This document shows positions 1 to 64,000 of a DNA stretch of 64,000 bases, one piece after another. The notes under the pieces were generated by a model. It had not been told where the DNA came from. It worked only from the letters and a program-made list of their open reading frames with translations, and did no database searches. How positions within the stretch are numbered: the first letter of the stretch is position 1; the number at the start of each line of letters is the position of its first letter. Location of the stretch: IMG/VR virus record IMGVR_UViG_3300028654_000001, positions 310,001 through 374,000 of that record; one strand, given 5' to 3'. Both the position numbers and the translations under genes were made by a program.

Positions 1-3000
1 TGAAGTGGATTCCGTAGTTTCCGGAATTACTTGGACCAAGAATGAGATCCGTATTGGTGAAGCTTGCTACGGTAACGAGAGGTCCTATCCTAACAGAAAC
101 GGTGCCATTAGTGATAGTTCCGAGACCTGCTGATACAGTAACATCACCACCATTACCAACACCCGCAGTTCCACCTCGTATAGCGACGTTACCTCCGTTC
201 CCGTCGAAAGTGGTACCTCCTGCTAGAGTAACCCCCCCACCATTACCTGAAGAACCAGTGGAAGAACCCCCCACTAGAACGAGTCCACCAGCGGTCCCAG
301 AACCACTTGAAGTCCCAGAAGCAACTGTGAGGTTACCTGTGCTTGCAGTCCCAGTACCGTCTCCGGTACTGATAATTAGGGTACTTGTAGTACCAGAAGA
401 CCGATTAGAAGTACTAATGTGTGAGGCATTGGTGAATGTGAGTGCATTGGATGATATTAGTACATCCCCAGCAATGCTAGCTGTACCGCCAACAGACAAG
501 TCATTGGTCAAGAATAGTGCTGTCAGGGTAGGAGCATTTGACCAGAAGTTGTAGGTCCCATTGCTGGCATAGACTGTGTTGGGAGCCCCCTTCGGGAACG
601 ATTCAATAGCTGGAGGATCAACAATCTGACTTATCGTCTTCCCAATTGGCAAGTCAATAGTGGTTGGATCCACATTGTAGAAAGTATGGTTGGCGAGAAG
701 CGGATGCCCTTCGATACGATACAGGTCAGCCCCTGATACCGATTCTCCGCTGCCATTTGTACCTAGTAAGATCATGGCTTCAGATGGAGTGGTATTGAGT
801 TCCATCACATTGGTAACAATGGCCATCATCAACTCATCTCCAGCGGATACCTGAGCTGATCCAACACTAGTAAGGGAGTTCCTAACTAAGAAGGCCCTAC
901 CGACAAGAGCCCTAGTCCCACTAACCGAACCCAGGATTCTCTCATAGGTGGCGAAGATCTCTCCACCAGGACGATCCCCAGAGCCGATGAAAGCAGACCC
1001 ACCCCTATTGGTTCTGAAGTTTGTGAGAGAACTATAGCTTTGACTACCATCCACAAGGATTATCACATCCCCTGGAAGACCAGCAGAGGTCTCCGATGGC
1101 ATACTTGAGGTTTCAGTCTGGTCCAATGTTGTAGAGCTGCCTAAGCCAGCTACGCCAGATCCCACACCCGTGTTGGAAGTGTAAATCAAAGGGGAGGCAA
1201 AGTCATCCGAGAACCGCCCTCCATGAAAATCCATGTCTCGGTATAGAGCTCCTAGAGGGAGTCGGGTAGTAAGACCCAGATAGTCCGGGTTTGCCTCAAG
1301 GTCACTGAAGATGGATGAGCTTCCAATAGCCCCAAGCTTGGTAATTGGTCGAGGTGTTGATGCTCCACCAGATGCTACTGTTGGAGGGTAGGGTCGAACA
1401 CCACTTGGGTCTACTGGATCTTCATAACCAACATTTCTAGGTTCATAGGTATTTGGCTGAACAAAGTCTCCGCTGAGCCTCCCAGTGCCCAAACTAGTAA
1501 TGAATCCGATCGAAGCAAGCACCTCAAGGGGTTTCTGATTTGGTCTAGTTAGGGTGCTGACTGTAAGAGAGGTCGAGGCTAACTCAAATGCTGTAGCTGA
1601 ATCAAGGGGTCCTCTTTGATACCCAATATCGAGTCCTGAAGAACTAGATGTTTGCCAGGGGTCCCCTTGGTAGACTGACCTGGAATAATTGACCAAAGCT
1701 GTGGCCGTAGCCGGTAACGGCCCAGGCAGAATTGTGTTAGGACCTGGTATTGGTTGAGCTGGGGTAACAGCGGATGAGAGTGCCAATCGGAAAGGCTGGT
1801 TAAGATCAAATGACCCAATACCAAACCCGAAGACACTAGCCTCAATTACATAATCTCCAACTGCAAATGAACTAGGTGGGTGGGGGGCTTTGGAAATATC
1901 AATGGCGTCTGAATTTAGGATGAAGGTGCTAACCCCATTGTTCAAATCATCTCGTTCAATCCAGAATACAGGCCCATCGAAGGACTGACGAAGCAGATTC
2001 TTAGCCCCACCAGAGGTAAGTGGTGTCCGATCTGTAGCAATATTAAAAGCTGACCCATTTGCGGTATAGTCACCCGCTTCATAGATTGCGAAAAGCCTAG
2101 AAATCCCATAGTAGATAGGCAACTCTAAGCCTTGACGACCTAACCCTCTTGCCGTCGACAGGGCACCACCAATAGTAGGATCATCATTGAAATGCCTCAT
2201 CCCTGCACGAAGCGGTGCCCCTGAAGCCGTGTTGTAAGGTACTAGAGTAGAGAATATCGCACAGGTAGTAGTGAGCGTTGTGTAGTTTATGTAGTCAGGG
2301 TTGTCAAAGGTTAACCCCTCTTTGGACATCAACATGAAGTTGATACCCTGACTGAAATCAGCACTATTACCCGGAAGGATTGGAGCATAAACTGCACCAA
2401 ATCCTGGTACTAAGTGACGAGGAAGGGTTACATAATTACTAGTTGAAAACAAACCTAACGGGTCTGACGCCATAGGGCCATACCCGCTAAGTAGTGGTGG
2501 CATTATATTGCCAGCTGTTAGGTAGAGAACACTACTCGGGAAAGAGATGCTCTGAAAAGGTTGGAGAACCACGCTCTTTGACCCAGGATCTATATATGAT
2601 CCTGTGGTGACTGGAAGCAGACTCTTGTAAGGATAATTCCTGAATTTGCTCCAAAGCAGTACCCAACTAGTACTCAGTTCATACTCATCCGAAACCTCAT
2701 ATGAGGGTTGAATGAGAACCTCAGGGTTAGCACTGGGATTAACTAGAACCACATTGTGGATCGAATCTGGCCTCCTAGCAATACCTCTACCCCCACCATA
2801 CTGAATGTTAGTGGTGATATAGAGCTGAGAAGCAGCTGATGAGGACGTGGTAGGGAATGGACTGCCAGCACCGATGAACCTAACCACCAAGTCATCAGTA
2901 GGTCCAGGGTTGTGGGGAGTAACCTCAAACCTATGTTGGGGTAGACTAGCAATTGATCCCTCAATACGAATCTGAACAGAACCAACTCCGCGGCGAATGA

Positions 3001-4936
3001 TATAAGTGATTGAACTAGCTGTTGGAATTGATATTGAACTGGTTAGAACCGAATTGGTAACATCAGTGATCGGGTAGGAACCCTTCGCGGCTCCGGTAAA
3101 TATAACTATAGTATCCCCAGGGTACACTAGGTTCAGGAAGTTTATACTCCCGTCAATGAACTGAAAGGAACCCATCGAAGTACCGCTGCTACTTGATACA
3201 GGTACTTCGTTTAGGAACCTGACCTGATCGGCATCTGATCCAGGAAGAGATGTTTTGAACTGAGTTACATCAACTTGTAGAGTATCCCCAGTCCCATCAC
3301 CATCTACTGTCTCAGAACTCCAAATGGAAGCCGCCTTTTGGCTTACTGCCATGACGGGGTTAGCTAGTTGGAGGTCCCAAGTTACCGCTTGGGTAGCAAA
3401 GGGTGGAGTAGGTGGGGCTAAGGGGAAAGTTGGACCTGCAGTAATGGGTTTGACTATGAACTCTACTGGCTGCTGTATAGCAGCATCACTGAATGCAAAC
3501 CGAATATGATCAGGAGCATCTAAGGCTGTGATGCTAGGGATAGCCGGTGGTGTTTGACTGATCTTATCTTCAAAATGTACATAAGTACCTCTAGGATCAG
3601 TCCCTGACCTCTTGTGGGTTGAGCGAAGTTTACCTCTGAGTAACTTATCGAGACTGGATTGTAGTAGAGCTTGGTAGTCAAATCCTGTAGAACTAACTAC
3701 ATGCCTCAAATCCAGTAGATCTGTCTCAGTGATTTGGTCTGCAAAAAGCCCATCTGGACGACTAGATATGACCCTGACAACAGTACCAGCTGGATGAGCC
3801 TCAGCAACTGTACCGTTGACTCCACGTACTACAGCAATAGTGGTAGAGGTTATGCTTGCATAGGTGAGAAGCTCATCACCAATCTGAATAACAACTGCTG
3901 AAGCTGGACTTGCTGGTAAAGGAATGTTGGCAATTGAGACAAGAGTGATGTTTGTTGCGGTTGCTGTGAGTAGCGATGCAAGAGTCGGAATGGTTGAGAA
4001 TGTAGTAGCTCCGAATCGATCAGTGGCTGAAGGATTTCGATTGAAGGATCCATTTAAGTTTGGGAAGGGGTCACCACTCCACAAGGTGGCTGATCTTCTG
4101 AAGATAATTGCAATCGGTATTGCGTAGGCAAAACCATCTACTGTACCGAGACTGTTACCTGGGTTTCCATCACCAGCGCGGTATAACCCATTATCACCCA
4201 ACAGCTCACGCATATTGGAGAAGGTATAAGTTGGAATCGGTGAGCTTGAAGCACCTTGCGCGAATACGACGGAGGGGTCAAAACCGTCAGGACTTATGGA
4301 GAGGTTGTTTAGACCACTGACCACTCTAATTCTGTATAAAATCTGTGTTCTGTCAGTAGTCGGCTCACCGATCTCTGGATCAATGAGATCGTCTGGGAGG
4401 TAGCTTTGGCCTCCTTCCAAATTTCCAAACCTATAGATAGCCGATGCATTAGGTTTGTTGAGTGTTGAGGGGTTTGGGCTAATGAGAGCTTTGTAACATT
4501 CTAAAAACACGAAGTCTGCTCTTGCAGACCCCGCCGACACCGGTGGTGGGGGGAGTAGTATCCGATTTAGGGTGCTAGAGTTGTTGGGCTGACCAGGGGG
4601 GCTTCCTGTTTGAGTTCCGCACACAGGTATCAACCACCCGTTCACCACAGCCCACATAATGGACTGTTGATCCCCTGCCCTCTGTGGTCCAAACTGAAAC
4701 CAGTTGGAATATGAGGGATCTGTGATGTACACCTTTGATTGGTTTACAGAATTCCCAAGCCACCCGCTAGGGGTGCCACGAAGGACAAGCTTCCTCTGCC
4801 AATCCTCAGCAAGTTGTCCAACTAAGTTGAGGTCCGCGTCACATAGGGCGGCCCCTTCAATAAAAACCACACCTTCAAATTGGGTAGCTGTTGGGTCTAG
4901 GGTTCGACTGACGCCGGTCCCGAAGTTATCAGACAT
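1..4936 (-). CDS. Large tail fibre / baseplate-attached fibre protein (>1640 aa, 3' end beyond window edge)
   Basis: Not in the ORF track, presumably because no stop lies in the window. Manual translation from ATG at 4936 gives MSDNFGTGVSRTLDPTATQFEGVVFIEG... The same frame was spot-checked at 3760 (SRPDGLFADQITETDLLDLRH, a motif typical of large-phage fibre/baseplate proteins), at 540-580 (NTVYASNGTYNFW) and at the left edge (Gly-rich GGTAGVGNGGDVTVSAG...GNYGIHF). It lies downstream of the baseplate genes. Not every codon was checked. Confidence 0.8.
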   Translation of the reverse strand, partial: MSDNFGTGVSRTLDPTATQFEGVVFIEGAALCDADLNLVGQLAEDWQRKLVLRGTPSGWLGNSVNQSKVYITDPSYSNWFQFGPQRAGDQQSIMWAVVNGWLIPVCGTQTGSPPGQPNNSSTLNRILLPPPPVSAGSARADFVFLECYKALISPNPSTLNKPNASAIYRFGNLEGGQSYLPDDLIDPEIGEPTTDRTQILYRIRVVSGLNNLSISPDGFDPSVVFAQGASSSPIPTYTFSNMRELLGDNGLYRAGDGNPGNSLGTVDGFAYAIPIAIIFRRSATLWSGDPFPNLNGSFNRNPSATDRFGATTFSTIPTLASLLTATATNITLVSIANIPLPASPASAVVIQIGDELLTYASITSTTIAVVRGVNGTVAEAHPAGTVVRVISSRPDGLFADQITETDLLDLRHVVSSTGFDYQALLQSSLDKLLRGKLRSTHKRSGTDPRGTYVHFEDKISQTPPAIPSITALDAPDHIRFAFSDAAIQQPVEFIVKPITAGPTFPLAPPTPPFATQAVTWDLQLANPVMAVSQKAASIWSSETVDGDGTGDTLQVDVTQFKTSLPGSDADQVRFLNEVPVSSSSGTSMGSFQFIDGSINFLNLVYPGDTIVIFTGAAKGSYPITDVTNSVLTSSISIPTASSITYIIRRGVGSVQIRIEGSIASLPQHRFEVTPHNPGPTDDLVVRFIGAGSPFPTTSSSAASQLYITTNIQYGGGRGIARRPDSIHNVVLVNPSANPEVLIQPSYEVSDEYELSTSWVLLWSKFRNYPYKSLLPVTTGSYIDPGSKSVVLQPFQSISFPSSVLYLTAGNIMPPLLSGYGPMASDPLGLFSTSNYVTLPRHLVPGFGAVYAPILPGNSADFSQGINFMLMSKEGLTFDNPDYINYTTLTTTCAIFSTLVPYNTASGAPLRAGMRHFNDDPTIGGALSTARGLGRQGLELPIYYGISRLFAIYEAGDYTANGSAFNIATDRTPLTSGGAKNLLRQSFDGPVFWIERDDLNNGVSTFILNSDAIDISKAPHPPSSFAVGDYVIEASVFGFGIGSFDLNQPFRLALSSAVTPAQPIPGPNTILPGPLPATATALVNYSRSVYQGDPWQTSSSSGLDIGYQRGPLDSATAFELASTSLTVSTLTRPNQKPLEVLASIGFITSLGTGRLSGDFVQPNTYEPRNVGYEDPVDPSGVRPYPPTVASGGASTPRPITKLGAIGSSSIFSDLEANPDYLGLTTRLPLGALYRDMDFHGGRFSDDFASPLIYTSNTGVGSGVAGLGSSTTLDQTETSSMPSETSAGLPGDVIILVDGSQSYSSLTNFRTNRGGSAFIGSGDRPGGEIFATYERILGSVSGTRALVGRAFLVRNSLTSVGSAQVSAGDELMMAIVTNVMELNTTPSEAMILLGTNGSGESVSGADLYRIEGHPLLANHTFYNVDPTTIDLPIGKTISQIVDPPAIESFPKGAPNTVYASNGTYNFWSNAPTLTALFLTNDLSVGGTASIAGDVLISSNALTFTNASHISTSNRSSGTTSTLIISTGDGTGTASTGNLTVASGTSSGSGTAGGLVLVGGSSTGSSGNGGGVTLAGGTTFDGNGGNVAIRGGTAGVGNGGDVTVSAGLGTITNGTVSVRIGPLVTVASFTNTDLILGPSNSGNYGIHF

Positions 4937-5075
4937 GATTTTGGGATCTCCCGTGCATGTGCATCTGCACAAGGAAAAGCCAAAAGAGGATTACCGATCC
5001 CATTCCAAAATTGAATTGACTTCCGGTAGGGCCAGGTAGCCAAAACTTCCAGCAACATGAAAATCAAGTATTTTA

Positions 5076-5105
5076 TTGAGATCCAAACCCATCAGACGTA
5101 ATACT
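5076..5105 (+). promoter_or_regulatory. Sigma70-like promoter for the lipoprotein gene
   Basis: TTGAGA (5076-5081), 17-nt spacer, TAATAC(T) (5099-5105), with AT-rich sequence upstream. GAGG at 5110-5113 lies 6 nt before ATG 5120. Confidence 0.5.
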
Positions 5106-5107
5106 AA

Positions 5108-6796
5108 ATGAGGCGAATCATGTTCAAGACCCTAAGTTCAATAACCCTGGCTCTAGTGCTTACCGCTTGCGGAAGCAACTCAGTCGAAACTCCTGACACC
5201 CTGAATACCATCCAAGCGACCGGTGGCTCAAGCTCTAGTACCTCTAGTTCGACGTCAGTGGCCGGAACAGCTGGACTTGACACTTCGAAGGCGACCGGTG
5301 GCTCAAGCTCGGTTGAGAGCTCTACCGTCCCTGAGGCGACCGGTGGCTCAAGCTCCACGATTGGGACTACAAGTGCTCCGACGGGCACCGGCGGGCAAGG
5401 CCTAGGTACCGGAGGAAGTTCGGCCAAGTCTACTGGTGGGAGTTCAGCCAAGTCTACTGGTGGGAAACCCAGCACGGGTGGAGCTTCCACGTCGGGTGGC
5501 TCCAAGGCCACTGGCGGTTCAAGCTCGACGGGTGGCTCCAAGACTACAGGTGGGAGCTCAACTCAAGCTACAGGTGGATCACCAAGCACAGGTGGGAGCT
5601 CAACTCAAGCTACAGGTGGATCACCAAGCACAGGCGGGAGCTCTGCTCAGGCCACAGGCGGATCACCAAGCACAGGGGGAAGCTCTGCTCAGGCCACAGG
5701 CGGATCACCAAGCACAGGGGGAAGCTCTGCTCAAGCTACAGGTGGACAGGAGAGTACTGGGGGCTCATCAAGTACCGGCGGCAACTCAGCTACCGGGGGT
5801 ACCACGAATACTAAACTTACAGCGAAGTCTGTTTCAGTTGGTTCTTTTGCTAACACTTGTGCTGTAATAAGTGATGGGTCAGTTGAATGCTGGGGTGCTG
5901 AAACTTACCTTAACCTAGGGAGCAACGCGACAACTAATGCATCAGTTCCTACCAATGTCAACGGGATCTCGAATGCTGTTTCTGTCTCTGTGGGTCCTGA
6001 CCATACTTGCGCTGTTCTAAGTAACGGAACAATTCAGTGCTGGGGGGTAAATACTGCTGGCCAACTAGGCAATGGAACCACAACAAACAACTCAGCCGTG
6101 GTAGCAGGGATCACCAATGCCACTGCAGTGGCTTGCGCCCAATTTTATACTTGTGCCCTACTAAGCAATGGTACGGTTCAGTGTTGGGGTAGTGGAAGTT
6201 GGTCTGGTACTGGGTCAACAGCTACTAACTTAGTTCCCGTACCGGTCCCAGGATTAGCTACCCAAGCTACTGGTATCAGCACTCTTTTCATTAGTGCTGG
6301 GGACTACCAAGCCTGTGCGGTATCAAACGGTGGGTGGATTAGTTGTTGGGGTCCAAGTCAGCTAACACCTGTCATGATGACTACCGTTACTGGAACCACT
6401 ATTGCTACTACGGGAACCACTATTTCTTCAGGTCATGATAGTTCCTGCGGAGTACTTGATGACAGTTCTGTATACTGTTGGGGGAACAACAGATATGGTC
6501 AGCTCGGTAATGGGTCAACAACTAGCAGTACTAAACCAGTCCGAGCAATCTGGTATGGTGTCCTAGCTGTTAGTGTAGGATCTCAACATGCATGTGCGAT
6601 AATGACTGATGGAACAACTCAATGCTGGGGGAGCATTGGACCCAATAACAACCATCTGACCCCTGGAGTCACCCCTGGAGTCACCGGAGCTACTTCTATC
6701 AGTGATGGAACTCTATACACCTGTGTTATATTGAATAACGGAACAGTTCAGTGTTGGGACAACTCAGAAAACCTGACCACATATTCGAACTTTTGA
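5108..6796 (+). CDS. RCC1-repeat (ATS1/BLIP-II-like beta-propeller) lipoprotein with Gly/Ser/Thr-rich linker
   Basis: Signal peptide with lipobox LALVLTAC, about 200 aa of TGGSS linker, then repeated HTCAVLSNGTIQCWGxN..GQLGNG RCC1 blades. True start is probably ATG 5120 (MFKTLSS). Confidence 0.9.
   Translation: MRRIMFKTLSSITLALVLTACGSNSVETPDTLNTIQATGGSSSSTSSSTSVAGTAGLDTSKATGGSSSVESSTVPEATGGSSSTIGTTSAPTGTGGQGLGTGGSSAKSTGGSSAKSTGGKPSTGGASTSGGSKATGGSSSTGGSKTTGGSSTQATGGSPSTGGSSTQATGGSPSTGGSSAQATGGSPSTGGSSAQATGGSPSTGGSSAQATGGQESTGGSSSTGGNSATGGTTNTKLTAKSVSVGSFANTCAVISDGSVECWGAETYLNLGSNATTNASVPTNVNGISNAVSVSVGPDHTCAVLSNGTIQCWGVNTAGQLGNGTTTNNSAVVAGITNATAVACAQFYTCALLSNGTVQCWGSGSWSGTGSTATNLVPVPVPGLATQATGISTLFISAGDYQACAVSNGGWISCWGPSQLTPVMMTTVTGTTIATTGTTISSGHDSSCGVLDDSSVYCWGNNRYGQLGNGSTTSSTKPVRAIWYGVLAVSVGSQHACAIMTDGTTQCWGSIGPNNNHLTPGVTPGVTGATSISDGTLYTCVILNNGTVQCWDNSENLTTYSNF
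5546..5746 (+). repeat. 42-nt coding tandem repeat (~4.8 copies; TGGSS[T/A]QATGGSPS)
   Basis: Units start at 5546, 5588, 5630, 5672 and 5714. Copies 1-2 are identical and copies 3-4 near-identical. Confidence 0.9.
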
Positions 6797-6812
6797 ACCC
6801 CTGAAATAAGAA

Positions 6813-6856
6813 TAAGTGCAAGAGAGGGAGCCCTTCGGATCCCTCTCTTGCACTTA
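6813..6856 (+). terminator. Strong hairpin, probable terminator after the lipoprotein gene
   Basis: Perfect 17-bp inverted repeat taagtgcaagagaggga / tccctctcttgcactta around a loop containing c(TTCG)g, 17 nt after the stop. The U-tract is weak. Confidence 0.75.
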
Positions 6857-6927
6857 ACCAGAGCTACCTAATAACCAGAAACTTTGGCCCATAAACCCAA
6901 TAATCTACTGGTGTACTTAGTTATACC

Positions 6928-7116
6928 ATGAACAAGGATGTCGCCATTGGGTTCAAAGCCTCGCCTGAGTTCGAGCAACGTCTCCGGAAGCTACAGGAGC
7001 GGCTACAGGAGCGGCTACCAGGGGTTGACCTATCTAGGTCCCAGTTCATTAGGAATCTCATTGAACGAGGCGCAGAGTCACTGGAAAAAGAACTTAACAG
7101 CAGGGAGCCTCTGTGA
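6928..7116 (+). CDS. Ribbon-helix-helix (CopG/Arc-like) DNA-binding protein
   Basis: 62 aa with beta-strand VAIGFKA, helix PEFEQRLRKL and the typical LSRSQFIRNLIERG second helix. Contains a 12-nt duplication (LQER x2, 6990-7013). Confidence 0.75.
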   Translation: MNKDVAIGFKASPEFEQRLRKLQERLQERLPGVDLSRSQFIRNLIERGAESLEKELNSREPL

Positions 7117-8003
7117 TGTCTTCTTGGCAGGTTAGGAGTCAACTTTGCTCAACATGTGGGAAAACAGGTAAGTTTAAGGACGGGCGCCGTCAATGTTTAG
7201 CCTGCTATTATAGAGTAAGAAGAATTTGGAATAGAAACCACAAGGATAAGATAAGAAAATGGGGTACCGCCAGGTGGGGAAAGTACTTCTGTGTCTCCTT
7301 CGTTAATACCGATAAAAAACTAGTTGAGTGGCTTCACACTACTTGGAAGACTGCTACAAGAATAAACGAGTCCCTCAGAGGGTCCAATAAAACAGTTTAC
7401 CGAACTAGTGTACATAGTAAACATATGTGTGAGAAACTCATTCAATTAGGTATATTCCCTAGGAAGTCTAAAGTTCCTTGCCGTCTACCAAAGGTTCCTA
7501 CTGAATTTCAAGTCCCCTTTATACGTGGGTTGATTGATGGGGATGGAAGCGTAAATTTAACTAGGAACAAGGGTGTCGGTGGGGTCGTATTAAGGGTTTC
7601 ATTTGTGGACGCCTGGAACGAAGTAATCCAAGACCTAGCTGAGATTCTTAGGAGTAGGGGGATCAACCCCTTGGTCTATGAGAAGGAAAGGATAAGTCAC
7701 AGTGTGGCCCAACTACTAGCTCAAGGGAAACAAGCTGAAAAGCTTTGTCTCCTTCTCTATTCTGATTCGAGTTTTTGTATAGATCACAAGAGAAAAGTTT
7801 GGGAGTCCTACTTAGGGATACGGCAAGAATATGGTGGTTTAGTCATGGATCATATTCACTATAGTCAGAAGAAGCAACGGCCTTGGCTTGACTCGCTAGG
7901 TACCTGTCCTGACAATGAAGTAGCTAGAAAGTTTAACTTATCCTATGCGTGGGTGGCTAAAGTTCGTAGGTCTCTAGGAATCCCAGCGCACATCTCAACC
8001 TAA
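7113..8003 (+). CDS. LAGLIDADG-family endonuclease-like protein with N-terminal Cys4 zinc finger and C-terminal HTH-like domain
   Basis: FIRGLIDGDGSV LAGLIDADG motif preceded by LIQLGIFPRKS, typical of intein-type double LAGLIDADG proteins. N-terminal CSTC..CLAC; C-terminal PDNEVARKFNLSYAWVAKVRRSLGIP. TGATG overlap with the RHH gene. Confidence 0.8.
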   Translation: MMSSWQVRSQLCSTCGKTGKFKDGRRQCLACYYRVRRIWNRNHKDKIRKWGTARWGKYFCVSFVNTDKKLVEWLHTTWKTATRINESLRGSNKTVYRTSVHSKHMCEKLIQLGIFPRKSKVPCRLPKVPTEFQVPFIRGLIDGDGSVNLTRNKGVGGVVLRVSFVDAWNEVIQDLAEILRSRGINPLVYEKERISHSVAQLLAQGKQAEKLCLLLYSDSSFCIDHKRKVWESYLGIRQEYGGLVMDHIHYSQKKQRPWLDSLGTCPDNEVARKFNLSYAWVAKVRRSLGIPAHIST

Positions 8004-8142
8004 GGGTCAGAGGGTAGGGGATCTTCTTAAATGGGCGCACGAGATCATTCAGATCTACGGACAACCCAAGACTAAACCGGAAGAACCAAAGGAAGAACCC
8101 TTTCTGGCACCGACTCGGTTCGAGCGCGAAGAAGTGATCTGA
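7978..8142 (+). pseudogene. Start-less ORF remnant (...QRVGDLLKWAHEIIQIYGQPKTKPEEPKEEPFLAPTRFEREEVI*)
   Basis: Protein-like open frame between TAG 7975-7977 and TGA 8140-8142 with no usable start codon. Confidence 0.4.
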
Positions 8143-8146
8143 AATC

Positions 8147-8341
8147 CTAGCCCAACCGTTTGAAAACATGGCGACCATTCTGCTTGAGCATAAGGACGAA
8201 CCCTGACCGTTCCGAGATGAGATCGAAGTCTACGACCGCCTTCGAGATGAGTTTAGCTGTTTGATTGGTCTTGTAGTCTCGCGCCGGATCAACGAACGGA
8301 AGAGCTTCTAAACCGATCGGATGATAGGTGTGTAGGCCCAC
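8147..8341 (-). CDS. Small hypothetical protein
   Basis: 64-aa GTG-start ORF filling the gap between plus-strand ORFs; no motif recognised. Confidence 0.35.
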   Translation of the reverse strand: MGLHTYHPIGLEALPFVDPARDYKTNQTAKLISKAVVDFDLISERSGFVLMLKQNGRHVFKRLG

Positions 8342-8398
8342 TGACCTAGTAAACCCACGTAAGTTGTCTCTGTTATTCTAATGGTGTAGGCTCCTCCC

Positions 8399-8758
8399 AT
8401 GTCCAACGAAGATTGTCCGAACTGCACTGGCCACACCAAACTGAACTGCATCCAAGATCAATTTGGTTCCAAACTAGCAAAACTACTGCAAGATACCTTG
8501 AAAGAAGTTCAGGCCCAAGTCTCTGAGGACTCCCCAGAGGTCAACGGCCGCAAAGAAGCATTCCCTCTCGAGCTTGCTGATCATCTTCTATGGCTCGCCG
8601 CCTCAGTCTACGTTGGGGAGGGATCCCCGGGTTCAGAAGCCATCTACGAGCTGGCAAAGGCTCTTGAAGAGGTTGGATCTGAACCTGATGAGGACGAAGA
8701 TCCAACGGGAGTTGAACCCCCAGGGCCACACTTGGTGTCAGGACATGACGTTAACTAG
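8399..8758 (+). CDS. Hypothetical acidic protein with N-terminal CxxC
   Basis: 119-aa ORF with protein-like composition, preceded by the GGTGTA motif 10 nt upstream. Confidence 0.7.
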   Translation: MSNEDCPNCTGHTKLNCIQDQFGSKLAKLLQDTLKEVQAQVSEDSPEVNGRKEAFPLELADHLLWLAASVYVGEGSPGSEAIYELAKALEEVGSEPDEDEDPTGVEPPGPHLVSGHDVN

Positions 8759-8769
8759 AGACGAATGAT

Positions 8770-9468
8770 TCAAGTAGTAAATCTCCACACCACCGTCATC
8801 GTACTAGTGGAGGGCTTATTTTGTACAGGAAAATTGAATACATTGCATAAAGTCTCAAACTGAGTCAAGTCCACCGTCGGGTCATAAGGGCCATTTGAAG
8901 GTGACACTGGGTTCTTGATCGACATGTCAGAGTTGATAGCCCCTCCAAGGATTCCCATCTCCACGAGAGGCCCGACAGCTTCTGATTCTGTGAAGGTGGT
9001 CGTGAAGTCCACTACATTGGTAGGAATCGAACTAGGATTCCCCAGAGAATCAACAAAGTTGGTAGAAGCGAACCTCTTGCGGGTGAGTTCAGCATAGAGT
9101 GCTCGTTGGGTTCTAGTTGGAGCTGGGGGGTGCATAGGATCCCACCCACTATCACCAGTCCCAACAGCCAAGGCAAAGGCTCCATTGAGCCCTGTTTCAC
9201 TGTTGTTTTTTAAGAGTCGGGCCACCAAAGTCGAGGCGTCAGCTGTAACCAGGTTCTTAAAGTTCCTAACACATTGAACTTTCCCGGTCCCCCCATCCCG
9301 AAGGGTCATGATCACATCACCACGTTTGATAGGTGAGATGTGCTCCTCATATTTTGCAGAGGTTAGCATACGAACTGCTGACTTGATCCGAGAGAACATA
9401 TCGATATTAGTCACCATTTGAGCACCAAAACTGCTTTCACAGACGTTAGGGAAGAACTGGTTAACCAA
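8770..9468 (-). CDS. Baseplate / tail-fibre attachment protein (tail-collar-fibre N-terminal-like fold)
   Basis: NLVT..A..LVARLL, ALAVGTG, TQRALYAELTRK, FTTTFTESEAVGPLVEMGI, KPSTSTMTVVWRF pattern of myophage baseplate proteins. Likely start is ATG 9417, overlapping the upstream stop. Confidence 0.75.
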   Translation of the reverse strand: MVNQFFPNVCESSFGAQMVTNIDMFSRIKSAVRMLTSAKYEEHISPIKRGDVIMTLRDGGTGKVQCVRNFKNLVTADASTLVARLLKNNSETGLNGAFALAVGTGDSGWDPMHPPAPTRTQRALYAELTRKRFASTNFVDSLGNPSSIPTNVVDFTTTFTESEAVGPLVEMGILGGAINSDMSIKNPVSPSNGPYDPTVDLTQFETLCNVFNFPVQNKPSTSTMTVVWRFTT

Positions 9469-12400
9469 GAGTCACCGGTGAGATGAGCCGATATAGAAAC
9501 TGGGTTCGGAGTCATAACGATGTAAACCTCATCAGAGAAAGCTGATAGGAGGTCCGACTCACCAGAGGTTTTTTCTATTACCTCAAGGTTATTGTAGAGA
9601 GCCCCGGTTGAAGCTGGAATAGTGATTGTTTTTAATGGTAGATTACCTGACCCAAACGAATCAGATCCAAAAGCTGAATCTCCAAATCCACTAGGTGGAA
9701 CTGAGATTGTAACGGTTCTTGACTTCTTGAAAGTCTGAGTCAACGGAACTAGAGGCGTTCCTTCATTCAACTTAGTAAAGGCCCGCACACTTGGATCATT
9801 AACGTAGGCCTCCCATTGATAGGGTACCCCAGTTGAAGCTGATGAGTATTGAGTATGAGCGTGCGGTAGAGTCCCAAACAAGTGCTCCGGAGAAGCCATC
9901 ACGTTTCTCTGATTGGAGACTTGGTGAGGCGGGACAATCTTGACTTCTATCGGAGAGGTTGTGATGGCGTAATGCACGAAGTCCCAAGCTGTCTGAGAGA
10001 GGTTAGTCGAGTCAAAAGCTCCCCAACTCACCGATGGCAGGCCTCTGTTGATCACACTTGGCAACCCAACCGAACTCGGAGGGAGGGTCACGTGGCCATA
10101 CTCCACTCGAATGAGTGGTACTGAACTAGCATCTTGGAACAACCCAACGAACCCAGTGGGATCTCGAAGGATTTGATAGGTGTGGTCAGTAGTCCAATCA
10201 GTCTCTTGAGGGATTCTGTACCTGACAACCGTAGACCCGGTTTGAGGTAATGGAGTTACCGAGTCATCAATGGTGATCGAGGTACTTCCAACACTAGCTA
10301 TCTTGTAGACCCCCCTATTGATGTCGTCATCAATGATCAAATCATTCCCCGATTGAACCAAGTCAGCTATGAAGTCGGCTGTCAGATCCTCTAGTACGTT
10401 GCCGTTAGTATTTGCTCGACCAGAGGACTTCGTCGGCAAGTAGTACCCTAAGAGGCTATTAGGGTCAGAACCTTTCCAGATTCCCACATAGTGTCTTGGG
10501 AGGTAATCTGGGGGAGTTGCAGTAAGCGGCTGCCCTCTCCACCCATTCACGTAGTACCAATCGACAACCGACTTGGATTGAAATACACTAGCTTGTGTAG
10601 TAGACCCAAAGGATAAAGTTGGAGTACCAGTGGCAACCGAGAAACTCGTGTAGGCTGTTGATCCTATAAGTGTGTTATCAGCAAATAGAACCACTAAGTT
10701 ACCGGCTGTATTCTTAGTAACACGATAGGTGTGCGGCTTCCCATCCATCCAATTGAACGAAAATGATGCAAAAGAGATTAGGACACCATCTGAGTGAAAC
10801 GAAACTAGAGGGTTACCGGATCCATCCTCATTGAGCATAACTCCGATGGTTCGATTACCGTCAAAGACATCCGTGGTAACCCCACAGAAGTGTTCTGGGG
10901 TACCGTCTTGAACAAATGAGATGACACCACAGTGGAACTCAAACAAGTAGTCAAGGGGTGCGTCAAAGATTCTGCTTGTTGATCCTGTTGGTGCAAGGTC
11001 ATTGATTGAAAACAACCTCCCGTCACTAACACTGGTGTCCTCAATGCGAAGAGTTCTTCCGATCAGGTATGCATGGGCTCCGCCTAAAGATGTCCAAGGC
11101 TCTGGAGTGGCATCCTGGGGCATTGATCGTCCAGGATAGCTGACCTTCGGCTGTGCTTGTGTGGGGAAGAAACAAACCTGAACCAGGAACTTCCCATCGT
11201 CAATGGCAGCCATTACTGCATTGGGAGTGATACCGTGGGTATACGTTCTCAGACTCACACCAAAGTCTAGGACCACGCTCGAGGAAACACCAAGGAGAGG
11301 CTCTATCCTAGTAAATCCTCTGAAATCCCCACCAATGAGACTTGATTGACTTGATGTATAAGAGGTTGAGTCTAGAAGCAGGTCAACATTTGGACCGATA
11401 GTAATCAAGTTCTCATTGCCATGGTACCCTATCGGAGTCCAAGGCTTCGAGAAGTCCTCGGGGAGAACGGTGAGTGGCGGTGGTTGCCCATAAGAGACAT
11501 CAACGAAGGGAGCACTCTGAGTAGCATCTGTGGGCAAGATCAAGTAACGAACGAATTGCCAAGTGCTCTGGTTAGTAGCTTCTCGGCTCAACGAGCCGAA
11601 GAATATATTCTGGACTTGGTTGAAGGTAGCGTCCAACTCCTCCAATAGGGGGAGCTGATCCTCAGTTATCTGAAGAGACTCAACTGCCTCCCCATCGACG
11701 AATAGATTGATGGTCCCACTGATGTCCTTCAGAAATCTGTATGAATGGTAAATAGACCAATCGAATGCAACAGGAAGATCAGTTGGGTTTCCACTTGAAC
11801 CCATACCCCCAGTCCAAGAGTCGATCAAAGATAGGGTGTTACCAGAACCTCTCTTGAGAAAACCAATCTTACGAACCCCACCCTCAAGCAGGTACCCTAG
11901 AATAACAGCTCTGTAGTTGTCGGACCAACCCGTGGAGACCCCGGTGAAAACACCATCTGGTACCGTTGCGTCAATCTTCATTCGCCAAGTAGCGGCGTAG
12001 ACATTCTTAAATGATAGGTCGACTCCACGAGCCCAATACAAGGTCTGTCCAGTCGGGTAAGGCCCACTGGTATTGTCTATCACTACCAGATTACCATTGA
12101 CTATCGAAGCTGTCCCAACTCCGTTGCGAACCCAAGGAGCTACAGGGTCTGATTCAGGAAGAATGTTCCCATCATAGGTGACGGAGACCTCTGATAGTTT
12201 ACGAGTTAGAGATGAGTAGGCAATCCTATTCTTTGGAGTATTGAGTCGAAGGAGATCTGGGTTATTCAAGGATGCGGTGTACTTCCGTTCATAGGCTCGG
12301 TAGAACACATCCCGAAGCAATGGCTGAGGTAAGGGAGCTCGAATATCATCAGTCAAGATCCTGTTATTTGCACCGGTGGATCTCTGAAGGACATTACTGT

Positions 12401-13637
12401 AAAGGTAGGGCCTCCCAGTCAAAAGTGCCCTATTGTTACCGTTGTTAGATCTAAACTCTCTCGAGTTGAGCCTTCTGACTTCAACGGTTGGATCATACAT
12501 CCATTCATAATCGACTGCTATTGCACTCAAGTGAGCAGGTGGGACTGTCAACACAATCTGTCCCAAAAGCCCTATAACGAGGTCAACTGTAACCGGCACC
12601 CCATTGACCCGAACCACCACATCGTTGGGGTCGTCCGCTAGGAACCCAGTTCTAGGATCATAGAGAGTCCAAGTATTCAAAGGTGAGTTATTATTAGGAT
12701 CAGAACTGGGGGTCCTAAAACTCGCCTGAACTTGTAGTCTTGTAGCGCTAACCACCTTGAGAATCTTGTATGAGCCCCCGTTGATGGTTGACCCCTTCAA
12801 CTTCAAGTAGAGTCCCACGTGGCTCGAATCAAAGGCCCCACCAGGCAGGACAACCTCACCCATAGTCACTGCACCTAACAACTCTACGGGTGCCAAGTCA
12901 GCATGGTCAACAGCGGAGCTGGACTTCCTTCCCCTGACTACGGTGAACTCAGTGTCAGAAGTGGCTGTGACCGCCAAGTACTCTGAGTCGATCTTGAGAC
13001 TGTAGTTTATTGGATTTCCGTAGAACCCCAAGAGGCTCGACACTATTAGGTGGCTGTCTGTACTTGTGATAGATCCATTGAGGGTTGTTCGATATACAAT
13101 TCCGGAGAAATTGGAGGGGGCTGTCTGCACCGACCACTGACTACCCTTCTGTATTGTAAGTGGCGGCTTGACTATTGGCCCATTATCTGTGTAGATAGAC
13201 CTAGCCGAGTATGGGATTTGAGCTTGGAACCCTGCTACGGTGTCAAGTAGAGTATTCCCGTCAGTAGATTGGATAAGTGAGGATACTGTCAGGGTGTAAA
13301 CCCCTGTGATAAGTCCTGAAGTTGTGAGCGCTATGGTACTCTTGTCAACCATATACACATGGTTTACTGAGACAGATGACGGACCCGCTATATTGTAGGA
13401 CGCTGGATCGATCAAAACACTGTCTATTGACAGATCCTTATTGAAGTGTGCTATCAGGGTACCGTCAACAACTGTGAAGATTACCACAGTTACAGCAAAG
13501 TCCGAGGTGCTGCTAAGGTTTGCAAGGATTGATGAATCACCAGTGAGGTTTGCAGCTAGGTCCCCGCCTGAAAGCGTCCCTAATAGGATACTTCCAAGTG
13601 TGCTATCTAGTGTTCCTAAGCTAGAGGTGAAAGGCAT
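9411..13637 (-). CDS. Large baseplate wedge / fibre-like virion protein with repeated lectin (ConA-like) beta-sandwich domains
   Basis: 1408 aa, beta-rich, with repeated P..W...G / FDW...H.YR..K....V.LF.D modules. Directly follows the gpI-like wedge gene. Confidence 0.7.
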   Translation of the reverse strand: MPFTSSLGTLDSTLGSILLGTLSGGDLAANLTGDSSILANLSSTSDFAVTVVIFTVVDGTLIAHFNKDLSIDSVLIDPASYNIAGPSSVSVNHVYMVDKSTIALTTSGLITGVYTLTVSSLIQSTDGNTLLDTVAGFQAQIPYSARSIYTDNGPIVKPPLTIQKGSQWSVQTAPSNFSGIVYRTTLNGSITSTDSHLIVSSLLGFYGNPINYSLKIDSEYLAVTATSDTEFTVVRGRKSSSAVDHADLAPVELLGAVTMGEVVLPGGAFDSSHVGLYLKLKGSTINGGSYKILKVVSATRLQVQASFRTPSSDPNNNSPLNTWTLYDPRTGFLADDPNDVVVRVNGVPVTVDLVIGLLGQIVLTVPPAHLSAIAVDYEWMYDPTVEVRRLNSREFRSNNGNNRALLTGRPYLYSNVLQRSTGANNRILTDDIRAPLPQPLLRDVFYRAYERKYTASLNNPDLLRLNTPKNRIAYSSLTRKLSEVSVTYDGNILPESDPVAPWVRNGVGTASIVNGNLVVIDNTSGPYPTGQTLYWARGVDLSFKNVYAATWRMKIDATVPDGVFTGVSTGWSDNYRAVILGYLLEGGVRKIGFLKRGSGNTLSLIDSWTGGMGSSGNPTDLPVAFDWSIYHSYRFLKDISGTINLFVDGEAVESLQITEDQLPLLEELDATFNQVQNIFFGSLSREATNQSTWQFVRYLILPTDATQSAPFVDVSYGQPPPLTVLPEDFSKPWTPIGYHGNENLITIGPNVDLLLDSTSYTSSQSSLIGGDFRGFTRIEPLLGVSSSVVLDFGVSLRTYTHGITPNAVMAAIDDGKFLVQVCFFPTQAQPKVSYPGRSMPQDATPEPWTSLGGAHAYLIGRTLRIEDTSVSDGRLFSINDLAPTGSTSRIFDAPLDYLFEFHCGVISFVQDGTPEHFCGVTTDVFDGNRTIGVMLNEDGSGNPLVSFHSDGVLISFASFSFNWMDGKPHTYRVTKNTAGNLVVLFADNTLIGSTAYTSFSVATGTPTLSFGSTTQASVFQSKSVVDWYYVNGWRGQPLTATPPDYLPRHYVGIWKGSDPNSLLGYYLPTKSSGRANTNGNVLEDLTADFIADLVQSGNDLIIDDDINRGVYKIASVGSTSITIDDSVTPLPQTGSTVVRYRIPQETDWTTDHTYQILRDPTGFVGLFQDASSVPLIRVEYGHVTLPPSSVGLPSVINRGLPSVSWGAFDSTNLSQTAWDFVHYAITTSPIEVKIVPPHQVSNQRNVMASPEHLFGTLPHAHTQYSSASTGVPYQWEAYVNDPSVRAFTKLNEGTPLVPLTQTFKKSRTVTISVPPSGFGDSAFGSDSFGSGNLPLKTITIPASTGALYNNLEVIEKTSGESDLLSAFSDEVYIVMTPNPVSISAHLTGDSWLTSSSLTSVKAVLVLKW

Positions 13638-14452
13638 CAGAAGTCACCCGAATGATTTTCAGCAACCACAACTCGGTTGATCTTTACACCGAGCCTATCG
13701 ATATCAAACAAACCTCGTGAGTACACTCGCAGATCTTCATAGCAGTAACTGGACATGTCTCCTCTACTGGCATCAAGGATCACACCCCCTTGAGTTGGGT
13801 TTGGGTTATAGGTATCAGTAAAGATGTACCTAATTGTGTACAGTGTATGTGCAGGTCTAATAATGTCCAGGAGTAGCCTAGTGTTTGAGTCAAGAGCAAA
13901 CACATTAACTGGGAAACCTGTAGTAGTGTCCGTTACATCGACCTGAAAACCAAATTCATCTGAGATATCAAGACCGGAGTTTGGATCCCTGGCAATCAGG
14001 AAGTTTTCGAACAGTAGAGGACCGCCAGAGAAGAACAGATCTACAGCTTCTAGCATCGCCGGTGGAATGGCCCCCTCGAAGTAGATTGCAATCACATTGA
14101 GTAGGAATGTTCGGAACTCCAAGTCATCATAGTTTGTATCTGGCAACTTGTTGTTCAAGAAAACCATGTACCCAATGATACTGTACAGAAAGTCTGTACG
14201 GGTCTTGGTAAAGTCCTGATCCGAGTTGACATCCTCCAAAGAGAGCTCGATGCGAGCCAGCTCAGTAGCTACTGCCGAAAGCTCTACTGAGTAATTTGGG
14301 CCTTTAATGGTGCTGATGTACGAACTGGGCAGGAAATCCATCAAGTTAGTGAAGATCGTCTGAGCTCGTTGAATGAGCCTCAGGTTGTACTCCTTCCCAG
14401 ATTGACTAGTTGTGAGGTTTAGCCTATCTGGATCTGTAACGAATCTGGGCAT
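13637..14452 (-). CDS. Baseplate wedge protein (P2 gpI / Mu gp48-like)
   Basis: LLLDIIRPAHTLY motif (xKPAH-like); immediately downstream of baseplate J. Confidence 0.75.
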   Translation of the reverse strand: MPRFVTDPDRLNLTTSQSGKEYNLRLIQRAQTIFTNLMDFLPSSYISTIKGPNYSVELSAVATELARIELSLEDVNSDQDFTKTRTDFLYSIIGYMVFLNNKLPDTNYDDLEFRTFLLNVIAIYFEGAIPPAMLEAVDLFFSGGPLLFENFLIARDPNSGLDISDEFGFQVDVTDTTTGFPVNVFALDSNTRLLLDIIRPAHTLYTIRYIFTDTYNPNPTQGGVILDASRGDMSSYCYEDLRVYSRGLFDIDRLGVKINRVVVAENHSGDF

Positions 14453-17400
14453 TAGGTGCTCGATGCGTAGGTGATGGTAAAGTTACCGAGTTCTACGAAC
14501 TCAACGTCAGCTGCCTCAATGTCATGGGATCCTGAATCCCCACGAACCACATAAGAAACTGTGTAAGTGTGATCAACAGGGAGGTCTACCGGACTCCCAG
14601 ATCCCGACAGGGAGATCACCACATGGTTCGCAGTCCTCCTCAGTAGCTCAGCTTGTTGAGTAGCTGCTGTTGTGAAACCGGCGGCTACCAGAGTAGCTGT
14701 ATCGGTATACCCTAGGATAACAGCACCCCCAGATCCGATGATGTAAGCTTGGTTAGCAGCCGAAGCCAAAGTGGAGAGCACTCCAACCAAGGTCATAGCC
14801 TCATCGTCTTCAAATACACCCTTGTGCTCTGTAATTAGACCCCCACCATCCGTGGTAGGTGAGGTCAAAGCATTGGTTAGGATGTAAACTACATTTGCTC
14901 CAATATCTAAGGATGGGAGATGCAAGTAGGCTGAGGTTATAGCCTCACGGAGCTTGCGTGACCCGTCCGCATAGGCCATCAAAGCCATGGGCAACACTAA
15001 GAAGCCGACACCCGGGGTCCCCTGGATAGCCCCAACGATACTGGACTGAGCCAGACCCTGTCCAATTAGTCTCGTGTTGGAGTCGTTGCTGACGTCAGAG
15101 CGAACAGCAGGATCAGTAGTATCTTTGGTTGACCCAGATTTTAGCTCCACCGTAACTTCTAGATCGACTAGATTCTCAATGGCCTCTTTGATGATTACAT
15201 CAGCCGTAATGTGACGAGTAGAGTTGACTGTCCTCTGGAGTTGTTGCAGAAGATCATTGATTACGTAGTTAACTGTGAAGTTCTCATCGTGGACATAGTC
15301 AACAGAGACTGTGGCCCCATTGACGATATCCGATGTGGCTGTCCTTTGGATAGCCGCTGGGGTAGTCGGAGTTCCTGCAATGACTTCATAGTCCGGGATA
15401 GTAGCTGTTGGGCCTTCGTATTCTATTGATCGATCAACACTAAAGACTCGAATAGTATCAGTATTTATCCCGATGCTTCCGAGAGGTATTGCTTGAGACC
15501 CTACCAATACATGGGATTCAGCATTCACTTGAATTGTATTGCCTGAGGGGACCCCATTAACTTGATTGATGGATAGGTAGTCGTTGGAGATCGTGCTTTC
15601 ACCATCAATGAGTGGGTCATCAACCTTGTAGAGAGCGTATCCAAGAGAGTTATCCAAAGCACCGGATACCTCTCCTATAACCGACACTACTCGCCGAACA
15701 GGTTGAAAGCTGAATATGAATCGATTATCAACACGGAAGCGGTAGTCAGCTGTCACCACATCATCGAAGTTCGTTACAACTTGACCTGATAGTGTGGGGT
15801 TCAACTTAAAGGTCCTGTAGTCGATGAGTTGGACTCCAACAAGGAGGTAGTCCAACCCTTGGGTCACATTCCTGACTCCGAGACCTTGTGTCAAGTTATC
15901 CAGGATCTCTGTGATCGGATTGTTCAGGGTGACTCGACTATCCTGAACCTGAAAGATCAAGTTAGTAGCATCAATGATGGTACATCGAATGTTGGTAGCT
16001 ACTTCGAAAGTGAAGGCAAACTTCTCAGTAATTTGTCGTTCCTTGAGACCTTGCGTCCAGATATCAACCTTGCCCCCAATGTGCTTGTGACGGACAGAAT
16101 CATAATCCCTCATCATGAGGGGGTCCCCGCTCTTGACTATCTTTGCCTTGACTATTCCAATTTGCTCTGCAGAAGTTGAGGCATACCCACCAGAGGTTCC
16201 ACTATCTACTGAATATCCAAGGAGGCATCTGGTAGTAAGATCCGCATTACTTTCGAGGTCAGACCCGAAGACGGTGGCATCGTTGTTGATAACTTGGAAA
16301 CCTGGAGCTCCAGATACGTTGGTGATCTGCCCAGCTGGTCGGTTACCATCTGAACCGGTTGTCTGAGCAACTATGTCAACGGTTATCTCGTAACGCTTGG
16401 TATCGAAGTTGAAGTAGGAGTCGGCTTGAGCAGCCAACATGATATAAGAGCCACCAACAACGAAGTTGACGGAAGGGATCCCAAGAGAGGAGTCCGCATT
16501 AGTCGATACAATGGTCCCAGTGGGTACCGGGAGGTCAAATGAGGGGCGCGTATATGTGTAGAAGGTTTCTTGTCCAACTGACGGCCTTCCAGGAAGCCTC
16601 TTCTTACTGATATTTCCAGCTAGCTTGTCGAACCCTGAGTCGATGATACTCTGAACTGCATCATCAGTTGTATACCCCAAGGCAAACTTAAGAGCTGTCT
16701 TGTAGGCACTCCCGGAGACAGGATCCGAAACTCCATCCCCATTGGCGTCATCGATCTGAAGAAGAGTAAGGAAACTTTGAGTACGGTGAACGAAGTCCAC
16801 CAAGAAGTAAAGACGCTCGGCTTCTGAGGTAAAAGGGTCAATCGAAACATCCCTTGTTGTCGACCCTGGGATCAAACTCACAAGAGCATCAACCCTCTGA
16901 ATCGAGTTGACGAAATCAGTCAGAACCTGAAACTGAGTCCTACCAGGAAGAGTTCTAATCGACGTGTCCAGGATGAGTGGTGTCCCCAAAACTTCTTGAG
17001 AGAAGGCACTCTCTATCTCGTTTCCAGTTAATGGATCATAATACACGCCAGTTACGACATAGTACAATGGATCTGTATCGGAAACAGCCGAGAACTGGTC
17101 ATCATTAATACTATCTGAAGTTCCCGATCGATTGTGCTGGAAGACGATGTACTCAATAAGTTGGTAGTCTTCGAGGGTAGACTTGAATCGGATGCTCTCT
17201 GTATAAGCCGATGTATTGTATGTAGTATCGAGTTGGGTTGCTAGTTCAGTACCAAACTCATCCTTTTGAGTCAGCTTGACCTCTAGAAATTGGCTACCAT
17301 TAGGGAATATCGTTTGATTAGCAGCAAATTGTGTAACCTTCTCATCAAAGGTTGTTGACTTATTTGTAACGGTTGCTGAATTGATTCGGTAGTATCCGGT

Positions 17401-17898
17401 AGTCCCACCTGCTGCTGTAGAGGCGTAGTAATTGTAACCTATGAAGTTGCTTGGAAGTGGGACACCGCTGGTACTAAATCTCTGTGCTGGCAAGGCGACA
17501 AATATGTTGACAACATCCTTAACCCTACTCACCTTGATTCCAGATGGGGTCTCCACCTGAAGGACATTCTCTTGCAGAACAAGGGTGACAGAGATAGTTG
17601 AGGCAACACTAACCCCACCAGCAATGTCTATTGTTCTAACTAGGATAGTGTTGGATCCAGGAGTCAATACCAAACCATCAGGGTAGCTAGATTGATTTGG
17701 AATAGTGAAGTTTGGGAGATCGAAGTTTACGAGGGTTGGATCTGAAACGAATGGAGCCCCGTTGATAGAAACCTGAATGTCTGAGGTTAGGTTGTCTACT
17801 GTCCCAGTGATGACAATAGCCTCTTGATTCGTTGAAAACACTAGGTTGGTAGTGAATCCAGAACCATCTCTATATGCAATCTGTGGAGCTTTGGCCAT
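14452..17898 (-). CDS. Baseplate J-like wedge protein (T4 gp6-like), extended
   Basis: VPTGTIVST, IVAQTTGSDGNRPAGQIT, VINNDATVFGSDLESNADL and GGKVDIW motifs of Baseplate_J. Confidence 0.9.
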   Translation of the reverse strand: MAKAPQIAYRDGSGFTTNLVFSTNQEAIVITGTVDNLTSDIQVSINGAPFVSDPTLVNFDLPNFTIPNQSSYPDGLVLTPGSNTILVRTIDIAGGVSVASTISVTLVLQENVLQVETPSGIKVSRVKDVVNIFVALPAQRFSTSGVPLPSNFIGYNYYASTAAGGTTGYYRINSATVTNKSTTFDEKVTQFAANQTIFPNGSQFLEVKLTQKDEFGTELATQLDTTYNTSAYTESIRFKSTLEDYQLIEYIVFQHNRSGTSDSINDDQFSAVSDTDPLYYVVTGVYYDPLTGNEIESAFSQEVLGTPLILDTSIRTLPGRTQFQVLTDFVNSIQRVDALVSLIPGSTTRDVSIDPFTSEAERLYFLVDFVHRTQSFLTLLQIDDANGDGVSDPVSGSAYKTALKFALGYTTDDAVQSIIDSGFDKLAGNISKKRLPGRPSVGQETFYTYTRPSFDLPVPTGTIVSTNADSSLGIPSVNFVVGGSYIMLAAQADSYFNFDTKRYEITVDIVAQTTGSDGNRPAGQITNVSGAPGFQVINNDATVFGSDLESNADLTTRCLLGYSVDSGTSGGYASTSAEQIGIVKAKIVKSGDPLMMRDYDSVRHKHIGGKVDIWTQGLKERQITEKFAFTFEVATNIRCTIIDATNLIFQVQDSRVTLNNPITEILDNLTQGLGVRNVTQGLDYLLVGVQLIDYRTFKLNPTLSGQVVTNFDDVVTADYRFRVDNRFIFSFQPVRRVVSVIGEVSGALDNSLGYALYKVDDPLIDGESTISNDYLSINQVNGVPSGNTIQVNAESHVLVGSQAIPLGSIGINTDTIRVFSVDRSIEYEGPTATIPDYEVIAGTPTTPAAIQRTATSDIVNGATVSVDYVHDENFTVNYVINDLLQQLQRTVNSTRHITADVIIKEAIENLVDLEVTVELKSGSTKDTTDPAVRSDVSNDSNTRLIGQGLAQSSIVGAIQGTPGVGFLVLPMALMAYADGSRKLREAITSAYLHLPSLDIGANVVYILTNALTSPTTDGGGLITEHKGVFEDDEAMTLVGVLSTLASAANQAYIIGSGGAVILGYTDTATLVAAGFTTAATQQAELLRRTANHVVISLSGSGSPVDLPVDHTYTVSYVVRGDSGSHDIEAADVEFVELGNFTITYASST

Positions 17899-17901
17899 AA
17901 C

Positions 17902-19032
17902 TTATTGAACCAATTGGTAGTTCGTGAGGCCTTGTAGGATGGCCTGCTGTTGAGTAGACCCAAGCAGATTATCTGGTTGAGGTATCCTGAGGCCTCGCAC
18001 AATCTCAATAGACTTGAAAGAGCGGTTCACCACAACTACAGTAACGAATATTACCGTAGGGTCCTGCTGACTTTGCTCAAGAGTCACACTACGAAGCTGG
18101 AAGGGGTATTCCTCATCAGAGACATACTGACCCACTTTCTCTTCCTGTTGCTTCTTAATGGACTGCCACCTATTGAATGCTGTGTAGATATCCGATGTGA
18201 TCTTGTTCTGAAGTACCCCACCGATGACAATCTTGCTTCCTATAGCCTCGATGATCGAAGTACCATACCAAGTGTTGAACGGATTAGTCCCAAGTACTGT
18301 GTAGATTATCTTCTGGACTTCCTGAAGAAGTAGTATCTCGTCTTGAACTACCGTTACATCCCCAGTAACCCCGTAGCGCCAATCATTCTCGATCCCGAGA
18401 CCACCGCACCTTCTACACTCACTACGAATAGTGGTGTAGCTAACCTCAAGGTAATTCAGGTCAGCTCGAAGTGGAGTGTCAAAAACAATCTGTCTGCTAG
18501 GTGTAAGGGTGAGGTTGTTGTTGACGAGACTCCAACCAGGGAACACCATCTTCCCGCGGTACTGGCGATTGGTCTTGATCCCGAGAGCGGTCGCCAGAGG
18601 ACTGGCACTGTCAATGTATATTGTAGCCGCCGGGCCTTGAAGATTAGTTTGGAACCCAACCTGGTTCCCAGTGGCAGTAAACTGAACCCCACTGACCCTA
18701 GTGGACAGCTGTAGAGCTACTTGGTTAGCCGAGATACGAACCCCTCCTGGAATGGTCACAACCTGCCAAGGCCCGGTATCCACTTTGAGCTTGATTGTGT
18801 TGTTAACCCCGGGGTTTATTGTAAAGGGAGCTCGAAGAGAGCCGACCGATTGGGCTGGAATGTAGACCCCAGTCGAAGGGACTTCGGCCACCCCATTAAC
18901 TCTGATTACTACAGAATTGATTGAGGAGATGGGTCTCAAGGGAACCGCTACCTGCAAGTCCCCTCTCATAAGCAGGTATTCCTCAACCACTAAATGAGGG
19001 CATACCTGATCAAGTTGACGATCATAGCTCAT
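17902..19032 (-). CDS. gp25/GpW-like baseplate wedge (sheath initiator) with N-terminal extension
   Basis: C-terminal LLQEVQKIIYTVLGTNPFNTWYGTSIIEAIG matches the gp25-like pattern. Upstream of baseplate J; contains CRRC. Confidence 0.8.
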   Translation of the reverse strand: MSYDRQLDQVCPHLVVEEYLLMRGDLQVAVPLRPISSINSVVIRVNGVAEVPSTGVYIPAQSVGSLRAPFTINPGVNNTIKLKVDTGPWQVVTIPGGVRISANQVALQLSTRVSGVQFTATGNQVGFQTNLQGPAATIYIDSASPLATALGIKTNRQYRGKMVFPGWSLVNNNLTLTPSRQIVFDTPLRADLNYLEVSYTTIRSECRRCGGLGIENDWRYGVTGDVTVVQDEILLLQEVQKIIYTVLGTNPFNTWYGTSIIEAIGSKIVIGGVLQNKITSDIYTAFNRWQSIKKQQEEKVGQYVSDEEYPFQLRSVTLEQSQQDPTVIFVTVVVVNRSFKSIEIVRGLRIPQPDNLLGSTQQQAILQGLTNYQLVQ

Positions 19033-19793
19033 GCCGTACCCCCACCAGAAGTTGTGTACCCGTCGCTGCCTCTTTCAATGACCAGACCCTCTGATGGAGC
19101 TCGAGTACCGCCTTGGTCATACGATGACATGGGCGCATATACAACCTTCCCGAATGGATCTTTTCCTTTATCATCAGCTATTGCCCGATAGCTAGGATCA
19201 GTGAATAACTGATTAACTAGAGCGATGAGGTTCTCAAGCGAACCATCAACCTCAACCGCGTTTGTTATGGAGGTCAGATTATCGATCTCAATTTGTAGTT
19301 GATCCGAGTAGTCAATAGCTCGCCTAACTTTCCTTTCTATTCTTTCTAGACGATCTAAATTTTCTGAAGCCCAATCCCTCATAGATCTCACTGCATTACC
19401 GGATACAGCATCAGCAAGGCCTAGAGAGGGTACAGGCTCCCCGTTCGAAAGTACCTTCGAGCTGTAGGTCTCGGTACCTTTCGTATAGTAAACTGGATCA
19501 CCCATACTCCTAACTTGCAGGTCGTAGAATGGGTCTCCACCCAAAACCTCATAAGCCGACATGAGCTTCCCGATATAGGTGGTGAACCCTGGCTGACCAG
19601 TAGCGTAACCGGTTGGTTGCCCTGCAGAGTCATAGGTGAACTGAAGAAATCCTATTCTCTGCTTTTCGACGGTAAGGTGATTTACCCTGGATTTTACATA
19701 GGTTAATTGAGCTCTAGTATATGTAACTAGTCTTTGAAACTGTGACCTATTGAATGTTCCCAACCAGTCCATCATAGTTAGCCTACCGATCAA
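19029..19793 (-). CDS. Hypothetical virion (baseplate-region) protein, coiled-coil
   Basis: 254-aa ORF tightly packed in the baseplate operon. Confidence 0.7.
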   Translation of the reverse strand: MIGRLTMMDWLGTFNRSQFQRLVTYTRAQLTYVKSRVNHLTVEKQRIGFLQFTYDSAGQPTGYATGQPGFTTYIGKLMSAYEVLGGDPFYDLQVRSMGDPVYYTKGTETYSSKVLSNGEPVPSLGLADAVSGNAVRSMRDWASENLDRLERIERKVRRAIDYSDQLQIEIDNLTSITNAVEVDGSLENLIALVNQLFTDPSYRAIADDKGKDPFGKVVYAPMSSYDQGGTRAPSEGLVIERGSDGYTTSGGGTA

Positions 19794-21961
19794 AAGATGA
19801 GGCTGAAGGCAGTCACAAACGCATCAATATTGGTTCCCGCATATGCCAGAGAGACTCCAGCAGAGTACCCACCTGGACCTGAAGGGGGTTTTGTACCACC
19901 CGCATTATCGATAGCCGAGATCCACCCGGGGATACCAGCGGATGTGCTAGGAACACTTAGGAAGTAGAAGCCAGCTGAAAAACTATCCAAATAGTTGAGA
20001 ATCTCGATCAAGTACTTGATGAAACGCTCTAGGATATCTATCTTACGTGCAACGGTATCGATGAATGCCTTGATCTCATCAATGGCTGACTTGAAAGCAT
20101 CGAGTAAAGCGTCGATACGGTTCAACAGATCATAGATGAACTGCCCACTCCACGGAACGATATCTCTGAGAAGGCTGACTGAAACCCAGTCAGGAGGGGT
20201 TCCACCAAGGGTGAATGACTTAATGAAAGTAACTACCTTTAGTAAGTTGAGACGTGTATTGACGTCCTTGAAGGCTGCATTCGACGTCACATAGATCTCT
20301 GGGTGATTAGATGATGGGAAGTCTTCTGGGATGAGGTTGAAGGCAGTGACCATCTGCTCAAGGGTACTGTTGCTACCCTTAAGGTTTCCAGTAGAGGGGA
20401 TGGGTAATGGAATGGCACCTTGGTACAGATCTCTCATTGGATTGAGCATCGCACTGTTCTCTAACAGGGAAGCCCCAACCAACTGAGCCAATCGGGCAGC
20501 CTGAAACTTCACCGAGAGGTAGTTTTGGACAACGTTAGGGTACTCCTCAGTTACAGAATTCTTCTCAATCGAGCTCAGAGCTGTGGGTATGATGTCTGAA
20601 AGAGCTCCACCAAGATTCATGAGAGATCCCTGTCCGACTTTGGTTGCAGGAGTACTTCCCGTGGGTCTTCCATTCGCGTCAAAGGTAGCTGTTGGGTCCA
20701 ATGGATTATGAAACCCAAGAGCAAAAGCCATCCTAAAGGTATTATCGAGAACGGTAATTACATCGAAGTTGGCTGGAATGTTCGGAAGTCTGCAAGTGAG
20801 TATCCCACTTGGACGCCCCATGATGACCGGATTGTTTGGATCACTACTAGGCCATCGCTGAATGTACTCACCAGTGTTTGCCTTTTGCTCTGGTGCTGGA
20901 AAGTCGATAGTATTGTTGACGGATACAACCAAGGGGCCACTGAATGCTCTAATTCGATAGTAGTAGGTCTTATCCTTATCTACAATACTATCCAAGTAAC
21001 GGAACTTTCCTAGCTGCCCAAGGATAAACGTTGAGGTTGCTTGGGTTGGATCAATGACAAGGTACTTCTCGAATACTCGGAAGTAGTCTCCATTCTCATC
21101 CCTGACAGGGATGGTCCTCTTGATGGCCTTCCCATGCTTATCTTCGAAGTTGGTCTCAGCATTCAGCGTTAGGGTAACTGGACCACCAGAGTTACTTGTC
21201 TTCTCGATGAGCCAGCTCTGAGGGATCAATTCACTTGAGACCGTAGCAAGCAAGTCCCCGTAACCTGGATCTGGGGGGTATTGATTGGTAGCTAAAGTCC
21301 ACTCAATGGAAAAACCCCTGAGTACTGCCCCGAATACTGATGCAACCTGCAGGATAGGATCGAAGTTGTTCTGTGAAGTTGTACCCCCTGCAACAGAACC
21401 TGCCCCTGAAACAGAGGAGGGTAAGGTTCCAGCAGGAAAGATCCTTACATTAGCCGGAGCAGCATACTTAGCGGATGCAACCTCTTTCCCAAAGAACCTT
21501 AGTAGGATCTTGATAAGCCGGAGCATCCCAAAAACTGTAGTAGCATCAGCGACAATAAGCACGAACCCGCTAAGCGTCTGCCCAGCTGCAGGTTGAGGCC
21601 GGAAAGGATCCTTTGAGTCAAATAAGGAGGCCTTGAACCTCTCCACAAAGGCCTGATATCCTCCCTTGAACCTATCGAAGTTAGGATCCTGAGTTGTAAT
21701 CGGAACATCATAGAGTGCAAACAGACCTGTCTGTTTCAAACTGTTGAATAATTCTTGGATCAACGTGAGAAGTGCTTGGACAATGGCGCGAATAGGATTC
21801 CCAAAGTCAATAAGAAATAGGCTGATTGTCTCAAGGAGAGCTTTAATGATCTCCATGAACGTAACAAGAGCTTCAAGAGAACTACGGACGTCCTCCATCA
21901 AGTCCTTGCCAGGAATTTTGATCTGTAGTGCCTCCCAGTCAGCCATATGATTTACCCACAA
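19790..21961 (-). CDS. Hypothetical virion protein with amphipathic helical termini and central FN3-like motif
   Basis: 723-aa ORF with YLDSIVDKDKTYYYRIRAF. Probable start ATG 21946 (MADW). Confidence 0.7.
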   Translation of the reverse strand: MWVNHMADWEALQIKIPGKDLMEDVRSSLEALVTFMEIIKALLETISLFLIDFGNPIRAIVQALLTLIQELFNSLKQTGLFALYDVPITTQDPNFDRFKGGYQAFVERFKASLFDSKDPFRPQPAAGQTLSGFVLIVADATTVFGMLRLIKILLRFFGKEVASAKYAAPANVRIFPAGTLPSSVSGAGSVAGGTTSQNNFDPILQVASVFGAVLRGFSIEWTLATNQYPPDPGYGDLLATVSSELIPQSWLIEKTSNSGGPVTLTLNAETNFEDKHGKAIKRTIPVRDENGDYFRVFEKYLVIDPTQATSTFILGQLGKFRYLDSIVDKDKTYYYRIRAFSGPLVVSVNNTIDFPAPEQKANTGEYIQRWPSSDPNNPVIMGRPSGILTCRLPNIPANFDVITVLDNTFRMAFALGFHNPLDPTATFDANGRPTGSTPATKVGQGSLMNLGGALSDIIPTALSSIEKNSVTEEYPNVVQNYLSVKFQAARLAQLVGASLLENSAMLNPMRDLYQGAIPLPIPSTGNLKGSNSTLEQMVTAFNLIPEDFPSSNHPEIYVTSNAAFKDVNTRLNLLKVVTFIKSFTLGGTPPDWVSVSLLRDIVPWSGQFIYDLLNRIDALLDAFKSAIDEIKAFIDTVARKIDILERFIKYLIEILNYLDSFSAGFYFLSVPSTSAGIPGWISAIDNAGGTKPPSGPGGYSAGVSLAYAGTNIDAFVTAFSLIF

Positions 21962-22073
21962 TAGAGCGCAACCATGAGGCTATGCACTCTAACTCTGTAT
22001 AAGTTGTGTCACTCTTTAGTCGATTCGCCCGATGACTAATAACTGCGATTACAGTCTGAAGTTTAGGATCCAT
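21939..22073 (-). pseudogene. 44-aa mini-ORF, remnant of an HNH-type homing endonuclease (C-terminal stub)
   Basis: Manual translation MDPKLQTVIAVISHRANRLKSDTTYTELECIASWLRSIVGKSYG* resembles the VISxRANxxKxDxTxxELxxIxxWL tail of phage HNH endonucleases. Overlaps both neighbouring genes. Confidence 0.65.
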
Positions 22074-22236
22074 AATGTAAACGTTCCAACTTGCGCCTAA
22101 GAAGAGCTAGCTCACTCTCCGTTGCAACCTTGGTTAGTTTGATGGCCTCGCGCATCTTGGTAACAATCCCGAACTCCTCCCGATACTCCCAGTTGGCTTG
22201 TGAAGGGACTTCAGGTTCTTTCTTTTCTTCAGTCAT
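22063..22236 (-). CDS. Small coiled-coil protein (57 aa)
   Basis: Below ORF-track cutoff. MTEEKKEPEVPSQANWEYREEFGIVTKMREAIKLTKVATESELALLRRKLERLHYGS*, with TGATG overlap with the upstream gene. Confidence 0.7.
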   Translation of the reverse strand: MTEEKKEPEVPSQANWEYREEFGIVTKMREAIKLTKVATESELALLRRKLERLHYGS

Positions 22237-25200
22237 CACTGCACCGCCAAAAGTTTGAGCATTGCGTTTAGAGTATCCTGTTGGGCCTTGATTCTGTTTT
22301 CTACGGCCCGTTTTTGCTTCACAAGGATCCCAGTCTCCAAGTTAATCCGTGAGTTTATCCACGTATATCTATAATCATAGAGTCTATCGCTCGTAGCCAA
22401 TACTGCTGTGATCTTACTGATGGCATCCAATACTTGGGACTTTCGGGCCGTAACTGTAGTGTACCGATCTTGAACTTGACTCCTATCAGTTAAACCCTGC
22501 ACCCAAGCTAGAGTGTCAGGGGTAACACTCAATGGTTCGAGTAGGGTTATCCAAGACGAGGTAGTTATAGCAAAGGCTATGACCTCATTAAGTAGTCCCG
22601 TTAGATCAGCAATCGATTGTGGTGTGATACCAAGTGCATTGGCGAAAAAGGTATTGAATCCAGCAACTTCATCCTGTGCAGTATTCCAAAGGGTGTAGGC
22701 AAGACCCTGAAGATCAGAACCTCCAAAAGTGTTGAGTGATCTACAAATTCGATACGTATTGGACCCCGATAGATCTGACCCAAAAGCAAAGTCCAGGGTG
22801 AGTTGAGTCTCAGAGTCCACAGAGGTCACCTGACGTCGCTGGTAGGTTGGACCTTGGGAAGCAACTACTGTGTAACCAGGAGTGACCCCAGAACTTATGA
22901 AGTTCGCACTCGAGTCAACCAGAACTACTCCAGACGTTGTAGCCGTGAAAGTAGGCCCGACCACATTGTCCGATGCAGTAACCCTAAAGTTGAACGGACC
23001 ACTACTTAACCCTGGGAAAGGTTGACTAACTACAAGATAATCAGGACCTACACTGTCTATGACGTGAAAGCTGGTGCTCAAGGCACTAATCTGAATCAAA
23101 TCCCCAGGGTGTAGAAGTGCCAACGGGAACGGGTTAGAGGTTAACGTAGTCCTACCAAAGTTCAACGTCCCAGAATCTGTATAAGGAGCGTGAAGAGAAG
23201 CCCCCGATTGAACATAACCCAACTCAGTATCCAAGTACCCAGAGAACCCAGTTCCGCTTTCACATAGGAACGAAGGATTGTGTAATGGATACCCCTGATC
23301 TCCATCGTCATCAAGAGTCTGTCCATATAGAGCTGGGAACTTCTTAGGAGAAGTGGTAAGGTTTGCAAAAACCACTGAACCCTGAAGGAGCTCCCCCCCA
23401 ATCGGAGCTTTACCTATCACCGGGATAGGGTTCAGGTAGATAAGATACCCGTTAGTGGTATCGAGAGTAACATCGATTCCAACTCGATAACTCTTCGGTG
23501 GATACGTCAGATCTGTAGTGCTTAAGTAAACGGTAGCCCCGGCTGGGATATGAACAGGGATGGTAGAGACACCAAGTGAAGTTGGTGAAACTGAGGTGAC
23601 TTCTAAGGACGTTGAATCAGAGATGTAGACATTTGTTGGGTCAGCTACACTTACTAGGAGCCCAACTTCGAAGGCTGGACGAAGTGGTGGATCTGTAACC
23701 CCAGCCGTAGTGTCAACATAGAGAACGGTGTCCCCAACTTCAGCATCTCTGATAATTAGGGCTCGATGAAATCTCTTGAAGAAGACCTGACTTGATCCGG
23801 TGAGGGGCTTGACCCCAAAGTTCATGATCGGATCCCCGGTCTTGGTTCCTTGCAGGATCACCTGAGAAACTTCAGCCACGGTTGGGTAGAACCTACTGTG
23901 AGTTCCAGATTGGTAGGCTCGAATGGTATCCCCAAAGGCCATACTAACGATATCGTCAATCTGGTTATTTGCAGTTAGGATGCTCGAAGCTAGGTTTCCA
24001 GTAGACCCATCGAACTTGAACAACCCATCGACATCCCCAACAACCCTACCGTCCATGTCACGAAGGACTTGCTCAAGGGCGTTGACAGAGTTGTTGTAGA
24101 GTAGAAGTGTGGCCCGAGCCACTATATCTTCATTGGCTAACTCACCTTCCTCGAAGTAAACAGAAGCGTTGCCTTGATCGAATAACTGAGGCTGAGAGGC
24201 ATTATCTACTCGAGGGCCACTTGAGGGAGCTGAAGAGCTCGCATCCGACTTATACTGCTCTGCGAGCTGCCCCCTGAAGTTGGTCATTGTCTCAACTCGA
24301 ACATAGAACGAGTCGGGAATGTAGGTTGTGAGTGAATCAACCAGTATCTGATTGAGCAAGCCATTATCTTGCGTTGGTACAATGGTATAGGTATAGGATG
24401 CCTGCAGGTAACCAGGGCCTACAACTCTATGTTTTGTATAGAGTATGTTGAGGGACTCCCCAGATGCCAGTGGGTTGGTAAAGTCGATCTTTCCAGAATC
24501 ATCGATCTTGAAGTCCGCGGGTGCTGTCAAGACAGTTCCGGGTTGCCCGTCAACCTTTCGATACACAATCACAGTATCAAGCAAGGTAAGAGGTGGGGTC
24601 TGAACTGGAATCGCTGGAGCACCACTCGTTTGGAGACTCTTCACGTTGGCTTCGTAGATCGGACGAATAGACCTGCGTAAAACGTAAGAACCACTGTACT
24701 CTCGAGCTGTAGTCTGAGTTATAGAAACCGTTGTGGTAGTACCATCAAAAGAGGAACCGGAAACTAGATAGAAGTCATTGAAGTGCCCGTCAGAAAAGTA
24801 TAGGATTATTCCAGATATATAGACACCAGACTGATCCCCAGATACCTGAAAGCTGTTCATTCCACGAGAGATTTGACTCGAAGGGACTCCTGGAGTGAAG
24901 TATTGTTGAATCGAGCCCGTCGATATGAATAGGTTTGGGTTAGTTGAGGAGTCGCCGAATACTTGAGGGGCTAGAAGATTGACTGTGGTACGATCGGTTA
25001 CAGGGTCATAACTAGGAGCTGAAAGATAGTATACCTCACTCTGCTCAATACGAATCAGATACCCATCTGGAAATACCAATCTTTGATCCCCGCTGACTGT
25101 AAAAGAAGTGGATCCATCGACTATCTGAACCGGAATCATGATTAGGTTAGGCTTGAGGACGGAAACAGTATTCTCCCCACCAAGAGCCTGCGTTATGTAA

Positions 25201-27269
25201 TAGTCAATGTAGACATTCTCATCTGGATTTACTATTGATCCATGGGGTAACGCATCAGTCACCCTTGTAAATCCAGAAGGAGTGGGTAGTATGTCAGGAA
25301 GAAAAGTGATAGTCGAGTTGATGAAGTCGATCTTGTACTGACTTGAGTCCTGAGGGCGACCCCCGCGAAAAACCGTTGGTGCTGGGTTCTGGGCAACAAC
25401 CCTACTAGTTTGGTTGAAGTTGAGTACTGATTGGTTAGTAGTGTGACTAGCTAGCTCTTTACGCACCAAGAATGTTGCAGTCTCCGTGGTCAAGACCAAA
25501 GGGACCACCGTCGGGTCCAGGTTATCCTGACTCGAGGGGTAGGTAATGAGGAGCTGATCCAAAGCTAGGAGACGAAACGTGGTCTGAAAAGTTCCTAGAT
25601 CAGCACTGACTCGATAATCACTCCCAGGGGTTAGTAGTTTTGTGATATTGTTCCGAACCAGAGACAGGGTAACGTTCGGGTCCCTTAGTTGTACAGAATT
25701 GAAGAATCGATCGGCTAGAACTTCTTGTGAAGTCCTAACCTCATAGGTTAGTCCTGTGGATCCTAAGGTAATTGGAGCATCAATACTCAGACTTGTTGTA
25801 GATGGTATCGAGAGGATATTGTAGACCCCAGGATTAGGTCCGTTTGAGACGATGAGAGGGTAGCCCGCTTGAACCGAGCTGAAGTCGGCTGATGTATCAA
25901 CGAACACGGTCGAGGAGTCCGGCGTGGCTCCTCCGATACCACTGGTGACTAGAGTACCTGTCTGACTCACAAAGGTTAGGATACCGGCTGTAGCATCCAG
26001 AAGGGCTTCTGATCCCAGAGCTAACGGTGGGCCACCGTTCAAAGAGAAGACAGCATTCGAGGCAACTACCCCAGGGTTAATCTGTACTGCTGCCGTTGGA
26101 GCAGCTAATGGAATGGAATACAGGTCCACTCTCTGAGCAAAGTTCAGTTGCTTATTGTCAAAATCAATTGTGTAACCTATCCCAGAAGGTGGAGAAGGGA
26201 TGTCAAGGCGCGGGAGGGTCCCGATAAAGGTTCCAGTACCCTGCTGTACTGCAACGCTGAATGGGTAGTTAACGGGTTCGTCAATCGGAAGCACAGGAAG
26301 AAACACAAAAGGGGACCCAATAATTGGACTCGCTAGCTTGGCATTGGTAACCGGATAGAATGCTGTGAGATCCCTTACCTCAGTCCCAGACCCACCAGGG
26401 TTTACTGGAGAACGGAAAAATCGAAATGAAACTCCATGTGCAGCATCAATCAGCACATCCCCATTGACCACCCAAGCCTGGTAGGCCCCGTAGTTTATTG
26501 CGTCACTCAAGTAAAACTTAATGGCAGATCCATTACTGAGAACTTGAACCTGGTCTGACTTCCCAGTTGTAAAGCTGTCGACAACGACAAAAGCTGAAAA
26601 CTGATGAACAACCTGGTCTCCGTTCATAGCCACGAACACTAGGTCATTCCCAGAAAGCGGTAGGTTGGGTGAGACCACAATCGGGGAAGTCGAGAAGCTC
26701 CCAATGAGTTGTCTTGGGAACTTCAAGTTATTGTTGAGTAGGACCCCATCAAAGTATACTGGTGACCCAGCATTATCGATAACGTCTGTTGGATAGAAAC
26801 GAATCAAACCAGTGTCTGTTGCCCAATTGAAGTGACCTGAAGCGGTTGGTAGCGGGAGGGTTGCCTCAGGGGCAGAGACATCTTGCTGCAGTGAAAGTCC
26901 AAACCCGATCTTAACAATGGGAAACTCAGTCGCTCCTGGTATAGGGTTCAGGTGAATTCTAGGGTCTGTCCCGAGAACCCCCATTCTTCCGTATTGAATG
27001 GGCTTGAAGGTTCCAACCGTCCCGTCGTAATCAAACCGTTGAACTCCACCCTGGTTCTGTGTGAAACCTAGAGTGACCTTAGGATCAGCTAGGTTACCAT
27101 CAACAAGAACGAGGGTTAGATAGTCAATTGGCCCAGGGTTGCTTTCGTCAGAACCGAAGGAGGATAGGTCTGAGGGGACAGCATAGTCATCAGGGCTCGC
27201 GGTGAAGGAACTGTTTGCCGATCCAACACGAGGCTTCTGTAGTAAGTAATGCTGTGTACTGACTGGCAT
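22236..27269 (-). CDS. Very large virion structural protein (baseplate/fibre region)
   Basis: 1677 aa, beta-rich repeats (DYRVSADLGTF, YKIDFINSTITF, FKIDDSGKIDF) and a helical C-terminus; lies in the baseplate operon. Confidence 0.75.
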   Translation of the reverse strand: MPVSTQHYLLQKPRVGSANSSFTASPDDYAVPSDLSSFGSDESNPGPIDYLTLVLVDGNLADPKVTLGFTQNQGGVQRFDYDGTVGTFKPIQYGRMGVLGTDPRIHLNPIPGATEFPIVKIGFGLSLQQDVSAPEATLPLPTASGHFNWATDTGLIRFYPTDVIDNAGSPVYFDGVLLNNNLKFPRQLIGSFSTSPIVVSPNLPLSGNDLVFVAMNGDQVVHQFSAFVVVDSFTTGKSDQVQVLSNGSAIKFYLSDAINYGAYQAWVVNGDVLIDAAHGVSFRFFRSPVNPGGSGTEVRDLTAFYPVTNAKLASPIIGSPFVFLPVLPIDEPVNYPFSVAVQQGTGTFIGTLPRLDIPSPPSGIGYTIDFDNKQLNFAQRVDLYSIPLAAPTAAVQINPGVVASNAVFSLNGGPPLALGSEALLDATAGILTFVSQTGTLVTSGIGGATPDSSTVFVDTSADFSSVQAGYPLIVSNGPNPGVYNILSIPSTTSLSIDAPITLGSTGLTYEVRTSQEVLADRFFNSVQLRDPNVTLSLVRNNITKLLTPGSDYRVSADLGTFQTTFRLLALDQLLITYPSSQDNLDPTVVPLVLTTETATFLVRKELASHTTNQSVLNFNQTSRVVAQNPAPTVFRGGRPQDSSQYKIDFINSTITFLPDILPTPSGFTRVTDALPHGSIVNPDENVYIDYYITQALGGENTVSVLKPNLIMIPVQIVDGSTSFTVSGDQRLVFPDGYLIRIEQSEVYYLSAPSYDPVTDRTTVNLLAPQVFGDSSTNPNLFISTGSIQQYFTPGVPSSQISRGMNSFQVSGDQSGVYISGIILYFSDGHFNDFYLVSGSSFDGTTTTVSITQTTAREYSGSYVLRRSIRPIYEANVKSLQTSGAPAIPVQTPPLTLLDTVIVYRKVDGQPGTVLTAPADFKIDDSGKIDFTNPLASGESLNILYTKHRVVGPGYLQASYTYTIVPTQDNGLLNQILVDSLTTYIPDSFYVRVETMTNFRGQLAEQYKSDASSSAPSSGPRVDNASQPQLFDQGNASVYFEEGELANEDIVARATLLLYNNSVNALEQVLRDMDGRVVGDVDGLFKFDGSTGNLASSILTANNQIDDIVSMAFGDTIRAYQSGTHSRFYPTVAEVSQVILQGTKTGDPIMNFGVKPLTGSSQVFFKRFHRALIIRDAEVGDTVLYVDTTAGVTDPPLRPAFEVGLLVSVADPTNVYISDSTSLEVTSVSPTSLGVSTIPVHIPAGATVYLSTTDLTYPPKSYRVGIDVTLDTTNGYLIYLNPIPVIGKAPIGGELLQGSVVFANLTTSPKKFPALYGQTLDDDGDQGYPLHNPSFLCESGTGFSGYLDTELGYVQSGASLHAPYTDSGTLNFGRTTLTSNPFPLALLHPGDLIQISALSTSFHVIDSVGPDYLVVSQPFPGLSSGPFNFRVTASDNVVGPTFTATTSGVVLVDSSANFISSGVTPGYTVVASQGPTYQRRQVTSVDSETQLTLDFAFGSDLSGSNTYRICRSLNTFGGSDLQGLAYTLWNTAQDEVAGFNTFFANALGITPQSIADLTGLLNEVIAFAITTSSWITLLEPLSVTPDTLAWVQGLTDRSQVQDRYTTVTARKSQVLDAISKITAVLATSDRLYDYRYTWINSRINLETGILVKQKRAVENRIKAQQDTLNAMLKLLAVQ

Positions 27270-27288
27270 CTAATCCTCATTTGCATTT

Positions 27289-27858
27289 TCAGACGATCTT
27301 ACCCGAACCTGATCCAGAAGACGGTGAAAGACCGCCGGCACCCACGATTGGAACCGGGAGTACAAGACCCTGAAGAGTGATCATGAGAGCTGTTGAGATC
27401 GCATTCGCTTTTTTGGCGGCTCCAGAACCGGTGATACCGACACTACTAAAGCCCTGCATCAAAGAAGAATAAGCGGACGAACCACTGACACGAGCTACCG
27501 CCGCACCAGCTCCAACTGAAGGATGATTCGTAATCACCGAACCCTGAAGCAAACCCAAAGAGATCCCAGTAGCCAACCCTGTTGCTTCGAGTGGAGCCAT
27601 TGGCCCTAGTTGACCGTTAACAGCATAGGCCCCTAATAAACTTGCTAAGAAGATGGGTTGAGGGAATAGAAAGGGGAGTAATCCAGTTCCAACCCCTACT
27701 AGACCTGCATCAACAGTTTTGACCGATAGCTTCTGAACCCAAAGTGAAATCCCCATTGCAACCCCAGAGGCAAACTTAGGGGTTGCAATACCAAGCATCC
27801 CACATCCGAGAAGAGCGGTAGTAATAGTAACGGTAAGTGCTGGAGCAACAATAGGCAT
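27289..27858 (-). CDS. Hydrophobic Gly/Ala-rich virion protein next to the spike
   Basis: 189 aa, two similar halves each ending in a Gly-rich strand; downstream of the spike gene. Confidence 0.65.
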   Translation of the reverse strand: MPIVAPALTVTITTALLGCGMLGIATPKFASGVAMGISLWVQKLSVKTVDAGLVGVGTGLLPFLFPQPIFLASLLGAYAVNGQLGPMAPLEATGLATGISLGLLQGSVITNHPSVGAGAAVARVSGSSAYSSLMQGFSSVGITGSGAAKKANAISTALMITLQGLVLPVPIVGAGGLSPSSGSGSGKIV

Positions 27859-27939
27859 CTACCCAGCCTTTTTGAGGACTGGTTCCTGAGCCCTCTCAAG
27901 ATAATCAGCGATACGACGGAATAATCGTTGACTTCGCAT
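27859..27939 (-). pseudogene. 26-aa mini-ORF, possible endonuclease VII-type homing endonuclease C-terminal stub
   Basis: MRSQRLFRRIADYLERAQEPVLKKAG* resembles the terminal L..A.xYL helix of EndoVII-family proteins. It fills the whole gap and its TAG abuts the next ATG. Confidence 0.45.
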
Positions 27940-27945
27940 GGCACT

Positions 27946-30132
27946 CTAAATAGATCCAATCAAAAGACTACCTTGTAGTGGTAGGCCGGTCAACCAATCC
28001 AAAGACGGGCTGCCCGGCGGCATCATAGGAACCCCTCTTGCTACACCAAGGACTGCTGCTGGGCCTCCAAGCATTACCTTTGGAGCGGTGAGGGCAATGA
28101 TAGTTGCAGCAGTGAGGTTCATTGCAAGACCAGCCGTAATTGCAATAGCACCCAGGCCTGCACTCATTGAAATAGCTCCAGCTGCTGTAGAGATAGCTAC
28201 TGCCCCAGCCGCCGTCGTAATAGAGATGGCTCCCGTACCAACCGTTACTGAGTAGGCACCAGCGGGACAATTGACAGCTACTGCCCCAGCCGCCACGGTG
28301 GTGGTCTTCGCTCCTACCAGAATGTTCTCTACGTGACCCCCAGCGAGGATTGTGCATACCTTCCCACCAAGAGCTACTGTCTCCTGATACAGCAAAGCGT
28401 AGTAATTCTGAGTCTTACCAGAGACAGTTGCATTCCAACCCCCCACATTCGCATTAAGACCATTGAGGCCGTGTAGGTTAATCGTACTAGCCTTGATAGT
28501 ATGACTACCATCAACTGTTTTCTGGTAGGACCCCTTGACTACTTGGAGATCAGTACCAGAGATATGAGTCTCATTGTTCCCTTGGACATCCACACTATGT
28601 GCCACATCATCCACAGAGTTACTGCCACCTCGGAAGATGTTCTTGATTGCCCCTCGGAAGTTGGTGGTAATGCACTCACCGTTGGCATTTGACCCAACAT
28701 CCAGGAATATCCCACCATCACAGGTTAGATGAATTGAATAACGATCAGGAGTACAAGCTCCAATACGAGCCTTAATGGCTCCTTCTAAGTTAGCCTCAAC
28801 AGATACATTCTTTGTCGAATAGTTCTCGCTCGAAGATCCTGGGACATTTATGAATAGTTTCCCCTGCTTAGAGACGGATACAGCAAACTGGTTCTTGGAT
28901 GCTGCACGAGGAGGCGAAATCCGGAACAAGTAGGCTGCGGCCATCGAGAGAGCCTCGTCGACCGTGGTGCTCGGCGGACGAAGGCACTCGTCCAAAGAAA
29001 ACCCGGTAGGGGCCGCAGTCTGGTCGAAGTCCTCGAATATCTTAGGTTTTAGTACCTTTCCGTACTGTCTCTGACCCAAGGTGGAGAACGGGTCATTCCC
29101 AACCACCGTCCCAAACACCTGTTCGATGTAGGCTCGAGGGCGATCAACTCCGAACCCATCGAGCTCCTCAAGTACCTCGGACTCAAGATCGGTATCGTGC
29201 CGAATCTCCATCCTACGTTCGGTAAAAGCCCTAAGAGTCCCACCATTTGTAGAATCTTCAAAGTTGGTTGCCGCATTCCCTGAAGCGTAGAAGACCTGCC
29301 TGCTGTTCGAGTATACGATGGGTGGGAATTCAGTGTTATCGTTGATTCTGTCGAGGGCCGCAAAGGTGGTCGGGTTGACGAAGGTGGATCCAGATACCCC
29401 AGCCGCAATCAAATCATCTCGTCCGAAGTACCTCGTGCTCTGATCTCGAACAATATTGGTATGGTTACCCTTGGAGTCAGTCTGAAATATCTCTAGGGGG
29501 AGGTTCATTGCCCCCCGGCGCACCGCTCCCGAGAATAGATAGGCCGCTGAGTCAGACTCAACCCTGTGAATAGATTGGGTGACTAGAGTTCGGTCTACAT
29601 CACGGAGCTCAAAACTGTCCCCTGCACGATTGAAGAGCCGAACATCCCTGGACATCAGGAACTCGGCGCCCGCCGCGGACATCCCGATGATGTCCCCAGG
29701 CTTCCCTTTAGCTCTCTTGTATCGAATGGTGGGTCCGTACATCTTCTCGACGTCATCCACATCCTCAGCGTCCACCTCTCCTGGGGGTATCGCTGCGAAC
29801 GGGTCGAACTTCAAACCCATAAGGGTTCCGACCGGGATGTACCCTAGGATGACTGCTCGGTAGAACTGCTTGCTAATCTTACGGTAACCAATGACAACAA
29901 CGGAACCCACTTCTGGGATCCCACCGAAGAAACTCCTCGGGCCTGCCATTGGCTGAATGAGATCCAATTCGAAGCGTACTTCAGACCCACTGATGACCTT
30001 CACGTCTGCTTTGAGGTGGATCTCATCTACTCGAGTGATGATCCCAGCCTTCAGCCCTGTGAAGTCGTTGTTGGCGAAGTCCGATTCAGGAATACTACCA
30101 GCAGGATGAGTCTTGCCCTTCATAAGTGTCAC
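27946..30132 (-). CDS. Baseplate central spike (gp5/gpV/VgrG-like)
   Basis: N-terminal OB-fold pattern (GIITRVD...GGIPEVGSVVVIGY...AVILGY) and C-terminal beta-helix repeats (SVTVGTGAISITTAAGAVAISTAAGAIS). Confidence 0.85.
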   Translation of the reverse strand: MTLMKGKTHPAGSIPESDFANNDFTGLKAGIITRVDEIHLKADVKVISGSEVRFELDLIQPMAGPRSFFGGIPEVGSVVVIGYRKISKQFYRAVILGYIPVGTLMGLKFDPFAAIPPGEVDAEDVDDVEKMYGPTIRYKRAKGKPGDIIGMSAAGAEFLMSRDVRLFNRAGDSFELRDVDRTLVTQSIHRVESDSAAYLFSGAVRRGAMNLPLEIFQTDSKGNHTNIVRDQSTRYFGRDDLIAAGVSGSTFVNPTTFAALDRINDNTEFPPIVYSNSRQVFYASGNAATNFEDSTNGGTLRAFTERRMEIRHDTDLESEVLEELDGFGVDRPRAYIEQVFGTVVGNDPFSTLGQRQYGKVLKPKIFEDFDQTAAPTGFSLDECLRPPSTTVDEALSMAAAYLFRISPPRAASKNQFAVSVSKQGKLFINVPGSSSENYSTKNVSVEANLEGAIKARIGACTPDRYSIHLTCDGGIFLDVGSNANGECITTNFRGAIKNIFRGGSNSVDDVAHSVDVQGNNETHISGTDLQVVKGSYQKTVDGSHTIKASTINLHGLNGLNANVGGWNATVSGKTQNYYALLYQETVALGGKVCTILAGGHVENILVGAKTTTVAAGAVAVNCPAGAYSVTVGTGAISITTAAGAVAISTAAGAISMSAGLGAIAITAGLAMNLTAATIIALTAPKVMLGGPAAVLGVARGVPMMPPGSPSLDWLTGLPLQGSLLIGSI

Positions 30133-33100
30133 CCGAGCAGAGCAAGTTGTGTCTGCTTGTTATGTAGATCCTGGGTTACTGAGTTGATCTGCTGTTGAAG
30201 TTTCATTGCTGAGTCCTCCCCCAACACCTGTACTACACCAGGGATCTGAGATGAGGATAATCTGGAGTTCAAGTTCGCTAGTTGTGAGCTGAGATTAGAG
30301 ATCTCCTGTGACAGCTTGGCCTTCTGGGTATTCTTCTTCAAGTCTGAGCTAAAGTTGGAGAAGGTCTGAGCTAGGTCTTTCTTTGAGGACTCGGCCTGTT
30401 GAGCCGTAGCAAGTGGGTCTCCTAACGCAGCCCTGTTTGGGGAAGAGAATGGAGGGGTGAAGTTCCCGAATGTCTGATCCTGTGGGCTATCCATGAATAA
30501 TGAGGGTTGTTTTCTGATATCTGGTTCGAGTCCCGATGGATCCCCACGAAGTTGATTCTCGAGTCTTTGATGGGGCTCATCCAAAGTTTTGTACAGATTG
30601 AAGAGGTACGTCTCAACCCTATCTATGAGATTCTGCTGTTTCAACCAACTTGGCAGAGGATTGGTTTGGTTATTCAAGCTAAGGTTGTTTGAGCTGTCCT
30701 GGAACCCACCAATGGGGTTACCATCCTCGCCAGTAACTGTGTTGCTTACGGTGTTGGTTCCGTAGAGGGTTTCACCGGAGGTACTAGTTGCTGGTGTGAC
30801 TGGGGATACCTGGTAGCCAACGCTGATGAAGGTCAAAGAGGCTCGGCCTGTTTGACATTGACACTGCTTGTTGCCGGCGTAGTCGTTTGACTTAACCGTC
30901 ATCTCGGCGAGGGTTAGTGCCCTAGAGAGTTGGGATGCTTCTACACTGGTAGGAAAGCCCCGGGCCTCAGGGGATGATAGTGGGGCCGTGTCCACGAAAT
31001 TGTTGCCTACGTCAGAGAAGGCTGGGGTCTTGGCTCCATTTACCCCAGGAACGAGCGAGGCTGCCGTCTGGAGGTCTTCTGGGATGAGACGTGCAACAGT
31101 GTCAGCTGGATTCGAATAGGAGGTTGTGATTGATGTGAGGCCCTGGGATTGGGCAGTTAATGTCGAGAACAAGTCCCCACCGAGGGCCAGCTGAGTTCCG
31201 ACATTGACGCCGGTATTGTGAGCACCCTCGTTGAGAATCAAGGATCCATCCCTGAGGGATACCCCGCGCCCGTACCTAAAGTGACCGATGACCTCAAAAC
31301 CCCTCTCATCCGAAACAGGGCGTACCATGGTGTTCGGGTTCTTAAGTTTAATACTGGTATCGAGAAACTTACCAGGAGCCCCACCCTGAGTAACCGAGAT
31401 GTTGTTGTAGGGCAACAAAGCAAACTGAGTGATCACCTTGTCTACATCTTGAGCATAAACGTAGACACCCGCCGAGTTTAGTCCGTACGAGAATCGATTA
31501 TGGTCATACTTGTTTGATAGATTCAGGGCCGTGTCAGGGTCGTGCTCTGCTTCTGCAATCGTCTTGTTTACAGCCTGTCGTTGAGCAACCATGTTCTGGT
31601 TGTTCTTTGGAACCATGGGGTTCTTGTCTTTTTCACCAGCGATATTCGAGAAGGCTGCCTTAGGGTCATAGGGTCTGGTGTAGACCATCACAACATTTGG
31701 ATAACCAACGATGTTACCTGTCTTTGGATGCCGAAGAACCAGTGGTTGATAGGGATCGAGGGTTCTAGGGTCATTGGGATCAAACTTGATCGGGGGAATT
31801 GTTGCCGCCTCACCCAGGTCAAGATTGAATGAGGTCTGAGCTAACTTTCGTACTGTTAGTGGTTCAGTGGCCTTCCCAGTAGAGGTCGCGGGTACTGCCT
31901 TCTTTGAGGAATTCTTGGTGCCAGCCTTGACAGAACTGATGTCGTGGGTTCCACCTCTCTTGAGAGATGAGATCCCCTTTGGAGCGATGAACTTTCCACG
32001 TTTTGCTGTCAGATTCAATGAGGTCGTTGCACGACCACCAAAGGAGATGTTGTGATTGATCCCTTTCACATACCAGATCTGATCCAAATGGGATAGGTAG
32101 ACAGGAAACCCAAGCCTGAGCTCAGGACGGTGAGGTATGGTAACCGACATCTGAACTCTGTCCGAGTTGATTCGATCAAGAATATCCAGACCGTGGTAGA
32201 ACATCCTGGTGGTGTCACCCATGAACTCTGAGTTGTAGGGCCTCGAGCGCCAGCCATACTTCCTCAAGAGATGGTAGTCGGTAACGCTGGTGAAGGGTGT
32301 TGTTTCTGGCCCTAGTCCATAATCGGTATTGCCCCCAAAGTTACCCTGGACAATGAGTTGAGTGATGACCCCTGACTCAGAATCGGTAATATCGTAGTCG
32401 ATGATATCGATCGGTTGAATCCAAGAGATGGGCTTGTTGGCTAAGATATCAAGGTTGAAAAACGGTGGCTTGAATACTATGTCCCCAGTCACATCCATAT
32501 AGAACTCGAAACCAACCGCCGTCTTACATGCGTTGGCAATCTCGAGCTTGCTCTGAAAGTCTGACTGCCAGAACTCAACCTCACCCGCTGAGCTGAACTG
32601 GGTTCGGAAAGCCGTTACCCCAGGGTCGGTTGGATCGAAAACAAGCTGTGCAGCTTTATCCCCTCCATTGGCAGAGCGTACGCAACTAGCAATGGTCTGC
32701 ACACCCTTCTTGAACTTCCCAGAGTCATATCCGTGAGCAATCGAGTCCCCACGGACAGCAATCCCGTTCACCCCATAGAGGAGTAGACTTGATCGAATCT
32801 TGCTGAACCGGCTTGACCAATACAGCATAATGTCACCAAGAGCTGCATTGAAGGTGGACTTCTGAGTATTCTCTTTGTTCAAAGAATTGAGAGACCCTGT
32901 AGCGACGATGATGTCACCAAACGCCATATTGGACAGCGTGTAGATGAGGTCGTAGACATTGGTACCGTAGAGGGTGTTACCGTAAATGGATCTCCCCAAT
33001 TGAGGGCTAGCCGCGGTGAAGGCCGGGCTAATGTTCATCATGCAGATCTCCCACCACTTCAGGATATCTGCGCATTGAATAGTGACCGTATGCTCACCAG

Positions 33101-33479
33101 AAGAGTACCCGGCTCCAACTTCGGTGACGAGTCCCCAGAATATTGGGTAGTATTGAGGGATCCCCTCGAGAAGGTAGTAACCCTTCGAATAGATCTCGAC
33201 CTCCATCATGGGGGTGATAACCGGGTTTCCATCGAAATAGAAGTCATCCACCACGTGAGTGGGGATCGTCATGGTGATACTGGCGTTACCGGGTACCGTA
33301 TCAACACCAAGGCTCACCGAAATTTGGGTAATGTACTTACCAAGGTCAAACTTACGCTTGCAACTTTGGCACCCGATAATATCTGTCTCCCCGTTGATAA
33401 ATACCATGGCATCCGGAGCCGTGATGATGGTCGGCTTAGAGTTGGGGGCAAAGGTTCCTTGAAAAGGGCCGCGAGCCAT
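30129..33479 (-). CDS. Baseplate hub protein (gp27/GpD-like) with long C-terminal extension
   Basis: GNASITM, IFWGLVTEV, FEFYMDVTGDIVFKPPF and RPELRLGFPVYL...WYVKGINHNISFGG..TTSLNL hub motifs; sits between tube initiators and spike. Confidence 0.85.
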   Translation of the reverse strand: MARGPFQGTFAPNSKPTIITAPDAMVFINGETDIIGCQSCKRKFDLGKYITQISVSLGVDTVPGNASITMTIPTHVVDDFYFDGNPVITPMMEVEIYSKGYYLLEGIPQYYPIFWGLVTEVGAGYSSGEHTVTIQCADILKWWEICMMNISPAFTAASPQLGRSIYGNTLYGTNVYDLIYTLSNMAFGDIIVATGSLNSLNKENTQKSTFNAALGDIMLYWSSRFSKIRSSLLLYGVNGIAVRGDSIAHGYDSGKFKKGVQTIASCVRSANGGDKAAQLVFDPTDPGVTAFRTQFSSAGEVEFWQSDFQSKLEIANACKTAVGFEFYMDVTGDIVFKPPFFNLDILANKPISWIQPIDIIDYDITDSESGVITQLIVQGNFGGNTDYGLGPETTPFTSVTDYHLLRKYGWRSRPYNSEFMGDTTRMFYHGLDILDRINSDRVQMSVTIPHRPELRLGFPVYLSHLDQIWYVKGINHNISFGGRATTSLNLTAKRGKFIAPKGISSLKRGGTHDISSVKAGTKNSSKKAVPATSTGKATEPLTVRKLAQTSFNLDLGEAATIPPIKFDPNDPRTLDPYQPLVLRHPKTGNIVGYPNVVMVYTRPYDPKAAFSNIAGEKDKNPMVPKNNQNMVAQRQAVNKTIAEAEHDPDTALNLSNKYDHNRFSYGLNSAGVYVYAQDVDKVITQFALLPYNNISVTQGGAPGKFLDTSIKLKNPNTMVRPVSDERGFEVIGHFRYGRGVSLRDGSLILNEGAHNTGVNVGTQLALGGDLFSTLTAQSQGLTSITTSYSNPADTVARLIPEDLQTAASLVPGVNGAKTPAFSDVGNNFVDTAPLSSPEARGFPTSVEASQLSRALTLAEMTVKSNDYAGNKQCQCQTGRASLTFISVGYQVSPVTPATSTSGETLYGTNTVSNTVTGEDGNPIGGFQDSSNNLSLNNQTNPLPSWLKQQNLIDRVETYLFNLYKTLDEPHQRLENQLRGDPSGLEPDIRKQPSLFMDSPQDQTFGNFTPPFSSPNRAALGDPLATAQQAESSKKDLAQTFSNFSSDLKKNTQKAKLSQEISNLSSQLANLNSRLSSSQIPGVVQVLGEDSAMKLQQQINSVTQDLHNKQTQLALLG

Positions 33480-33481
33480 AG

Positions 33482-34834
33482 TTATTTACCAGGGGGTAGG
33501 TTGTTGAAGTAAGTTTTGAAGGACTCCCTTTGCTTACTGCTAGCATTCAACAAGGTTAGATCATACTCATCGTCACTCAGTGCAGATGCTACATTAGGAT
33601 CAATGGAGTTAATCCCAGTACCACCCTTTTGACTCTGAGCGATAGCAGCAAAGAATGAGTCTTGTCTGCTTTGCTCTACAGCTTGTTCCGGGGTGAATCC
33701 TTGGGGTGGAGCTACATCCCCACCCCCAGTATCCTCAGGTGAGACATTCTTAACCTGACTGGCATTTGAAGCCAACGCGGGATCAGATTGGGACAGCTTC
33801 TGAACCTGGTAGTTGTTCTCAGTTGGACTATCCAACATGAAAGCAGACCTGACCGTGAACTGGAAGCTGTACTCGAGGGAGTAGGGGTTTGTATCGATTT
33901 CGGTAATGCTGAAGTTGTCAAACGAACCGATGTACAGAACACTGTCGTAGTAGATGTAGATCGACCCGACCAAAGAGAGTCTAGTCATCAAGTTACCCTC
34001 GAGACCAGAGACGTACAACCCACCATTGTTTCTGTATAGCAGATAGAGGCTCAGTAAGTTCTGGTAGCTGGCTGAATAGTTTCTAGCTACTCGGGTGAGA
34101 CCCGGGCCGCCACCGGTTGGGCCACTCGCAGCAGGTGGGTTGGCGTCAACCGCCATAAAGGCTGCAATCTTCCCAGAGGCTTCGAGCTTGTCTTGTTGAT
34201 CTCCCCAGTGTTCAACAATTGGGCCTTCCCTGGTGAAACCACCATCGGAGATGACCTTTTCGGAACTAAGCTTGAAAGTTTGTGGGTTGACAAGTAGCTG
34301 CAGTGGAGGTGTCTTCTTGATCCTATCCAAGGCTAGTAGAGTTGCACGAATCTCACTATGCTGAGCCGCTTGGAACTTCTGACCGAGATTACTCTTGTTT
34401 AGAGCTTCAAGGTTGACAGTCTTACTCGAACCCTTCCGTGAAGCACTTGCATTAGCAGCGCCCTTACTCTTCCAGTTACCATTGGTTTCAGTCTGGACTG
34501 AGGGGTCATTTACTATAGAAGCTGACCTATCAAGGGTTGTACCGTCATCCACGATGACTACAGACGGTGGAAGGATACCAACAACGAATAGCTTGGGGTT
34601 GGTCTTGGTCTGCGAAACTGGTATGAAGTCTAGGTTTTTGTCGTCGCTGAGTTCCAAGGATGAGTAGAACCCGAGCTGCTGGTAGATCATCGGTCCATAG
34701 TAGTCAGCAGCCTGTAGTATCTGATTCTGGACACTATTGGCATCACCTATAATGATGGGGCTCGGTTTGGCAATTGAGTTCCCGTTATCAACTACCGAAG
34801 AAAGTCCAGTACCCTGTGAGTTCGTATTAGCCAT
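33482..34834 (-). CDS. Tail tube initiator-like baseplate protein
   Basis: LQLLVNPQTFKLS...VEHWGDQ...YIGSFDNFSITE...PYSLEYSFQFTV; paralogous to the N-terminal part of 34846-35961. Confidence 0.75.
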   Translation of the reverse strand: MANTNSQGTGLSSVVDNGNSIAKPSPIIIGDANSVQNQILQAADYYGPMIYQQLGFYSSLELSDDKNLDFIPVSQTKTNPKLFVVGILPPSVVIVDDGTTLDRSASIVNDPSVQTETNGNWKSKGAANASASRKGSSKTVNLEALNKSNLGQKFQAAQHSEIRATLLALDRIKKTPPLQLLVNPQTFKLSSEKVISDGGFTREGPIVEHWGDQQDKLEASGKIAAFMAVDANPPAASGPTGGGPGLTRVARNYSASYQNLLSLYLLYRNNGGLYVSGLEGNLMTRLSLVGSIYIYYDSVLYIGSFDNFSITEIDTNPYSLEYSFQFTVRSAFMLDSPTENNYQVQKLSQSDPALASNASQVKNVSPEDTGGGDVAPPQGFTPEQAVEQSRQDSFFAAIAQSQKGGTGINSIDPNVASALSDDEYDLTLLNASSKQRESFKTYFNNLPPGK

Positions 34835-34845
34835 AACTCAACACC

Positions 34846-35961
34846 CTATGCTGTACCTGAGCCTGTGGAGTGATTGTACGGGGGCACTGGGAAGTACGTT
34901 GCTGGGTCTTGTATCTGGCCGTTACTCCAAACTTGAAGGTGTATGTGAGGCCCGGTAGATTGAGCGTGAGCATCACCCGAGTTGCCTACTGTTCCTATCT
35001 GCGTACCACTATCTACAGAATCTCCAGCCTTAACGTTAGTCGTGTCACAATGTGCATAGTAAGTAGAGATACCGTCAGGACTCTTTATGACAATGGAGTT
35101 GCCACCTTTCGGATCAAAGTAAACCTTGTCAACCGTACCTGGGGTCATCGGATAGAAAGGCGTGCCCTTCGGTGCGGATAGGTCAAGACCTTGATGACCA
35201 TTCTTGGCAAAGCCTCCTAGGTTCTTCCACTCCTGATCCTTGAGTGGGCACTGGGTTTGCCCTTCAACCAGCAGCGTTGGGGGTGGGGCATCTTCTGTCT
35301 TACTACCAACCAAAACATTGGCAGTTGAAGCATTCTGCGATTGAAATGCCACTGACCGCTGATTGATCCTATTGGAATTCTGGGGAATCTGTTGAAGGAT
35401 CTTCTCCACTTTGAAAGACCAGGAGAGCTTGAACGCAAATGGACTATCGTCGGTTTCTTCCATTGAAAAGGATCGGAAGGTACCTACGAAGGTACCCCGA
35501 TCGTAGATCAACAAGATCCAACCCTGAAGTACAATGTTCCCGTATGGATCGTAAACACTCCCATTGTTCCTGAACAAATCGTAAAGATCTTGATAACGAT
35601 CCCAGGCAATGGTCCTCTGACGAAGCACCGAAGAGAGTCCAGTATACAGATTGATGAAGGCACCCGTTGACTGGTCCCCTGAGATCTCAGATAGATCATC
35701 ACCCCAGTGCTGCTCAACAAAACCACCTAGGGTTTGGATCCTCTCAATCTTTTTGTTGAAGGACTCAGCAAAGCTTGATGGGTTGACATGCATGATCAAG
35801 GCATGCGGGAGTAATGCCTTATGATAGTCGTAAGGGCTTGTAACCTGAAAGGCGAGCGGTATGAAGTGATTGCGAGTATCCGCCCCGTGCACATAGTTAG
35901 GAGGCCCCGGGTTGGTGATCGGTGCAAAGTTAGACTGATTGGCAGATGGTATGTAAGCCAT
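34846..35961 (-). CDS. Tail tube initiator-like protein fused to a C-terminal M23 peptidase
   Basis: N-terminal MHVNPSSF...EQHWGDD...GTFRSFSMEE..SPFAFKLSWSF. C-terminal HQGLDL (HxxxD), YYAH and TGPHIHLQV (HxH) M23 motifs. Confidence 0.88.
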   Translation of the reverse strand: MAYIPSANQSNFAPITNPGPPNYVHGADTRNHFIPLAFQVTSPYDYHKALLPHALIMHVNPSSFAESFNKKIERIQTLGGFVEQHWGDDLSEISGDQSTGAFINLYTGLSSVLRQRTIAWDRYQDLYDLFRNNGSVYDPYGNIVLQGWILLIYDRGTFVGTFRSFSMEETDDSPFAFKLSWSFKVEKILQQIPQNSNRINQRSVAFQSQNASTANVLVGSKTEDAPPPTLLVEGQTQCPLKDQEWKNLGGFAKNGHQGLDLSAPKGTPFYPMTPGTVDKVYFDPKGGNSIVIKSPDGISTYYAHCDTTNVKAGDSVDSGTQIGTVGNSGDAHAQSTGPHIHLQVWSNGQIQDPATYFPVPPYNHSTGSGTA

Positions 35962-38900
35962 CAGGTGAACTTTTCCCTACGCTTGTATTCGTGGATACCC
36001 TGAGTAATCTTTTCCTTGAGGAAGTTGGCCAGATCCTGCCCCCCAAGTCCATTTACAGTGAGAGAGATTGAAGCACCACCGCCTCCACCGGCACCAGCTG
36101 GAAGTATCCTCTCACCACGGCCGATAGAGGTGAGCCCTTCACCAGCTGCTGGACTGATCTGGGCCATTCCACCGCTGATTCCGGTAACAAGACCACCTGC
36201 TGCATGAGGGGCTTCTCTAGCCTTTTTGGCATCATCCATCTGACCTTCAAGAGTAGTAGCCAACTTTCCAACCCCCTGGAAGCCAGAGTCCTTCATCTTC
36301 TTAAGGACCCCACTCGGGTCACTTGCTGTATACAAGGCATACTCAGCTAGGGCATCCTGAGCTCCGAGATAGGTTCCCTTGTGGATGACGTCTTGATACA
36401 GCCCCTCGAGCTGGGTCCTATCAAACTTGATACCCTTCATACGAAGAGCGTTCCAGAGATCTTGAAGGCTATTGACGACAGATGCTCCGGTGAAGTCCAT
36501 CTGGTCGAGTACAGCGTCATTCATATGCTGTTCGTCTGGAAGAGTTGGTATCTTGTTTGGTCCCTGACCAACCCCTCCAGGGGTTGCCGCTGGTCCAGCT
36601 CCGGGAGCTGTGGGTGCTGGCGGGGATGGGGGTGCTACTGATGCTACTGAACCACCCCCTTGCCCAGGGTTAGCCGCCGCTGCAGTGGCTTGCTGTTGAG
36701 CAGGAACTTCAGGAGCGGGAGGAGGGCCCCCAGATCTCAAACCAGAAGCTTGATCAATTAGCGTAGTTCTACCAGTGGCCCCGGTGAACCAAAGAGCCAT
36801 CTTTGAGTAGAGGTCAGCTTCAGCCTTGTCACTTAAACCACCAGCAGAGATAGATGCACCAACGCTCTTACCACTTCTTTGGGCACTCAAAATCTTTTCA
36901 GCATCACTCCCACCTATCCCAGCTTCTTTAAGTGCGCTTGCAAGGTCGTCCGCAACCTTACCTGTTAAGGAATCTACACTAAAAGCACCAGCTATACTTG
37001 ACTTCTGAGCCTCCTTCTTTGCTGAGTCATCTGGATTAGTAGAGTGAAGAAGAGTATCAATGCCCTTGGCTGTCTTTGAACCTGACAGAGCACCCATGTA
37101 CTTACCAACATCACCGCTAGATCTACCCCAAGCACCAACTATCTCAGAGTTTTTTGACCCTAAAGCTTGTTCTCTGATGGCTGACTTAGCACCCCATTTT
37201 GTATTGAAGAGGTTGGAGATATCCATCAACACCCCATAGATCTGGTTGTACAAAGCATCAAATATATTCCCTAAAGCATCGAGTATCCCCTGAGTCCTAG
37301 TACCTTGTTCCTTACCCATCTGAAGCATAACCTCAGCATCTTTTTCAGCCTGAGACTTACCAGCTTCAGCGTTCTTCTTGTCCAAGGATTTCCAGACATC
37401 ACTCTCCTTCATCTCCTTGACCTTCTTCTTCAGCATGATGGCATTATTCTTGACGTCGTCATCACTCGCTTTCTGGTCAATCACACCCATATTCTTGAGT
37501 TCAGAAATGAGCTCCTTGTTACCCTCAGGGTTGTCAACAGCATTAACCAAGTCCTCCCGCTGTTGCTCTAACCCACGCTCCATTCCTCGAAGTGCCTCTA
37601 GAGCATCCTCACCACCGGCAACCTGGGCACCCCAAGCTTCACCCTTCAACCCAACAGCACCCTCAATATTCTTAGATCCAGATTGCCTAAGGATAGCTTG
37701 CCTCTGCATATCAAAAGACCCGAACCCGGACATGTTCTTGGCAGCAGCCGCAGCACCATAGGTCCCCAACTTAGCTGACTTCTCATTCCTCACAGCATTC
37801 TTGTAGGCCTCTCGCATAGTGCCTACGTCCTTGACTTTTCCAGCAGCTCCCATCTCCGTGAGAGTCCCCTTACCGGTTCTACCACCCTCGAGAAGCTTCT
37901 TGGCATCCTCTGGGCTCACACCAGCCTCACCCGCAAGTTTGGAGATGATGTCTTTCTTCTGGTCTTGGATATCCTGTTGGATAGCCTTTACGGCACCCCC
38001 ACCCCCCAAGAGGACGAGCTTCAACCGATCTTGAATTGACTTACCAGATAGACCTTGTGAAAAGGTCTTGAGGAACTTATCAGCTGTCCTAGGACTCATC
38101 ACCTTACCGAGTTGCCCGAGCATCTTGGTAGCTTCTCCGATGCGAACCCCATATAGGCCTAAGTCTGAAGAAACACTTCGAAGGATGGCAAAGAACTTGT
38201 TAGCGGCTATTCCAGAGGCATCCGCTGCATTACCAATCTTGTCGAACTCCTTCCCAACATCATTGAGCGAGACACCAAGGTCTCTCATCATCTCACCTTG
38301 AAATTGAGCTATCTCATCTAAAGAGACACCAAACAAACGTGAGTAGCTGATAGCCATTGACGAGATGTCTGTGTACTTCGTCAAACTCTTGCTTACATCG
38401 TCAACTCGAGTCTTGTTATTCTCGAGAGTGCTATCAATGCGTTGTAGAGATATGCCTTCTCTGCTTAGGGTGTTGATGAATTGCTGATGATCCTTAGATG
38501 TTGTCCCCATCTTTGCATTCATCATAACATCTGTTGTTTGATCTCTGACCTTCCTAAGTACAGTATCTAGATGTCCCATCCCCTTTTCAACATCCTTGCC
38601 TTGAGAGGCGTACAGATCCCAAGTAGAAGCACCGTCTAGAACGGTTTTGTTCATCTCCTTGACCGCCGCATCAGCGTCTAGGAACAACTTAACCAGACCC
38701 ATTACAGCGCCACCAACCAAACCAAGCATGGGAACGATCTTTGACAGAGTACCAAGGAGTGGACCTATGCCCTCCATAGCCTTGCCAACGCCCTTCATGG
38801 CGCCGCCCATCAACCCACCTCGAGCCTCACCCTTGGCAGCAACACCAGCCCCATGAGCCATCGATAACTTGGCTGCACCCTTCAGCATCCCAGCTGAAAC

Positions 38901-39548
38901 CTTGTAGCCAGCTTTCCCTATACCGAAAATGTCTTTACCCCTGAGAGCACTAACAGCATCCTTGAAGCCGTCAGCCATCTCTGCTCCGACTTTGGTCGAC
39001 TTGATGTTGTCAATAAACTCTCGAGTCTGCTTTGCACTCGAGGATCTCTTCTCGATATCTTTGGAGGCGCCTGTGGCAACTATACCCTCCCCAAGGGCCT
39101 TTCTCTTGTTGGCAAATCCAAGCTTAGCTTGACGAATGAGGGCCTGGGTGGTCTTCTTGGCAAGAGTTAGTTCAGCCTTTGCAGCCTCTCTATCCTCTTT
39201 TGACGAAGCCTTACTGAGCTTACTCTCAATCAGAGCTATCTTGGTTCTCTCAGTGCGGGTAACAGTCGCCAGTTTCTTATAGGCCTTCTCAACAGCCCTG
39301 AACTCACCATCCAGTCTCTTTCTGCTCCTTGGAGACATGGACATAGCAATGTCGTTCAGATCCTTAGCGGTCTTTCCAGCTTCCTTCCTGAAGTCTCTTA
39401 AGGACTTCGAATCAAAGTCCTTGATCTTCAGGCTGTTGTTGACCATGTTCCTGAGGGACTTATCAATCTTAGACACCTCCCCAAGAGCCTTTCGAGTCTC
39501 CATCTCGATATTGAACGCTAGCTCAATCTCTTCTCTGTTGGTGGGCAT
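35961..39548 (-). CDS. Tape measure protein
   Basis: 1195 aa, helical, Ala/Gly/Lys-rich with a hydrophobic segment; directly after two chaperone-like genes and the tube gene. Confidence 0.85.
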   Translation of the reverse strand: MPTNREEIELAFNIEMETRKALGEVSKIDKSLRNMVNNSLKIKDFDSKSLRDFRKEAGKTAKDLNDIAMSMSPRSRKRLDGEFRAVEKAYKKLATVTRTERTKIALIESKLSKASSKEDREAAKAELTLAKKTTQALIRQAKLGFANKRKALGEGIVATGASKDIEKRSSSAKQTREFIDNIKSTKVGAEMADGFKDAVSALRGKDIFGIGKAGYKVSAGMLKGAAKLSMAHGAGVAAKGEARGGLMGGAMKGVGKAMEGIGPLLGTLSKIVPMLGLVGGAVMGLVKLFLDADAAVKEMNKTVLDGASTWDLYASQGKDVEKGMGHLDTVLRKVRDQTTDVMMNAKMGTTSKDHQQFINTLSREGISLQRIDSTLENNKTRVDDVSKSLTKYTDISSMAISYSRLFGVSLDEIAQFQGEMMRDLGVSLNDVGKEFDKIGNAADASGIAANKFFAILRSVSSDLGLYGVRIGEATKMLGQLGKVMSPRTADKFLKTFSQGLSGKSIQDRLKLVLLGGGGAVKAIQQDIQDQKKDIISKLAGEAGVSPEDAKKLLEGGRTGKGTLTEMGAAGKVKDVGTMREAYKNAVRNEKSAKLGTYGAAAAAKNMSGFGSFDMQRQAILRQSGSKNIEGAVGLKGEAWGAQVAGGEDALEALRGMERGLEQQREDLVNAVDNPEGNKELISELKNMGVIDQKASDDDVKNNAIMLKKKVKEMKESDVWKSLDKKNAEAGKSQAEKDAEVMLQMGKEQGTRTQGILDALGNIFDALYNQIYGVLMDISNLFNTKWGAKSAIREQALGSKNSEIVGAWGRSSGDVGKYMGALSGSKTAKGIDTLLHSTNPDDSAKKEAQKSSIAGAFSVDSLTGKVADDLASALKEAGIGGSDAEKILSAQRSGKSVGASISAGGLSDKAEADLYSKMALWFTGATGRTTLIDQASGLRSGGPPPAPEVPAQQQATAAAANPGQGGGSVASVAPPSPPAPTAPGAGPAATPGGVGQGPNKIPTLPDEQHMNDAVLDQMDFTGASVVNSLQDLWNALRMKGIKFDRTQLEGLYQDVIHKGTYLGAQDALAEYALYTASDPSGVLKKMKDSGFQGVGKLATTLEGQMDDAKKAREAPHAAGGLVTGISGGMAQISPAAGEGLTSIGRGERILPAGAGGGGGASISLTVNGLGGQDLANFLKEKITQGIHEYKRREKFT

Positions 39549-39551
39549 GGA

Positions 39552-40859
39552 TCACTTCCGAAAAGGGGTTGATCTGGGTCTAGGTGGTGGAAGGGGTCTG
39601 ATCTCAGAGACGTCGCGATTAGTAACCCCAATCGTCGACCTCACTCCAGACGCCTGATAAGTAGAGTCATCAGGATCCACATACTTTTCAAGGAAGCTTC
39701 CCATTCGCTCATCCATCATTTCAGGGAAAACCATACGGGATGCTGCCTGTTGAGCTTGTAATTGCTTACTTCTTGCTATACGTTGTTGTACTTCCTCAAG
39801 GGAAAGTCCTTCCAAAGTAGTTGACGCCATGTAAGGCAAAATTCCCTCTTTATCCTTTTCGTGAAAGAGAGTCTGTAGTTTCTTCTGTCTATCTTGGATC
39901 TGAGCCTTGATCCTCGCTTCTTCTCGAGCAACAACCTCATCATGCCAGTCTTTCTCACCACGAAGATCCTTCTCAAGTTGATTTGCCAACTCTGCAGTTG
40001 ACCTTGCAATGGTCATTGAGTAACGACCATTAACTTCAGCCTCATCGGGCTTCTCACGAAGGATCACTTGCCGAAGGATCTTGTCTCGCTTTCTAATTCG
40101 CTCCTCACGCTCTTTTTGCCGGCGATCCTTATCCTGATTGTAGATCTTCTTGATCTCTTTACCAGCAAAGCATGAACCAATGAACTTGGCGTTGTCCCAC
40201 TCGCGCTCAGCCGTTTCCTTTAGATCTTCATAGTAATTCAGAGCTCTCCACACAAGTTGAGCATAGTTAAGGCCAAGCTTATCAGTACCCTCAACACCTG
40301 TGCAAGATGAACCCATAAGGTCAATACCCTTGAGTTGTGCCCACTTGAACCTTGAGATCTTCTCAATATGGTAAGCTTCCGTCATTGTGATGGCATTCGC
40401 AGCTTTTCTATTAACCTCAGATAGATAGCGAATGATCTTGGTCCTCACTTGAGGTGAGAAGGAGTTAAAGGACTCCTCAATTTGGGGCACCCATTGTTCC
40501 CTATTAGGTAGGATATTCTGACCACCAATCATGAATATCCCATAGGATATGAACGAACTGTAATACCGTTCGATGGACTTACCAGTAGTATCCCCTGCAC
40601 CTGCTATCCAACTGAGGTACTCAAACTCGTGGTGGTTCATTGACTTAAATATGAACTGAACCCCATTAATCACAGCAGGGATAACTAGGAACCCGTGAAA
40701 CAGTAGGCTCTCTACATCACGATAGACTTCTGGATTAACCTCCGGCTCTGTAGGAGCCGTGATTCGAATATCATCCGGGTCAACTTCCTCTGCGGCTAGA
40801 TCTTCTTCTACGCCCTCTACCAGTTGGTTGATCCGATCATTGAGTGAGGGGCGGCCCAT
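39552..40859 (-). CDS. Tail assembly chaperone-like protein 2
   Basis: Located between chaperone 1 and the tape measure; charged coiled-coil C-terminal half. Confidence 0.6.
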   Translation of the reverse strand: MGRPSLNDRINQLVEGVEEDLAAEEVDPDDIRITAPTEPEVNPEVYRDVESLLFHGFLVIPAVINGVQFIFKSMNHHEFEYLSWIAGAGDTTGKSIERYYSSFISYGIFMIGGQNILPNREQWVPQIEESFNSFSPQVRTKIIRYLSEVNRKAANAITMTEAYHIEKISRFKWAQLKGIDLMGSSCTGVEGTDKLGLNYAQLVWRALNYYEDLKETAEREWDNAKFIGSCFAGKEIKKIYNQDKDRRQKEREERIRKRDKILRQVILREKPDEAEVNGRYSMTIARSTAELANQLEKDLRGEKDWHDEVVAREEARIKAQIQDRQKKLQTLFHEKDKEGILPYMASTTLEGLSLEEVQQRIARSKQLQAQQAASRMVFPEMMDERMGSFLEKYVDPDDSTYQASGVRSTIGVTNRDVSEIRPLPPPRPRSTPFRK

Positions 40860-40864
40860 GTCCC

Positions 40865-41974
40865 TCAGAACCTATTCGGTGGGCGATACCTAGGATTAAG
40901 AGCACCCTGAGCAGGTTTATTCAAGATTGAGAGTACGCCCTGTTCAGTAGTTTTCTGAGCTTGCTCACCCAAGACTGGGATACCTTCAACGTTGGTGCCC
41001 ACAATCTGGGATCCTCCTTGAATACCTAGAGGGATATCGTTTGGATCAAATCCCTCTAGAGATGCAATATCTCTAGACTTACTAAGCACAGCAGAGGATG
41101 GGGGGATTGCTTGACCAGGGATCATTCTAGGCTGAATAGGTGCTTGAGGCTCCGACACCGGTGGGGCTTCAATAGGAGCTGACTGAGCTACTGGGACAGG
41201 TACTGTCACTGACCTCTGATTCAACGGGGTCCTAGACTGCAGCACCGACTTCAGATCCGTCTTTGGAGCCACAGGTTCTACCCTAGGTGCCTGTGTAACA
41301 GAGGCATTCTGTGATGCCTGTGAGGGTTCCTCTTGAGGTTCAACCTTAGCCTTTGATAGAACCTCATCTACCTTTTCGCGCTCTTCCTTAGAGGTTACTG
41401 CCATGTAACCAATCTCTTCAAGGATACGCTTAGATAACTCAAACGGAAGCTGTCCTTCTAGATCCTTTACCTCAACAAGCATCCGACGGAACTTCTCGTC
41501 AGGGGTCTCATCTGGAAGAATGAACTCTACGCCTTCAGCAGCTTCAACCTCAGACTTCTTAGTAACATCCAGAAACTTCCTGTAGGCAACATCAATCACC
41601 TCTCTTGACCACGTAGCTATAACGTAGTCATATACAAACTTGTATCTCTCAAGGATGATTGTTTTCTGTACAAGTTGCTTAGTAATGGGGTCTGGTTCTT
41701 CAGCCTCAACCTCAACTAAGTCATACTCTCGAAGTGACTCACCGTTGATCTCAATCAGAGATCTACAGATATGCCCCTTCTTGAAGGAGTTGACGTAATC
41801 TAGACCCTCCTCTAGTTCATCGGTATCAGCTACAACAGCTGCGAACTCTTCAGGGCGTAGGTTTCGGAGAACCACCTCACACCCGGCAACTGTGAACCGC
41901 TCTTCAACCTCACCAACCCGCTGAGCCTTTTGGAGAGCTTCTGTGATCTTCTTTGCTTGTAATTTCTTTGCCAT
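40865..41974 (-). CDS. Tail assembly chaperone-like protein 1
   Basis: Follows the tube gene; FTVAGCEVVLRNLRPEE...ICRSLIEING pattern of myophage tail chaperones; Pro-rich tail. Confidence 0.65.
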   Translation of the reverse strand: MAKKLQAKKITEALQKAQRVGEVEERFTVAGCEVVLRNLRPEEFAAVVADTDELEEGLDYVNSFKKGHICRSLIEINGESLREYDLVEVEAEEPDPITKQLVQKTIILERYKFVYDYVIATWSREVIDVAYRKFLDVTKKSEVEAAEGVEFILPDETPDEKFRRMLVEVKDLEGQLPFELSKRILEEIGYMAVTSKEEREKVDEVLSKAKVEPQEEPSQASQNASVTQAPRVEPVAPKTDLKSVLQSRTPLNQRSVTVPVPVAQSAPIEAPPVSEPQAPIQPRMIPGQAIPPSSAVLSKSRDIASLEGFDPNDIPLGIQGGSQIVGTNVEGIPVLGEQAQKTTEQGVLSILNKPAQGALNPRYRPPNRF

Positions 41975-42162
41975 TCCCGCACCTTTCAGAAAAATGGTGT
42001 GAGAAGGACTTCGCGGGTACGGCAGAATATGGTGTGTACATTTACATTCCGTCTCGGGGATCTAATTTACGCTCCAATAAAAGGAGTCCGAGGGAGGTTT
42101 GATCTGGATTTAATCTAAATAATCTGCATTTACATCCGTGGCCGCTTGTCCAATCTCATCTG

Positions 42163-42186
42163 AGGCCCTCCGACAAGGGAGGGCCT
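42163..42186 (-). terminator. Hairpin immediately after the tail tube gene (terminator or mRNA-stabilising stem)
   Basis: 9-bp stem aggccctcc / ggagggcct with a 6-nt loop; no U-tract on the minus strand. Confidence 0.5.
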
Positions 42187-42196
42187 AACTCAAAAA

Positions 42197-42922
42197 TTAG
42201 GCTCCTATGAGGTTAGTAGCCGGCTGTGCCCCACCCGAGAAACGGAGCGAGAACCCAGCACCAGCAGTACCACCACCAGCAGGAGACAATCCGGAATCAA
42301 TGAACTCACCGTAGTTCGAGATACCGTCGATGATATCAGTTACTGTGACAGAGCTATTCTCCGCCACAATAGCTGCATCTGAAGTGAAAGAAGCTGAGTA
42401 ACTAGTTAGCCAGCACCCTTCAAAGAAGGTGAATAAGGCCTTAATGTCGGAAGAGTAGATGTTAGCAACACCTTGGGGCTGAGTCGTAGCAGACTTCGGC
42501 GCCAGAGGGATACCAGCTATATCTTCCTTGGAGCTGATCTCACTGAAGACCAGTTCCTGCTTGATATCGAACGGCCACCGGTGATGCCGCAGGGATCGAA
42601 CCAAACCCTCAATGCCACCCTTGTAACCGAGAACCTGGAAGATGTTCACAGTGTACAAGAGGGTTCGGTTCAGGGTGAGGGTCATTGGCTCCGTGACTCC
42701 AGGAACCAACTCGGCTACCATGTCACCAAAGCCAACTCCACGCACGGGGTCGATAGTCCTGGACTCGTCAAACCCAAACTCCGAGATCACACCGATCTGC
42801 TGGAACTTGTTCTTGCCCACCATATAGCTATAAACTTTATTCTTTTGACTTACAGCTACACGAGTATTGGGGGCCGTTCCCATTCTGTATATGAAGGTAT
42901 CAAGTTCGCGAGGAGATCCCAT
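42197..42922 (-). CDS. Tail tube protein
   Basis: IGVISEFGFDESRTIDPVRGVG...ELVPG...TLTLNRTLLY...PFDIKQ...FEGCWLTSYSASF pattern of large-myophage tubes; upstream of chaperones and tape measure. Confidence 0.85.
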   Translation of the reverse strand: MGSPRELDTFIYRMGTAPNTRVAVSQKNKVYSYMVGKNKFQQIGVISEFGFDESRTIDPVRGVGFGDMVAELVPGVTEPMTLTLNRTLLYTVNIFQVLGYKGGIEGLVRSLRHHRWPFDIKQELVFSEISSKEDIAGIPLAPKSATTQPQGVANIYSSDIKALFTFFEGCWLTSYSASFTSDAAIVAENSSVTVTDIIDGISNYGEFIDSGLSPAGGGTAGAGFSLRFSGGAQPATNLIGA

Positions 42923-43009
42923 TGTTATGCTCCAGTTTCAGTATCTTTATGGGCCTGAGCCCGTTGAACTACAAATTTGAAAAGGGAGGGGTCTTTTGCA
43001 CCCTTATGG

Positions 43010-44638
43010 TCAGCTAAAGTGTGAGTTGATTTTATCTGTCATTACCGACAGCTCTTTGAGAGCCGCACAGAGTGAAGGATCCGATAGGTCTGACCCCGTG
43101 ATAAGACGAGAAAGCATACTAGAGATCCTATCCAAATCACCCTTGGCAACATGAGTGTTGTTCTTGGTACTGGCTTCGACCACACCAAGAGTACTCTCAA
43201 TCTTTGTCATAACAGAGTTAGCTAAGGCCTCGTTGATGATCGGGACGTCTTTGGATGCTAGCTTGTAATAGGTGGAGTCCCCACCATCAATCTCAGAAGA
43301 AGCGTCCTTATCCTTACCTTTTTGTAACCAAGGCGGGAGATCCTTCTTCTTATCCTTGTCTTCTCCACCCTTGTCAGCATCGTCCTTTTTGGACTCACCC
43401 TTACCGTGCTCTTCGTTGTACTTCTTCAGGGCAGGAGGAAGCTCACCAGCTTCCTTATCCTTCAGCCAAGGCGGGAGATCCTTCTTCTTGTCCTTGTCTT
43501 CTCCACCCTTATCAGAATTGTCCTTTTTGGACTCGCCTTTGCCGTGCTCTTCGTTGTACTTCTTCAAAGCTGGGGGAAGCTCACCAGCTTCTTTACCTTC
43601 ACCCTTGTCAGCATTATCCTTTTTGGACTCACCCTTACCGTGCTCCTCATTGTACTTTTTCAGGGCAGGAGGAAGCTCACCAGCAGTCTTTAGGTGATCA
43701 TAATCACCAAAGTCAATCCTACCCTTCTCGTGCTCTTCGAGGTCTGAAGCTAACTCCTTACGAAGTGCCGGTGGGAAGTACTTGGCATCATCTTCCTTGA
43801 TCCGGAACTCCCTCATGTAACGAGGAACTACCTTTGCATCAATGAAATGAGCCCACAATCTCGCCGCGGCGGACTTGTCGTAATTATCTTGATCCAGCCT
43901 ATGAATGAGATTTCGGACAATGACCATCCTATCTTGATAGAGAGCCCCCTCATTTTGGAGGTAGAGGTTCAGCTCTTCTTTAAGATCTGGGTCAACTGCA
44001 GCAGCGGTTTTCCCCAATACTGCTTCCAACATGTTCGCAGTAACCGCCTGAATCACAGTAATATCAGCCTCAGAGGCTGTAGTCCCTTCTTGATCCAGAG
44101 CGGTCAAAACCTTGGCTAGATCATCCATAGAGGCGTAGAAGTAGCCATTTGTACTCTGACCACTAGGCTTCTTCCCCAATTCGGAGACCATCCTAGAGAG
44201 GGAGTCAATGGCTCCATTGACTTGCTCATCACTGAGTGATCCAGAAGCGTGTTCTTTTGCAGTTTGCTCTAAAAGCTTGATATGCTCTTCGATCTCTGCA
44301 ATTTGCTGGGTGATCGCTTCAGCTTGTGTTGTCTCTTGGGTCATACCGGCGCCTCGAAAAGGTTGTCGAAAAACAATTGGGATAAACAGATCATCATGGC
44401 AGGCCCATCGAGACCGCTTGGGTTTCAGAAGCTCCTCTAAATCCTCTAGCTCTACTGAGATAATGGTCTTCCCATTTTTCAGGTAAGCATCCAAGGCCTT
44501 GCGGCACCTGTTGACACCGCGGACTAAGGTAGCCACAAGCTTCAAAACTGAAACGGATCCAAGATTGAGTTCTCGCCCATCAGGGAGGGTAGCGTAATCT
44601 CGAAACCCATCGGTAGAGACCGTGACCAGTTTAGCCAT
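43010..44638 (-). CDS. Modular probable internal head protein with Lys/Asp/Glu-rich repeats
   Basis: 542 aa: coiled coil, a discrete ELNLYLQNEGALY...YD..AA..LW domain, 3x AGELPPALKKYNEEHGKGESKKD and 2x DKDKKKDLPPWL. Confidence 0.7.
   Translation of the reverse strand: MAKLVTVSTDGFRDYATLPDGRELNLGSVSVLKLVATLVRGVNRCRKALDAYLKNGKTIISVELEDLEELLKPKRSRWACHDDLFIPIVFRQPFRGAGMTQETTQAEAITQQIAEIEEHIKLLEQTAKEHASGSLSDEQVNGAIDSLSRMVSELGKKPSGQSTNGYFYASMDDLAKVLTALDQEGTTASEADITVIQAVTANMLEAVLGKTAAAVDPDLKEELNLYLQNEGALYQDRMVIVRNLIHRLDQDNYDKSAAARLWAHFIDAKVVPRYMREFRIKEDDAKYFPPALRKELASDLEEHEKGRIDFGDYDHLKTAGELPPALKKYNEEHGKGESKKDNADKGEGKEAGELPPALKKYNEEHGKGESKKDNSDKGGEDKDKKKDLPPWLKDKEAGELPPALKKYNEEHGKGESKKDDADKGGEDKDKKKDLPPWLQKGKDKDASSEIDGGDSTYYKLASKDVPIINEALANSVMTKIESTLGVVEASTKNNTHVAKGDLDRISSMLSRLITGSDLSDPSLCAALKELSVMTDKINSHFS
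43325..43690 (-). repeat. Coding repeats (3 x ~23 aa plus 2 x ~15 aa)
   Basis: Near-identical nucleotide copies differing at synonymous sites. Confidence 0.85.
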
Positions 44639-44675
44639 CTGCTACGTAGAGGGCCTACAACAAGATTCACGAAAC

Positions 44676-44834
44676 CTATTCGCCTTCATCTTCATCCCAA
44701 GCAGTGGGTGGTGGACAGGGGATGGTATCCCTATCCATTCTGAAGTTTGGTACTAGAGGTGCACTCGGGATGATGGGATCCTTTAAGTCAGGTGCCCGTT
44801 CACCTGATCCCTCACTGGTAGCTATAGGGTTCAC
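44676..44834 (-). CDS. Small Pro-rich acidic protein (52 aa)
   Basis: Below ORF-track cutoff. GTG start 6 nt after the upstream stop; MNPIATSEGSGERAPDLKDPIIPSAPLVPNFRMDRDTIPCPPPTAWDEDEGE*. Confidence 0.5.
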   Translation of the reverse strand: MNPIATSEGSGERAPDLKDPIIPSAPLVPNFRMDRDTIPCPPPTAWDEDEGE

Positions 44835-44840
44835 ACCTAT

Positions 44841-45686
44841 TCAGATTCTCAAAAACACTTCTAACAGGTGAGATACTAGAATCTTAGTACCTACAGCGGG
44901 TGAGTGCACAAAGTCCCCCTCGAACTGCCACTCTGGAACACCACCAGAAATTGCATCCAAGTCATTCAAGAATGGAATGCAGTAAGAAAGATTGGGCCAT
45001 GCTCTTTCATTCTTTCTGGAAACCAAAATGGGAGTTGAGTCTCCAACAGGTGCCCCTATAAGAATTCCTCGTAGGTGCCCCAATCGATACAGGACTTCCC
45101 AAGATTCTATGGTTGGCCTACTCGTTTCTGCAATAACAAACCCATTGGTTCCAATGTCTAAGACCCTAACTTCAGGCAAAGGTGCCCCAATTGATGGAAT
45201 CCTCCCATCAATTAGATACTCCCTTATCCACTGCACCGCAGTCCCTATCCTCTCACCACGATCTATCTTCGATAGTGTATCAGGGAAGAACTTGTTGAAT
45301 GAGCGTATGAAGCCAGCAATTGTCGGGTCAAGGTGGGCCAACATGGAAGACCCCAACCTATGAACTAGATCAATCCCATACACGAGACCTAAGGTAGCCG
45401 GGTTGAGGGCTAAGTCCCGATTCAAGAATAGAGTGATGGCCAGGATGGTATCTGGCCCCCTTACTTCATGAGTAGTGAAGCTCAGCGGGAGTGGGGTTCC
45501 ACAAATCAAATCCTCGAAGAACTGGGTGAGCGCCCCTGGGGACCTTGGGTTGAAGTCCTCACCGTGGTGCTCATAAACCATTGGCCCAAGTTGAGATCTA
45601 CGCGCCCCCGTCTCAAAGCAAATGGTGTCGTCAACTAAAGCAGGTTGTCCAGGATCAACAGTGACCTGGAACTGAAGTTGTTCCAT
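44841..45686 (-). CDS. Hypothetical protein, possibly a degenerate DHH-like phosphoesterase fold
   Basis: 281 aa; VYEHHG and THEVRGPDTILAITL loosely recall DHH-superfamily motifs. GGTGTA motif 10 nt upstream. Confidence 0.5.
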   Translation of the reverse strand: MEQLQFQVTVDPGQPALVDDTICFETGARRSQLGPMVYEHHGEDFNPRSPGALTQFFEDLICGTPLPLSFTTHEVRGPDTILAITLFLNRDLALNPATLGLVYGIDLVHRLGSSMLAHLDPTIAGFIRSFNKFFPDTLSKIDRGERIGTAVQWIREYLIDGRIPSIGAPLPEVRVLDIGTNGFVIAETSRPTIESWEVLYRLGHLRGILIGAPVGDSTPILVSRKNERAWPNLSYCIPFLNDLDAISGGVPEWQFEGDFVHSPAVGTKILVSHLLEVFLRI

Positions 45687-45705
45687 CCTCGGTGACTACA
45701 CCGAG

Positions 45706-46500
45706 TTATGAGAAGTCGTAATTGTACTCTGAGGGGTTGCTCTTGGCTCCACAGGTACAAGCACCCTCGCACTTGCACTCAGTACCGCAGGTTCCATCAC
45801 AGGCCCCATCACAACCAGACTTCTGGACAGCTGCTCGAACGATGTCTCGAACATTAGAGATGGGTACCCCAGCAATGCGATCCGGAACTGGGATGTCCGC
45901 CACCTCACCAGAGCTATATCCTGAATAGATCTGCTCACTCGCAAACCGAGCTCCAAGTCCGTGACTTAAAAGAATGGTGATGACATTGCTGGCTTCCTTT
46001 GAGGTAAGATCTTTGATTGCATCCTGATCCACCGGCCACGAGAGCCCAGTATCATCCCATTGGACCTCCTCAGCTCGAGAAGCCATGCTCAGGATGAACT
46101 TGATCTGCTTATCTGAAGCTGGCGGCCCCTTTGAACCAGGTGCAGCATTACCACGCTGATCCCAGTATTCAGCCTTCTCCTCGTACAACTCCAGGTATTC
46201 TTCAATCTTGTCCTGTAAGGAGTTACGCCAGTTATTGGTTCTCTTTACAAGAAATGAACCTCCAACAAGTGGCTTGTCAATTTTAACTCCGAGGAATACG
46301 ACTCTAATAGAGTCATCCCCTGCTCCCGCTGAGTAACCACTCTTCATGATTGAAGTGTAGATTCGAATAACTACTGAAGGGCTCAATGACAAGTCATATA
46401 TAACCTGCCCTCGAAATGATCCCTCCTCAGGCCTCAATGCTCGGAAACCCCTTTTGAGGAAAGTTTCCATCTCCTTCAGAGTTACTTCAACGTAAGCCAT
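45706..46500 (-). CDS. Hypothetical protein with ASDKQ...EAS..I helical motif and Cys-rich tail
   Basis: 264 aa; PASDKQIKFI...LTSKEASNVITILL (DUF3072-like) and C-terminal CDGACDGTCGTECKCEGACTCG. Confidence 0.65.
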   Translation of the reverse strand: MAYVEVTLKEMETFLKRGFRALRPEEGSFRGQVIYDLSLSPSVVIRIYTSIMKSGYSAGAGDDSIRVVFLGVKIDKPLVGGSFLVKRTNNWRNSLQDKIEEYLELYEEKAEYWDQRGNAAPGSKGPPASDKQIKFILSMASRAEEVQWDDTGLSWPVDQDAIKDLTSKEASNVITILLSHGLGARFASEQIYSGYSSGEVADIPVPDRIAGVPISNVRDIVRAAVQKSGCDGACDGTCGTECKCEGACTCGAKSNPSEYNYDFS

Positions 46501-46501
46501 C

Positions 46502-49500
46502 TCAAAGCTCCTCAGAGTAAATGGAGTCTACTGGATCAGCAGAGGATTCCTTAGCCACCTCTTGCGGCTCAACACCTGGTTTGGATACGTTCTCACCAGG
46601 TGCCAGACCTGCATCAAAAACAAAGGGGCTCATCCCTTTCGGACAGGTAATCTCAAGATTGACTGCTGCTCGAGTCAAGGCCACATAGGCTAGGTTGCGT
46701 TCAGCCTTCATCCGAGACGCTTCCTGAACTGGATCCGGAGGTGGATCATCGGGCTTAGGTTTTCTCTCCATTGGAAAGAGCCCTTTGGGCATGACCACTG
46801 CCACATTCTGCCACTGAGCCCCCTTTACCGAATTATGTACGATTGCCCCACCACTCACGTAATACTCGTGAGGTAGTACCCGAAGACTGAACACCTCTCC
46901 GTGATAGGGCTCTCTTTCAACCTGAAGAACACTCCAGCAAGGTTTGGTCCAAGCCTTCTTAGTCCCAACACCTGTAACGAACTCCGATGATACCACCGGA
47001 AGTTCCATGTAACCACTCAAGAGGTTACATGCTCTAATCAAGAATGCAACACTATAATTGTTCTTCTTCTCTGGACCAAGACCCCTAACATAGAGTGGGT
47101 ACTTGATATCAAGACCATACTCTCTGAGCAAGTTCAAAGCCCTTGGAGCAACGTAGGATTTGGTGCTCTCATGTATAGCATGAAGCTGACCCGAAGAAAG
47201 AATTCGTCCATTTCCTTTTGTATCCTGGTAGGCTTCGAAGGTCACCCCTGGGATCCCATAAATGCCTTGGATAAGGCATTCCATCTTCATGGCTTCCGCC
47301 TTTGTAGAAAACACACCTAAAATCCAACCTGCATCAGCTTTCTCTGTACCTAAACGACCACCAACCCCACCAGCCTTATAGGGGCGTGTAGCAGAAACAC
47401 AGTGTCCAACTCTCCACCAATCCCCACGACGCATTAGATACACAACGTATTTATTCATGAAGCTGTTCGATAGCTTCACCAACAAACGATGATTAGGGGT
47501 TACTCTTGTCGTACTACTATCAGTCACAACCTTGATAAGATCCCCACTATAAGGACGACTACCCCTAACAAAAGCATAACCTTCATGGTGGGTAGTTGTC
47601 TTACTCCTCGGCCCTCGTTTACCCGAACGACCCCAAAAAAGTTGGTTACACCCCTTCATATATGAAGCTAAGCGATGCTTAGACTGGTTTAACTCCCCTA
47701 TCGGAACCCAGCCATCGGTGGTTAGAATCAACTCATCAGGGGGTGAGCAATGAACCGTAGAGAGCGTGATAGCCGGAGGCTTTTCCTTCCTTAGTCCTGG
47801 AGGTAACTCCTGTTGCTTCTTCTCCCACTTGGCAGGATCTACTCTAAGGGTAGCCGCGAGCTTCGAGTACCTAGCCAGCTTTTTGATGTAGCCATGGGCT
47901 AAGGCTGGATCAGTTGCTTCTTTCTGGTCGTTCTCATTGGGATGAGCCAATGAGAACAGGAACTGGACAGCCCCAAGCCCCTTACCTTGATTAGACTTCT
48001 CTTTAACCTTAAGAAGCCCCTCCTCGCCTAACTCATTATGGACGTCAGTTTCCTTGTCATCCTCATCTTCTACGTCCTGTTCATCATCGGAATAGATAGC
48101 GGCATCCTCAGAGATTTGCTCTCGCAAAGTTGCGGTTGCAAAGGATTCTGTTCTGGTTGCGGAATCCCAACTCTTGACCGTTGAGCTGGTATTATCCAAG
48201 ATGTAATTGAGGAGCTCCTCCGTCGTGTGGTTACCCTCAATGTACTCCTGAAGGTCTCTGATACCAGGAGCTATCCCACGTAGGGCATCTGCTAGGTCAT
48301 CAACTATACGACCATAGGCATATTCTGCAGTACTTATACTCTTCCCCTTACGTACCATAGAATCTACGATGGCTGCCCTATAGGGCATCTTAAGACGGTC
48401 AGCCAATACTCGTACATAACGAGAGTCCAGCAAGATGTCAGGTCTGACATTCCTCACGTCTACCCTCTGCTTGCGAGCTACCTCATCAAGGGCTTCGTCT
48501 ACTGCTTTCTCTAGGTCACTGTGACTTAGGCGCACCCCACGATCAGGCTTGGTAAGAATAGAGATGAGAGAGTCCCTCATCTTCTCATAGTCATTCCCGG
48601 TTGCTAGATCAATGTACCCAAGTACCGCTTTGGATTCGGGTGCCTCAAGAAAACCCCTTCCACCTCTACGAATGTAGGGGATCTCATTGATGATGCAAGC
48701 TGTTTCGAAGTCGTTGAGTTCAGCATTAGTCCTAGCTAATACTGCGAAGTCCTCTGTAGCAGCTCCCTCGTCGATATCCTTTCGGTACCGCCCAATGGTG
48801 TCAATAGCAGCTTCAACATTGGAATCCGGAACATTCACTTGAATAGAAGCTTGGCCCGGACTCTTTCTCGGATCAGACTTAGAAGCTATCACCGTTCCGT
48901 CACTGTCACGCTCGATGAGTCTGTTGGCAGCTTCCACAATCTCAGGTTGGCACCGGTAGTTGGTTCGAATGGTGCGAAGAGTCCAACCCTCATCTAAGTT
49001 CTGGAATAGCTCTGGTTTGGCCCCACGGAACTGGTAGATTGCCTGTTTCTCATCACCAACCATCCAAATTGACTTGTCCTTGGAGTCTTGTGGAATATGC
49101 TCAGAGAGCATACCAAAGATCTGGTGCTGAACCGTATTGAGGTCTTGAGCTTCATCCACGAGGATATGATCGAACATACCCTGCATGACTTCCTTAGCCT
49201 TCGGATCACGTCTCAAGATGTCCCTCAGGATCTTGAGCATGTCATCCATATCCCCTAGGCGCTCCTTGCCCCTACGGTTCTTCGACATGAAACTCTCGTA
49301 CGGCTTGGATGGGTTACACGGGGGAAGCCAACCAGGGATATCCCCCTTAAGCCCTAAGTACATCTCGTACCAGATCACAGCCTGAGCTTCAGCTTGTGAG
49401 TTGACGGATGCCTTAGCCTGCTCGAGAGTCACATCATTCCCACGCCAAGCGTTGAGGAGTAACCCTGCCTTCTTTGCCTGAGGTGGATTCTCTACCCACT

Positions 49501-50914
49501 TCCTGGGGTACCCGTAGCGAGATACCAAAGCATCTGGACCACACTCCATCCACATATTTCGGATGGTTAATGAAAGGCTAGAAGGGTTGATGGTTTTCTG
49601 CTTACCCCAAGGAGGGGCTACTAATCTCGGAGGAGTAAGCATCGCTTTCTCCTCTGGGGTCCCAAACCCAGGCTTCCCAGTAGTACCGATTAGGTTCTTG
49701 AACAAGGCGTGCATAGTCCCAACCTGCACCCCAGTGGTACCAACCACACCACTGAGCTTGCCCTTGATCTTGTCCTCCAACTCAACTGCTGCCTTTTTGT
49801 TGAAAGAACAAGCCATGATTCGAGCAGGGTTGACCCTTCCGTCCTTCACTAGATACTCGATACGAGATACCAGGGTCGTCGACTTCCCACTACCGGCGCC
49901 AGCCGCTACTCGAACCCTTCCACCGGTGAGAGCTGCTGCCCTCTGCTCATCATCCAGATGCTGCAATGGTACTGGTATGTTTTGGAGAATATTTGGGTCA
50001 CTGATGGCAGCCACTGCAACCGCAGTGGCAATACCAACAACCTCGGACTGCTTTGGAGGCTCATCAGGTTTTTGATTAATATCAAGAGATTTCTTGGCCG
50101 CAGCGGTAGCATTTACCTGAACAGTAGCCAACATTGCCGATCGGGAGTCTTGGGTGATCTGAGTCTCTTGTGCTCCAACCGCAGCCGATTCCTTGATACT
50201 CGTAGTTGTGAGAGCTATGGAGTCTTGGATCTCATTAGAAGCACTGTCCACCGGCTCTGGAGCAAACTGACCTGACCCTGCCTGCTTAGCCGCATCATCA
50301 ATCCAGTCCCTCATCCGAATGTTCAACATCGGAATTGCAGCAAATATGTCGAGAGCCTTGTCTGCATCGTCCAACATGGAGGCGGCAATGGATTGCTTGA
50401 CCTGTCGAACGTACTTGGGGTTCTCCAAGATCCCCTTCACAGTTGCAGTACCCCCTCGAGTAAGGAGGGTCCTGAACTGCAAGGCCCTTCGAGCGGCTCC
50501 CGCTGGGTTGAAGGCTTTCAGGTTCAGAGCTCTCCGAAGCATTGCCTTCTGTGATGGTTTTTCTAAGTGACTCTCGAGGAAGTCCCCGTAAGCATCAAGT
50601 TGGGTATCCGCCATCCGAAGGATGTGAAGACCCTTCTTGATGAGAGCATCTTCGGTATTATCAACCCCAGAGGTCTCTTCTGCGTACCTCTCGTACGTAT
50701 CCAGAGCCAACAGGAAGATGATGTACTCGGCGACCTGAAACTCACCAACGGGCTCATCTTCACCATCAGCAGGCGGCGCAGCAGCTCTCACCGTTGAGGC
50801 TATCGGAACCAACAGAGGGTTATTCCGAGCCCTAGCAAACAAGTTGGCTTGGGCTGGGCTCTCATCAATAGTCTGGGTCATCAGATTCTCCGGATCTACG
50901 TAGATGGCTTTCAA
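46502..50914 (-). CDS. uvrD: UvrD/PcrA/Rep SF1 helicase with ~310-aa N-terminal extension and an intein
   Basis: Motifs VAAGAGSGKST, SFNKKAA, GTMHA, ILVDEAQD, VGDEKQAIYQFRGA, TNYRC, AVLARTN, STVH|SVKGAQW and ERNLAYVALTRA. Confidence 0.95.
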   Translation of the reverse strand: MKAIYVDPENLMTQTIDESPAQANLFARARNNPLLVPIASTVRAAAPPADGEDEPVGEFQVAEYIIFLLALDTYERYAEETSGVDNTEDALIKKGLHILRMADTQLDAYGDFLESHLEKPSQKAMLRRALNLKAFNPAGAARRALQFRTLLTRGGTATVKGILENPKYVRQVKQSIAASMLDDADKALDIFAAIPMLNIRMRDWIDDAAKQAGSGQFAPEPVDSASNEIQDSIALTTTSIKESAAVGAQETQITQDSRSAMLATVQVNATAAAKKSLDINQKPDEPPKQSEVVGIATAVAVAAISDPNILQNIPVPLQHLDDEQRAAALTGGRVRVAAGAGSGKSTTLVSRIEYLVKDGRVNPARIMACSFNKKAAVELEDKIKGKLSGVVGTTGVQVGTMHALFKNLIGTTGKPGFGTPEEKAMLTPPRLVAPPWGKQKTINPSSLSLTIRNMWMECGPDALVSRYGYPRKWVENPPQAKKAGLLLNAWRGNDVTLEQAKASVNSQAEAQAVIWYEMYLGLKGDIPGWLPPCNPSKPYESFMSKNRRGKERLGDMDDMLKILRDILRRDPKAKEVMQGMFDHILVDEAQDLNTVQHQIFGMLSEHIPQDSKDKSIWMVGDEKQAIYQFRGAKPELFQNLDEGWTLRTIRTNYRCQPEIVEAANRLIERDSDGTVIASKSDPRKSPGQASIQVNVPDSNVEAAIDTIGRYRKDIDEGAATEDFAVLARTNAELNDFETACIINEIPYIRRGGRGFLEAPESKAVLGYIDLATGNDYEKMRDSLISILTKPDRGVRLSHSDLEKAVDEALDEVARKQRVDVRNVRPDILLDSRYVRVLADRLKMPYRAAIVDSMVRKGKSISTAEYAYGRIVDDLADALRGIAPGIRDLQEYIEGNHTTEELLNYILDNTSSTVKSWDSATRTESFATATLREQISEDAAIYSDDEQDVEDEDDKETDVHNELGEEGLLKVKEKSNQGKGLGAVQFLFSLAHPNENDQKEATDPALAHGYIKKLARYSKLAATLRVDPAKWEKKQQELPPGLRKEKPPAITLSTVHCSPPDELILTTDGWVPIGELNQSKHRLASYMKGCNQLFWGRSGKRGPRSKTTTHHEGYAFVRGSRPYSGDLIKVVTDSSTTRVTPNHRLLVKLSNSFMNKYVVYLMRRGDWWRVGHCVSATRPYKAGGVGGRLGTEKADAGWILGVFSTKAEAMKMECLIQGIYGIPGVTFEAYQDTKGNGRILSSGQLHAIHESTKSYVAPRALNLLREYGLDIKYPLYVRGLGPEKKNNYSVAFLIRACNLLSGYMELPVVSSEFVTGVGTKKAWTKPCWSVLQVEREPYHGEVFSLRVLPHEYYVSGGAIVHNSVKGAQWQNVAVVMPKGLFPMERKPKPDDPPPDPVQEASRMKAERNLAYVALTRAAVNLEITCPKGMSPFVFDAGLAPGENVSKPGVEPQEVAKESSADPVDSIYSEEL
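46832..47749 (-). mobile_element. Intein (306 aa) in helicase motif V
   Basis: Begins CSPPDELILTTDGWVPIGEL, has block B TRVTPNHRLLV, ends VFSLRVLPHEYYVSGGAIVHN followed by Ser. Removal restores LSTVHSVKGAQW. Confidence 0.93.
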
Positions 50915-50931
50915 TAGAAAGGCAAACGGTT

Positions 50932-52842
50932 TTACTTACCGGGCTCCAAAAACCCCTCGTCAATCAACCTTCCTCGAATATATTCGGGGTCTGCATAGGG
51001 TTCGTCCTCCCGAACCAAGAAGTACCTGAGCACTGGGTCGGATTGAATCAGGTTCTCCTTGATCCTATCGCGCTCTTGGAGTGCGAAGAAGAGCTCCTCT
51101 CGTTTGATATACACCGATGGGAATACCCAATGTTGCCACCCATGAAATTCCACTATCAAGTTATGAGATGGGAAGTAACCGTCAAAACGAAAACGATGAC
51201 CTGATGGTGGGTTTACGAATCTCCAAGACTTCCACTCTTGTTCGAATGGTACGCCACCTAAAGCTTTTGACACCGCATCAAGACAGATAGTTTGACGAAT
51301 ACTATGACTAAATGTCTCCAAACCATGTCGTGTGCACTCGCGCTTTACAACCTTGTAGTCCTTCTTGAGTCCAACCATAGCGGAGGCTACAACTACTTTC
51401 CCATTCTTCAACCTAAAAGGTATTAAGTCTTCTTTTTCCAACCTAATGATCTGCCGCTCCACTCTAGCGTCTACATACTTAGTAGAGCTACGAAGTCCAA
51501 TAACATCCATGTATTTTCTCAAAGTTGGGTCACAAATATCGAGATCTTCTGCCATGGTCTTAAGATCCACAGCACCAACTTCATCAAGATACGGAGTAAA
51601 GTCAATCAAGGCTAGGTCCAACCTTGTTGCATCATTCGGAACCCCAGTTTTGATAAGTGAGAGCTTATTTGAGGTGCTTTGGAGACTAGGGTGATCCTCT
51701 TTAGTGAGACCCTTGCTCCATGAAGCCCGACCCTTCATGGCTTCTGCTGCATTAGCCACACGTACATCAGTCTCTTTGGTCAAACCACGATTCCATCCGG
51801 CACTAGCAGACATCTTAGCCTTCACCTCATCGGATAGTTTTCGCCCTCTAAGAGCTGAAGGACCGTGAACTTTAGAACTTAGAGCTATGAGTTTGAAGTT
51901 TGGGTGAATAGCCTCATACCGCCCGACTAGCTCTCGATGCTCACTGTTAACGTGAGAGGTTAGGTTCTCTGCTTGGTAACCGCAGACTTGACAAGTCACA
52001 TAATCTTCCGGTTCTGACTTACCATCCCATTTGGATAAGTCTGCTGCTTCAAGATCAGCTTGTTTACATTCTGGGCATCGAGAATCATGAGTAGAGTAGG
52101 CAAAAAATGCTGAAACTTCAATCTCTTGGTCACAACCTGAACATAATATGGTTTTCGTCTTCCCTTTTGTAGGGAATTTTTCATGAGATTCTCTCGCTGA
52201 CACCCCACGGAGTACTGTCAAAGCTTCAGAACGAATAAGGGCCTCTGGGAACTGCATCCTGTATTGACCAGCATTAATCTTATGTGCTGCCAACAAGTGG
52301 CGAGCTAGGGTTACTGACTTGTGTCCGCAAAGAAGGCAGGTCACGTAATCCTTACTTTCAATCTTCCCCTCCCAAGTCAGGTCCTCTTGAACTTGTAGGT
52401 ACTCCTGGTGATTCACATCAGCAACTTGAGCTAGATGCATTGAAAGTCCTTTTGAACCAGAACACCCAAGACCACACACCGGGCACTGACGGTCAACCCC
52501 TCGTTCTCTATCGGAACAGGTAGGGCAAGTAACTCTGCTTAGTCTAGACCTTGAAAGTATGGTTACTGAAGTAGGGGTACCACATTCCGCACAAGGTTCC
52601 ACTACCTCTTTCATCTTATGGGTTGACCCAGCCCTACTACGCCCACAAGCGACTGCTGCTGCTGATTGTAACTTATTCCCACGAGAATCAAAAGCTTCCT
52701 GCCCAAACTTTTCAACCCACCACTTTCGTAGAGTGTTGGGAGAGACCTCGAGACGTTTTGCTATTGCCTTGAAACCCTCAGTAGACTCAAACAGTGAGTA
52801 GGTATCTAAGGGGGTGGTAGAAGAGTGTTTACCAACGGGCAT
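50932..52842 (-). CDS. Free-standing homing endonuclease-like protein: HTH, multiple zinc fingers, NUMOD3-like repeats, C-terminal PD-(D/E)XK/Vsr-like nuclease
   Basis: Two DYVTC..CG.....L..H Ros/MucR-like fingers, WNRGLTKETD / WSKGLTKED repeats, and RFRFDGYFPSHNLIVEFHGWQHW...RDRIKE nuclease motif. Confidence 0.8.
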   Translation of the reverse strand: MPVGKHSSTTPLDTYSLFESTEGFKAIAKRLEVSPNTLRKWWVEKFGQEAFDSRGNKLQSAAAVACGRSRAGSTHKMKEVVEPCAECGTPTSVTILSRSRLSRVTCPTCSDRERGVDRQCPVCGLGCSGSKGLSMHLAQVADVNHQEYLQVQEDLTWEGKIESKDYVTCLLCGHKSVTLARHLLAAHKINAGQYRMQFPEALIRSEALTVLRGVSARESHEKFPTKGKTKTILCSGCDQEIEVSAFFAYSTHDSRCPECKQADLEAADLSKWDGKSEPEDYVTCQVCGYQAENLTSHVNSEHRELVGRYEAIHPNFKLIALSSKVHGPSALRGRKLSDEVKAKMSASAGWNRGLTKETDVRVANAAEAMKGRASWSKGLTKEDHPSLQSTSNKLSLIKTGVPNDATRLDLALIDFTPYLDEVGAVDLKTMAEDLDICDPTLRKYMDVIGLRSSTKYVDARVERQIIRLEKEDLIPFRLKNGKVVVASAMVGLKKDYKVVKRECTRHGLETFSHSIRQTICLDAVSKALGGVPFEQEWKSWRFVNPPSGHRFRFDGYFPSHNLIVEFHGWQHWVFPSVYIKREELFFALQERDRIKENLIQSDPVLRYFLVREDEPYADPEYIRGRLIDEGFLEPGK

Positions 52843-52846
52843 GACT

Positions 52847-52890
52847 AAACCTCACTTCGGTATGGATACCACCAAAGTGAGGTCTGTCAA
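52847..52890 (-). promoter_or_regulatory. TTGACA promoter plus RBS-sequestering hairpin upstream of the endonuclease gene
   Basis: Minus strand reads TTGACAgacctcactttggtggTATCCATaccgaagtGAGGtttagtcATG. acctcactttggt pairs with accgaagtgaggt (13 bp, one G-U) and covers the GAGG RBS. Confidence 0.65.
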
Positions 52891-52945
52891 TATTATGTCT
52901 TGAACTACCTTGTAAGTGCTTGAATCAATAAAGGTTTCTTGGGAC

Positions 52946-55900
52946 CTAGATCCTAGCTCTAAGGTTGAATGTTAAGACGATATAGAGCAAGGGAAAAATT
53001 GGAGCATAATATGCTACAGCATTCAATATCGTTGGATCATTAGGATCTACCGTAGCGGCGATACCGGTGAAGGCCGAGACGATCTCCTGCTGGATCAACT
53101 GCTTGAAGAGGGAGGTCATCGAGACCTCGACTTCATTGGTTCGACTCGACAGGAACTTGGTACCTACGTACGCGTCAAGGACTGACCTGGAACTGATCGA
53201 GACGTAGTCAGCGATCTGGGTTACCGTGGGCAACCGGGTCAGGATGTTCGTCATGTTGGTCGTGAGACCCTGACGGATCCGGATGATCGGCTGCAGATCT
53301 TCCAGGATTGTGATACCAGCCGTGGCCGTTTGATTGGCTTCGACCGGATCCATGATCCTGGGAATCTGGGTGAACCCTTGGAGCTGACGCCTCGTGTACG
53401 GGGTAGCAACATCCACAGCCGGGGAGCACACAGCACCGGCGACGGCCGCCGCGAAGAAGGTCCCATCCACCAGAGACTGGTAGGTGTTCCCGAGCTCGTC
53501 GGTGAAGGTGACTACTACCGAATCCGGGTAGAGAGCCACGATTCTCGAACTGAACAAGGACTTCGCAATGGTCTGAGCCACGGTGGGGGTTGTTCCACTG
53601 GCAAATCCGATCATACCCATCCGCTCACTCTGGTTGCGAATGTTTGACATGACTTCACAGTGCTGAGTCAGGTACGAGTACACTGCTGTATCCGTGCTGA
53701 GGGGCACAATGACGTCAGGCTTGACGTTACCGGGAAGAGGAGCAGCCAACCCTTGAATAGCCGTTATGAAGGACTGTGCAGAGGCCTGGTTCGTATTTGG
53801 AACCTTGAGAACCTGCTTGATCCCGACAAGAACAGCACCATTGAGGATGGCCAAGTAGGCACCCAGAGTAACCCTGTTCTCAGCATTGAGTGGGCCGTAA
53901 ACACCCTCAATAGTCTTGAACTGAGAGTACAGCTTCGTCGAGAAGTCCTGCTTCATGTAGTAGTAACTAATGAAGTAGAAATCCCCGTTGGCGGGCTCAA
54001 CCCCAGAAGGATTGAACGTCTCGATGTTAGCTGTGTCATTCACTCCAATCCCAACCGTATTGGCCACGATGGTCTCGAGGCCCGGAATTGAATAGAATGG
54101 CGCTCCTGGATTCACAGAGAATGTCTGTGAAGCAATCAGGGTGAAGTGGCCTGCACTGTCGTAGTGCCCAGTGGTAGACGGTAGAATCGTGAACCTAAGG
54201 CCTGTACGAGCATCCGTATAGGTCTGACCTGGGTACCCTATACCAGATGATCCATTGACCGTATCCGAAGAGGTAACCGCAAATTTGTCGGTGGCATCCT
54301 CACCATCGTCCCCAGAGATCCCAGGAACAATTCCAGTCCCAGTGAGGGTATTGAAGGCCGTAGAGGCTACGAACCCAATGCTGCTGGTGATGCCCGTCGT
54401 CAGGGACTCAATGGTGACATAAGTCTGGCCATTGAGGGTTGACGGATAGGCAACTGCACCAGTATCGAACCCAGATGTGCCCATGAGGGAGTCAACTACC
54501 TCTTGAGCCGATACCAAAGTCTGGCTCGCGAAAGATCCTTGGCTGAACCCAAGGAGGGTATTCGCTGTACCATCACCAATCAGAACTGCAGACTGAGTCT
54601 GATTGGTGTTACTTGTGATCCGGATCTTACCAGCATTTGCTAGAGTACCGTCAGTAGCCGAACCTTGTGAGGTTACTACGGCATTGATCTGTTTAGCAAT
54701 TACACTCGCTGACATTGACTCGATGTCAATCGAAATCGTACCATCGAAGGTAGCTGTTGGGATAATGCTCAACGAACCAGTGCTGGTAGCTGTAACCGAA
54801 ATCACAGTTGTGTCCGCTACCCCTGCAGTTGTGACACCACCAAAGACTACGTCAACTGTACCAGCTGTTGACGTGATGGTAATGGTAATGGTGTAGACTG
54901 CACTAATTATAGCAGCTAGTGGGTTAACCAAAGCTGCTACATTACCAACACCAGCCGTATGGGTGAAGGTATTGTAGGTTGTCGTCCAATTAGTCCCAGT
55001 GTACCCCGTGGTTGGTGTAATCCCATTAGAGAGGGTTGTTGTGAAGTCAACCCCATTGAGCCTCACCTGGAAGGTGTCATTCACACCGGCAACAACTGTA
55101 AAGGGTTCTGCAACTGCTCCCAAGATGGTTGCAGGCTTGTTGACGGATCCTGTAGTTCCAAGAGCCTGTTCAAAGGTCTTGAACCCAAGTAGGGTCTCTG
55201 CCGTGCCTTGAGCAACATAAACTGAGCTGACAGAATCAAACCCACCGGGAAGTGCCCCAGGGGTCGTGTTGCTCTTGATCAGGAAGAAGGTTGAGGTTCC
55301 GCCGAATGCCGGTATAGCTGTTGCAGTGGCGGGAGTGATAACACCACTAATAGCCGATGCAACTGTTGATGGGGTTCCTGATGTCAGGGTTACTGTATGA
55401 GCAACCCCATCAATCACTAGGTTCAGGACATCATCTACCCCAGTGGTGAATACAACATCACCGCCGGTGAGGACAACTGCCTGACTAACCAGAGTAGCAG
55501 GTCTTGTTGTAAGTAGATTGGTGCTTACCGGAGTACTATTGACATTGGTGATCCAAGTCGCTGAAGCTGAGTAGAACGAGTAAGGCTGGGCCCCTTCGTT
55601 CGTGTAGACAGCATTGCGTGCCGGAGCCTGACCAAAGGTCACTGTAACGGTCTCTGAAACTGGTGCCCCAGCTCCCGTGTAGAGTGCATCCGGGATATAT
55701 TCAACACCACGGGGCCACTGCACGATCTCTGAGAGTCCACCCTTGGTTCCGAATCGAACCTGGTATAGGTTCGTATTCAAGAGTGAGGAGAACACGGTGT
55801 ACTGCCCAACCCCTACCGGGCCGGCAACCGTATTGGTCAGGATATAGGTATCATCTTCGATTCGGTTGTAATAGAACGTCGCGTAGACATTCCAATCAGC

Positions 55901-57463
55901 CGGAATAGAATCCCTCAGAGTGATCTTTCGGTTTGAACCGTCAACTGCAACTACGGTAGCTGCTGGATGACCTAAGGCATCCGAGAGGGTTCGACCTACT
56001 CGAGCAATGACCAAGTCGGGACGGTTCGTGACCACATCTTGTCGGCTATTGGTAACTGACGAGAAGAGGGCAGAGCCCAAAGTCGTGTCTCTACCGTTAC
56101 CTGTGGTGGGGATCTCAGGCAATAGAAACACTGTGTTACTGATCACAGCTGGGATGACCGAAGTATCTGCAAACCTAGTGCAAGGTGCCAGATACATCTT
56201 GTTATCAACAAGAGTCGGAATGATCTGAGTGTTGTCGAAAGGGGTTGCACCAGGAGTCTGCAACGTAGAGGATACCGAATAACTGGTACCCCAGTGGACA
56301 ATCGAGACATCCGGAGTCGGGTTCTTAATGACGAAGTCCGCACCCTGAATGTAGTCGGAACGTCCAGGACTGATGCCTGCCCTGATGACACTAGTCACCA
56401 ACGGGTTTGGCAAATAGTCGAAAGTATCCTGCCAGGTATTCGCCCAATAGTTGATCGTAACAACGGCTCCTGGAGGAGGCGCGAGAGTCAAAGTTACAAT
56501 ACCGTTGGTACCATCCACAGCTGAGGGGATTACCTGGACGTTGTTCACCTTTACGACAACCTTTGAGGTGTCAGTTGTGGTGATACCACCAGAGGTTCCG
56601 TCGACGATCGGGCGTTGGAACACCCTGAACTGAGTGTTACCACTCACAAGCTGATTACTCGAGAGACCAAGAATGCCATTTGCATTTCCTGAACCGATCT
56701 GAATCGAGGAGACCGCTGTGAGCTGTAGGTGAGTTGCATTTTGATTGTCAGTGAATACTGATGCAACTCCAACACCCAAGGCTGCTGTGATCTGAGTCAC
56801 TAAGCTTGCAGTAGAAGCAGTGGGAGAAGCCTGGAATACAACTGTCCGTAGGGATCCACCATTGAGGGCTACCTGAAGGGTGTCATTCACACCAGTGATA
56901 ATGTTGAACGGTCCAAAACCAGGGGTGATGATCGTCTGAGGGGCCTCACTAACCTGATAGGACACATTATCCGTAAAGGCCGTGTCAGAACGGTGGAAGA
57001 AGTATGTTACCCGAACGGTGTCCGATGGCTGAGGTGGTACTTGAAGGGTTAGGATACCAGCAGAGCCATTGACGGACCCCACCGCGACAGGAGAGCCATT
57101 GACGGTAACGGTCACATTTCGAACATCGTTTGTGACTCGACCGAAGCCCTCACCATCAACTATCGGAGTGTTCCGAACTCTGAACTGAGTTCGGGTACCA
57201 TCCTGAGCACCCAAAATCGGGTTACTTGGATTTGTAGTGTCCACAATCCATTCAGCGGAAACGTCTTCATTGACGATCTGCTCGTCAAGAGTAGAGGAAG
57301 ATCCTCTAACCATCTCGAGGTCGCTTACCTGGAGTTGTTCTTGACCTACACCGATTATGAAGGGAATACGAATGCCAGCTACGAGGGCTGCAACGTTTGC
57401 ATCGGTTAGTGTGCGGGAGTAAACACCTGGTTGAACATATGTCGAAAATGGTCCCAAACTCAT
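52946..57463 (-). CDS. Tail sheath protein with multiple inserted domains
   Basis: N-terminal YVQPGVYSRT; C-terminal sheath core (HCEVMSNIRNQSERMG, AAAVAG, GITILE...IRIRQGLTT, YYAPIFPLLYIVLTFNL). Confidence 0.93.
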   Translation of the reverse strand: MSLGPFSTYVQPGVYSRTLTDANVAALVAGIRIPFIIGVGQEQLQVSDLEMVRGSSSTLDEQIVNEDVSAEWIVDTTNPSNPILGAQDGTRTQFRVRNTPIVDGEGFGRVTNDVRNVTVTVNGSPVAVGSVNGSAGILTLQVPPQPSDTVRVTYFFHRSDTAFTDNVSYQVSEAPQTIITPGFGPFNIITGVNDTLQVALNGGSLRTVVFQASPTASTASLVTQITAALGVGVASVFTDNQNATHLQLTAVSSIQIGSGNANGILGLSSNQLVSGNTQFRVFQRPIVDGTSGGITTTDTSKVVVKVNNVQVIPSAVDGTNGIVTLTLAPPPGAVVTINYWANTWQDTFDYLPNPLVTSVIRAGISPGRSDYIQGADFVIKNPTPDVSIVHWGTSYSVSSTLQTPGATPFDNTQIIPTLVDNKMYLAPCTRFADTSVIPAVISNTVFLLPEIPTTGNGRDTTLGSALFSSVTNSRQDVVTNRPDLVIARVGRTLSDALGHPAATVVAVDGSNRKITLRDSIPADWNVYATFYYNRIEDDTYILTNTVAGPVGVGQYTVFSSLLNTNLYQVRFGTKGGLSEIVQWPRGVEYIPDALYTGAGAPVSETVTVTFGQAPARNAVYTNEGAQPYSFYSASATWITNVNSTPVSTNLLTTRPATLVSQAVVLTGGDVVFTTGVDDVLNLVIDGVAHTVTLTSGTPSTVASAISGVITPATATAIPAFGGTSTFFLIKSNTTPGALPGGFDSVSSVYVAQGTAETLLGFKTFEQALGTTGSVNKPATILGAVAEPFTVVAGVNDTFQVRLNGVDFTTTLSNGITPTTGYTGTNWTTTYNTFTHTAGVGNVAALVNPLAAIISAVYTITITITSTAGTVDVVFGGVTTAGVADTTVISVTATSTGSLSIIPTATFDGTISIDIESMSASVIAKQINAVVTSQGSATDGTLANAGKIRITSNTNQTQSAVLIGDGTANTLLGFSQGSFASQTLVSAQEVVDSLMGTSGFDTGAVAYPSTLNGQTYVTIESLTTGITSSIGFVASTAFNTLTGTGIVPGISGDDGEDATDKFAVTSSDTVNGSSGIGYPGQTYTDARTGLRFTILPSTTGHYDSAGHFTLIASQTFSVNPGAPFYSIPGLETIVANTVGIGVNDTANIETFNPSGVEPANGDFYFISYYYMKQDFSTKLYSQFKTIEGVYGPLNAENRVTLGAYLAILNGAVLVGIKQVLKVPNTNQASAQSFITAIQGLAAPLPGNVKPDVIVPLSTDTAVYSYLTQHCEVMSNIRNQSERMGMIGFASGTTPTVAQTIAKSLFSSRIVALYPDSVVVTFTDELGNTYQSLVDGTFFAAAVAGAVCSPAVDVATPYTRRQLQGFTQIPRIMDPVEANQTATAGITILEDLQPIIRIRQGLTTNMTNILTRLPTVTQIADYVSISSRSVLDAYVGTKFLSSRTNEVEVSMTSLFKQLIQQEIVSAFTGIAATVDPNDPTILNAVAYYAPIFPLLYIVLTFNLRARI

Positions 57464-57561
57464 GGTAAATCTCCTAACTAGAACGATTGATCTACATTTG
57501 GTACGATTTAATCTAGTTGGATCTGATAAAGGGTCTTTACTTGATGCTCATTTGATTTGAT

Positions 57562-58308
57562 CTAGTCTGGGACTACACTAACACTACAGGGAGATAAGTG
57601 ATTTAGGTGGTACCACTTCTTAGAATTCACTCTAGCCTTCTGGCGTGACTCTTCCAAGTGTTCAGAACTCCATAACCAACGAGTTATCGTTTGACGTGGG
57701 ATTCCAAACTTCCTCTCAGCAGCATGAAAACCAATGATTTTAGCCTCTGAAGTAACAGTAGCTACTATACTATCTGTATACTTGCGCTTAGATTCACTAA
57801 GTTTTGCTCTAGACTCAGCAGACAATGTGCGATGAGTGCTGGCCAAGGAGATCTTGGTTCTGGTTTCATCAGACATAGCCATGCTCTTTCTTACAGAACT
57901 GACTTTAGCCCTGAGCCGAGCAGCAGAGGGATCATCCGATTGGTGCCAAGACTTGAGCTTATCGGATATCTTCTTTTTAGCAATATCAGAAGGGGTTAGG
58001 CCCCATGAACCCTCTCCACCAGAAGTCAGGTTATACCCAACTTCTCTATCTGTGGTGTCAAAAAACTGAATCAGGAACTTCTCAATCTCACAAGCTTTCT
58101 CCCAAGTTGAAACTGAGGTGATCTCGTGCCAAGTAAAACTCCCCGGGCCATACTTGCGGATAGCTCTATGAAGTCTGCAGTTAGAGGCACCTCGACTGGC
58201 ACTACTGATATGTCGACTCACCCGGCGTTTAAGATAATTTGAGGTGATCCCGAAGTAAAACTTCGCACTGGGATTGCACACTGCTATGTAGACCAAGATC
58301 TCAGGCAT
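57562..58308 (-). CDS. GIY-YIG homing endonuclease with NUMOD3 repeats and HTH
   Basis: LVYIAVCNPSAKFYFGIT...RRVSRH, LHRAIRKYG, EKFLI, GYNLTSGGEG; MSDETRTKIS / LSAESRAKLS; C-terminal AERKFGIPRQTITRW. Confidence 0.92.
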   Translation of the reverse strand: MPEILVYIAVCNPSAKFYFGITSNYLKRRVSRHISSASRGASNCRLHRAIRKYGPGSFTWHEITSVSTWEKACEIEKFLIQFFDTTDREVGYNLTSGGEGSWGLTPSDIAKKKISDKLKSWHQSDDPSAARLRAKVSSVRKSMAMSDETRTKISLASTHRTLSAESRAKLSESKRKYTDSIVATVTSEAKIIGFHAAERKFGIPRQTITRWLWSSEHLEESRQKARVNSKKWYHLNHLSPCSVSVVPD

Positions 58309-58402
58309 TGTCGAGTCTTTGGCCTTAAAGAGGTTACAAGTGAAATATTTAGCAGTTAGCCAATATTAGAAACAGAAAAGAGGCAGCAGCGAAGTTGAGC
58401 CT

Positions 58403-58840
58403 TTATATGCTAGTTTTAGCTTCAGGTTGCTTCTCCATTGTTACTGCATAGTCCACAAGTCTACCCCTGGCCTCCCTTTCAGCTGGGCCCATTGCAAGGT
58501 ACTCGGTATAACCTTCACCATCAACTCTAGATAGTGCAGGACTCTCACCTACCGTGCGGACTTCTCGCTTGACACGATCCCGATTTCTATAGGTTGACCA
58601 ACGTTCCTCAGCACTACGCCCAACAATCTTGTCAGCAGTAGGGTAATCTTGGTCATGAACTCCAGAGTTAGCCGGAGCTGAACCCCCTGGTGCGAAGCCA
58701 AACCCGAAACTACTTCCATCGAATAGCCTTGGGGCATCGTCAGCACAAGATGGGCACTCGTGAGTCGGATGTGCACCCATCTTCAGGGTCCGATCAAATC
58801 TTGTTCCGCATATCTGACATTCAAATGTGTACTTTGGCAT
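58403..58840 (-). CDS. FmdB-family zinc-ribbon protein
   Basis: MPKYTFECQICG...ECPSCADDAPRL matches the MPxYxYxCxxCG...CPxC FmdB signature. Confidence 0.88.
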   Translation of the reverse strand: MPKYTFECQICGTRFDRTLKMGAHPTHECPSCADDAPRLFDGSSFGFGFAPGGSAPANSGVHDQDYPTADKIVGRSAEERWSTYRNRDRVKREVRTVGESPALSRVDGEGYTEYLAMGPAEREARGRLVDYAVTMEKQPEAKTSI

Positions 58841-58852
58841 CGTGGTCTCATT

Positions 58853-60019
58853 TCATGTAATTCGTTCATAGTTTGCATTTCTACCAACGATGATGGGTAC
58901 CGTTGAAAAGAAAAGATCAGTATCAGAAATAACCTTAATCCCAGAGGTCCCATCCGGTTGAGTTGCAGCCGAAGCCCCACTGATCGTGAAAGGTAGCGGA
59001 ATGTGAACTTCCCAGTCTGACTGGACCTGGATACTCATCGAGGCTGTATAGTAAAAGGTGTCGGACACCTCATCATAAGCCTCTTCGGCTTCACCACCGA
59101 TCGATATTTCAGTGATCTCCAACCCCTCAAAGGATAGGTTGGGTCTCTTCTCACTCCAAAGAGACATGTGAGCATAGTCGGCCATCTCTTCCATCTGCAT
59201 GGGGTCCTGAGCTATGATATCGATGTCAAACGATACCTCGAACTTCCCACCATAGGCTGTCGCGGTGTCTACACGGTCATCATAGACAACAACCGCAACT
59301 TTGTCCCCCTTCTTACCTCGTTTTCCAAAGGCTAGGATAACTCCTGGAAGAGTCCTCCAGTCCGCGGTGTTCCACTTCCACTCAATAGGCCCAATTGACT
59401 CCACTGGATAACGATAATCAGCGGTCAAGATCTGACCTGGCAACAAATCCGCCGTAATGGTTATCTCACCTGTTGAGTAATCTACCGTGTAGTCTTTACC
59501 CTCATAGAACGGCAACTTTCTATTGATCCAGATCCGAAGTGTACCTTGGATCGGAGGAGGCTGAATAAGAGCATGGCTTTCAACCCCGGACACAACCTGA
59601 AGCAACGGAAAATCAGTCACGGTCAAAAGGGGGTCTATTACGAAGTGCCCTATCTCATTTGGGTTGGTCGGAGCGTCCAGGCACTCTATATAATAGACCC
59701 CCGCTGGAATCGGCATCGAACCCCCGTTGGCCTTTACTGTATTCACATCCTCCTTTACCCACTCCAAGATATAGGAGGGGGTATCGAAGTAGGACAGCAT
59801 GACGTGACTCTCAACAGTCCCTAACAGGTTTTGAGCAGACAACTTCAGGTTGTTTGCAGAGGACCCCTTAACAACGATACCGAATGCTGGTCGTTCGTCG
59901 AATGCATACTTATTTTGTATAAATGGAACTACCTTCTCATATACTGGATGACGAGAAAAGCTATCCTGAAGCTCAAGAATGAGCCTCCTCTTCAACGATG
60001 ATAATAAGTAATAGTAAAT
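58853..60019 (-). CDS. Neck / tail-terminator-like virion protein
   Basis: Upstream of the sheath; FEVSFDIDIIAQDPMQMEEMADY...YYTASMSIQVQSDW. The ORF track starts at TTG 59995, but the frame extends to ATT 60019 (IYYYLLSSLKRRL). Confidence 0.65.
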   Translation of the reverse strand: MYYYLLSSLKRRLILELQDSFSRHPVYEKVVPFIQNKYAFDERPAFGIVVKGSSANNLKLSAQNLLGTVESHVMLSYFDTPSYILEWVKEDVNTVKANGGSMPIPAGVYYIECLDAPTNPNEIGHFVIDPLLTVTDFPLLQVVSGVESHALIQPPPIQGTLRIWINRKLPFYEGKDYTVDYSTGEITITADLLPGQILTADYRYPVESIGPIEWKWNTADWRTLPGVILAFGKRGKKGDKVAVVVYDDRVDTATAYGGKFEVSFDIDIIAQDPMQMEEMADYAHMSLWSEKRPNLSFEGLEITEISIGGEAEEAYDEVSDTFYYTASMSIQVQSDWEVHIPLPFTISGASAATQPDGTSGIKVISDTDLFFSTVPIIVGRNANYERIT

Positions 60020-60034
60020 TGGACCCTGGCCTCT

Positions 60035-60205
60035 CTAGTGTGCGCACCTATCAACCTTATTAGATTGATAGGTTTTTTGGTTGTGGGCCCTCTTACCCTC
60101 TTCACTTAGATTGTGGTAGCGTTTATTAGAACGACGCTTAGAGCACACCATACAGTGACCCCACTTATCGCGTTCAGGGCTACCACATTTACTACAAGGT
60201 TTCAT
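60035..60205 (-). pseudogene. 56-aa zinc-finger mini-ORF, probable N-terminal stub of an HNH/EndoVII homing endonuclease
   Basis: MKPCSKCGSPERDKWGHCMVCSKRRSNKRYHNLSEEGKRAHNQKTYQSNKVDRCAH*: Cys4 finger plus basic helix, no nuclease domain. Confidence 0.6.
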
Positions 60206-60211
60206 AGTACA

Positions 60212-61231
60212 TCAGTCGTACTCTTGATTCGCGAGAACCAAGAGACCTTGTGCAACTGCATTCATTTGGTCGTTTGCTAGCCTAACTTCAGAAATCTTGA
60301 GTGGAAAACCCTTAACCTTTTCCTTCTCGAACTCTTCATTGAAGACATCCAAGAAACCCTTAGCTAGGGTTGTCCCACCTGCTAGTACGATTGGGATCGG
60401 GTCATCCAGTTCTACCCCACTCTGATCTTTTCTAACCTTCTTTGCTATATCCACTAGGCAGTTGTGGATCAGAGTTCTCACATACAGAGCAATAGCCTCA
60501 GCATCTTGGTTATCCTTGGGTGGATCCGATAGATTAAACTCACCACGCTCCTTAATTGAGCACATACGGGAAGCCGTTGATCCAACCGCCTTAGCCGAAT
60601 GTTCATCAATCCAATCACCACCCCCACGGGAAATTGAGAAGCTAGTGCCCATCACAGCTCTAAACGCAAGAGCCACGTTACACAAGCCTGCACCAAAAGA
60701 GATCGCTAACCCGGAGTAATTAGAGTTAGAGCACTGAGAGTAGATGATCGCCATGGCCTCATTCGTCGGATGAGCCTTGTACCCACTGACCTCCAAGATA
60801 TTTTTGAATACTTCGGTGTGGTAGGCAACATCCTGGCCAGGAAGATCCATGGGCTCCGCTGGCACGCTGTAGTAGCAGTGCTCTCCTGTAACTGAAGGCT
60901 CTTTGAGAATTGAGAAAATCAACTTGTTAAGGACCACATGAAGTTTGAGCTCACCGGGGGAAATCAACCCTTTAGAGAGAGGCCTGCGTACCTCCCTCTT
61001 GAATAGATTTGCCATCTGAAGAGCTGGTTCACCCAATACGATCAATTGATCTGGGAGCTCTATATGACTAACCCCACTCATCTTCAGGGTCTTCTTGGAA
61101 TCGAGATCCAAATCGATGAAGGCATCCCTCATCACCTGAATGTCAATTCCACCACTTGCAGTATTTCTGGCACAAATGAAGTTCATTGTGCCGACATCTA
61201 ACCCTACTCCGTACTTTGATCCATTTGACAT
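60212..61231 (-). CDS. Actin-like ATPase (MreB/MamK/ParM superfamily)
   Basis: Phosphate-1 VGLDVGT, connect-1 NEAMA, phosphate-2 ISFGAGLCNV, RGGGDWID, adenosine IVLAGGTT and connect-2 AVAQG. Confidence 0.9.
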   Translation of the reverse strand: MSNGSKYGVGLDVGTMNFICARNTASGGIDIQVMRDAFIDLDLDSKKTLKMSGVSHIELPDQLIVLGEPALQMANLFKREVRRPLSKGLISPGELKLHVVLNKLIFSILKEPSVTGEHCYYSVPAEPMDLPGQDVAYHTEVFKNILEVSGYKAHPTNEAMAIIYSQCSNSNYSGLAISFGAGLCNVALAFRAVMGTSFSISRGGGDWIDEHSAKAVGSTASRMCSIKERGEFNLSDPPKDNQDAEAIALYVRTLIHNCLVDIAKKVRKDQSGVELDDPIPIVLAGGTTLAKGFLDVFNEEFEKEKVKGFPLKISEVRLANDQMNAVAQGLLVLANQEYD

Positions 61232-61268
61232 AGGTCTACCTTTTCATCTGTTATCTGTCTGATTTAGC

Positions 61269-61964
61269 TCAGACCTTCCAAGGGTCTGAGATGAGTCTCT
61301 GCTTGAGAAGGTACACGTGTGACTCGTGCTTGTCCTCAACTCCTGCAAGAAGGTTGTCTGCCCCTCGAGTAAGCTCACCATGGTTCTTCATCTCGGCAGC
61401 GATAGCAGCCAAGCTTGAGATGAAGTGTTCCTCAGCCTTGAGGCTTGATTCCATGAAAACGTGTGGGTTAATCTCTTGTTGGGCAAGACCATCACCACAG
61501 AACATGTGCACGGTCTTGGCAATCAACGAAGCTTGAAGTCCCGGGTGCAGCTTGTCCTTAGGGCAACCCAATCCAACAGCCTTCTCGGCAATCTGATCTG
61601 CTTCCTCAGCAGTCTCGTTGTAGAGCCTTTCGAAGAGGAGGTGATCGGCGTAGTAAGTATCCCCATAAGTCAGCCAGTGGTGTCCTTGATGGATCTGAGC
61701 CAAAGCTCTCACGAACACGAGGGCTGTAGGCAACCCAAGACCTTCACCGTGGGCTAACTTGGAAGCAATGGTGTGTGCTGTCTTCATCGAGGCTGATTTG
61801 TCCATTCGAACTTTCATTCCGGGCAAGTAAGGTGGCCCATGAAAGAAGGGGTTGTATGACGATGGATCTTGCCAGATCACGAAAGTGGCATCATCCGGTG
61901 GGGTGTTGGTTGGACTAACACCTGGATGCTCTGGATTCGGACGAAAGAAGTCTGAATCAGTCAT
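61269..61964 (-). CDS. dps: Dps/ferritin-like protein with N-terminal extension
   Basis: HQGHHWLTYG..YYADHLLFERLY...EADQIAEK carries the Dps ferroxidase H, H, D, E pattern; C-terminal DNLLAGVEDKHESHVYLL. Confidence 0.85.
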   Translation of the reverse strand: MTDSDFFRPNPEHPGVSPTNTPPDDATFVIWQDPSSYNPFFHGPPYLPGMKVRMDKSASMKTAHTIASKLAHGEGLGLPTALVFVRALAQIHQGHHWLTYGDTYYADHLLFERLYNETAEEADQIAEKAVGLGCPKDKLHPGLQASLIAKTVHMFCGDGLAQQEINPHVFMESSLKAEEHFISSLAAIAAEMKNHGELTRGADNLLAGVEDKHESHVYLLKQRLISDPWKV

Positions 61965-63385
61965 GTCAGCCTATCTTCCAATTGCTTGGAGATGACAGCT
62001 GCAACAATGGCTAACCTCTTAACCTTTGGCTGTAGCCCAGCCAACAGGAGAGCCGGGTACTGAGTAGAACCCTCACCAGCCTCTTTGAGACTGAAAGCAC
62101 TCTTCTGAGCCTCACCTAGCGCAGCTAAAACCTCATTGAATGCGTTACCTATGGCCACGATAGCGGGGTGTTCATCACCAGCAGTGATGAAGTCCTCTGC
62201 AATGACTGAAGACTTTCTGAACCATAGGTGAGGGGCTAGGGTGTTGGCGGGAATTGACTTCTTCATATAACGAAGGATCTCTTCGTCATTCTTCACCTCA
62301 GGTCGACTATCATCGACCACGATCTTGTCCCCTTCCCACTTAGCGAAGTTCTTGCCTCCCAGTCCATTCTTTTCGAGTTCCTTGCCATCAGTGGTGAGCA
62401 TCCCACCATGAGCCGGTTTCCTCTCATAGAAGGCATCAACAACCTTCTTCTCGGCTGCAGTCAGGGCTGCGGTAACTTCTGTGGCGGCAAGTTTCACAAG
62501 AGCATGAGACCTCTCGAGACCATCGGGCTCCTTGAGTCTTTCAACCAACTCAAATGGCCCCACCCCCTCCGCTTGAAGAATGATAGCGTCCTTCGGGTCA
62601 TATCCCTTAGAGGCCAGCAAAGCTTGTAACTCTTGAAGCTCGGCCTCTCTGGGGTCATAAACTGGCTCTGTTGGCTCCCCAACCTCGCCCAACGCTAGCC
62701 TCTCGGGATCCGCAATGAACGACTTTCCGGTATAAGGAGACTTCATAGAACCCTTCCTACGAAGAGCCATGTAGAATTTCTGCCCATCCGAGTCCGTGTA
62801 CTGCCATATAACGTTGGTCTTGTTACCTTGAGCTCTAAGCTCTTTGGCAACCGCAGTGAGGTTAACTCGAACTGGATGGCCAGGGAAGGTACTCCCGCTA
62901 AAGGGATCTCGCATCATACCAGCCCTCTTCTCAGGAAGATAGAAAGTTACCCCATCGTCCCCCACATACTTCCACAAGACCGTGGAAGCTGCAGCTGTCT
63001 TCTCAGCTTTGTTGATCTCCCCAAAGTTCATCTTCTCACCCTTTGGGGTAAAGCTTCTTCCTGTGTAGGGAGACTTCAACGTTCCGGTGACCCGCTCCGG
63101 AAGGTAGAAGGTGGATCCGTCACCATCGGTATACTTCCAGAGAGCCCCCTTGACCTTGGCCTCATCCTCCTTGAGTTCCTTGCCAACATCCGAGAGGGAA
63201 GATCTTTCAGGATTAGCTGTAAAGGACTTACCAGTGTGCGGGGACTTTAACGTTCCAACTTTCTTCTCTGAGAGGTAGAAGTCCTTGCCCTCCTCGTCTG
63301 TGTACTTCCAGAGCACTGTAGCCGCGATCTTACTTTGAATGGAAGCCGCTCGTGCTAAAAGTGCCTGCTTGGGATCAGTCGTCAT
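61961..63385 (-). CDS. Modular probable internal head protein with four ~55-aa repeats
   Basis: 4x (V/A)LWKYTD.DG..FYL.....G.LKSP.TGKSF...PER followed by two or three unrelated short domains. Confidence 0.75.
   Translation of the reverse strand: MTTDPKQALLARAASIQSKIAATVLWKYTDEEGKDFYLSEKKVGTLKSPHTGKSFTANPERSSLSDVGKELKEDEAKVKGALWKYTDGDGSTFYLPERVTGTLKSPYTGRSFTPKGEKMNFGEINKAEKTAAASTVLWKYVGDDGVTFYLPEKRAGMMRDPFSGSTFPGHPVRVNLTAVAKELRAQGNKTNVIWQYTDSDGQKFYMALRRKGSMKSPYTGKSFIADPERLALGEVGEPTEPVYDPREAELQELQALLASKGYDPKDAIILQAEGVGPFELVERLKEPDGLERSHALVKLAATEVTAALTAAEKKVVDAFYERKPAHGGMLTTDGKELEKNGLGGKNFAKWEGDKIVVDDSRPEVKNDEEILRYMKKSIPANTLAPHLWFRKSSVIAEDFITAGDEHPAIVAIGNAFNEVLAALGEAQKSAFSLKEAGEGSTQYPALLLAGLQPKVKRLAIVAAVISKQLEDRLT
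62700..63320 (-). repeat. Four diverged coding domain repeats
   Basis: WKYTD/FYL/KSPYTGKSF units are visible in protein and DNA; boundaries approximate. Confidence 0.8.
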
Positions 63386-63426
63386 GGATATCTAGCCTCT
63401 CCGTAACTGGGAAGATTGAAAGAACT

Positions 63427-64000
63427 TTAACCACCCTGCTTCCGAAATTTCCTTAGGGCCTGACTAGCCTTCTCAACATCAACACCATCGGTATGTATGA
63501 CTTTAGGGGTGATACTACCTGGGATGCTCCGCGCATCTGGCAACGTAGGTATGTAGTAAGGGGTTTTCTCTTCAGTATTAGGCTCAGAATAACCACTTAG
63601 GTTTGGTTGAGCTTGAGAAACAATCTGAACCGTGGAAGAGGAAAGATTATCCAACTTTTCCAAAATGGTTTTCAACTTGTCGTCTTCAGTAGACTTTCTA
63701 TCACCCTCAGCTCTCAATCTAGCATTTTCAGCCTCCAACCTTCCAACCCTCTCCAAGAGTTCCAGCTGAGCTCTCTCTGATTCTTCCTGTACTTTTGAGA
63801 GTTCTGATTGTAGGTTGGTATTAGAGATAGGGGGCGCCACCAGTGGCTGGGGCTCAATGACAGAAGGCTGAGTTGACTTAGGTGCTACCTGTTGTTGAGG
63901 AGTACTTGGTCTATTATGCCAGAAGATCTTGCCACAACTTATGTGATCCCATAGCTCTCTAGACTTTAGAGCTAGTTCACCAGGTATCGACGTAACTTTA
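63427..64000 (-). CDS. Coiled-coil protein, 5' end beyond window edge
   Basis: The frame of ORF 63427..63840 stays open to the window end (KVTSIPGELALKSRELWDHISCGKIFW...); central coiled coil ELSKVQEESERAQLELLERVGRLEAENARLRAE. Confidence 0.75.
   Translation of the reverse strand, partial: KVTSIPGELALKSRELWDHISCGKIFWHNRPSTPQQQVAPKSTQPSVIEPQPLVAPPISNTNLQSELSKVQEESERAQLELLERVGRLEAENARLRAEGDRKSTEDDKLKTILEKLDNLSSSTVQIVSQAQPNLSGYSEPNTEEKTPYYIPTLPDARSIPGSITPKVIHTDGVDVEKASQALRKFRKQGG

What the first reader, a model, noticed from the sequence alone, without database searches (positions are those of the whole stretch)
52843..52890. Homing endonuclease silenced on the sheath transcript by an RBS hairpin, with its own promoter inside the hairpin
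Seen: a 13-bp stem buries the GAGG RBS. A perfect TTGACA and a TGn-TATCCAT -10-like element are placed so that a transcript from this promoter would lack the 5' arm. Established: T4 I-TevI and related endonuclease genes use RBS-occluding hairpins bypassed by an internal promoter. Inference: the logic seems inverted here, with a host-type promoter permitting expression while the abundant late sheath read-through mRNA is translationally blocked.
Basis: partly seen in the sequence, partly recalled or inferred. Interest (0 to 1): 0.62.

Follow-up and report, generated by a model that had tools for sequence, protein, structure and literature searches.

The report
Promoter-in-hairpin switch on a phage nuclease gene
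Just after the tail-sheath gene of a 513-kb phage, a mobile nuclease gene begins inside a strong RNA hairpin that hides its ribosome site, and a host-type promoter is built into that hairpin; dozens of related phages keep this layout, a known phage T4 trick in a new lineage.

Summary
On the minus strand, 52842-52889 folds into a 20-bp stem with one bulge (-27.9 kcal/mol, z -7). It buries GAGG and the A of the AUG of a 636-aa gene lying 103 nt after the tail-sheath gene. TTGACA, a 16-nt spacer and TGG-TATCCA sit so that the spacer is the 5' arm, the -10-like hexamer is the loop, and the predicted start falls in the 3' arm.

Comparative data support the layout.
- In 63 of 63 related contigs the homologue directly follows the sheath gene.
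- Of 52 non-redundant spacers, 38 carry TTGAC (shuffles 5.3) and 27 carry TTGACN-N16-18-TAnnnT (shuffles 0.2).
- The stems fall into at least 15 unrelated sequence types.
- In the window's subclade every stem substitution keeps pairing.

The gene product has a Ros-type zinc finger, further DNA-binding-like motifs and a Vsr-like nuclease domain. It is sporadically present, swapped as a cassette, and decaying or deleted in some relatives, as homing endonuclease genes are.

Weak points:
- The window's own -10 lacks T at -7 and drifts among close relatives.
- Sites that lost the gene keep a hairpin, so the stem probably also serves the sheath mRNA.
- No RNA data were available, so timing is untested.

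Verdict: a new variant of the T4 I-TevI/segB/mobE arrangement.

The parts
52946..57463 (-). Tail-sheath gene (1505 aa), the upstream gene whose transcripts would run into the hairpin.
   Evidence: tblastn to annotated tail sheaths (Tunturi_5, phage G, Myrna-like phages) and 81% coverage of LR745208. It lies directly upstream of the homologue in 63 of 63 loci.
52890..52945 (-). Spacer between the sheath stop codon and the hairpin. It is poorly conserved and has no strong structure.
   Evidence: the alignment is variable up to the TTGACA, where conservation starts abruptly.
52885..52890 (-). TTGACA, a -35-like hexamer. Its last five bases are the foot of the 5' arm.
   Evidence: Invariant in the 5 subclade sequences. 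TTGAC is present in 38 of 52 non-redundant homologous spacers, against 5.3 in shuffles and 3 on the antisense strand.
52863..52871 (-). TG + G + TATCCA, an extended -10-like element. The hexamer at 52863-52868 lies in the hairpin loop.
   Evidence: The spacer is 16 nt. The last hexamer base is A, not T. Close relatives have TATCCC (L086) and TACCCC (L004), and L005 loses the TG. In 27 of 52 relatives the same position reads TAnnnT.
52842..52889 (-). RNA hairpin: 5' arm 52870-52889, loop 52863-52869, 3' arm 52842-52862, bulged A at 52846.
   Evidence: -27.9 kcal/mol, z -7.05; 20 pairs, 100% of cells paired in 5 sequences, 3 pairs with changes on both sides and 3 with wobble-compatible single changes.
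52854..52858 (-). Predicted transcription start (about 7 nt after the -10-like hexamer), inside the 3' arm. It would give a leader of about 14 nt with a free GAGG.
   Evidence: Inference from promoter geometry. No RNA data were available.
52850..52853 (-). GAGG Shine-Dalgarno sequence, 7 nt before the ATG and fully paired in the long leader.
   Evidence: It is not conserved as sequence in L005 (GGGC there), although the pairing is kept.
50932..52842 (-). 636-aa gene (P0001), a free-standing homing-endonuclease-like protein. It has an N-terminal HTH-like region, zinc ribbons, a Ros/MucR-type zinc finger, NUMOD3-like repeats and a C-terminal nuclease domain.
   Evidence: Pfam ROS_MUCR 2.2e-9. 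Ros 2jsp 1.7e-8. NUMOD3 0.002, below the family cut-off. Family alignment. 86 homologues on contigs of up to 484 kb.
50935..51309 (-). Vsr-like PD-(D/E)xK nuclease domain (residues about 512-636). E536, D554, H571, D592 and K595 are invariant.
   Evidence: AlphaFold model with pLDDT 93.5. VIA-align: Vsr 1cw0 Z 9.1, I-Bth0305I catalytic domain 3r3p Z 8.7, DUF559-like 3hrl Z 7.5. Invariant columns.
51185..52949 (-). Variable cassette relative to the close relative L012: spacer, promoter, hairpin and the first ~553 codons (the DNA-binding part).
   Evidence: blastn finds 88% identity up to 52950 and 82% from 51184 onward, with no nucleotide match between. Protein identity is 45% here, against 86% and 92% in the flanking genes.
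46502..50914 (-). UvrD/PcrA-like helicase gene (1470 aa), the downstream neighbour. In relatives that lack the nuclease gene it follows the sheath gene directly.
   Evidence: Pfam and NCBIfam. Empty sites.

Best explanation
This is a nested promoter-and-hairpin switch at the 5' end of a free-standing, homing-endonuclease-like gene parked just after the tail-sheath gene.

How it would work:
- RNA that arrives from the sheath gene contains both arms of a 20-bp stem. That stem locks up the Shine-Dalgarno sequence and the first base of the AUG, so the nuclease is not translated from the sheath message.
- A sigma-70-type promoter is laid over the same DNA. TTGACA is the foot of the 5' arm, the spacer is the 5' arm, the -10 hexamer is the loop, and transcription starts in the 3' arm.
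- Only RNA made from this promoter lacks the 5' arm and has an open ribosome site. In about a third of relatives such RNA begins at or within 0-6 nt of the AUG, so it would be leaderless or nearly so.
- The stem probably also serves as the 3' stem-loop of the sheath mRNA.

Shown here: the structure, its conservation with covariation, the family-wide promoter motif and its geometry, the nuclease fold, and the mobile-element behaviour of the gene.

Inferred: promoter activity, read-through, the translational effect, and which polymerase or time of infection uses the promoter.
For: Structure:
- The start region ranks 2nd of 739 in the genome.
- In 5 subclade sequences all 20 pairs stay paired, with 3 double compensatory and 3 wobble changes. 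Sliding the partner columns drops pairing to 34-45%.
- Sense-strand folds are more stable than antisense folds in 28 loci against 9 (Wilcoxon p = 6e-4), which points to RNA rather than a DNA palindrome.

Promoter:
- TTGAC occurs in 38 of 52 spacers (shuffle mean 5.3, maximum 12).
- The full pattern TTGACN-N16-18-TAnnnT occurs in 27 of 52 (shuffles 0.2, maximum 2; antisense 0; 255 sheath-coding windows 0).
- Some relatives have near-consensus sites: L037 and L054 TATAAT, L050 TATAGT, L063 TATGAT.

Geometry:
- In 33 loci, 8-29 pairs span the predicted start.
- Typical energies are -16 to -37 kcal/mol for long leaders and 0 to -9 for short ones.
- In most loci the unpaired probability of the start region is several-fold higher in the short leader.
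- The stems fall into at least 15 unrelated sequence clusters.
- The stem's 3' end sits at a median of +1 nt from the start codon.

Co-inheritance: the cassette swapped between close relatives carries its own promoter and hairpin together with the DNA-binding part of the gene.

Loss of the gene:
- L095, L100 and L103 lost the gene and keep the stem, but TTGACA has become ATGACT or ATGATT.
- L016 has both a nonsense codon in the gene and a 15-nt spacer.

Precedent: T4 I-TevI, I-TevII, I-TevIII, segB and Aeh1 mobE (PMC2988022).
Against: - There is no transcript or translation evidence; no RNA run was listed.
- In the window itself the -10 is TATCCA, with A at -7. The five subclade copies vary at two of its six positions (the third and the last; TATCCA, TATCCC, TACCCC), and L005 loses the TG. 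All of this is as expected for an unconstrained loop.
- The consensus scan does not call the site.
- 14 of 52 spacers have no TTGAC.
- A hairpin follows the sheath gene even where the nuclease gene is absent, so the stem could exist for the sheath mRNA alone.
- L090 uses a separate terminator plus a promoter instead.
- The short leader still has a weak fold touching GAGG (-5.7 kcal/mol).
- The phage carries its own sigma-family ORFs, so 'host-type, early' is unproven.
Confidence: 0.6

Rival explanations
1. The hairpin is mainly the 3' stem-loop of the sheath mRNA, acting as a terminator or a shield against 3' exonucleases. On this view the occlusion of the next gene's ribosome site is a side effect of tight packing.
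For: - Relatives that lack the nuclease gene still have a strong hairpin right after the sheath gene. L095, L100 and L103 keep a homologous stem, and L103 has improved pairing.
- L109 and L114 have a classical stem plus U-run.
- Some gene-bearing loci have U-rich tails: L021, L026 and L034 have at least 5 T in the 8 nt after the stem, and L008, L037 and L044 have 4.
- L090 has a separate 23-bp terminator.
Against: - Only 3 of 52 stems are followed by at least 5 T in 8 nt.
- The window's tail is UUUAGUC, and the terminator scan does not call it.
- The stem's 3' end coincides with the start codon (median +1), and its 5' foot coincides with TTGAC. A pure sheath 3' element needs neither.
- Each swapped cassette brings its own stem.
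- This role is compatible with the main explanation rather than exclusive of it.
Confidence: 0.2
2. The inverted repeat is a DNA operator. The HTH and zinc-finger protein would bind its own promoter and repress it, as I-TevI does at its late promoter.
For: - The repeat spans the region from the -35 to about +15.
- The protein has several DNA-binding modules.
- The DNA-binding part of the gene and the repeat are inherited together as one cassette.
- I-TevI autorepression is the precedent (PMC2988022).
Against: - G-U pairs are tolerated, and they become G-C or A-U rather than being avoided.
- Sense folds beat antisense folds in 28 loci against 9.
- Stems of 10-29 bp without a spacer between the half-sites are unlike typical dimer operators.
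- It could act in addition to the RNA role.
Confidence: 0.08
3. The long perfect stem is an RNase III-type processing site. Cleavage there would separate the sheath mRNA from the downstream mRNA.
For: A continuous helix of about 20 bp lies between two genes. Phage intergenic RNase III sites are well known; this is general knowledge and was not tested here.
Against: - No evidence for cleavage exists, and the host is unknown.
- It does not explain the invariant TTGAC or the TAnnnT in the loop.
Confidence: 0.07
4. The stem and the promoter-like words are a chance coincidence in one sequence.
For: The -10-like hexamer in the window is poor, and the consensus scan does not list the site.
Against: - 0 of 200 shuffles fold as well.
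- The enrichment and geometry hold family-wide.
- Covariation supports the stem.
Confidence: 0.02

Closest known systems
Translational control of T4-type homing endonuclease genes (I-TevI, I-TevII, I-TevIII, segB; mobE of phage Aeh1): an RBS-sequestering hairpin with a promoter placed inside it (PMC2988022)
   Same: - A stable stem hides the Shine-Dalgarno sequence on transcripts coming from the upstream gene.
- A promoter immediately upstream of the endonuclease ORF is placed so that its own transcript lacks the inhibitory arm.
- The gene is a selfish nuclease gene sitting between, or inside, conserved phage genes.
   Different: - The embedded promoter has the TTGACA-N16-18-TAnnnT (sigma-70) form, not the T4 late TATAAATA form.
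- The silent long transcript would be that of a structural (sheath) gene rather than an early or middle gene, so the temporal logic may be reversed.
- The whole promoter is superimposed on the stem (spacer = 5' arm, -10 = loop).
- About a third of relatives would make leaderless or near-leaderless mRNA.
- The phages are 0.2-0.5-Mb phages unrelated to T4.
- Nothing has been tested experimentally.
EDxHD / Vsr-like homing endonucleases (prototype I-Bth0305I, PDB 3r3p; PMC3239194)
   Same: - A C-terminal Vsr-like nuclease fold (Z 8.7 to 3r3p and 9.1 to Vsr 1cw0).
- Invariant E, D, H and D residues in the same order as the composite motif.
- An N-terminal modular DNA-binding region.
- Found in phages.
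   Different: - No sequence-level match to Pfam, NCBIfam or PDB for the nuclease domain.
- Free-standing rather than encoded in an intron or intein.
- Much larger (636 aa), with Ros/MucR-type zinc fingers and zinc ribbons.
- Cleavage activity and target are unknown.
Intrinsic terminator or 3' stabilising stem-loop after a highly expressed phage structural gene
   Same: A strong stem directly after the sheath gene, present whether or not the nuclease gene is there.
   Different: The window has no U-run, and only 3 of 52 relatives do. The stem ends at the next start codon and starts at a -35 hexamer.
T4 late genes soc, e, 49, 25, 26, which have RBS hairpins bypassed by internal late promoters (PMC2988022)
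   Same: The start site chosen decides whether the ribosome site is open.
   Different: Those are ordinary phage genes driven by late promoters. Here the gene is a mobile nuclease gene with a sigma-70-like promoter.

Membership tests
T4-type RBS-sequestering hairpin with internal promoter | A stable RNA stem pairs the Shine-Dalgarno sequence and/or start codon of the endonuclease gene. | tested here: met
   The 20-bp stem covers GAGG and the A of the AUG, at -27.9 kcal/mol and z -7. It is conserved with compensatory changes.
T4-type RBS-sequestering hairpin with internal promoter | A promoter is placed so that its transcript lacks the 5' arm. | tested here: inconclusive
   At sequence level the geometry is met in 33 loci, and the motif is enriched about 100-fold over shuffles. 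The window's own -10 lacks T at -7. No start-site data exist.
T4-type RBS-sequestering hairpin with internal promoter | The internal promoter is a T4 late promoter (TATAAATA). | tested here: not met
   The element is TTGACA-16-TATCCA, and relatives have TTGACN-N16-18-TAnnnT.
T4-type RBS-sequestering hairpin with internal promoter | Long transcripts are translationally silent and short ones are translated. | not testable with these tools
   Only folding predictions are available: the unpaired probability of the start region is 0.10 in the long leader and 0.36 in the short one.
EDxHD / Vsr-like homing endonucleases | Vsr-like PD-(D/E)xK catalytic fold. | tested here: met
   Model pLDDT 93.5. 1cw0 Z 9.1 with 110 residues aligned; 3r3p Z 8.7 with 96 of 98; 3hrl Z 7.5. 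Foldseek alone was weak, with E 0.03-0.13.
EDxHD / Vsr-like homing endonucleases | Composite catalytic motif E...D...x...H...D. | tested here: inconclusive
   E536, D554, H571 and D592 are invariant in 27 sequences, and H567 is in the 'x' position. Order and spacing resemble Vsr E25/D51/H64/H69/D97. Residue-by-residue superposition was not checked.
EDxHD / Vsr-like homing endonucleases | Sequence similarity to family members. | tested here: not met
   The nuclease domain has no Pfam, NCBIfam or PDB sequence hit. There is only a weak PHROG 'HNH endonuclease' hit at 3.7e-6.
Homing endonuclease genes in general | Sporadic presence or absence at one site between conserved genes, with degenerate and deleted copies. 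| tested here: met
   Of 42 newly fetched sheath-selected loci, 24 have the gene, 9 have the helicase directly after the sheath, and 7 have another insert. A deletion remnant is seen in L095. W472-to-stop occurs in L016/L098. An allele at 45% identity sits between flanks at 86% and 92%.
Homing endonuclease genes in general | Site-specific cleavage of the gene-less allele, followed by gene conversion. | not testable with these tools
   This needs purified protein and an empty-site substrate.
Sigma-70-type promoter | -35 TTGACA, 16-18 nt spacer, -10 TAnnnT. | tested here: inconclusive
   The window has a perfect -35, a 16-nt spacer and TG at -15/-14, but the -10 is TATCCA, with A at -7. 27 of 52 relatives meet the full pattern.
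Intrinsic terminator | A G+C-rich stem followed by a U-run. | tested here: not met
   The tail is UUUAGUC and the scan does not list it. 3 of 52 relatives have at least 5 T in 8 nt.
Known RNA families (Rfam 15) | Match to a curated covariance model. | tested here: not met
   No match with E up to 1 in 52500-53200.

The most novel reading that the evidence does not exclude
A clade of 0.2-0.5-Mb phages carries, always directly after the tail-sheath gene, a previously undescribed lineage of free-standing Vsr-like homing endonucleases. Their expression would be gated purely by where the mRNA starts. The sigma-70-type promoter is written into the two arms and loop of an RNA stem. Abundant sheath transcripts therefore carry a silent copy, and only promoter-derived RNAs are translated; in some members these would be leaderless, starting at the AUG. 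The regulatory stem and the DNA-binding half of the protein would be exchanged between phages as one cassette. A similar 'promoter motif in a hairpin loop' design may also apply to the phage's own GGTGTA sites.
Probability: 0.4. Interest if true: 0.7.

Novelty: new variant of a known kind. Interest (0 to 1): 0.55.

Why it matters
- **Convergent control.** It would show that hiding a selfish nuclease's ribosome site on the host gene's transcript, and freeing it from an internal promoter, arose or spread far outside T4-like phages. It would also show the trick working with a different promoter class and probably the opposite temporal logic.
- **A natural test set.** There are 33 loci in at least 15 unrelated stem-sequence types, with and without a leader, plus decayed copies and empty sites. 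That set could be used to study how start-site choice controls translation.
- **An annotation aid.** The layout helps mark promoters and mobile nuclease genes in uncultured huge phages.
- **A candidate enzyme family.** It defines a new free-standing Vsr-like endonuclease family whose DNA-binding modules are swapped between phages.

Tried and rejected
- Megablast of 50800-53400 against the phage collection found no match.
- tblastn of the 636-aa protein against phages found only a 106-residue hit to Alicyclobacillus phage KKP_3916.
- A search for RNA sequencing runs listed none, so read laying was not used and no start-site evidence could be obtained.
- Rfam gave no match.
- The hairpin sequence occurs once in the window.
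- The sigma-70/terminator consensus scan calls neither the promoter nor a terminator here.
- Sequence searches of the C-terminal domain against Pfam, NCBIfam and PDB gave nothing useful. Foldseek was only weak. VIA-align was needed to see the Vsr-like fold.
- Genome-wide, TTGACN-N16-18-TAnnnT is not enriched when coding DNA is included (27 and 32 sites against 18-32 in shuffles). It is enriched about 5-fold in upstream intergenic DNA (9 sites against 1.7 expected). This promoter type is therefore a minority in the phage.
- The GIY-YIG endonuclease gene upstream of the sheath gene was checked for the same design and lacks it.
- 'Gene always present, hence not mobile' was considered. It was rejected once sheath-selected loci showed empty sites.
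- 'Classical terminator' was considered and rejected for the window.
- The large representative-protein search, the metagenome scan and the complex prediction were not used, because the question did not need them.

Full report
**Context**

The window is bases 310001-374000 of a 512,571-bp viral genome with direct terminal repeats, rated complete. Nearly all large ORFs here are on the minus strand.

- ORF 52946-57463(-) (1505 aa) is a giant tail sheath. tblastn matches annotated sheaths of Tunturiibacter phage Tunturi_5, Bacillus phage G and Myrna-like mycobacteriophages. It covers 81% of an uncultured 485-kb phage, LR745208.
- The next ORF downstream, 50932-52842(-) (636 aa, P0001), starts 103 nt after the sheath stop codon.
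- It is followed by a UvrD/PcrA-like helicase of 1470 aa.

**Observation**

The stem is longer than reported. It has 20 pairs with one bulge, spans 52889-52842, and includes the A of the AUG.

| RNA | Energy (kcal/mol) | z against shuffles |
|---|---|---|
| Hairpin alone | -27.9 | -7.05 (0 of 200 as stable) |
| Leader from the -35 to +20 | -31.0 | -6.4 |
| Leader from the predicted start (about 52856) | -5.7 | -0.5 |

Among 739 ORF starts in the genome, this start region is the second most structured. The consensus sigma-70 scan does not list the site, because the second hexamer ends in A rather than T. It lists no terminator here either. Rfam has no match.

**Comparative evidence for the stem**

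Three viral contigs carry homologues at 75-93% identity, and an NCBI contig carries one at 98%. Over the 20 pairs in these 5 sequences:

- Every cell is a standard pair.
- L005 has three pairs changed on both sides (A-U to G-C, C-G to G-C, U-A to C-G).
- Three single changes are wobble-compatible (G-U to G-C, U-A to U-G, G-U to A-U).
- Sliding the partner columns reduces pairing to 34-45%.

In L005 the GAGG becomes GGGC while the pairing is kept. What is conserved is therefore the occlusion, not the Shine-Dalgarno word.

**Comparative evidence for the promoter**

A profile search of viral contigs gave 63 loci with full-length relatives. In all 63 the homologue lies directly after the sheath gene, with a typical spacer of 50-110 nt, although sheath identity ranges from 37 to 87%. 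Nearly all have a strong stem abutting the start codon, with unrelated stem sequences.

| Test set | TTGAC | TTGACN-N16-18-TAnnnT |
|---|---|---|
| 52 non-redundant spacers | 38 | 27 |
| Dinucleotide shuffles of the spacers | mean 5.3, max 12 | mean 0.2, max 2 |
| Antisense strand of the spacers | 3 | 0 |
| 255 sheath-coding windows | 30 | 0 |

Several sites are near-consensus: L037 and L054 have TATAAT, L050 has TATAGT, and L063 has TATGAT.

The geometry is constant:

- TTGAC is at the 5' foot of the stem, with the first paired base 0-7 nt from the start of the hexamer.
- The spacer is the 5' arm, the -10 hexamer sits at the loop, and the predicted start is in the 3' arm.
- In 33 loci, 8-29 pairs span the predicted start.
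- Typical energies are -16 to -37 kcal/mol for long leaders and 0 to -9 for short ones.

These 33 loci fall into at least 15 clusters of unrelated stem sequence. Sense-strand folds are more stable than antisense folds in 28 loci against 9 (p = 6e-4), as expected for selection on the RNA.

Two classes emerge. In one, the predicted start lies 11-24 nt before the start codon, with the Shine-Dalgarno sequence in the 3' arm; the window belongs here, at 14 nt. In the other, 12 of the 33 loci, the distance is 0-6 nt, so the RNA would be leaderless or nearly so. For L087 and L088 the database gene calls agree with these start codons.

**Weak point in the window itself**

In its own subclade the -10-like hexamer reads TATCCA (window, L005, L006), TATCCC (L086) or TACCCC (L004). 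None has T at -7, and L005 loses the TG. These changes look like free drift in a loop. The promoter may be weak or decaying in this subclade, even though the perfect -35 is invariant.

**What the gene is**

- P0001 has an HTH-like N-terminus, zinc ribbons and a Ros/MucR-type zinc finger (Pfam 2.2e-9; Ros structure 2jsp 1.7e-8). It also has NUMOD3-like repeats (0.002, below the family cut-off).
- The C-terminal about 125 residues match no sequence family.
- They fold confidently (pLDDT 93.5) into a PD-(D/E)xK domain. The closest structures are Vsr endonuclease (Z 9.1), the catalytic domain of the homing endonuclease I-Bth0305I (Z 8.7) and a DUF559-like protein (Z 7.5).
- E536, D554, H571, D592 and K595 are invariant in 27 diverse homologues. 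Their order matches the composite EDxHD motif described for I-Bth0305I and Vsr (PMC3239194).

**Mobile-element behaviour**

- Selecting loci by the sheath C-terminus instead of by the nuclease gene gave 42 newly fetched loci. Of these, 24 have the gene, 9 have the helicase directly after the sheath, and 7 have another insert.
- The window and L012 share 88% nucleotide identity up to the sheath stop codon (52950), and 82% from 51184 onward (from the FDGYF catalytic motif). Nothing alignable lies between. The spacer, promoter, stem and first ~553 codons are therefore exchanged as one cassette, with 45% protein identity against 86% and 92% in the flanking genes.
- L016/L098 carries W472-to-stop just before the nuclease domain, together with a 15-nt promoter spacer. 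Its near-twin L015/L099 is intact.
- The empty sites L095, L100 and L103 align with a gene-bearing relative up to the sheath end and again from just after the gene's stop codon. L095 and L100 retain a 9-nt remnant of the gene's 3' end. All three keep a homologous stem in which TTGACA has become ATGACT or ATGATT.

This is the invasion, decay and loss pattern expected of a homing endonuclease gene. Cleavage itself is untested.

**Mechanism**

The most economical reading is the one known from T4 I-TevI, I-TevII, I-TevIII, segB and Aeh1 mobE (PMC2988022). Transcripts entering from upstream form the stem and are not translated. Transcripts from the embedded promoter lack the 5' arm and are translated.

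There are two differences. The promoter has the sigma-70 form rather than the T4 late form, and the silent transcript would be that of a structural gene.

Whether the promoter is used by host polymerase early in infection cannot be decided here.

- The phage encodes at least three sigma-70-family ORFs.
- Its most enriched upstream motif is GGTGTA, not TTGACA.
- Sigma-70-like sites are a minority and cluster elsewhere in the genome.

**Second role of the stem**

Empty sites keep a hairpin, and in L109 and L114 it is a classical terminator. L090 uses a separate terminator followed by a promoter. The stem therefore probably also ends or protects the sheath mRNA.

Termination is unlikely to be its main role in most genomes. 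Only 3 of 52 stems are followed by a U-run, and the 3' end of the stem coincides with the start codon (median +1). An operator role for the inverted repeat and an RNase III site cannot be excluded, but neither explains the invariant TTGAC or the strand asymmetry.

**Verdict**

It is a new variant of a known regulatory design, attached to what appears to be a new free-standing Vsr-like endonuclease lineage in huge phages.

Noticed in passing
whole genome G000; in the window e.g. upstream of 8399..8758 (+): The most enriched 6-mer in upstream intergenic DNA is GGTGTA (5.4-fold, 57 copies), usually as (C/T)GGTGTA. Its first G lies 15-19 nt before the start codon of about 26 genes. It may be a phage-specific promoter giving very short leaders, or an unusual ribosome signal. 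Some copies sit in hairpin loops as divergent pairs, for example at genome 222.68-222.71 kb.
   Followed up: partly
window 46847..47746 (-), inside the helicase gene 46502..50914: The UvrD-like helicase has a 300-residue insertion (residues 1057-1356). It begins with Cys and ends ...VHN followed by Ser. It is absent from L004, L012 and L015 and appears to be present in L005. Intein models match weakly (intein_Nterm 9e-4, Intein_splicing 0.008). It is probably an intein with presence/absence polymorphism.
   Followed up: partly
window 57562..58308 (-): A 248-aa GIY-YIG homing endonuclease gene (PHROG 314, 6e-29) lies between the 145-aa zinc-ribbon gene and the sheath gene. The close relatives L005 and L006 have only about 260-270 nt there, and LR745208 has an unrelated 119-aa ORF. 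It has no RBS-occluding hairpin.
   Followed up: partly
L016/L098 (IMGVR_UViG_3300037067_001369) against L015/L099: One natural copy of the nuclease gene has TGG-to-TAG at codon 472, just before the nuclease domain, and a 15-nt promoter spacer. Its near-identical twin is intact. This looks like a decaying copy.
   Followed up: yes
window 42923..52945 against L003 (LR745208): About 10 kb lies between the sheath gene and the conserved 241-aa gene: the nuclease gene, the helicase, and ORFs of 264, 281 and 542 aa. In the distant relative LR745208 a single 190-aa ORF takes its place.
   Followed up: partly
G000 255.6-256.1 kb, 77.3-77.8 kb, 485.2-485.4 kb, 423.8-424.2 kb (outside the window): The phage encodes at least three ORFs with sigma-70 region 2 and/or region 4 domains above the Pfam cut-offs. 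Promoter classes other than the host type are therefore expected.
   Followed up: no
L090 (logan SRR26268931_31750) 1347..1500: In this relative the sheath gene is followed by a perfect 23-bp stem with a U-run, and only then by TTGACA and the start codon. Insulation is achieved by a separate terminator instead of the nested design.
   Followed up: partly
window 52946..57463 (-): The sheath protein is about 1500 aa, roughly three to four times the length of the region that aligns to Myrna-type sheaths. Only its last ~340-420 residues align to the Myrna-like, Gordonia, Rhodococcus and phage G sheaths, so most of the protein is lineage-specific.
   Followed up: no

What the first reader, a model, noticed from the sequence alone, without database searches (positions are those of the whole stretch)
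52946..53700. Abrupt GC switch in the last ~35 codons of the sheath gene next to the endonuclease
Seen by hand count: line 53401-53460 is 42/60 GC and line 52981-53040 is 21/60 GC, with the change near 53050, yet the protein remains a normal sheath C-terminus. Inference: the downstream endonuclease arrived with a recoded, cleavage-resistant sheath 3' end (co-conversion tract), which would place its target site near 53000-53060.
Basis: partly seen in the sequence, partly recalled or inferred. Interest (0 to 1): 0.6.

Follow-up and report, generated by a model that had tools for sequence, protein, structure and literature searches.

The report
Homing-endonuclease footprint in phage sheath gene
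The last ~36 codons of a giant phage's tail-sheath gene were rewritten with synonymous A/T-ending codons, and comparison with about 100 related phage contigs shows this rewriting goes with a selfish homing-endonuclease gene next door: a clear but ordinary example of a known mechanism.

Summary
Third-codon-position GC (GC3) falls from 0.83 to 0.34 at window ~53051-53066. This is the largest GC3 step in the whole 64-kb window, and the protein stays a conserved sheath C-terminus.

The window is part of a 512-kb virus record. The downstream 636-aa ORF is a free-standing homing endonuclease gene (HEG): an HTH-like N-terminal module (N1), Ros/MucR-type zinc fingers and a Vsr-like nuclease domain.

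In relatives where the UvrD helicase gene follows the sheath gene directly, the tail stays GC3-rich. Their codons for the Q-P-I-F-P-L-L-Y motif are nearly invariant in DNA. Relatives carrying an N1-type HEG have diverse A/T-ending synonymous codons exactly there (about 8 concordant and 0 discordant independent contrasts, p~0.008).

One near-identical pair of relatives shows 0 differences in 6,140 bp, then 12 synonymous differences in the last 76 nt of the sheath gene, then the HEG cassette.

The co-conversion reading is therefore supported. The likely target is refined to ~52979-53033. Cleavage and resistance are untested. Two HEG-free relatives, including the window's nearest (L005), also carry recoded tails. 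Novelty: a new member of a known kind (T4 Seg/Mob/Hef-type intronless homing).

The parts
52946..57463 (-). Tail sheath gene (1505 aa). The conserved C-terminal ~350 codons are unusually GC3-rich (0.66-0.83).
   Evidence: ORF list. tblastn of the C-terminal 384 aa hits annotated tail sheaths in 224 phage records. GC3 profile.
52949..53057 (-). Synonymously recoded, A/T-ending tail of the sheath gene (last ~36 codons, GC3 0.33-0.34). Read as the endonuclease-linked co-conversion tract.
   Evidence: Change point and window-wide step statistic. This tail has the lowest GC3 of 64 unique relatives. Its composition matches the endonuclease gene.
52979..53014 (-). Core recoded block: the codons for A-Y-Y-A-P-I-F-P-L-L-Y-I. 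This is the predicted core of the endonuclease recognition or cleavage site. The window differs from the 'naive' 24-nt consensus at 10 of 24 positions.
   Evidence: The class difference in GC3 is greatest here: type A -0.33, type B -0.28, no endonuclease +0.07. The L053/L054 differences lie at -76..-13 nt from the stop and the L034/L036 differences at -64..-10.
52842..52890 (-). Expression signals of the endonuclease cassette. They comprise a TTGACA (52885-52890), 16 nt, then TATCCA (52863-52868), and a 20-bp hairpin (52842-52889). The 3' arm of the hairpin holds the GAGG ribosome-binding site (52850-52853) and reaches the start codon.
   Evidence: RNA fold -32.5 kcal/mol, z = -3.4. The same layout with different stem sequences occurs in L012, L010, L004 and L013. 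The strict promoter scan did not call it.
50932..52842 (-). Free-standing homing endonuclease gene (636 aa, GC3 0.41). It has the N1 HTH-like module (~52618-52842), a zinc-ribbon and Ros/MucR C2H2 finger region (~51913-52593, with one finger at 52249-52380), and a Vsr-like nuclease domain (50935-51309).
   Evidence: Pfam ROS_MUCR E = 2.2e-9. PDB 2jsp (Ros) E = 3.5e-6. The nuclease model has pLDDT 91.9 and matches Vsr 1cw0_A at Z 9.2 and I-Bth0305I 3r3p_B at Z 8.8. Invariant residues are E536, D554, E565, H571, D592, K595. It is single-copy in the 512-kb record.
46502..50914 (-). UvrD-type helicase gene, the conserved right-hand neighbour. In endonuclease-free relatives it follows the sheath gene within ~70-250 nt. 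It carries an intein-like insert at 46829-47749.
   Evidence: Pfam UvrD-helicase E = 9e-40. Synteny table. Junction alignment. Intein coordinates.

Best explanation
The 636-aa ORF downstream of the sheath gene is a free-standing homing endonuclease gene (HEG) that spreads between related giant phages by 'intronless homing'. During co-infection the enzyme would cut the HEG-less allele in the very conserved 3' end of the sheath gene. The inferred site is the codons for the (Q/A)-P-I-F-P-L-L-Y motif, about 35-65 nt before the stop. The break would then be repaired from the HEG-bearing genome. Repair copies the HEG cassette (~1.9-2.4 kb, inserted ~100 nt downstream of the sheath stop) together with the adjoining sheath 3' end. 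That co-converted sheath end encodes the same protein with different, mostly A/T-ending synonymous codons. This would make the HEG-bearing genome a poor substrate for its own enzyme. The abrupt GC3 drop at ~53057 is the left edge of that tract in this phage. What is shown: the composition step, the nuclease fold, the association across relatives, and the block-wise joint replacement of tail and HEG in relatives. What is inferred: that the enzyme is active, that it cuts inside the recoded block, and that the recoding protects.
For: (1) The GC3 step is the largest in the window, it is purely synonymous, and the tail GC3 (0.34) matches the HEG (0.41; N-terminal part 0.37-0.39), not the sheath C-terminal domain (0.73). 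(2) The sheath-UvrD gap is empty in some relatives and holds related HEGs of 40-93% identity in others. The HEG type changes at least 20 times on the sheath tree. (3) In HEG-free loci the eight motif codons are nearly invariant in DNA even at ~70% protein identity. In loci with N1-type HEGs, 4-7 of the 8 third positions are A/T, using varied codons. GC3 of this block relative to each locus's own baseline is +0.07 with no HEG, -0.33 for type A and -0.28 for type B. (4) Independent contrasts give about 8 concordant, 0 discordant and 1 tie, p ~0.008. Thirteen further HEG-free metagenome loci all have the naive site. (5) L053 (no HEG) and L054 (HEG) have 0 differences in 6,140 bp upstream. They then have 12 synonymous differences within the last 76 nt of the sheath gene. 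Then 60 nt in L053 is replaced by 2,382 nt in L054. After that, 644 bp are identical starting from the next gene's ATG. L034 and L036 have 15 differences, all within -64..-10. L034 and L054 differ by 115 nt in the sheath body but by 0 in the last 68 nt, and their HEGs are identical. (6) The nuclease domain has a Vsr / I-Bth0305I-like fold with a conserved acidic and histidine set. (7) HEG fragments occur in L018, L026, L040, L041 and L066, all with recoded sites, which is the expected decay stage. (8) The published precedent is that polymorphisms in the host allele spare the HEG-bearing genome (mobE, PMC2790892), and that free-standing HEGs cut outside their insertion site and co-convert the flanks (PMC2988022).
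Against: No cleavage data exist. No near-identical HEG-free partner of the window itself was found in either collection; its closest relatives L002-L004 all carry the HEG. L005, the nearest HEG-free relative, and L022 have recoded tails without any HEG remnant. Type C HEGs, which lack the N1 module, sit at the same place mostly with a naive motif. So either they cut elsewhere or HEG presence alone does not require this recoding. HEG-bearing loci tend to have lower overall GC, which is a confounder removed only by within-locus baselines and matched pairs. The tree used for the contrasts was a quick search with many weak branches. Contigs from four other samples show only the same allele, with no HEG-less form.
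Confidence: 0.75

Rival explanations
1. Passenger-only tract. The sheath tail is co-converted donor DNA that travels with the HEG, but the cleavage site lies elsewhere. Candidates are the short intergenic hairpin region that the cassette replaces, or the start of the next gene. In that case the synonymous changes play no part in self-protection.
For: In L053/L054 the 60-nt intergenic segment is replaced outright, so an intergenic target would be destroyed by insertion. Endonuclease-free loci keep a homologous hairpin before UvrD. The tail's composition resembles the HEG's, as expected for hitch-hiking donor DNA.
Against: In type B pairs the 10 codons nearest the cassette differ at only one position, while the next block (-64..-31) differs at every codon. 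A donor of generally lower GC would differ in both blocks. Recoded alleles use many different codons across lineages. The intergenic region is poorly conserved among relatives and so is a poor homing target, whereas the motif DNA is nearly invariant.
Confidence: 0.14
2. Ordinary modular recombination. The sheath/UvrD junction is simply a recombination breakpoint between phage modules of different GC content, and the endonuclease gene is incidental cargo.
For: The gap also holds unrelated cargo: an ART-PolyVal protein, a methyltransferase/glycosyltransferase and a DnaJ protein. L005 has a very different UvrD joined to a window-like sheath.
Against: Loci with unrelated cargo mostly keep the naive, GC3-rich tail. 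The breakpoint lies inside the gene, 64-105 nt before the stop, and is tied specifically to N1-type HEGs.
Confidence: 0.06
3. Expression constraint. The A/T-rich tail is selected as a promoter, UP element or unstructured RNA needed to express the downstream endonuclease or to end sheath translation.
For: A promoter-like pair of hexamers and a hairpin that sequesters the ribosome-binding site lie 55-105 nt downstream of the stop.
Against: Type C endonuclease loci also have the HEG gene directly downstream of the sheath stop, yet they keep a GC-rich motif (L064 versus L065, L036 versus L034). The recoded block is 90-170 nt upstream of the -35-like hexamer, beyond the reach of a UP element.
Confidence: 0.03
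4. Chance or local mutation bias. The tail is a random low-GC3 patch.
For: A 35-codon window with GC3 of 0.34 or less occurs in 11% of windows in this genome.
Against: This is the largest step among 16,442 positions. It recurs at the same codons in independent lineages. Pairs show 0 differences elsewhere over kilobases.
Confidence: 0.02

Closest known systems
T4-type free-standing homing endonucleases and 'intronless homing' (SegG/gene 32, SegF/gene 56, MobE/nrdB; reviewed in PMC2988022, PMC2790892)
   Same: It is a stand-alone endonuclease ORF wedged between conserved essential genes. The inferred cut is in a neighbouring conserved gene, not at the insertion point. Flanking DNA is co-converted. 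The host allele differs by nucleotide polymorphisms. An RNA hairpin covers the ribosome-binding site.
   Different: The nuclease class differs: Vsr-like here, GIY-YIG or HNH there. The host is an uncultured 512-kb phage and the target gene is the tail sheath. Nothing has been tested biochemically. The tract seen here is short (~65-105 nt on the sheath side).
EDxHD / Vsr-like homing endonucleases: I-Bth0305I (PDB 3R3P) and the free-standing Hef of T4-like phage U5 (PMC3239194)
   Same: The predicted nuclease fold matches (Z 8.8 to 3r3p_B, Z 9.2 to Vsr 1cw0_A). The conserved residues have spacing parallel to Vsr (E536, D554, H567, H571, D592 against Vsr E25, D51, H64, H69, D97). It is phage-borne, and Hef is also free-standing.
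   Different: There is no detectable sequence similarity to either. The DNA-binding part is an HTH-like N1 module plus Ros/MucR-type C2H2 fingers and zinc ribbons, not NUMOD repeats. The protein is 2-3 times longer.
HEG islands and domain shuffling in vibriophage ICP1 and other phages (Barth et al. 2023, PMC10448857)
   Same: HEGs cluster next to essential structural and replication genes and mark boundaries of genetic exchange. Here a GIY-YIG HEG lies upstream of the sheath gene, this HEG lies downstream, and UvrD carries an intein. Relatives show modular swapping of DNA-binding and nuclease parts (types A, B and C).
   Different: The HEG families differ (T5orf172 and IPA-HNH there). Here the exchanged segment can be resolved to single codons.
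F-CphI / psbA in cyanophage S-PM2 (PMC6083498)
   Same: It is a free-standing phage HEG placed directly downstream of the conserved gene it targets.
   Different: It has an Endo VII-type catalytic motif, and its target is a host-derived photosynthesis gene.

Membership tests
Free-standing homing endonuclease gene (intronless homing) | Independent ORF between conserved genes, not inside an intron or intein | tested here: met
   The ORF 50932-52842 has its own start, ribosome-binding site and stop, and lies between the sheath and UvrD genes.
Free-standing homing endonuclease gene (intronless homing) | Patchy presence or absence at one locus among close relatives | tested here: met
   The gap is empty in L006-8, L011, L014, L021, L032, L042 and others. 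It is occupied in L002-4, L009/10, L012, L013, L019 and others. There are at least 20 state changes on the tree.
Free-standing homing endonuclease gene (intronless homing) | Co-conversion of flanking host DNA together with the gene | tested here: met
   This is shown in relatives: L053/L054, L034/L036 and L034/L054. For the window itself it is inferred from composition and from the family pattern.
Free-standing homing endonuclease gene (intronless homing) | Site-specific cleavage of the endonuclease-less allele, and resistance of its own allele | not testable with these tools
   This needs an enzyme assay. There is only indirect support, from the recoding pattern.
EDxHD / Vsr-like nuclease family | Vsr-type variant of the PD-(D/E)XK fold | tested here: met
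   The model has pLDDT 91.9. VIA-align gives Vsr 1cw0_A at Z 9.2 (rmsd 3.2, 109 aligned) and I-Bth0305I 3r3p_B at Z 8.8 (rmsd 2.9, 95 of 98). Foldseek's top hit is 1vsr with probability 0.98.
EDxHD / Vsr-like nuclease family | Composite catalytic residues E...D...H...D | tested here: inconclusive
   E536, D554, H571 and D592 are invariant in 19 sequences. The spacings D-to-H of 13 and 17 resemble Vsr's 13 and 18. No residue-level superposition was available.
EDxHD / Vsr-like nuclease family | Detectable sequence homology and NUMOD-type DNA-binding repeats | tested here: not met
   There is no Pfam or PDB sequence match for the nuclease domain. The N-terminal part is an HTH-like module plus Ros/MucR fingers.
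HNH endonuclease (the name attached to the best PHROG) | HNH (beta-beta-alpha-metal) catalytic motif | tested here: not met
   There is only a weak phrog_559 hit (E = 3.7e-6, 50 residues). The same region folds as a Vsr-like domain.
Contractile tail sheath protein | Homology to characterised or annotated sheath proteins | tested here: met
   tblastn of the C-terminal 384 aa gives 224 phage records, all annotated as tail sheath where annotated. Pfam, PHROG and NCBIfam sheath models do not match.

The most novel reading that the evidence does not exclude
Soil and freshwater giant phages may carry a modular family of Vsr-like homing endonucleases in which the N-terminal DNA-binding module sets the target. 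N1-bearing types (A and B) go with recoding of the P-I-F-P-L-L-Y codons. N1-less type C goes with changes in the last ~10 codons. Different family members replace each other at one hotspot. This would drive an arms race visible as purely synonymous diversification of the sheath's most conserved motif. Such a series would be a natural experiment for reading a protein-DNA recognition code.
Probability: 0.3. Interest if true: 0.55.

Novelty: new member of a known kind. Interest (0 to 1): 0.4.

Why it matters
The finding shows, codon by codon and from raw metagenome contigs alone, the footprint that a selfish endonuclease leaves in an essential structural gene of an uncultured 512-kb phage. It predicts a target site of about 35-55 bp that can be tested directly. 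It adds an undescribed architecture to the short list of Vsr-like homing endonucleases: an HTH-like module, Ros/MucR zinc fingers and a Vsr-like nuclease. It also shows that abrupt synonymous composition steps at gene ends can flag homing sites in unannotated sequence. The mechanism itself is textbook, so the result illustrates known biology rather than overturning it.

Tried and rejected
- blastn of the region against GenBank phages found no match.
- Pfam, PHROG and NCBIfam do not name the sheath. They name only a zinc finger in the endonuclease.
- A profile search of the nuclease domain against PDB sequences found nothing significant. Only the fold search worked.
- The N1 module fold search gave only weak HTH-like matches (Z up to 4.6). 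I do not claim a fold for it.
- The metagenome scan found no closer relative of the window than L002-L004, so there is no clean endonuclease-free partner for this phage.
- Contigs laid from four other rhizosphere runs show the same sequence with 0 differences in the endonuclease and tail. No joints skip the endonuclease. This is uninformative about mobility.
- RNAalifold on ten upstream regions gave no consensus structure because the regions align poorly, so the hairpin covariation was judged only by eye.
- The strict sigma-70 scan did not call the TTGACA/TATCCA pair.
- The whole-tail threshold (GC3 drop of 0.10 or more) was not significant in independent contrasts (p ~0.4). Only the motif-level score was significant.
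- I looked for a low-GC donor whose tail matches the window's. None was found, and the best non-clade identity was 75%.
- Tail similarity tracks endonuclease similarity after controlling for the sheath body (permutation p = 0.003). This is driven largely by one pair.
- The large protein searches were not used, because the fold search and the loci settled the questions.
Full report
**Context.** The window is bases 310001-374000 of a 512,571-bp virus record with direct terminal repeats, that is, a giant phage genome assembled from a metagenome. The finding lies at the 3' end of a 1505-aa ORF on the minus strand (52946..57463). No Pfam, PHROG or NCBIfam sheath model matches this ORF. However, its C-terminal 384 residues hit 224 phage records by tblastn, and every annotated hit is a tail sheath (Bacillus phage G, Tunturiibacter phage Tunturi_5, Myrna-like mycobacteriophages). 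Three other genes lie on the same strand:
- a GIY-YIG endonuclease gene upstream (57562..58308);
- a 636-aa ORF downstream (50932..52842);
- a UvrD-type helicase gene further downstream (46502..50914) with an intein-like insert.

**The observation.**
- Both hand counts are exact.
- The change is in third codon positions only. GC3 (G+C at third codon positions) is 0.83 in codons 1436-1470 and 0.34 in codons 1471-1505. GC1 and GC2 hardly move.
- A likelihood change point places the switch 33-39 codons before the stop, at window 53048-53066, best 53057.
- Among 16,442 adjacent pairs of 35-codon windows in 31 ORFs of the window, the seven largest GC3 steps all lie here.
- The tail value is ordinary for this genome (mean 0.49, sd 0.11). 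The sheath C-terminal domain is the outlier: only 0.13% of windows reach 0.83.
- The tail matches the composition of the downstream ORF (GC3 0.41; 0.37-0.39 in its first 330 codons).
- The encoded peptide is a normal, highly conserved sheath C-terminus.

**The downstream ORF.**
- Pfam sees only a Ros/MucR C2H2 zinc finger (E = 2.2e-9) and a weak HTH.
- A 19-sequence alignment of relatives (A1) shows three things: an N-terminal module of ~75-110 residues that I call N1; several Cys/His clusters, including two Ros-like fingers (PDB 2jsp, E = 3.5e-6); and a C-terminal domain with invariant E536, D554, E565, H571, D592 and K595.
- The C-terminal domain was modelled with pLDDT 91.9.
- The best structural matches are a RAP domain (Z 9.4), the Vsr endonuclease (1cw0_A, Z 9.2, rmsd 3.2 over 109 residues), the catalytic domain of the homing endonuclease I-Bth0305I (3r3p_B, Z 8.8, 95 of 98 residues) and a DUF559-like protein (Z 7.8).
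- The spacing of D554, H567, H571 and D592 parallels Vsr D51, H64, H69 and D97, which are the residues described for the EDxHD family (PMC3239194).
- There is no sequence-level match to these proteins.
- The N1 model gives only weak HTH-like matches (Z up to 4.6).
- The gene occurs once in the 512-kb record.

**Relatives.** A scan of viral contigs returned 79 loci whose sheath C-terminus is 61-98% identical to the window's. A metagenome scan added 50 loci, many of them duplicates.

The interval between sheath and UvrD varies:
- In some loci UvrD follows the sheath gene within ~70-250 nt.
- In others a relative of the 636-aa ORF sits between them.
- Others hold unrelated cargo.

The endonucleases are modular:
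- Type A has N1, fingers, a middle region and the nuclease. It is found in the window, L002-4, L009/10, L012, L013, L019/20, L065, L069 and L078.
- Type B has N1, fingers, the nuclease and a ~340-aa extension.
- Type C lacks N1.
- Fragments of 32-250 aa occur in L018, L026, L039, L040, L041 and L066.

Junction alignment puts the insertion point after an intergenic hairpin ~60-110 nt downstream of the sheath stop and just upstream of the UvrD leader.

- In loci where UvrD follows directly (10 unique), tail GC3 minus upstream GC3 is 0.00. In endonuclease-bearing loci (33 unique) it is -0.145 (Mann-Whitney p = 3e-5, not corrected for relatedness).
- The class difference peaks at codons -20 to -11 from the stop.
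- A map of third positions shows a run of A/T exactly over the codons of the invariant P-I-F-P-L-L-Y motif in endonuclease-bearing loci. The same columns are solidly G/C in endonuclease-free loci.
- In endonuclease-free phages, even at ~70% protein identity, these eight codons read almost invariably CAG CCG ATC TTC CCG CTG CTG TAC.
- N1-type loci carry 6-11 differences from that 24-mer, using varied codons. The window has 10.
- GC3 of the 12-codon block relative to each locus's own baseline is +0.07 (no endonuclease), -0.03 (type C), -0.33 (type A) and -0.28 (type B). Type C instead shows a modest deficit in the last ten codons (-0.16).
- On a tree built from the sheath without its last 40 residues, independent contrasts between N1-type endonuclease and recoded motif give about 8 concordant, 0 discordant and 1 tie (sign test p ~0.008). 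For type C versus none there is no signal.
- Thirteen new, non-duplicate endonuclease-free metagenome loci all have 0-2 A/T third positions in the motif.

**Block-wise replacement.**
- L053 (no endonuclease) and L054 (type B) are identical over 6,140 bp upstream.
  - They then differ at 12 positions, all synonymous, between -76 and -13 nt from the sheath stop.
  - Next, 60 nt in L053 is replaced by 2,382 nt in L054.
  - After that they are identical for 644 bp starting at the next gene's ATG.
- L034 (type B) and L036 (type C) differ at 15 positions, all between -64 and -10, and at none in the 1,088 nt upstream.
- L034 and L054 differ at 115 positions in the sheath body but at none in the last 68 nt, and their endonucleases are identical.

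So the recoded tail moves with the endonuclease gene as one unit into different backgrounds. This is what co-conversion predicts. In these pairs the ten codons nearest the cassette are almost unchanged, while every codon of the next block differs. This argues that the block itself, and not merely donor composition, is what distinguishes the endonuclease-linked allele.

**The window's own lineage.** Its closest relatives (L002, L003, L004; 95-98% sheath identity) all carry type A endonucleases, 91-93% identical in two cases and 45% in the third. Their tails differ from the window's about twice as often per site as their sheath bodies do, and almost all of these differences are synonymous.

The nearest endonuclease-free relative, L005 (89%), has UvrD directly downstream. 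Yet its tail is also partly recoded (GC3 0.51 against 0.70 upstream), and it shares the clade's Gln-to-Ala change in the motif. L022 behaves likewise. I found no endonuclease remnant in either.

I read these two as loss footprints or resistant alleles, consistent with the fragments seen elsewhere. No endonuclease-less form appears in contigs of four other samples that hold this phage.

[quoted passage not shown] In that system the cut is in a conserved neighbouring gene at a distance from the insertion point, repair is from the endonuclease-bearing genome, flanks are co-converted, and polymorphisms spare the carrier (PMC2988022; PMC2790892). Vsr-like homing endonucleases are known both in an intron (I-Bth0305I) and free-standing (Hef) (PMC3239194). 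Clustering of such genes around essential phage genes, and their domain shuffling, have also been described (PMC10448857).

Three things are new here: the target gene, the host (an uncultured giant phage lineage), and the architecture with Ros/MucR fingers. My own knowledge, not tested here, is that the C-terminal arm of sheath proteins takes part in the inter-subunit 'handshake'. That would explain the extreme conservation that makes this motif a good homing target.

**Verdict.** This is a new member of a known kind and is of moderate interest.

Noticed in passing
window 52842-52890 (- strand): A 20-bp hairpin (-32.5 kcal/mol, z = -3.4) spans a TTGACA, 16 nt and a TATCCA. It buries the GAGG ribosome-binding site of the endonuclease up to its ATG. 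The same layout with different stem sequences occurs in L012, L010, L004 and L013, and endonuclease-free loci keep a homologous hairpin before UvrD. It resembles the ribosome-binding-site sequestration and internal late promoter of T4 I-TevI and segB.
   Followed up: partly
window 46829-47749 (- strand), inside UvrD 46502-50914: An intein-like insert of 307 residues (it starts C-S-P-P-D-E and ends V-H-N, followed by S) interrupts the helicase. Its GC3 is 0.43 against 0.53 in the N-terminal flanking part (N-extein). L005's UvrD has a weak Hint match at a different position.
   Followed up: partly
window 57562-58308 (- strand): A GIY-YIG homing endonuclease gene (phrog_314, E = 6e-29) lies immediately upstream of the sheath gene, so the sheath is bracketed by two selfish nuclease genes. 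L040, L056 and L079 also have a GIY-YIG gene upstream. The first 35 sheath codons have GC3 0.37 against 0.46 for the next 105.
   Followed up: no
window 53058-54000 (sheath C-terminal domain): The conserved C-terminal ~350 codons of the sheath have GC3 of 0.66-0.83 in a genome whose mean is 0.49. The same excess is seen in relatives of every GC content. It could be codon selection in a highly expressed gene or gene flow from GC-richer relatives. It remains unexplained.
   Followed up: partly
L054:7253-9514, L038:1960-4167, L043, L046, L058: Type B endonucleases carry a ~340-residue C-terminal extension after the nuclease domain, with a weak N6_N4 DNA-methylase match (E = 1.3e-3).
   Followed up: no
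L018, L026, L040, L041, L066 (within ~100-600 nt after the sheath stop): Short remnants of the endonuclease (32-56 residues, up to 89% identical to intact copies) lie next to recoded sheath tails. L041 holds remnants of two different types. This looks like the decay stage of the homing cycle.
   Followed up: yes
L037:7275-9368, L080:7376-9163, L018:5291-6343: The sheath-UvrD gap is a general cargo hotspot. It holds an ART-PolyVal ADP-ribosyltransferase-domain protein, a methyltransferase/glycosyltransferase/TPR protein, and a DnaJ-domain protein in different relatives.
   Followed up: no
L030 vs L027, L064/L075, L048 (last ~13 sheath codons): Loci with N1-less type C endonucleases keep the naive P-I-F-P-L-L-Y codons but show extra synonymous changes in the last ~10-13 codons. 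This hints at a different, adjacent target for this subtype.
   Followed up: partly
window 46504-50914 near codon 884; ORF 9413-13637 near codon 295: These are the next-largest GC3 steps in the window (0.46). I did not examine them.
   Followed up: no
window 50800-53400: Contigs of four other rhizosphere metagenome runs carry this stretch with no differences in the endonuclease gene and the sheath tail. Weaker shares occur in landfill, soil, groundwater and freshwater runs.
   Followed up: partly
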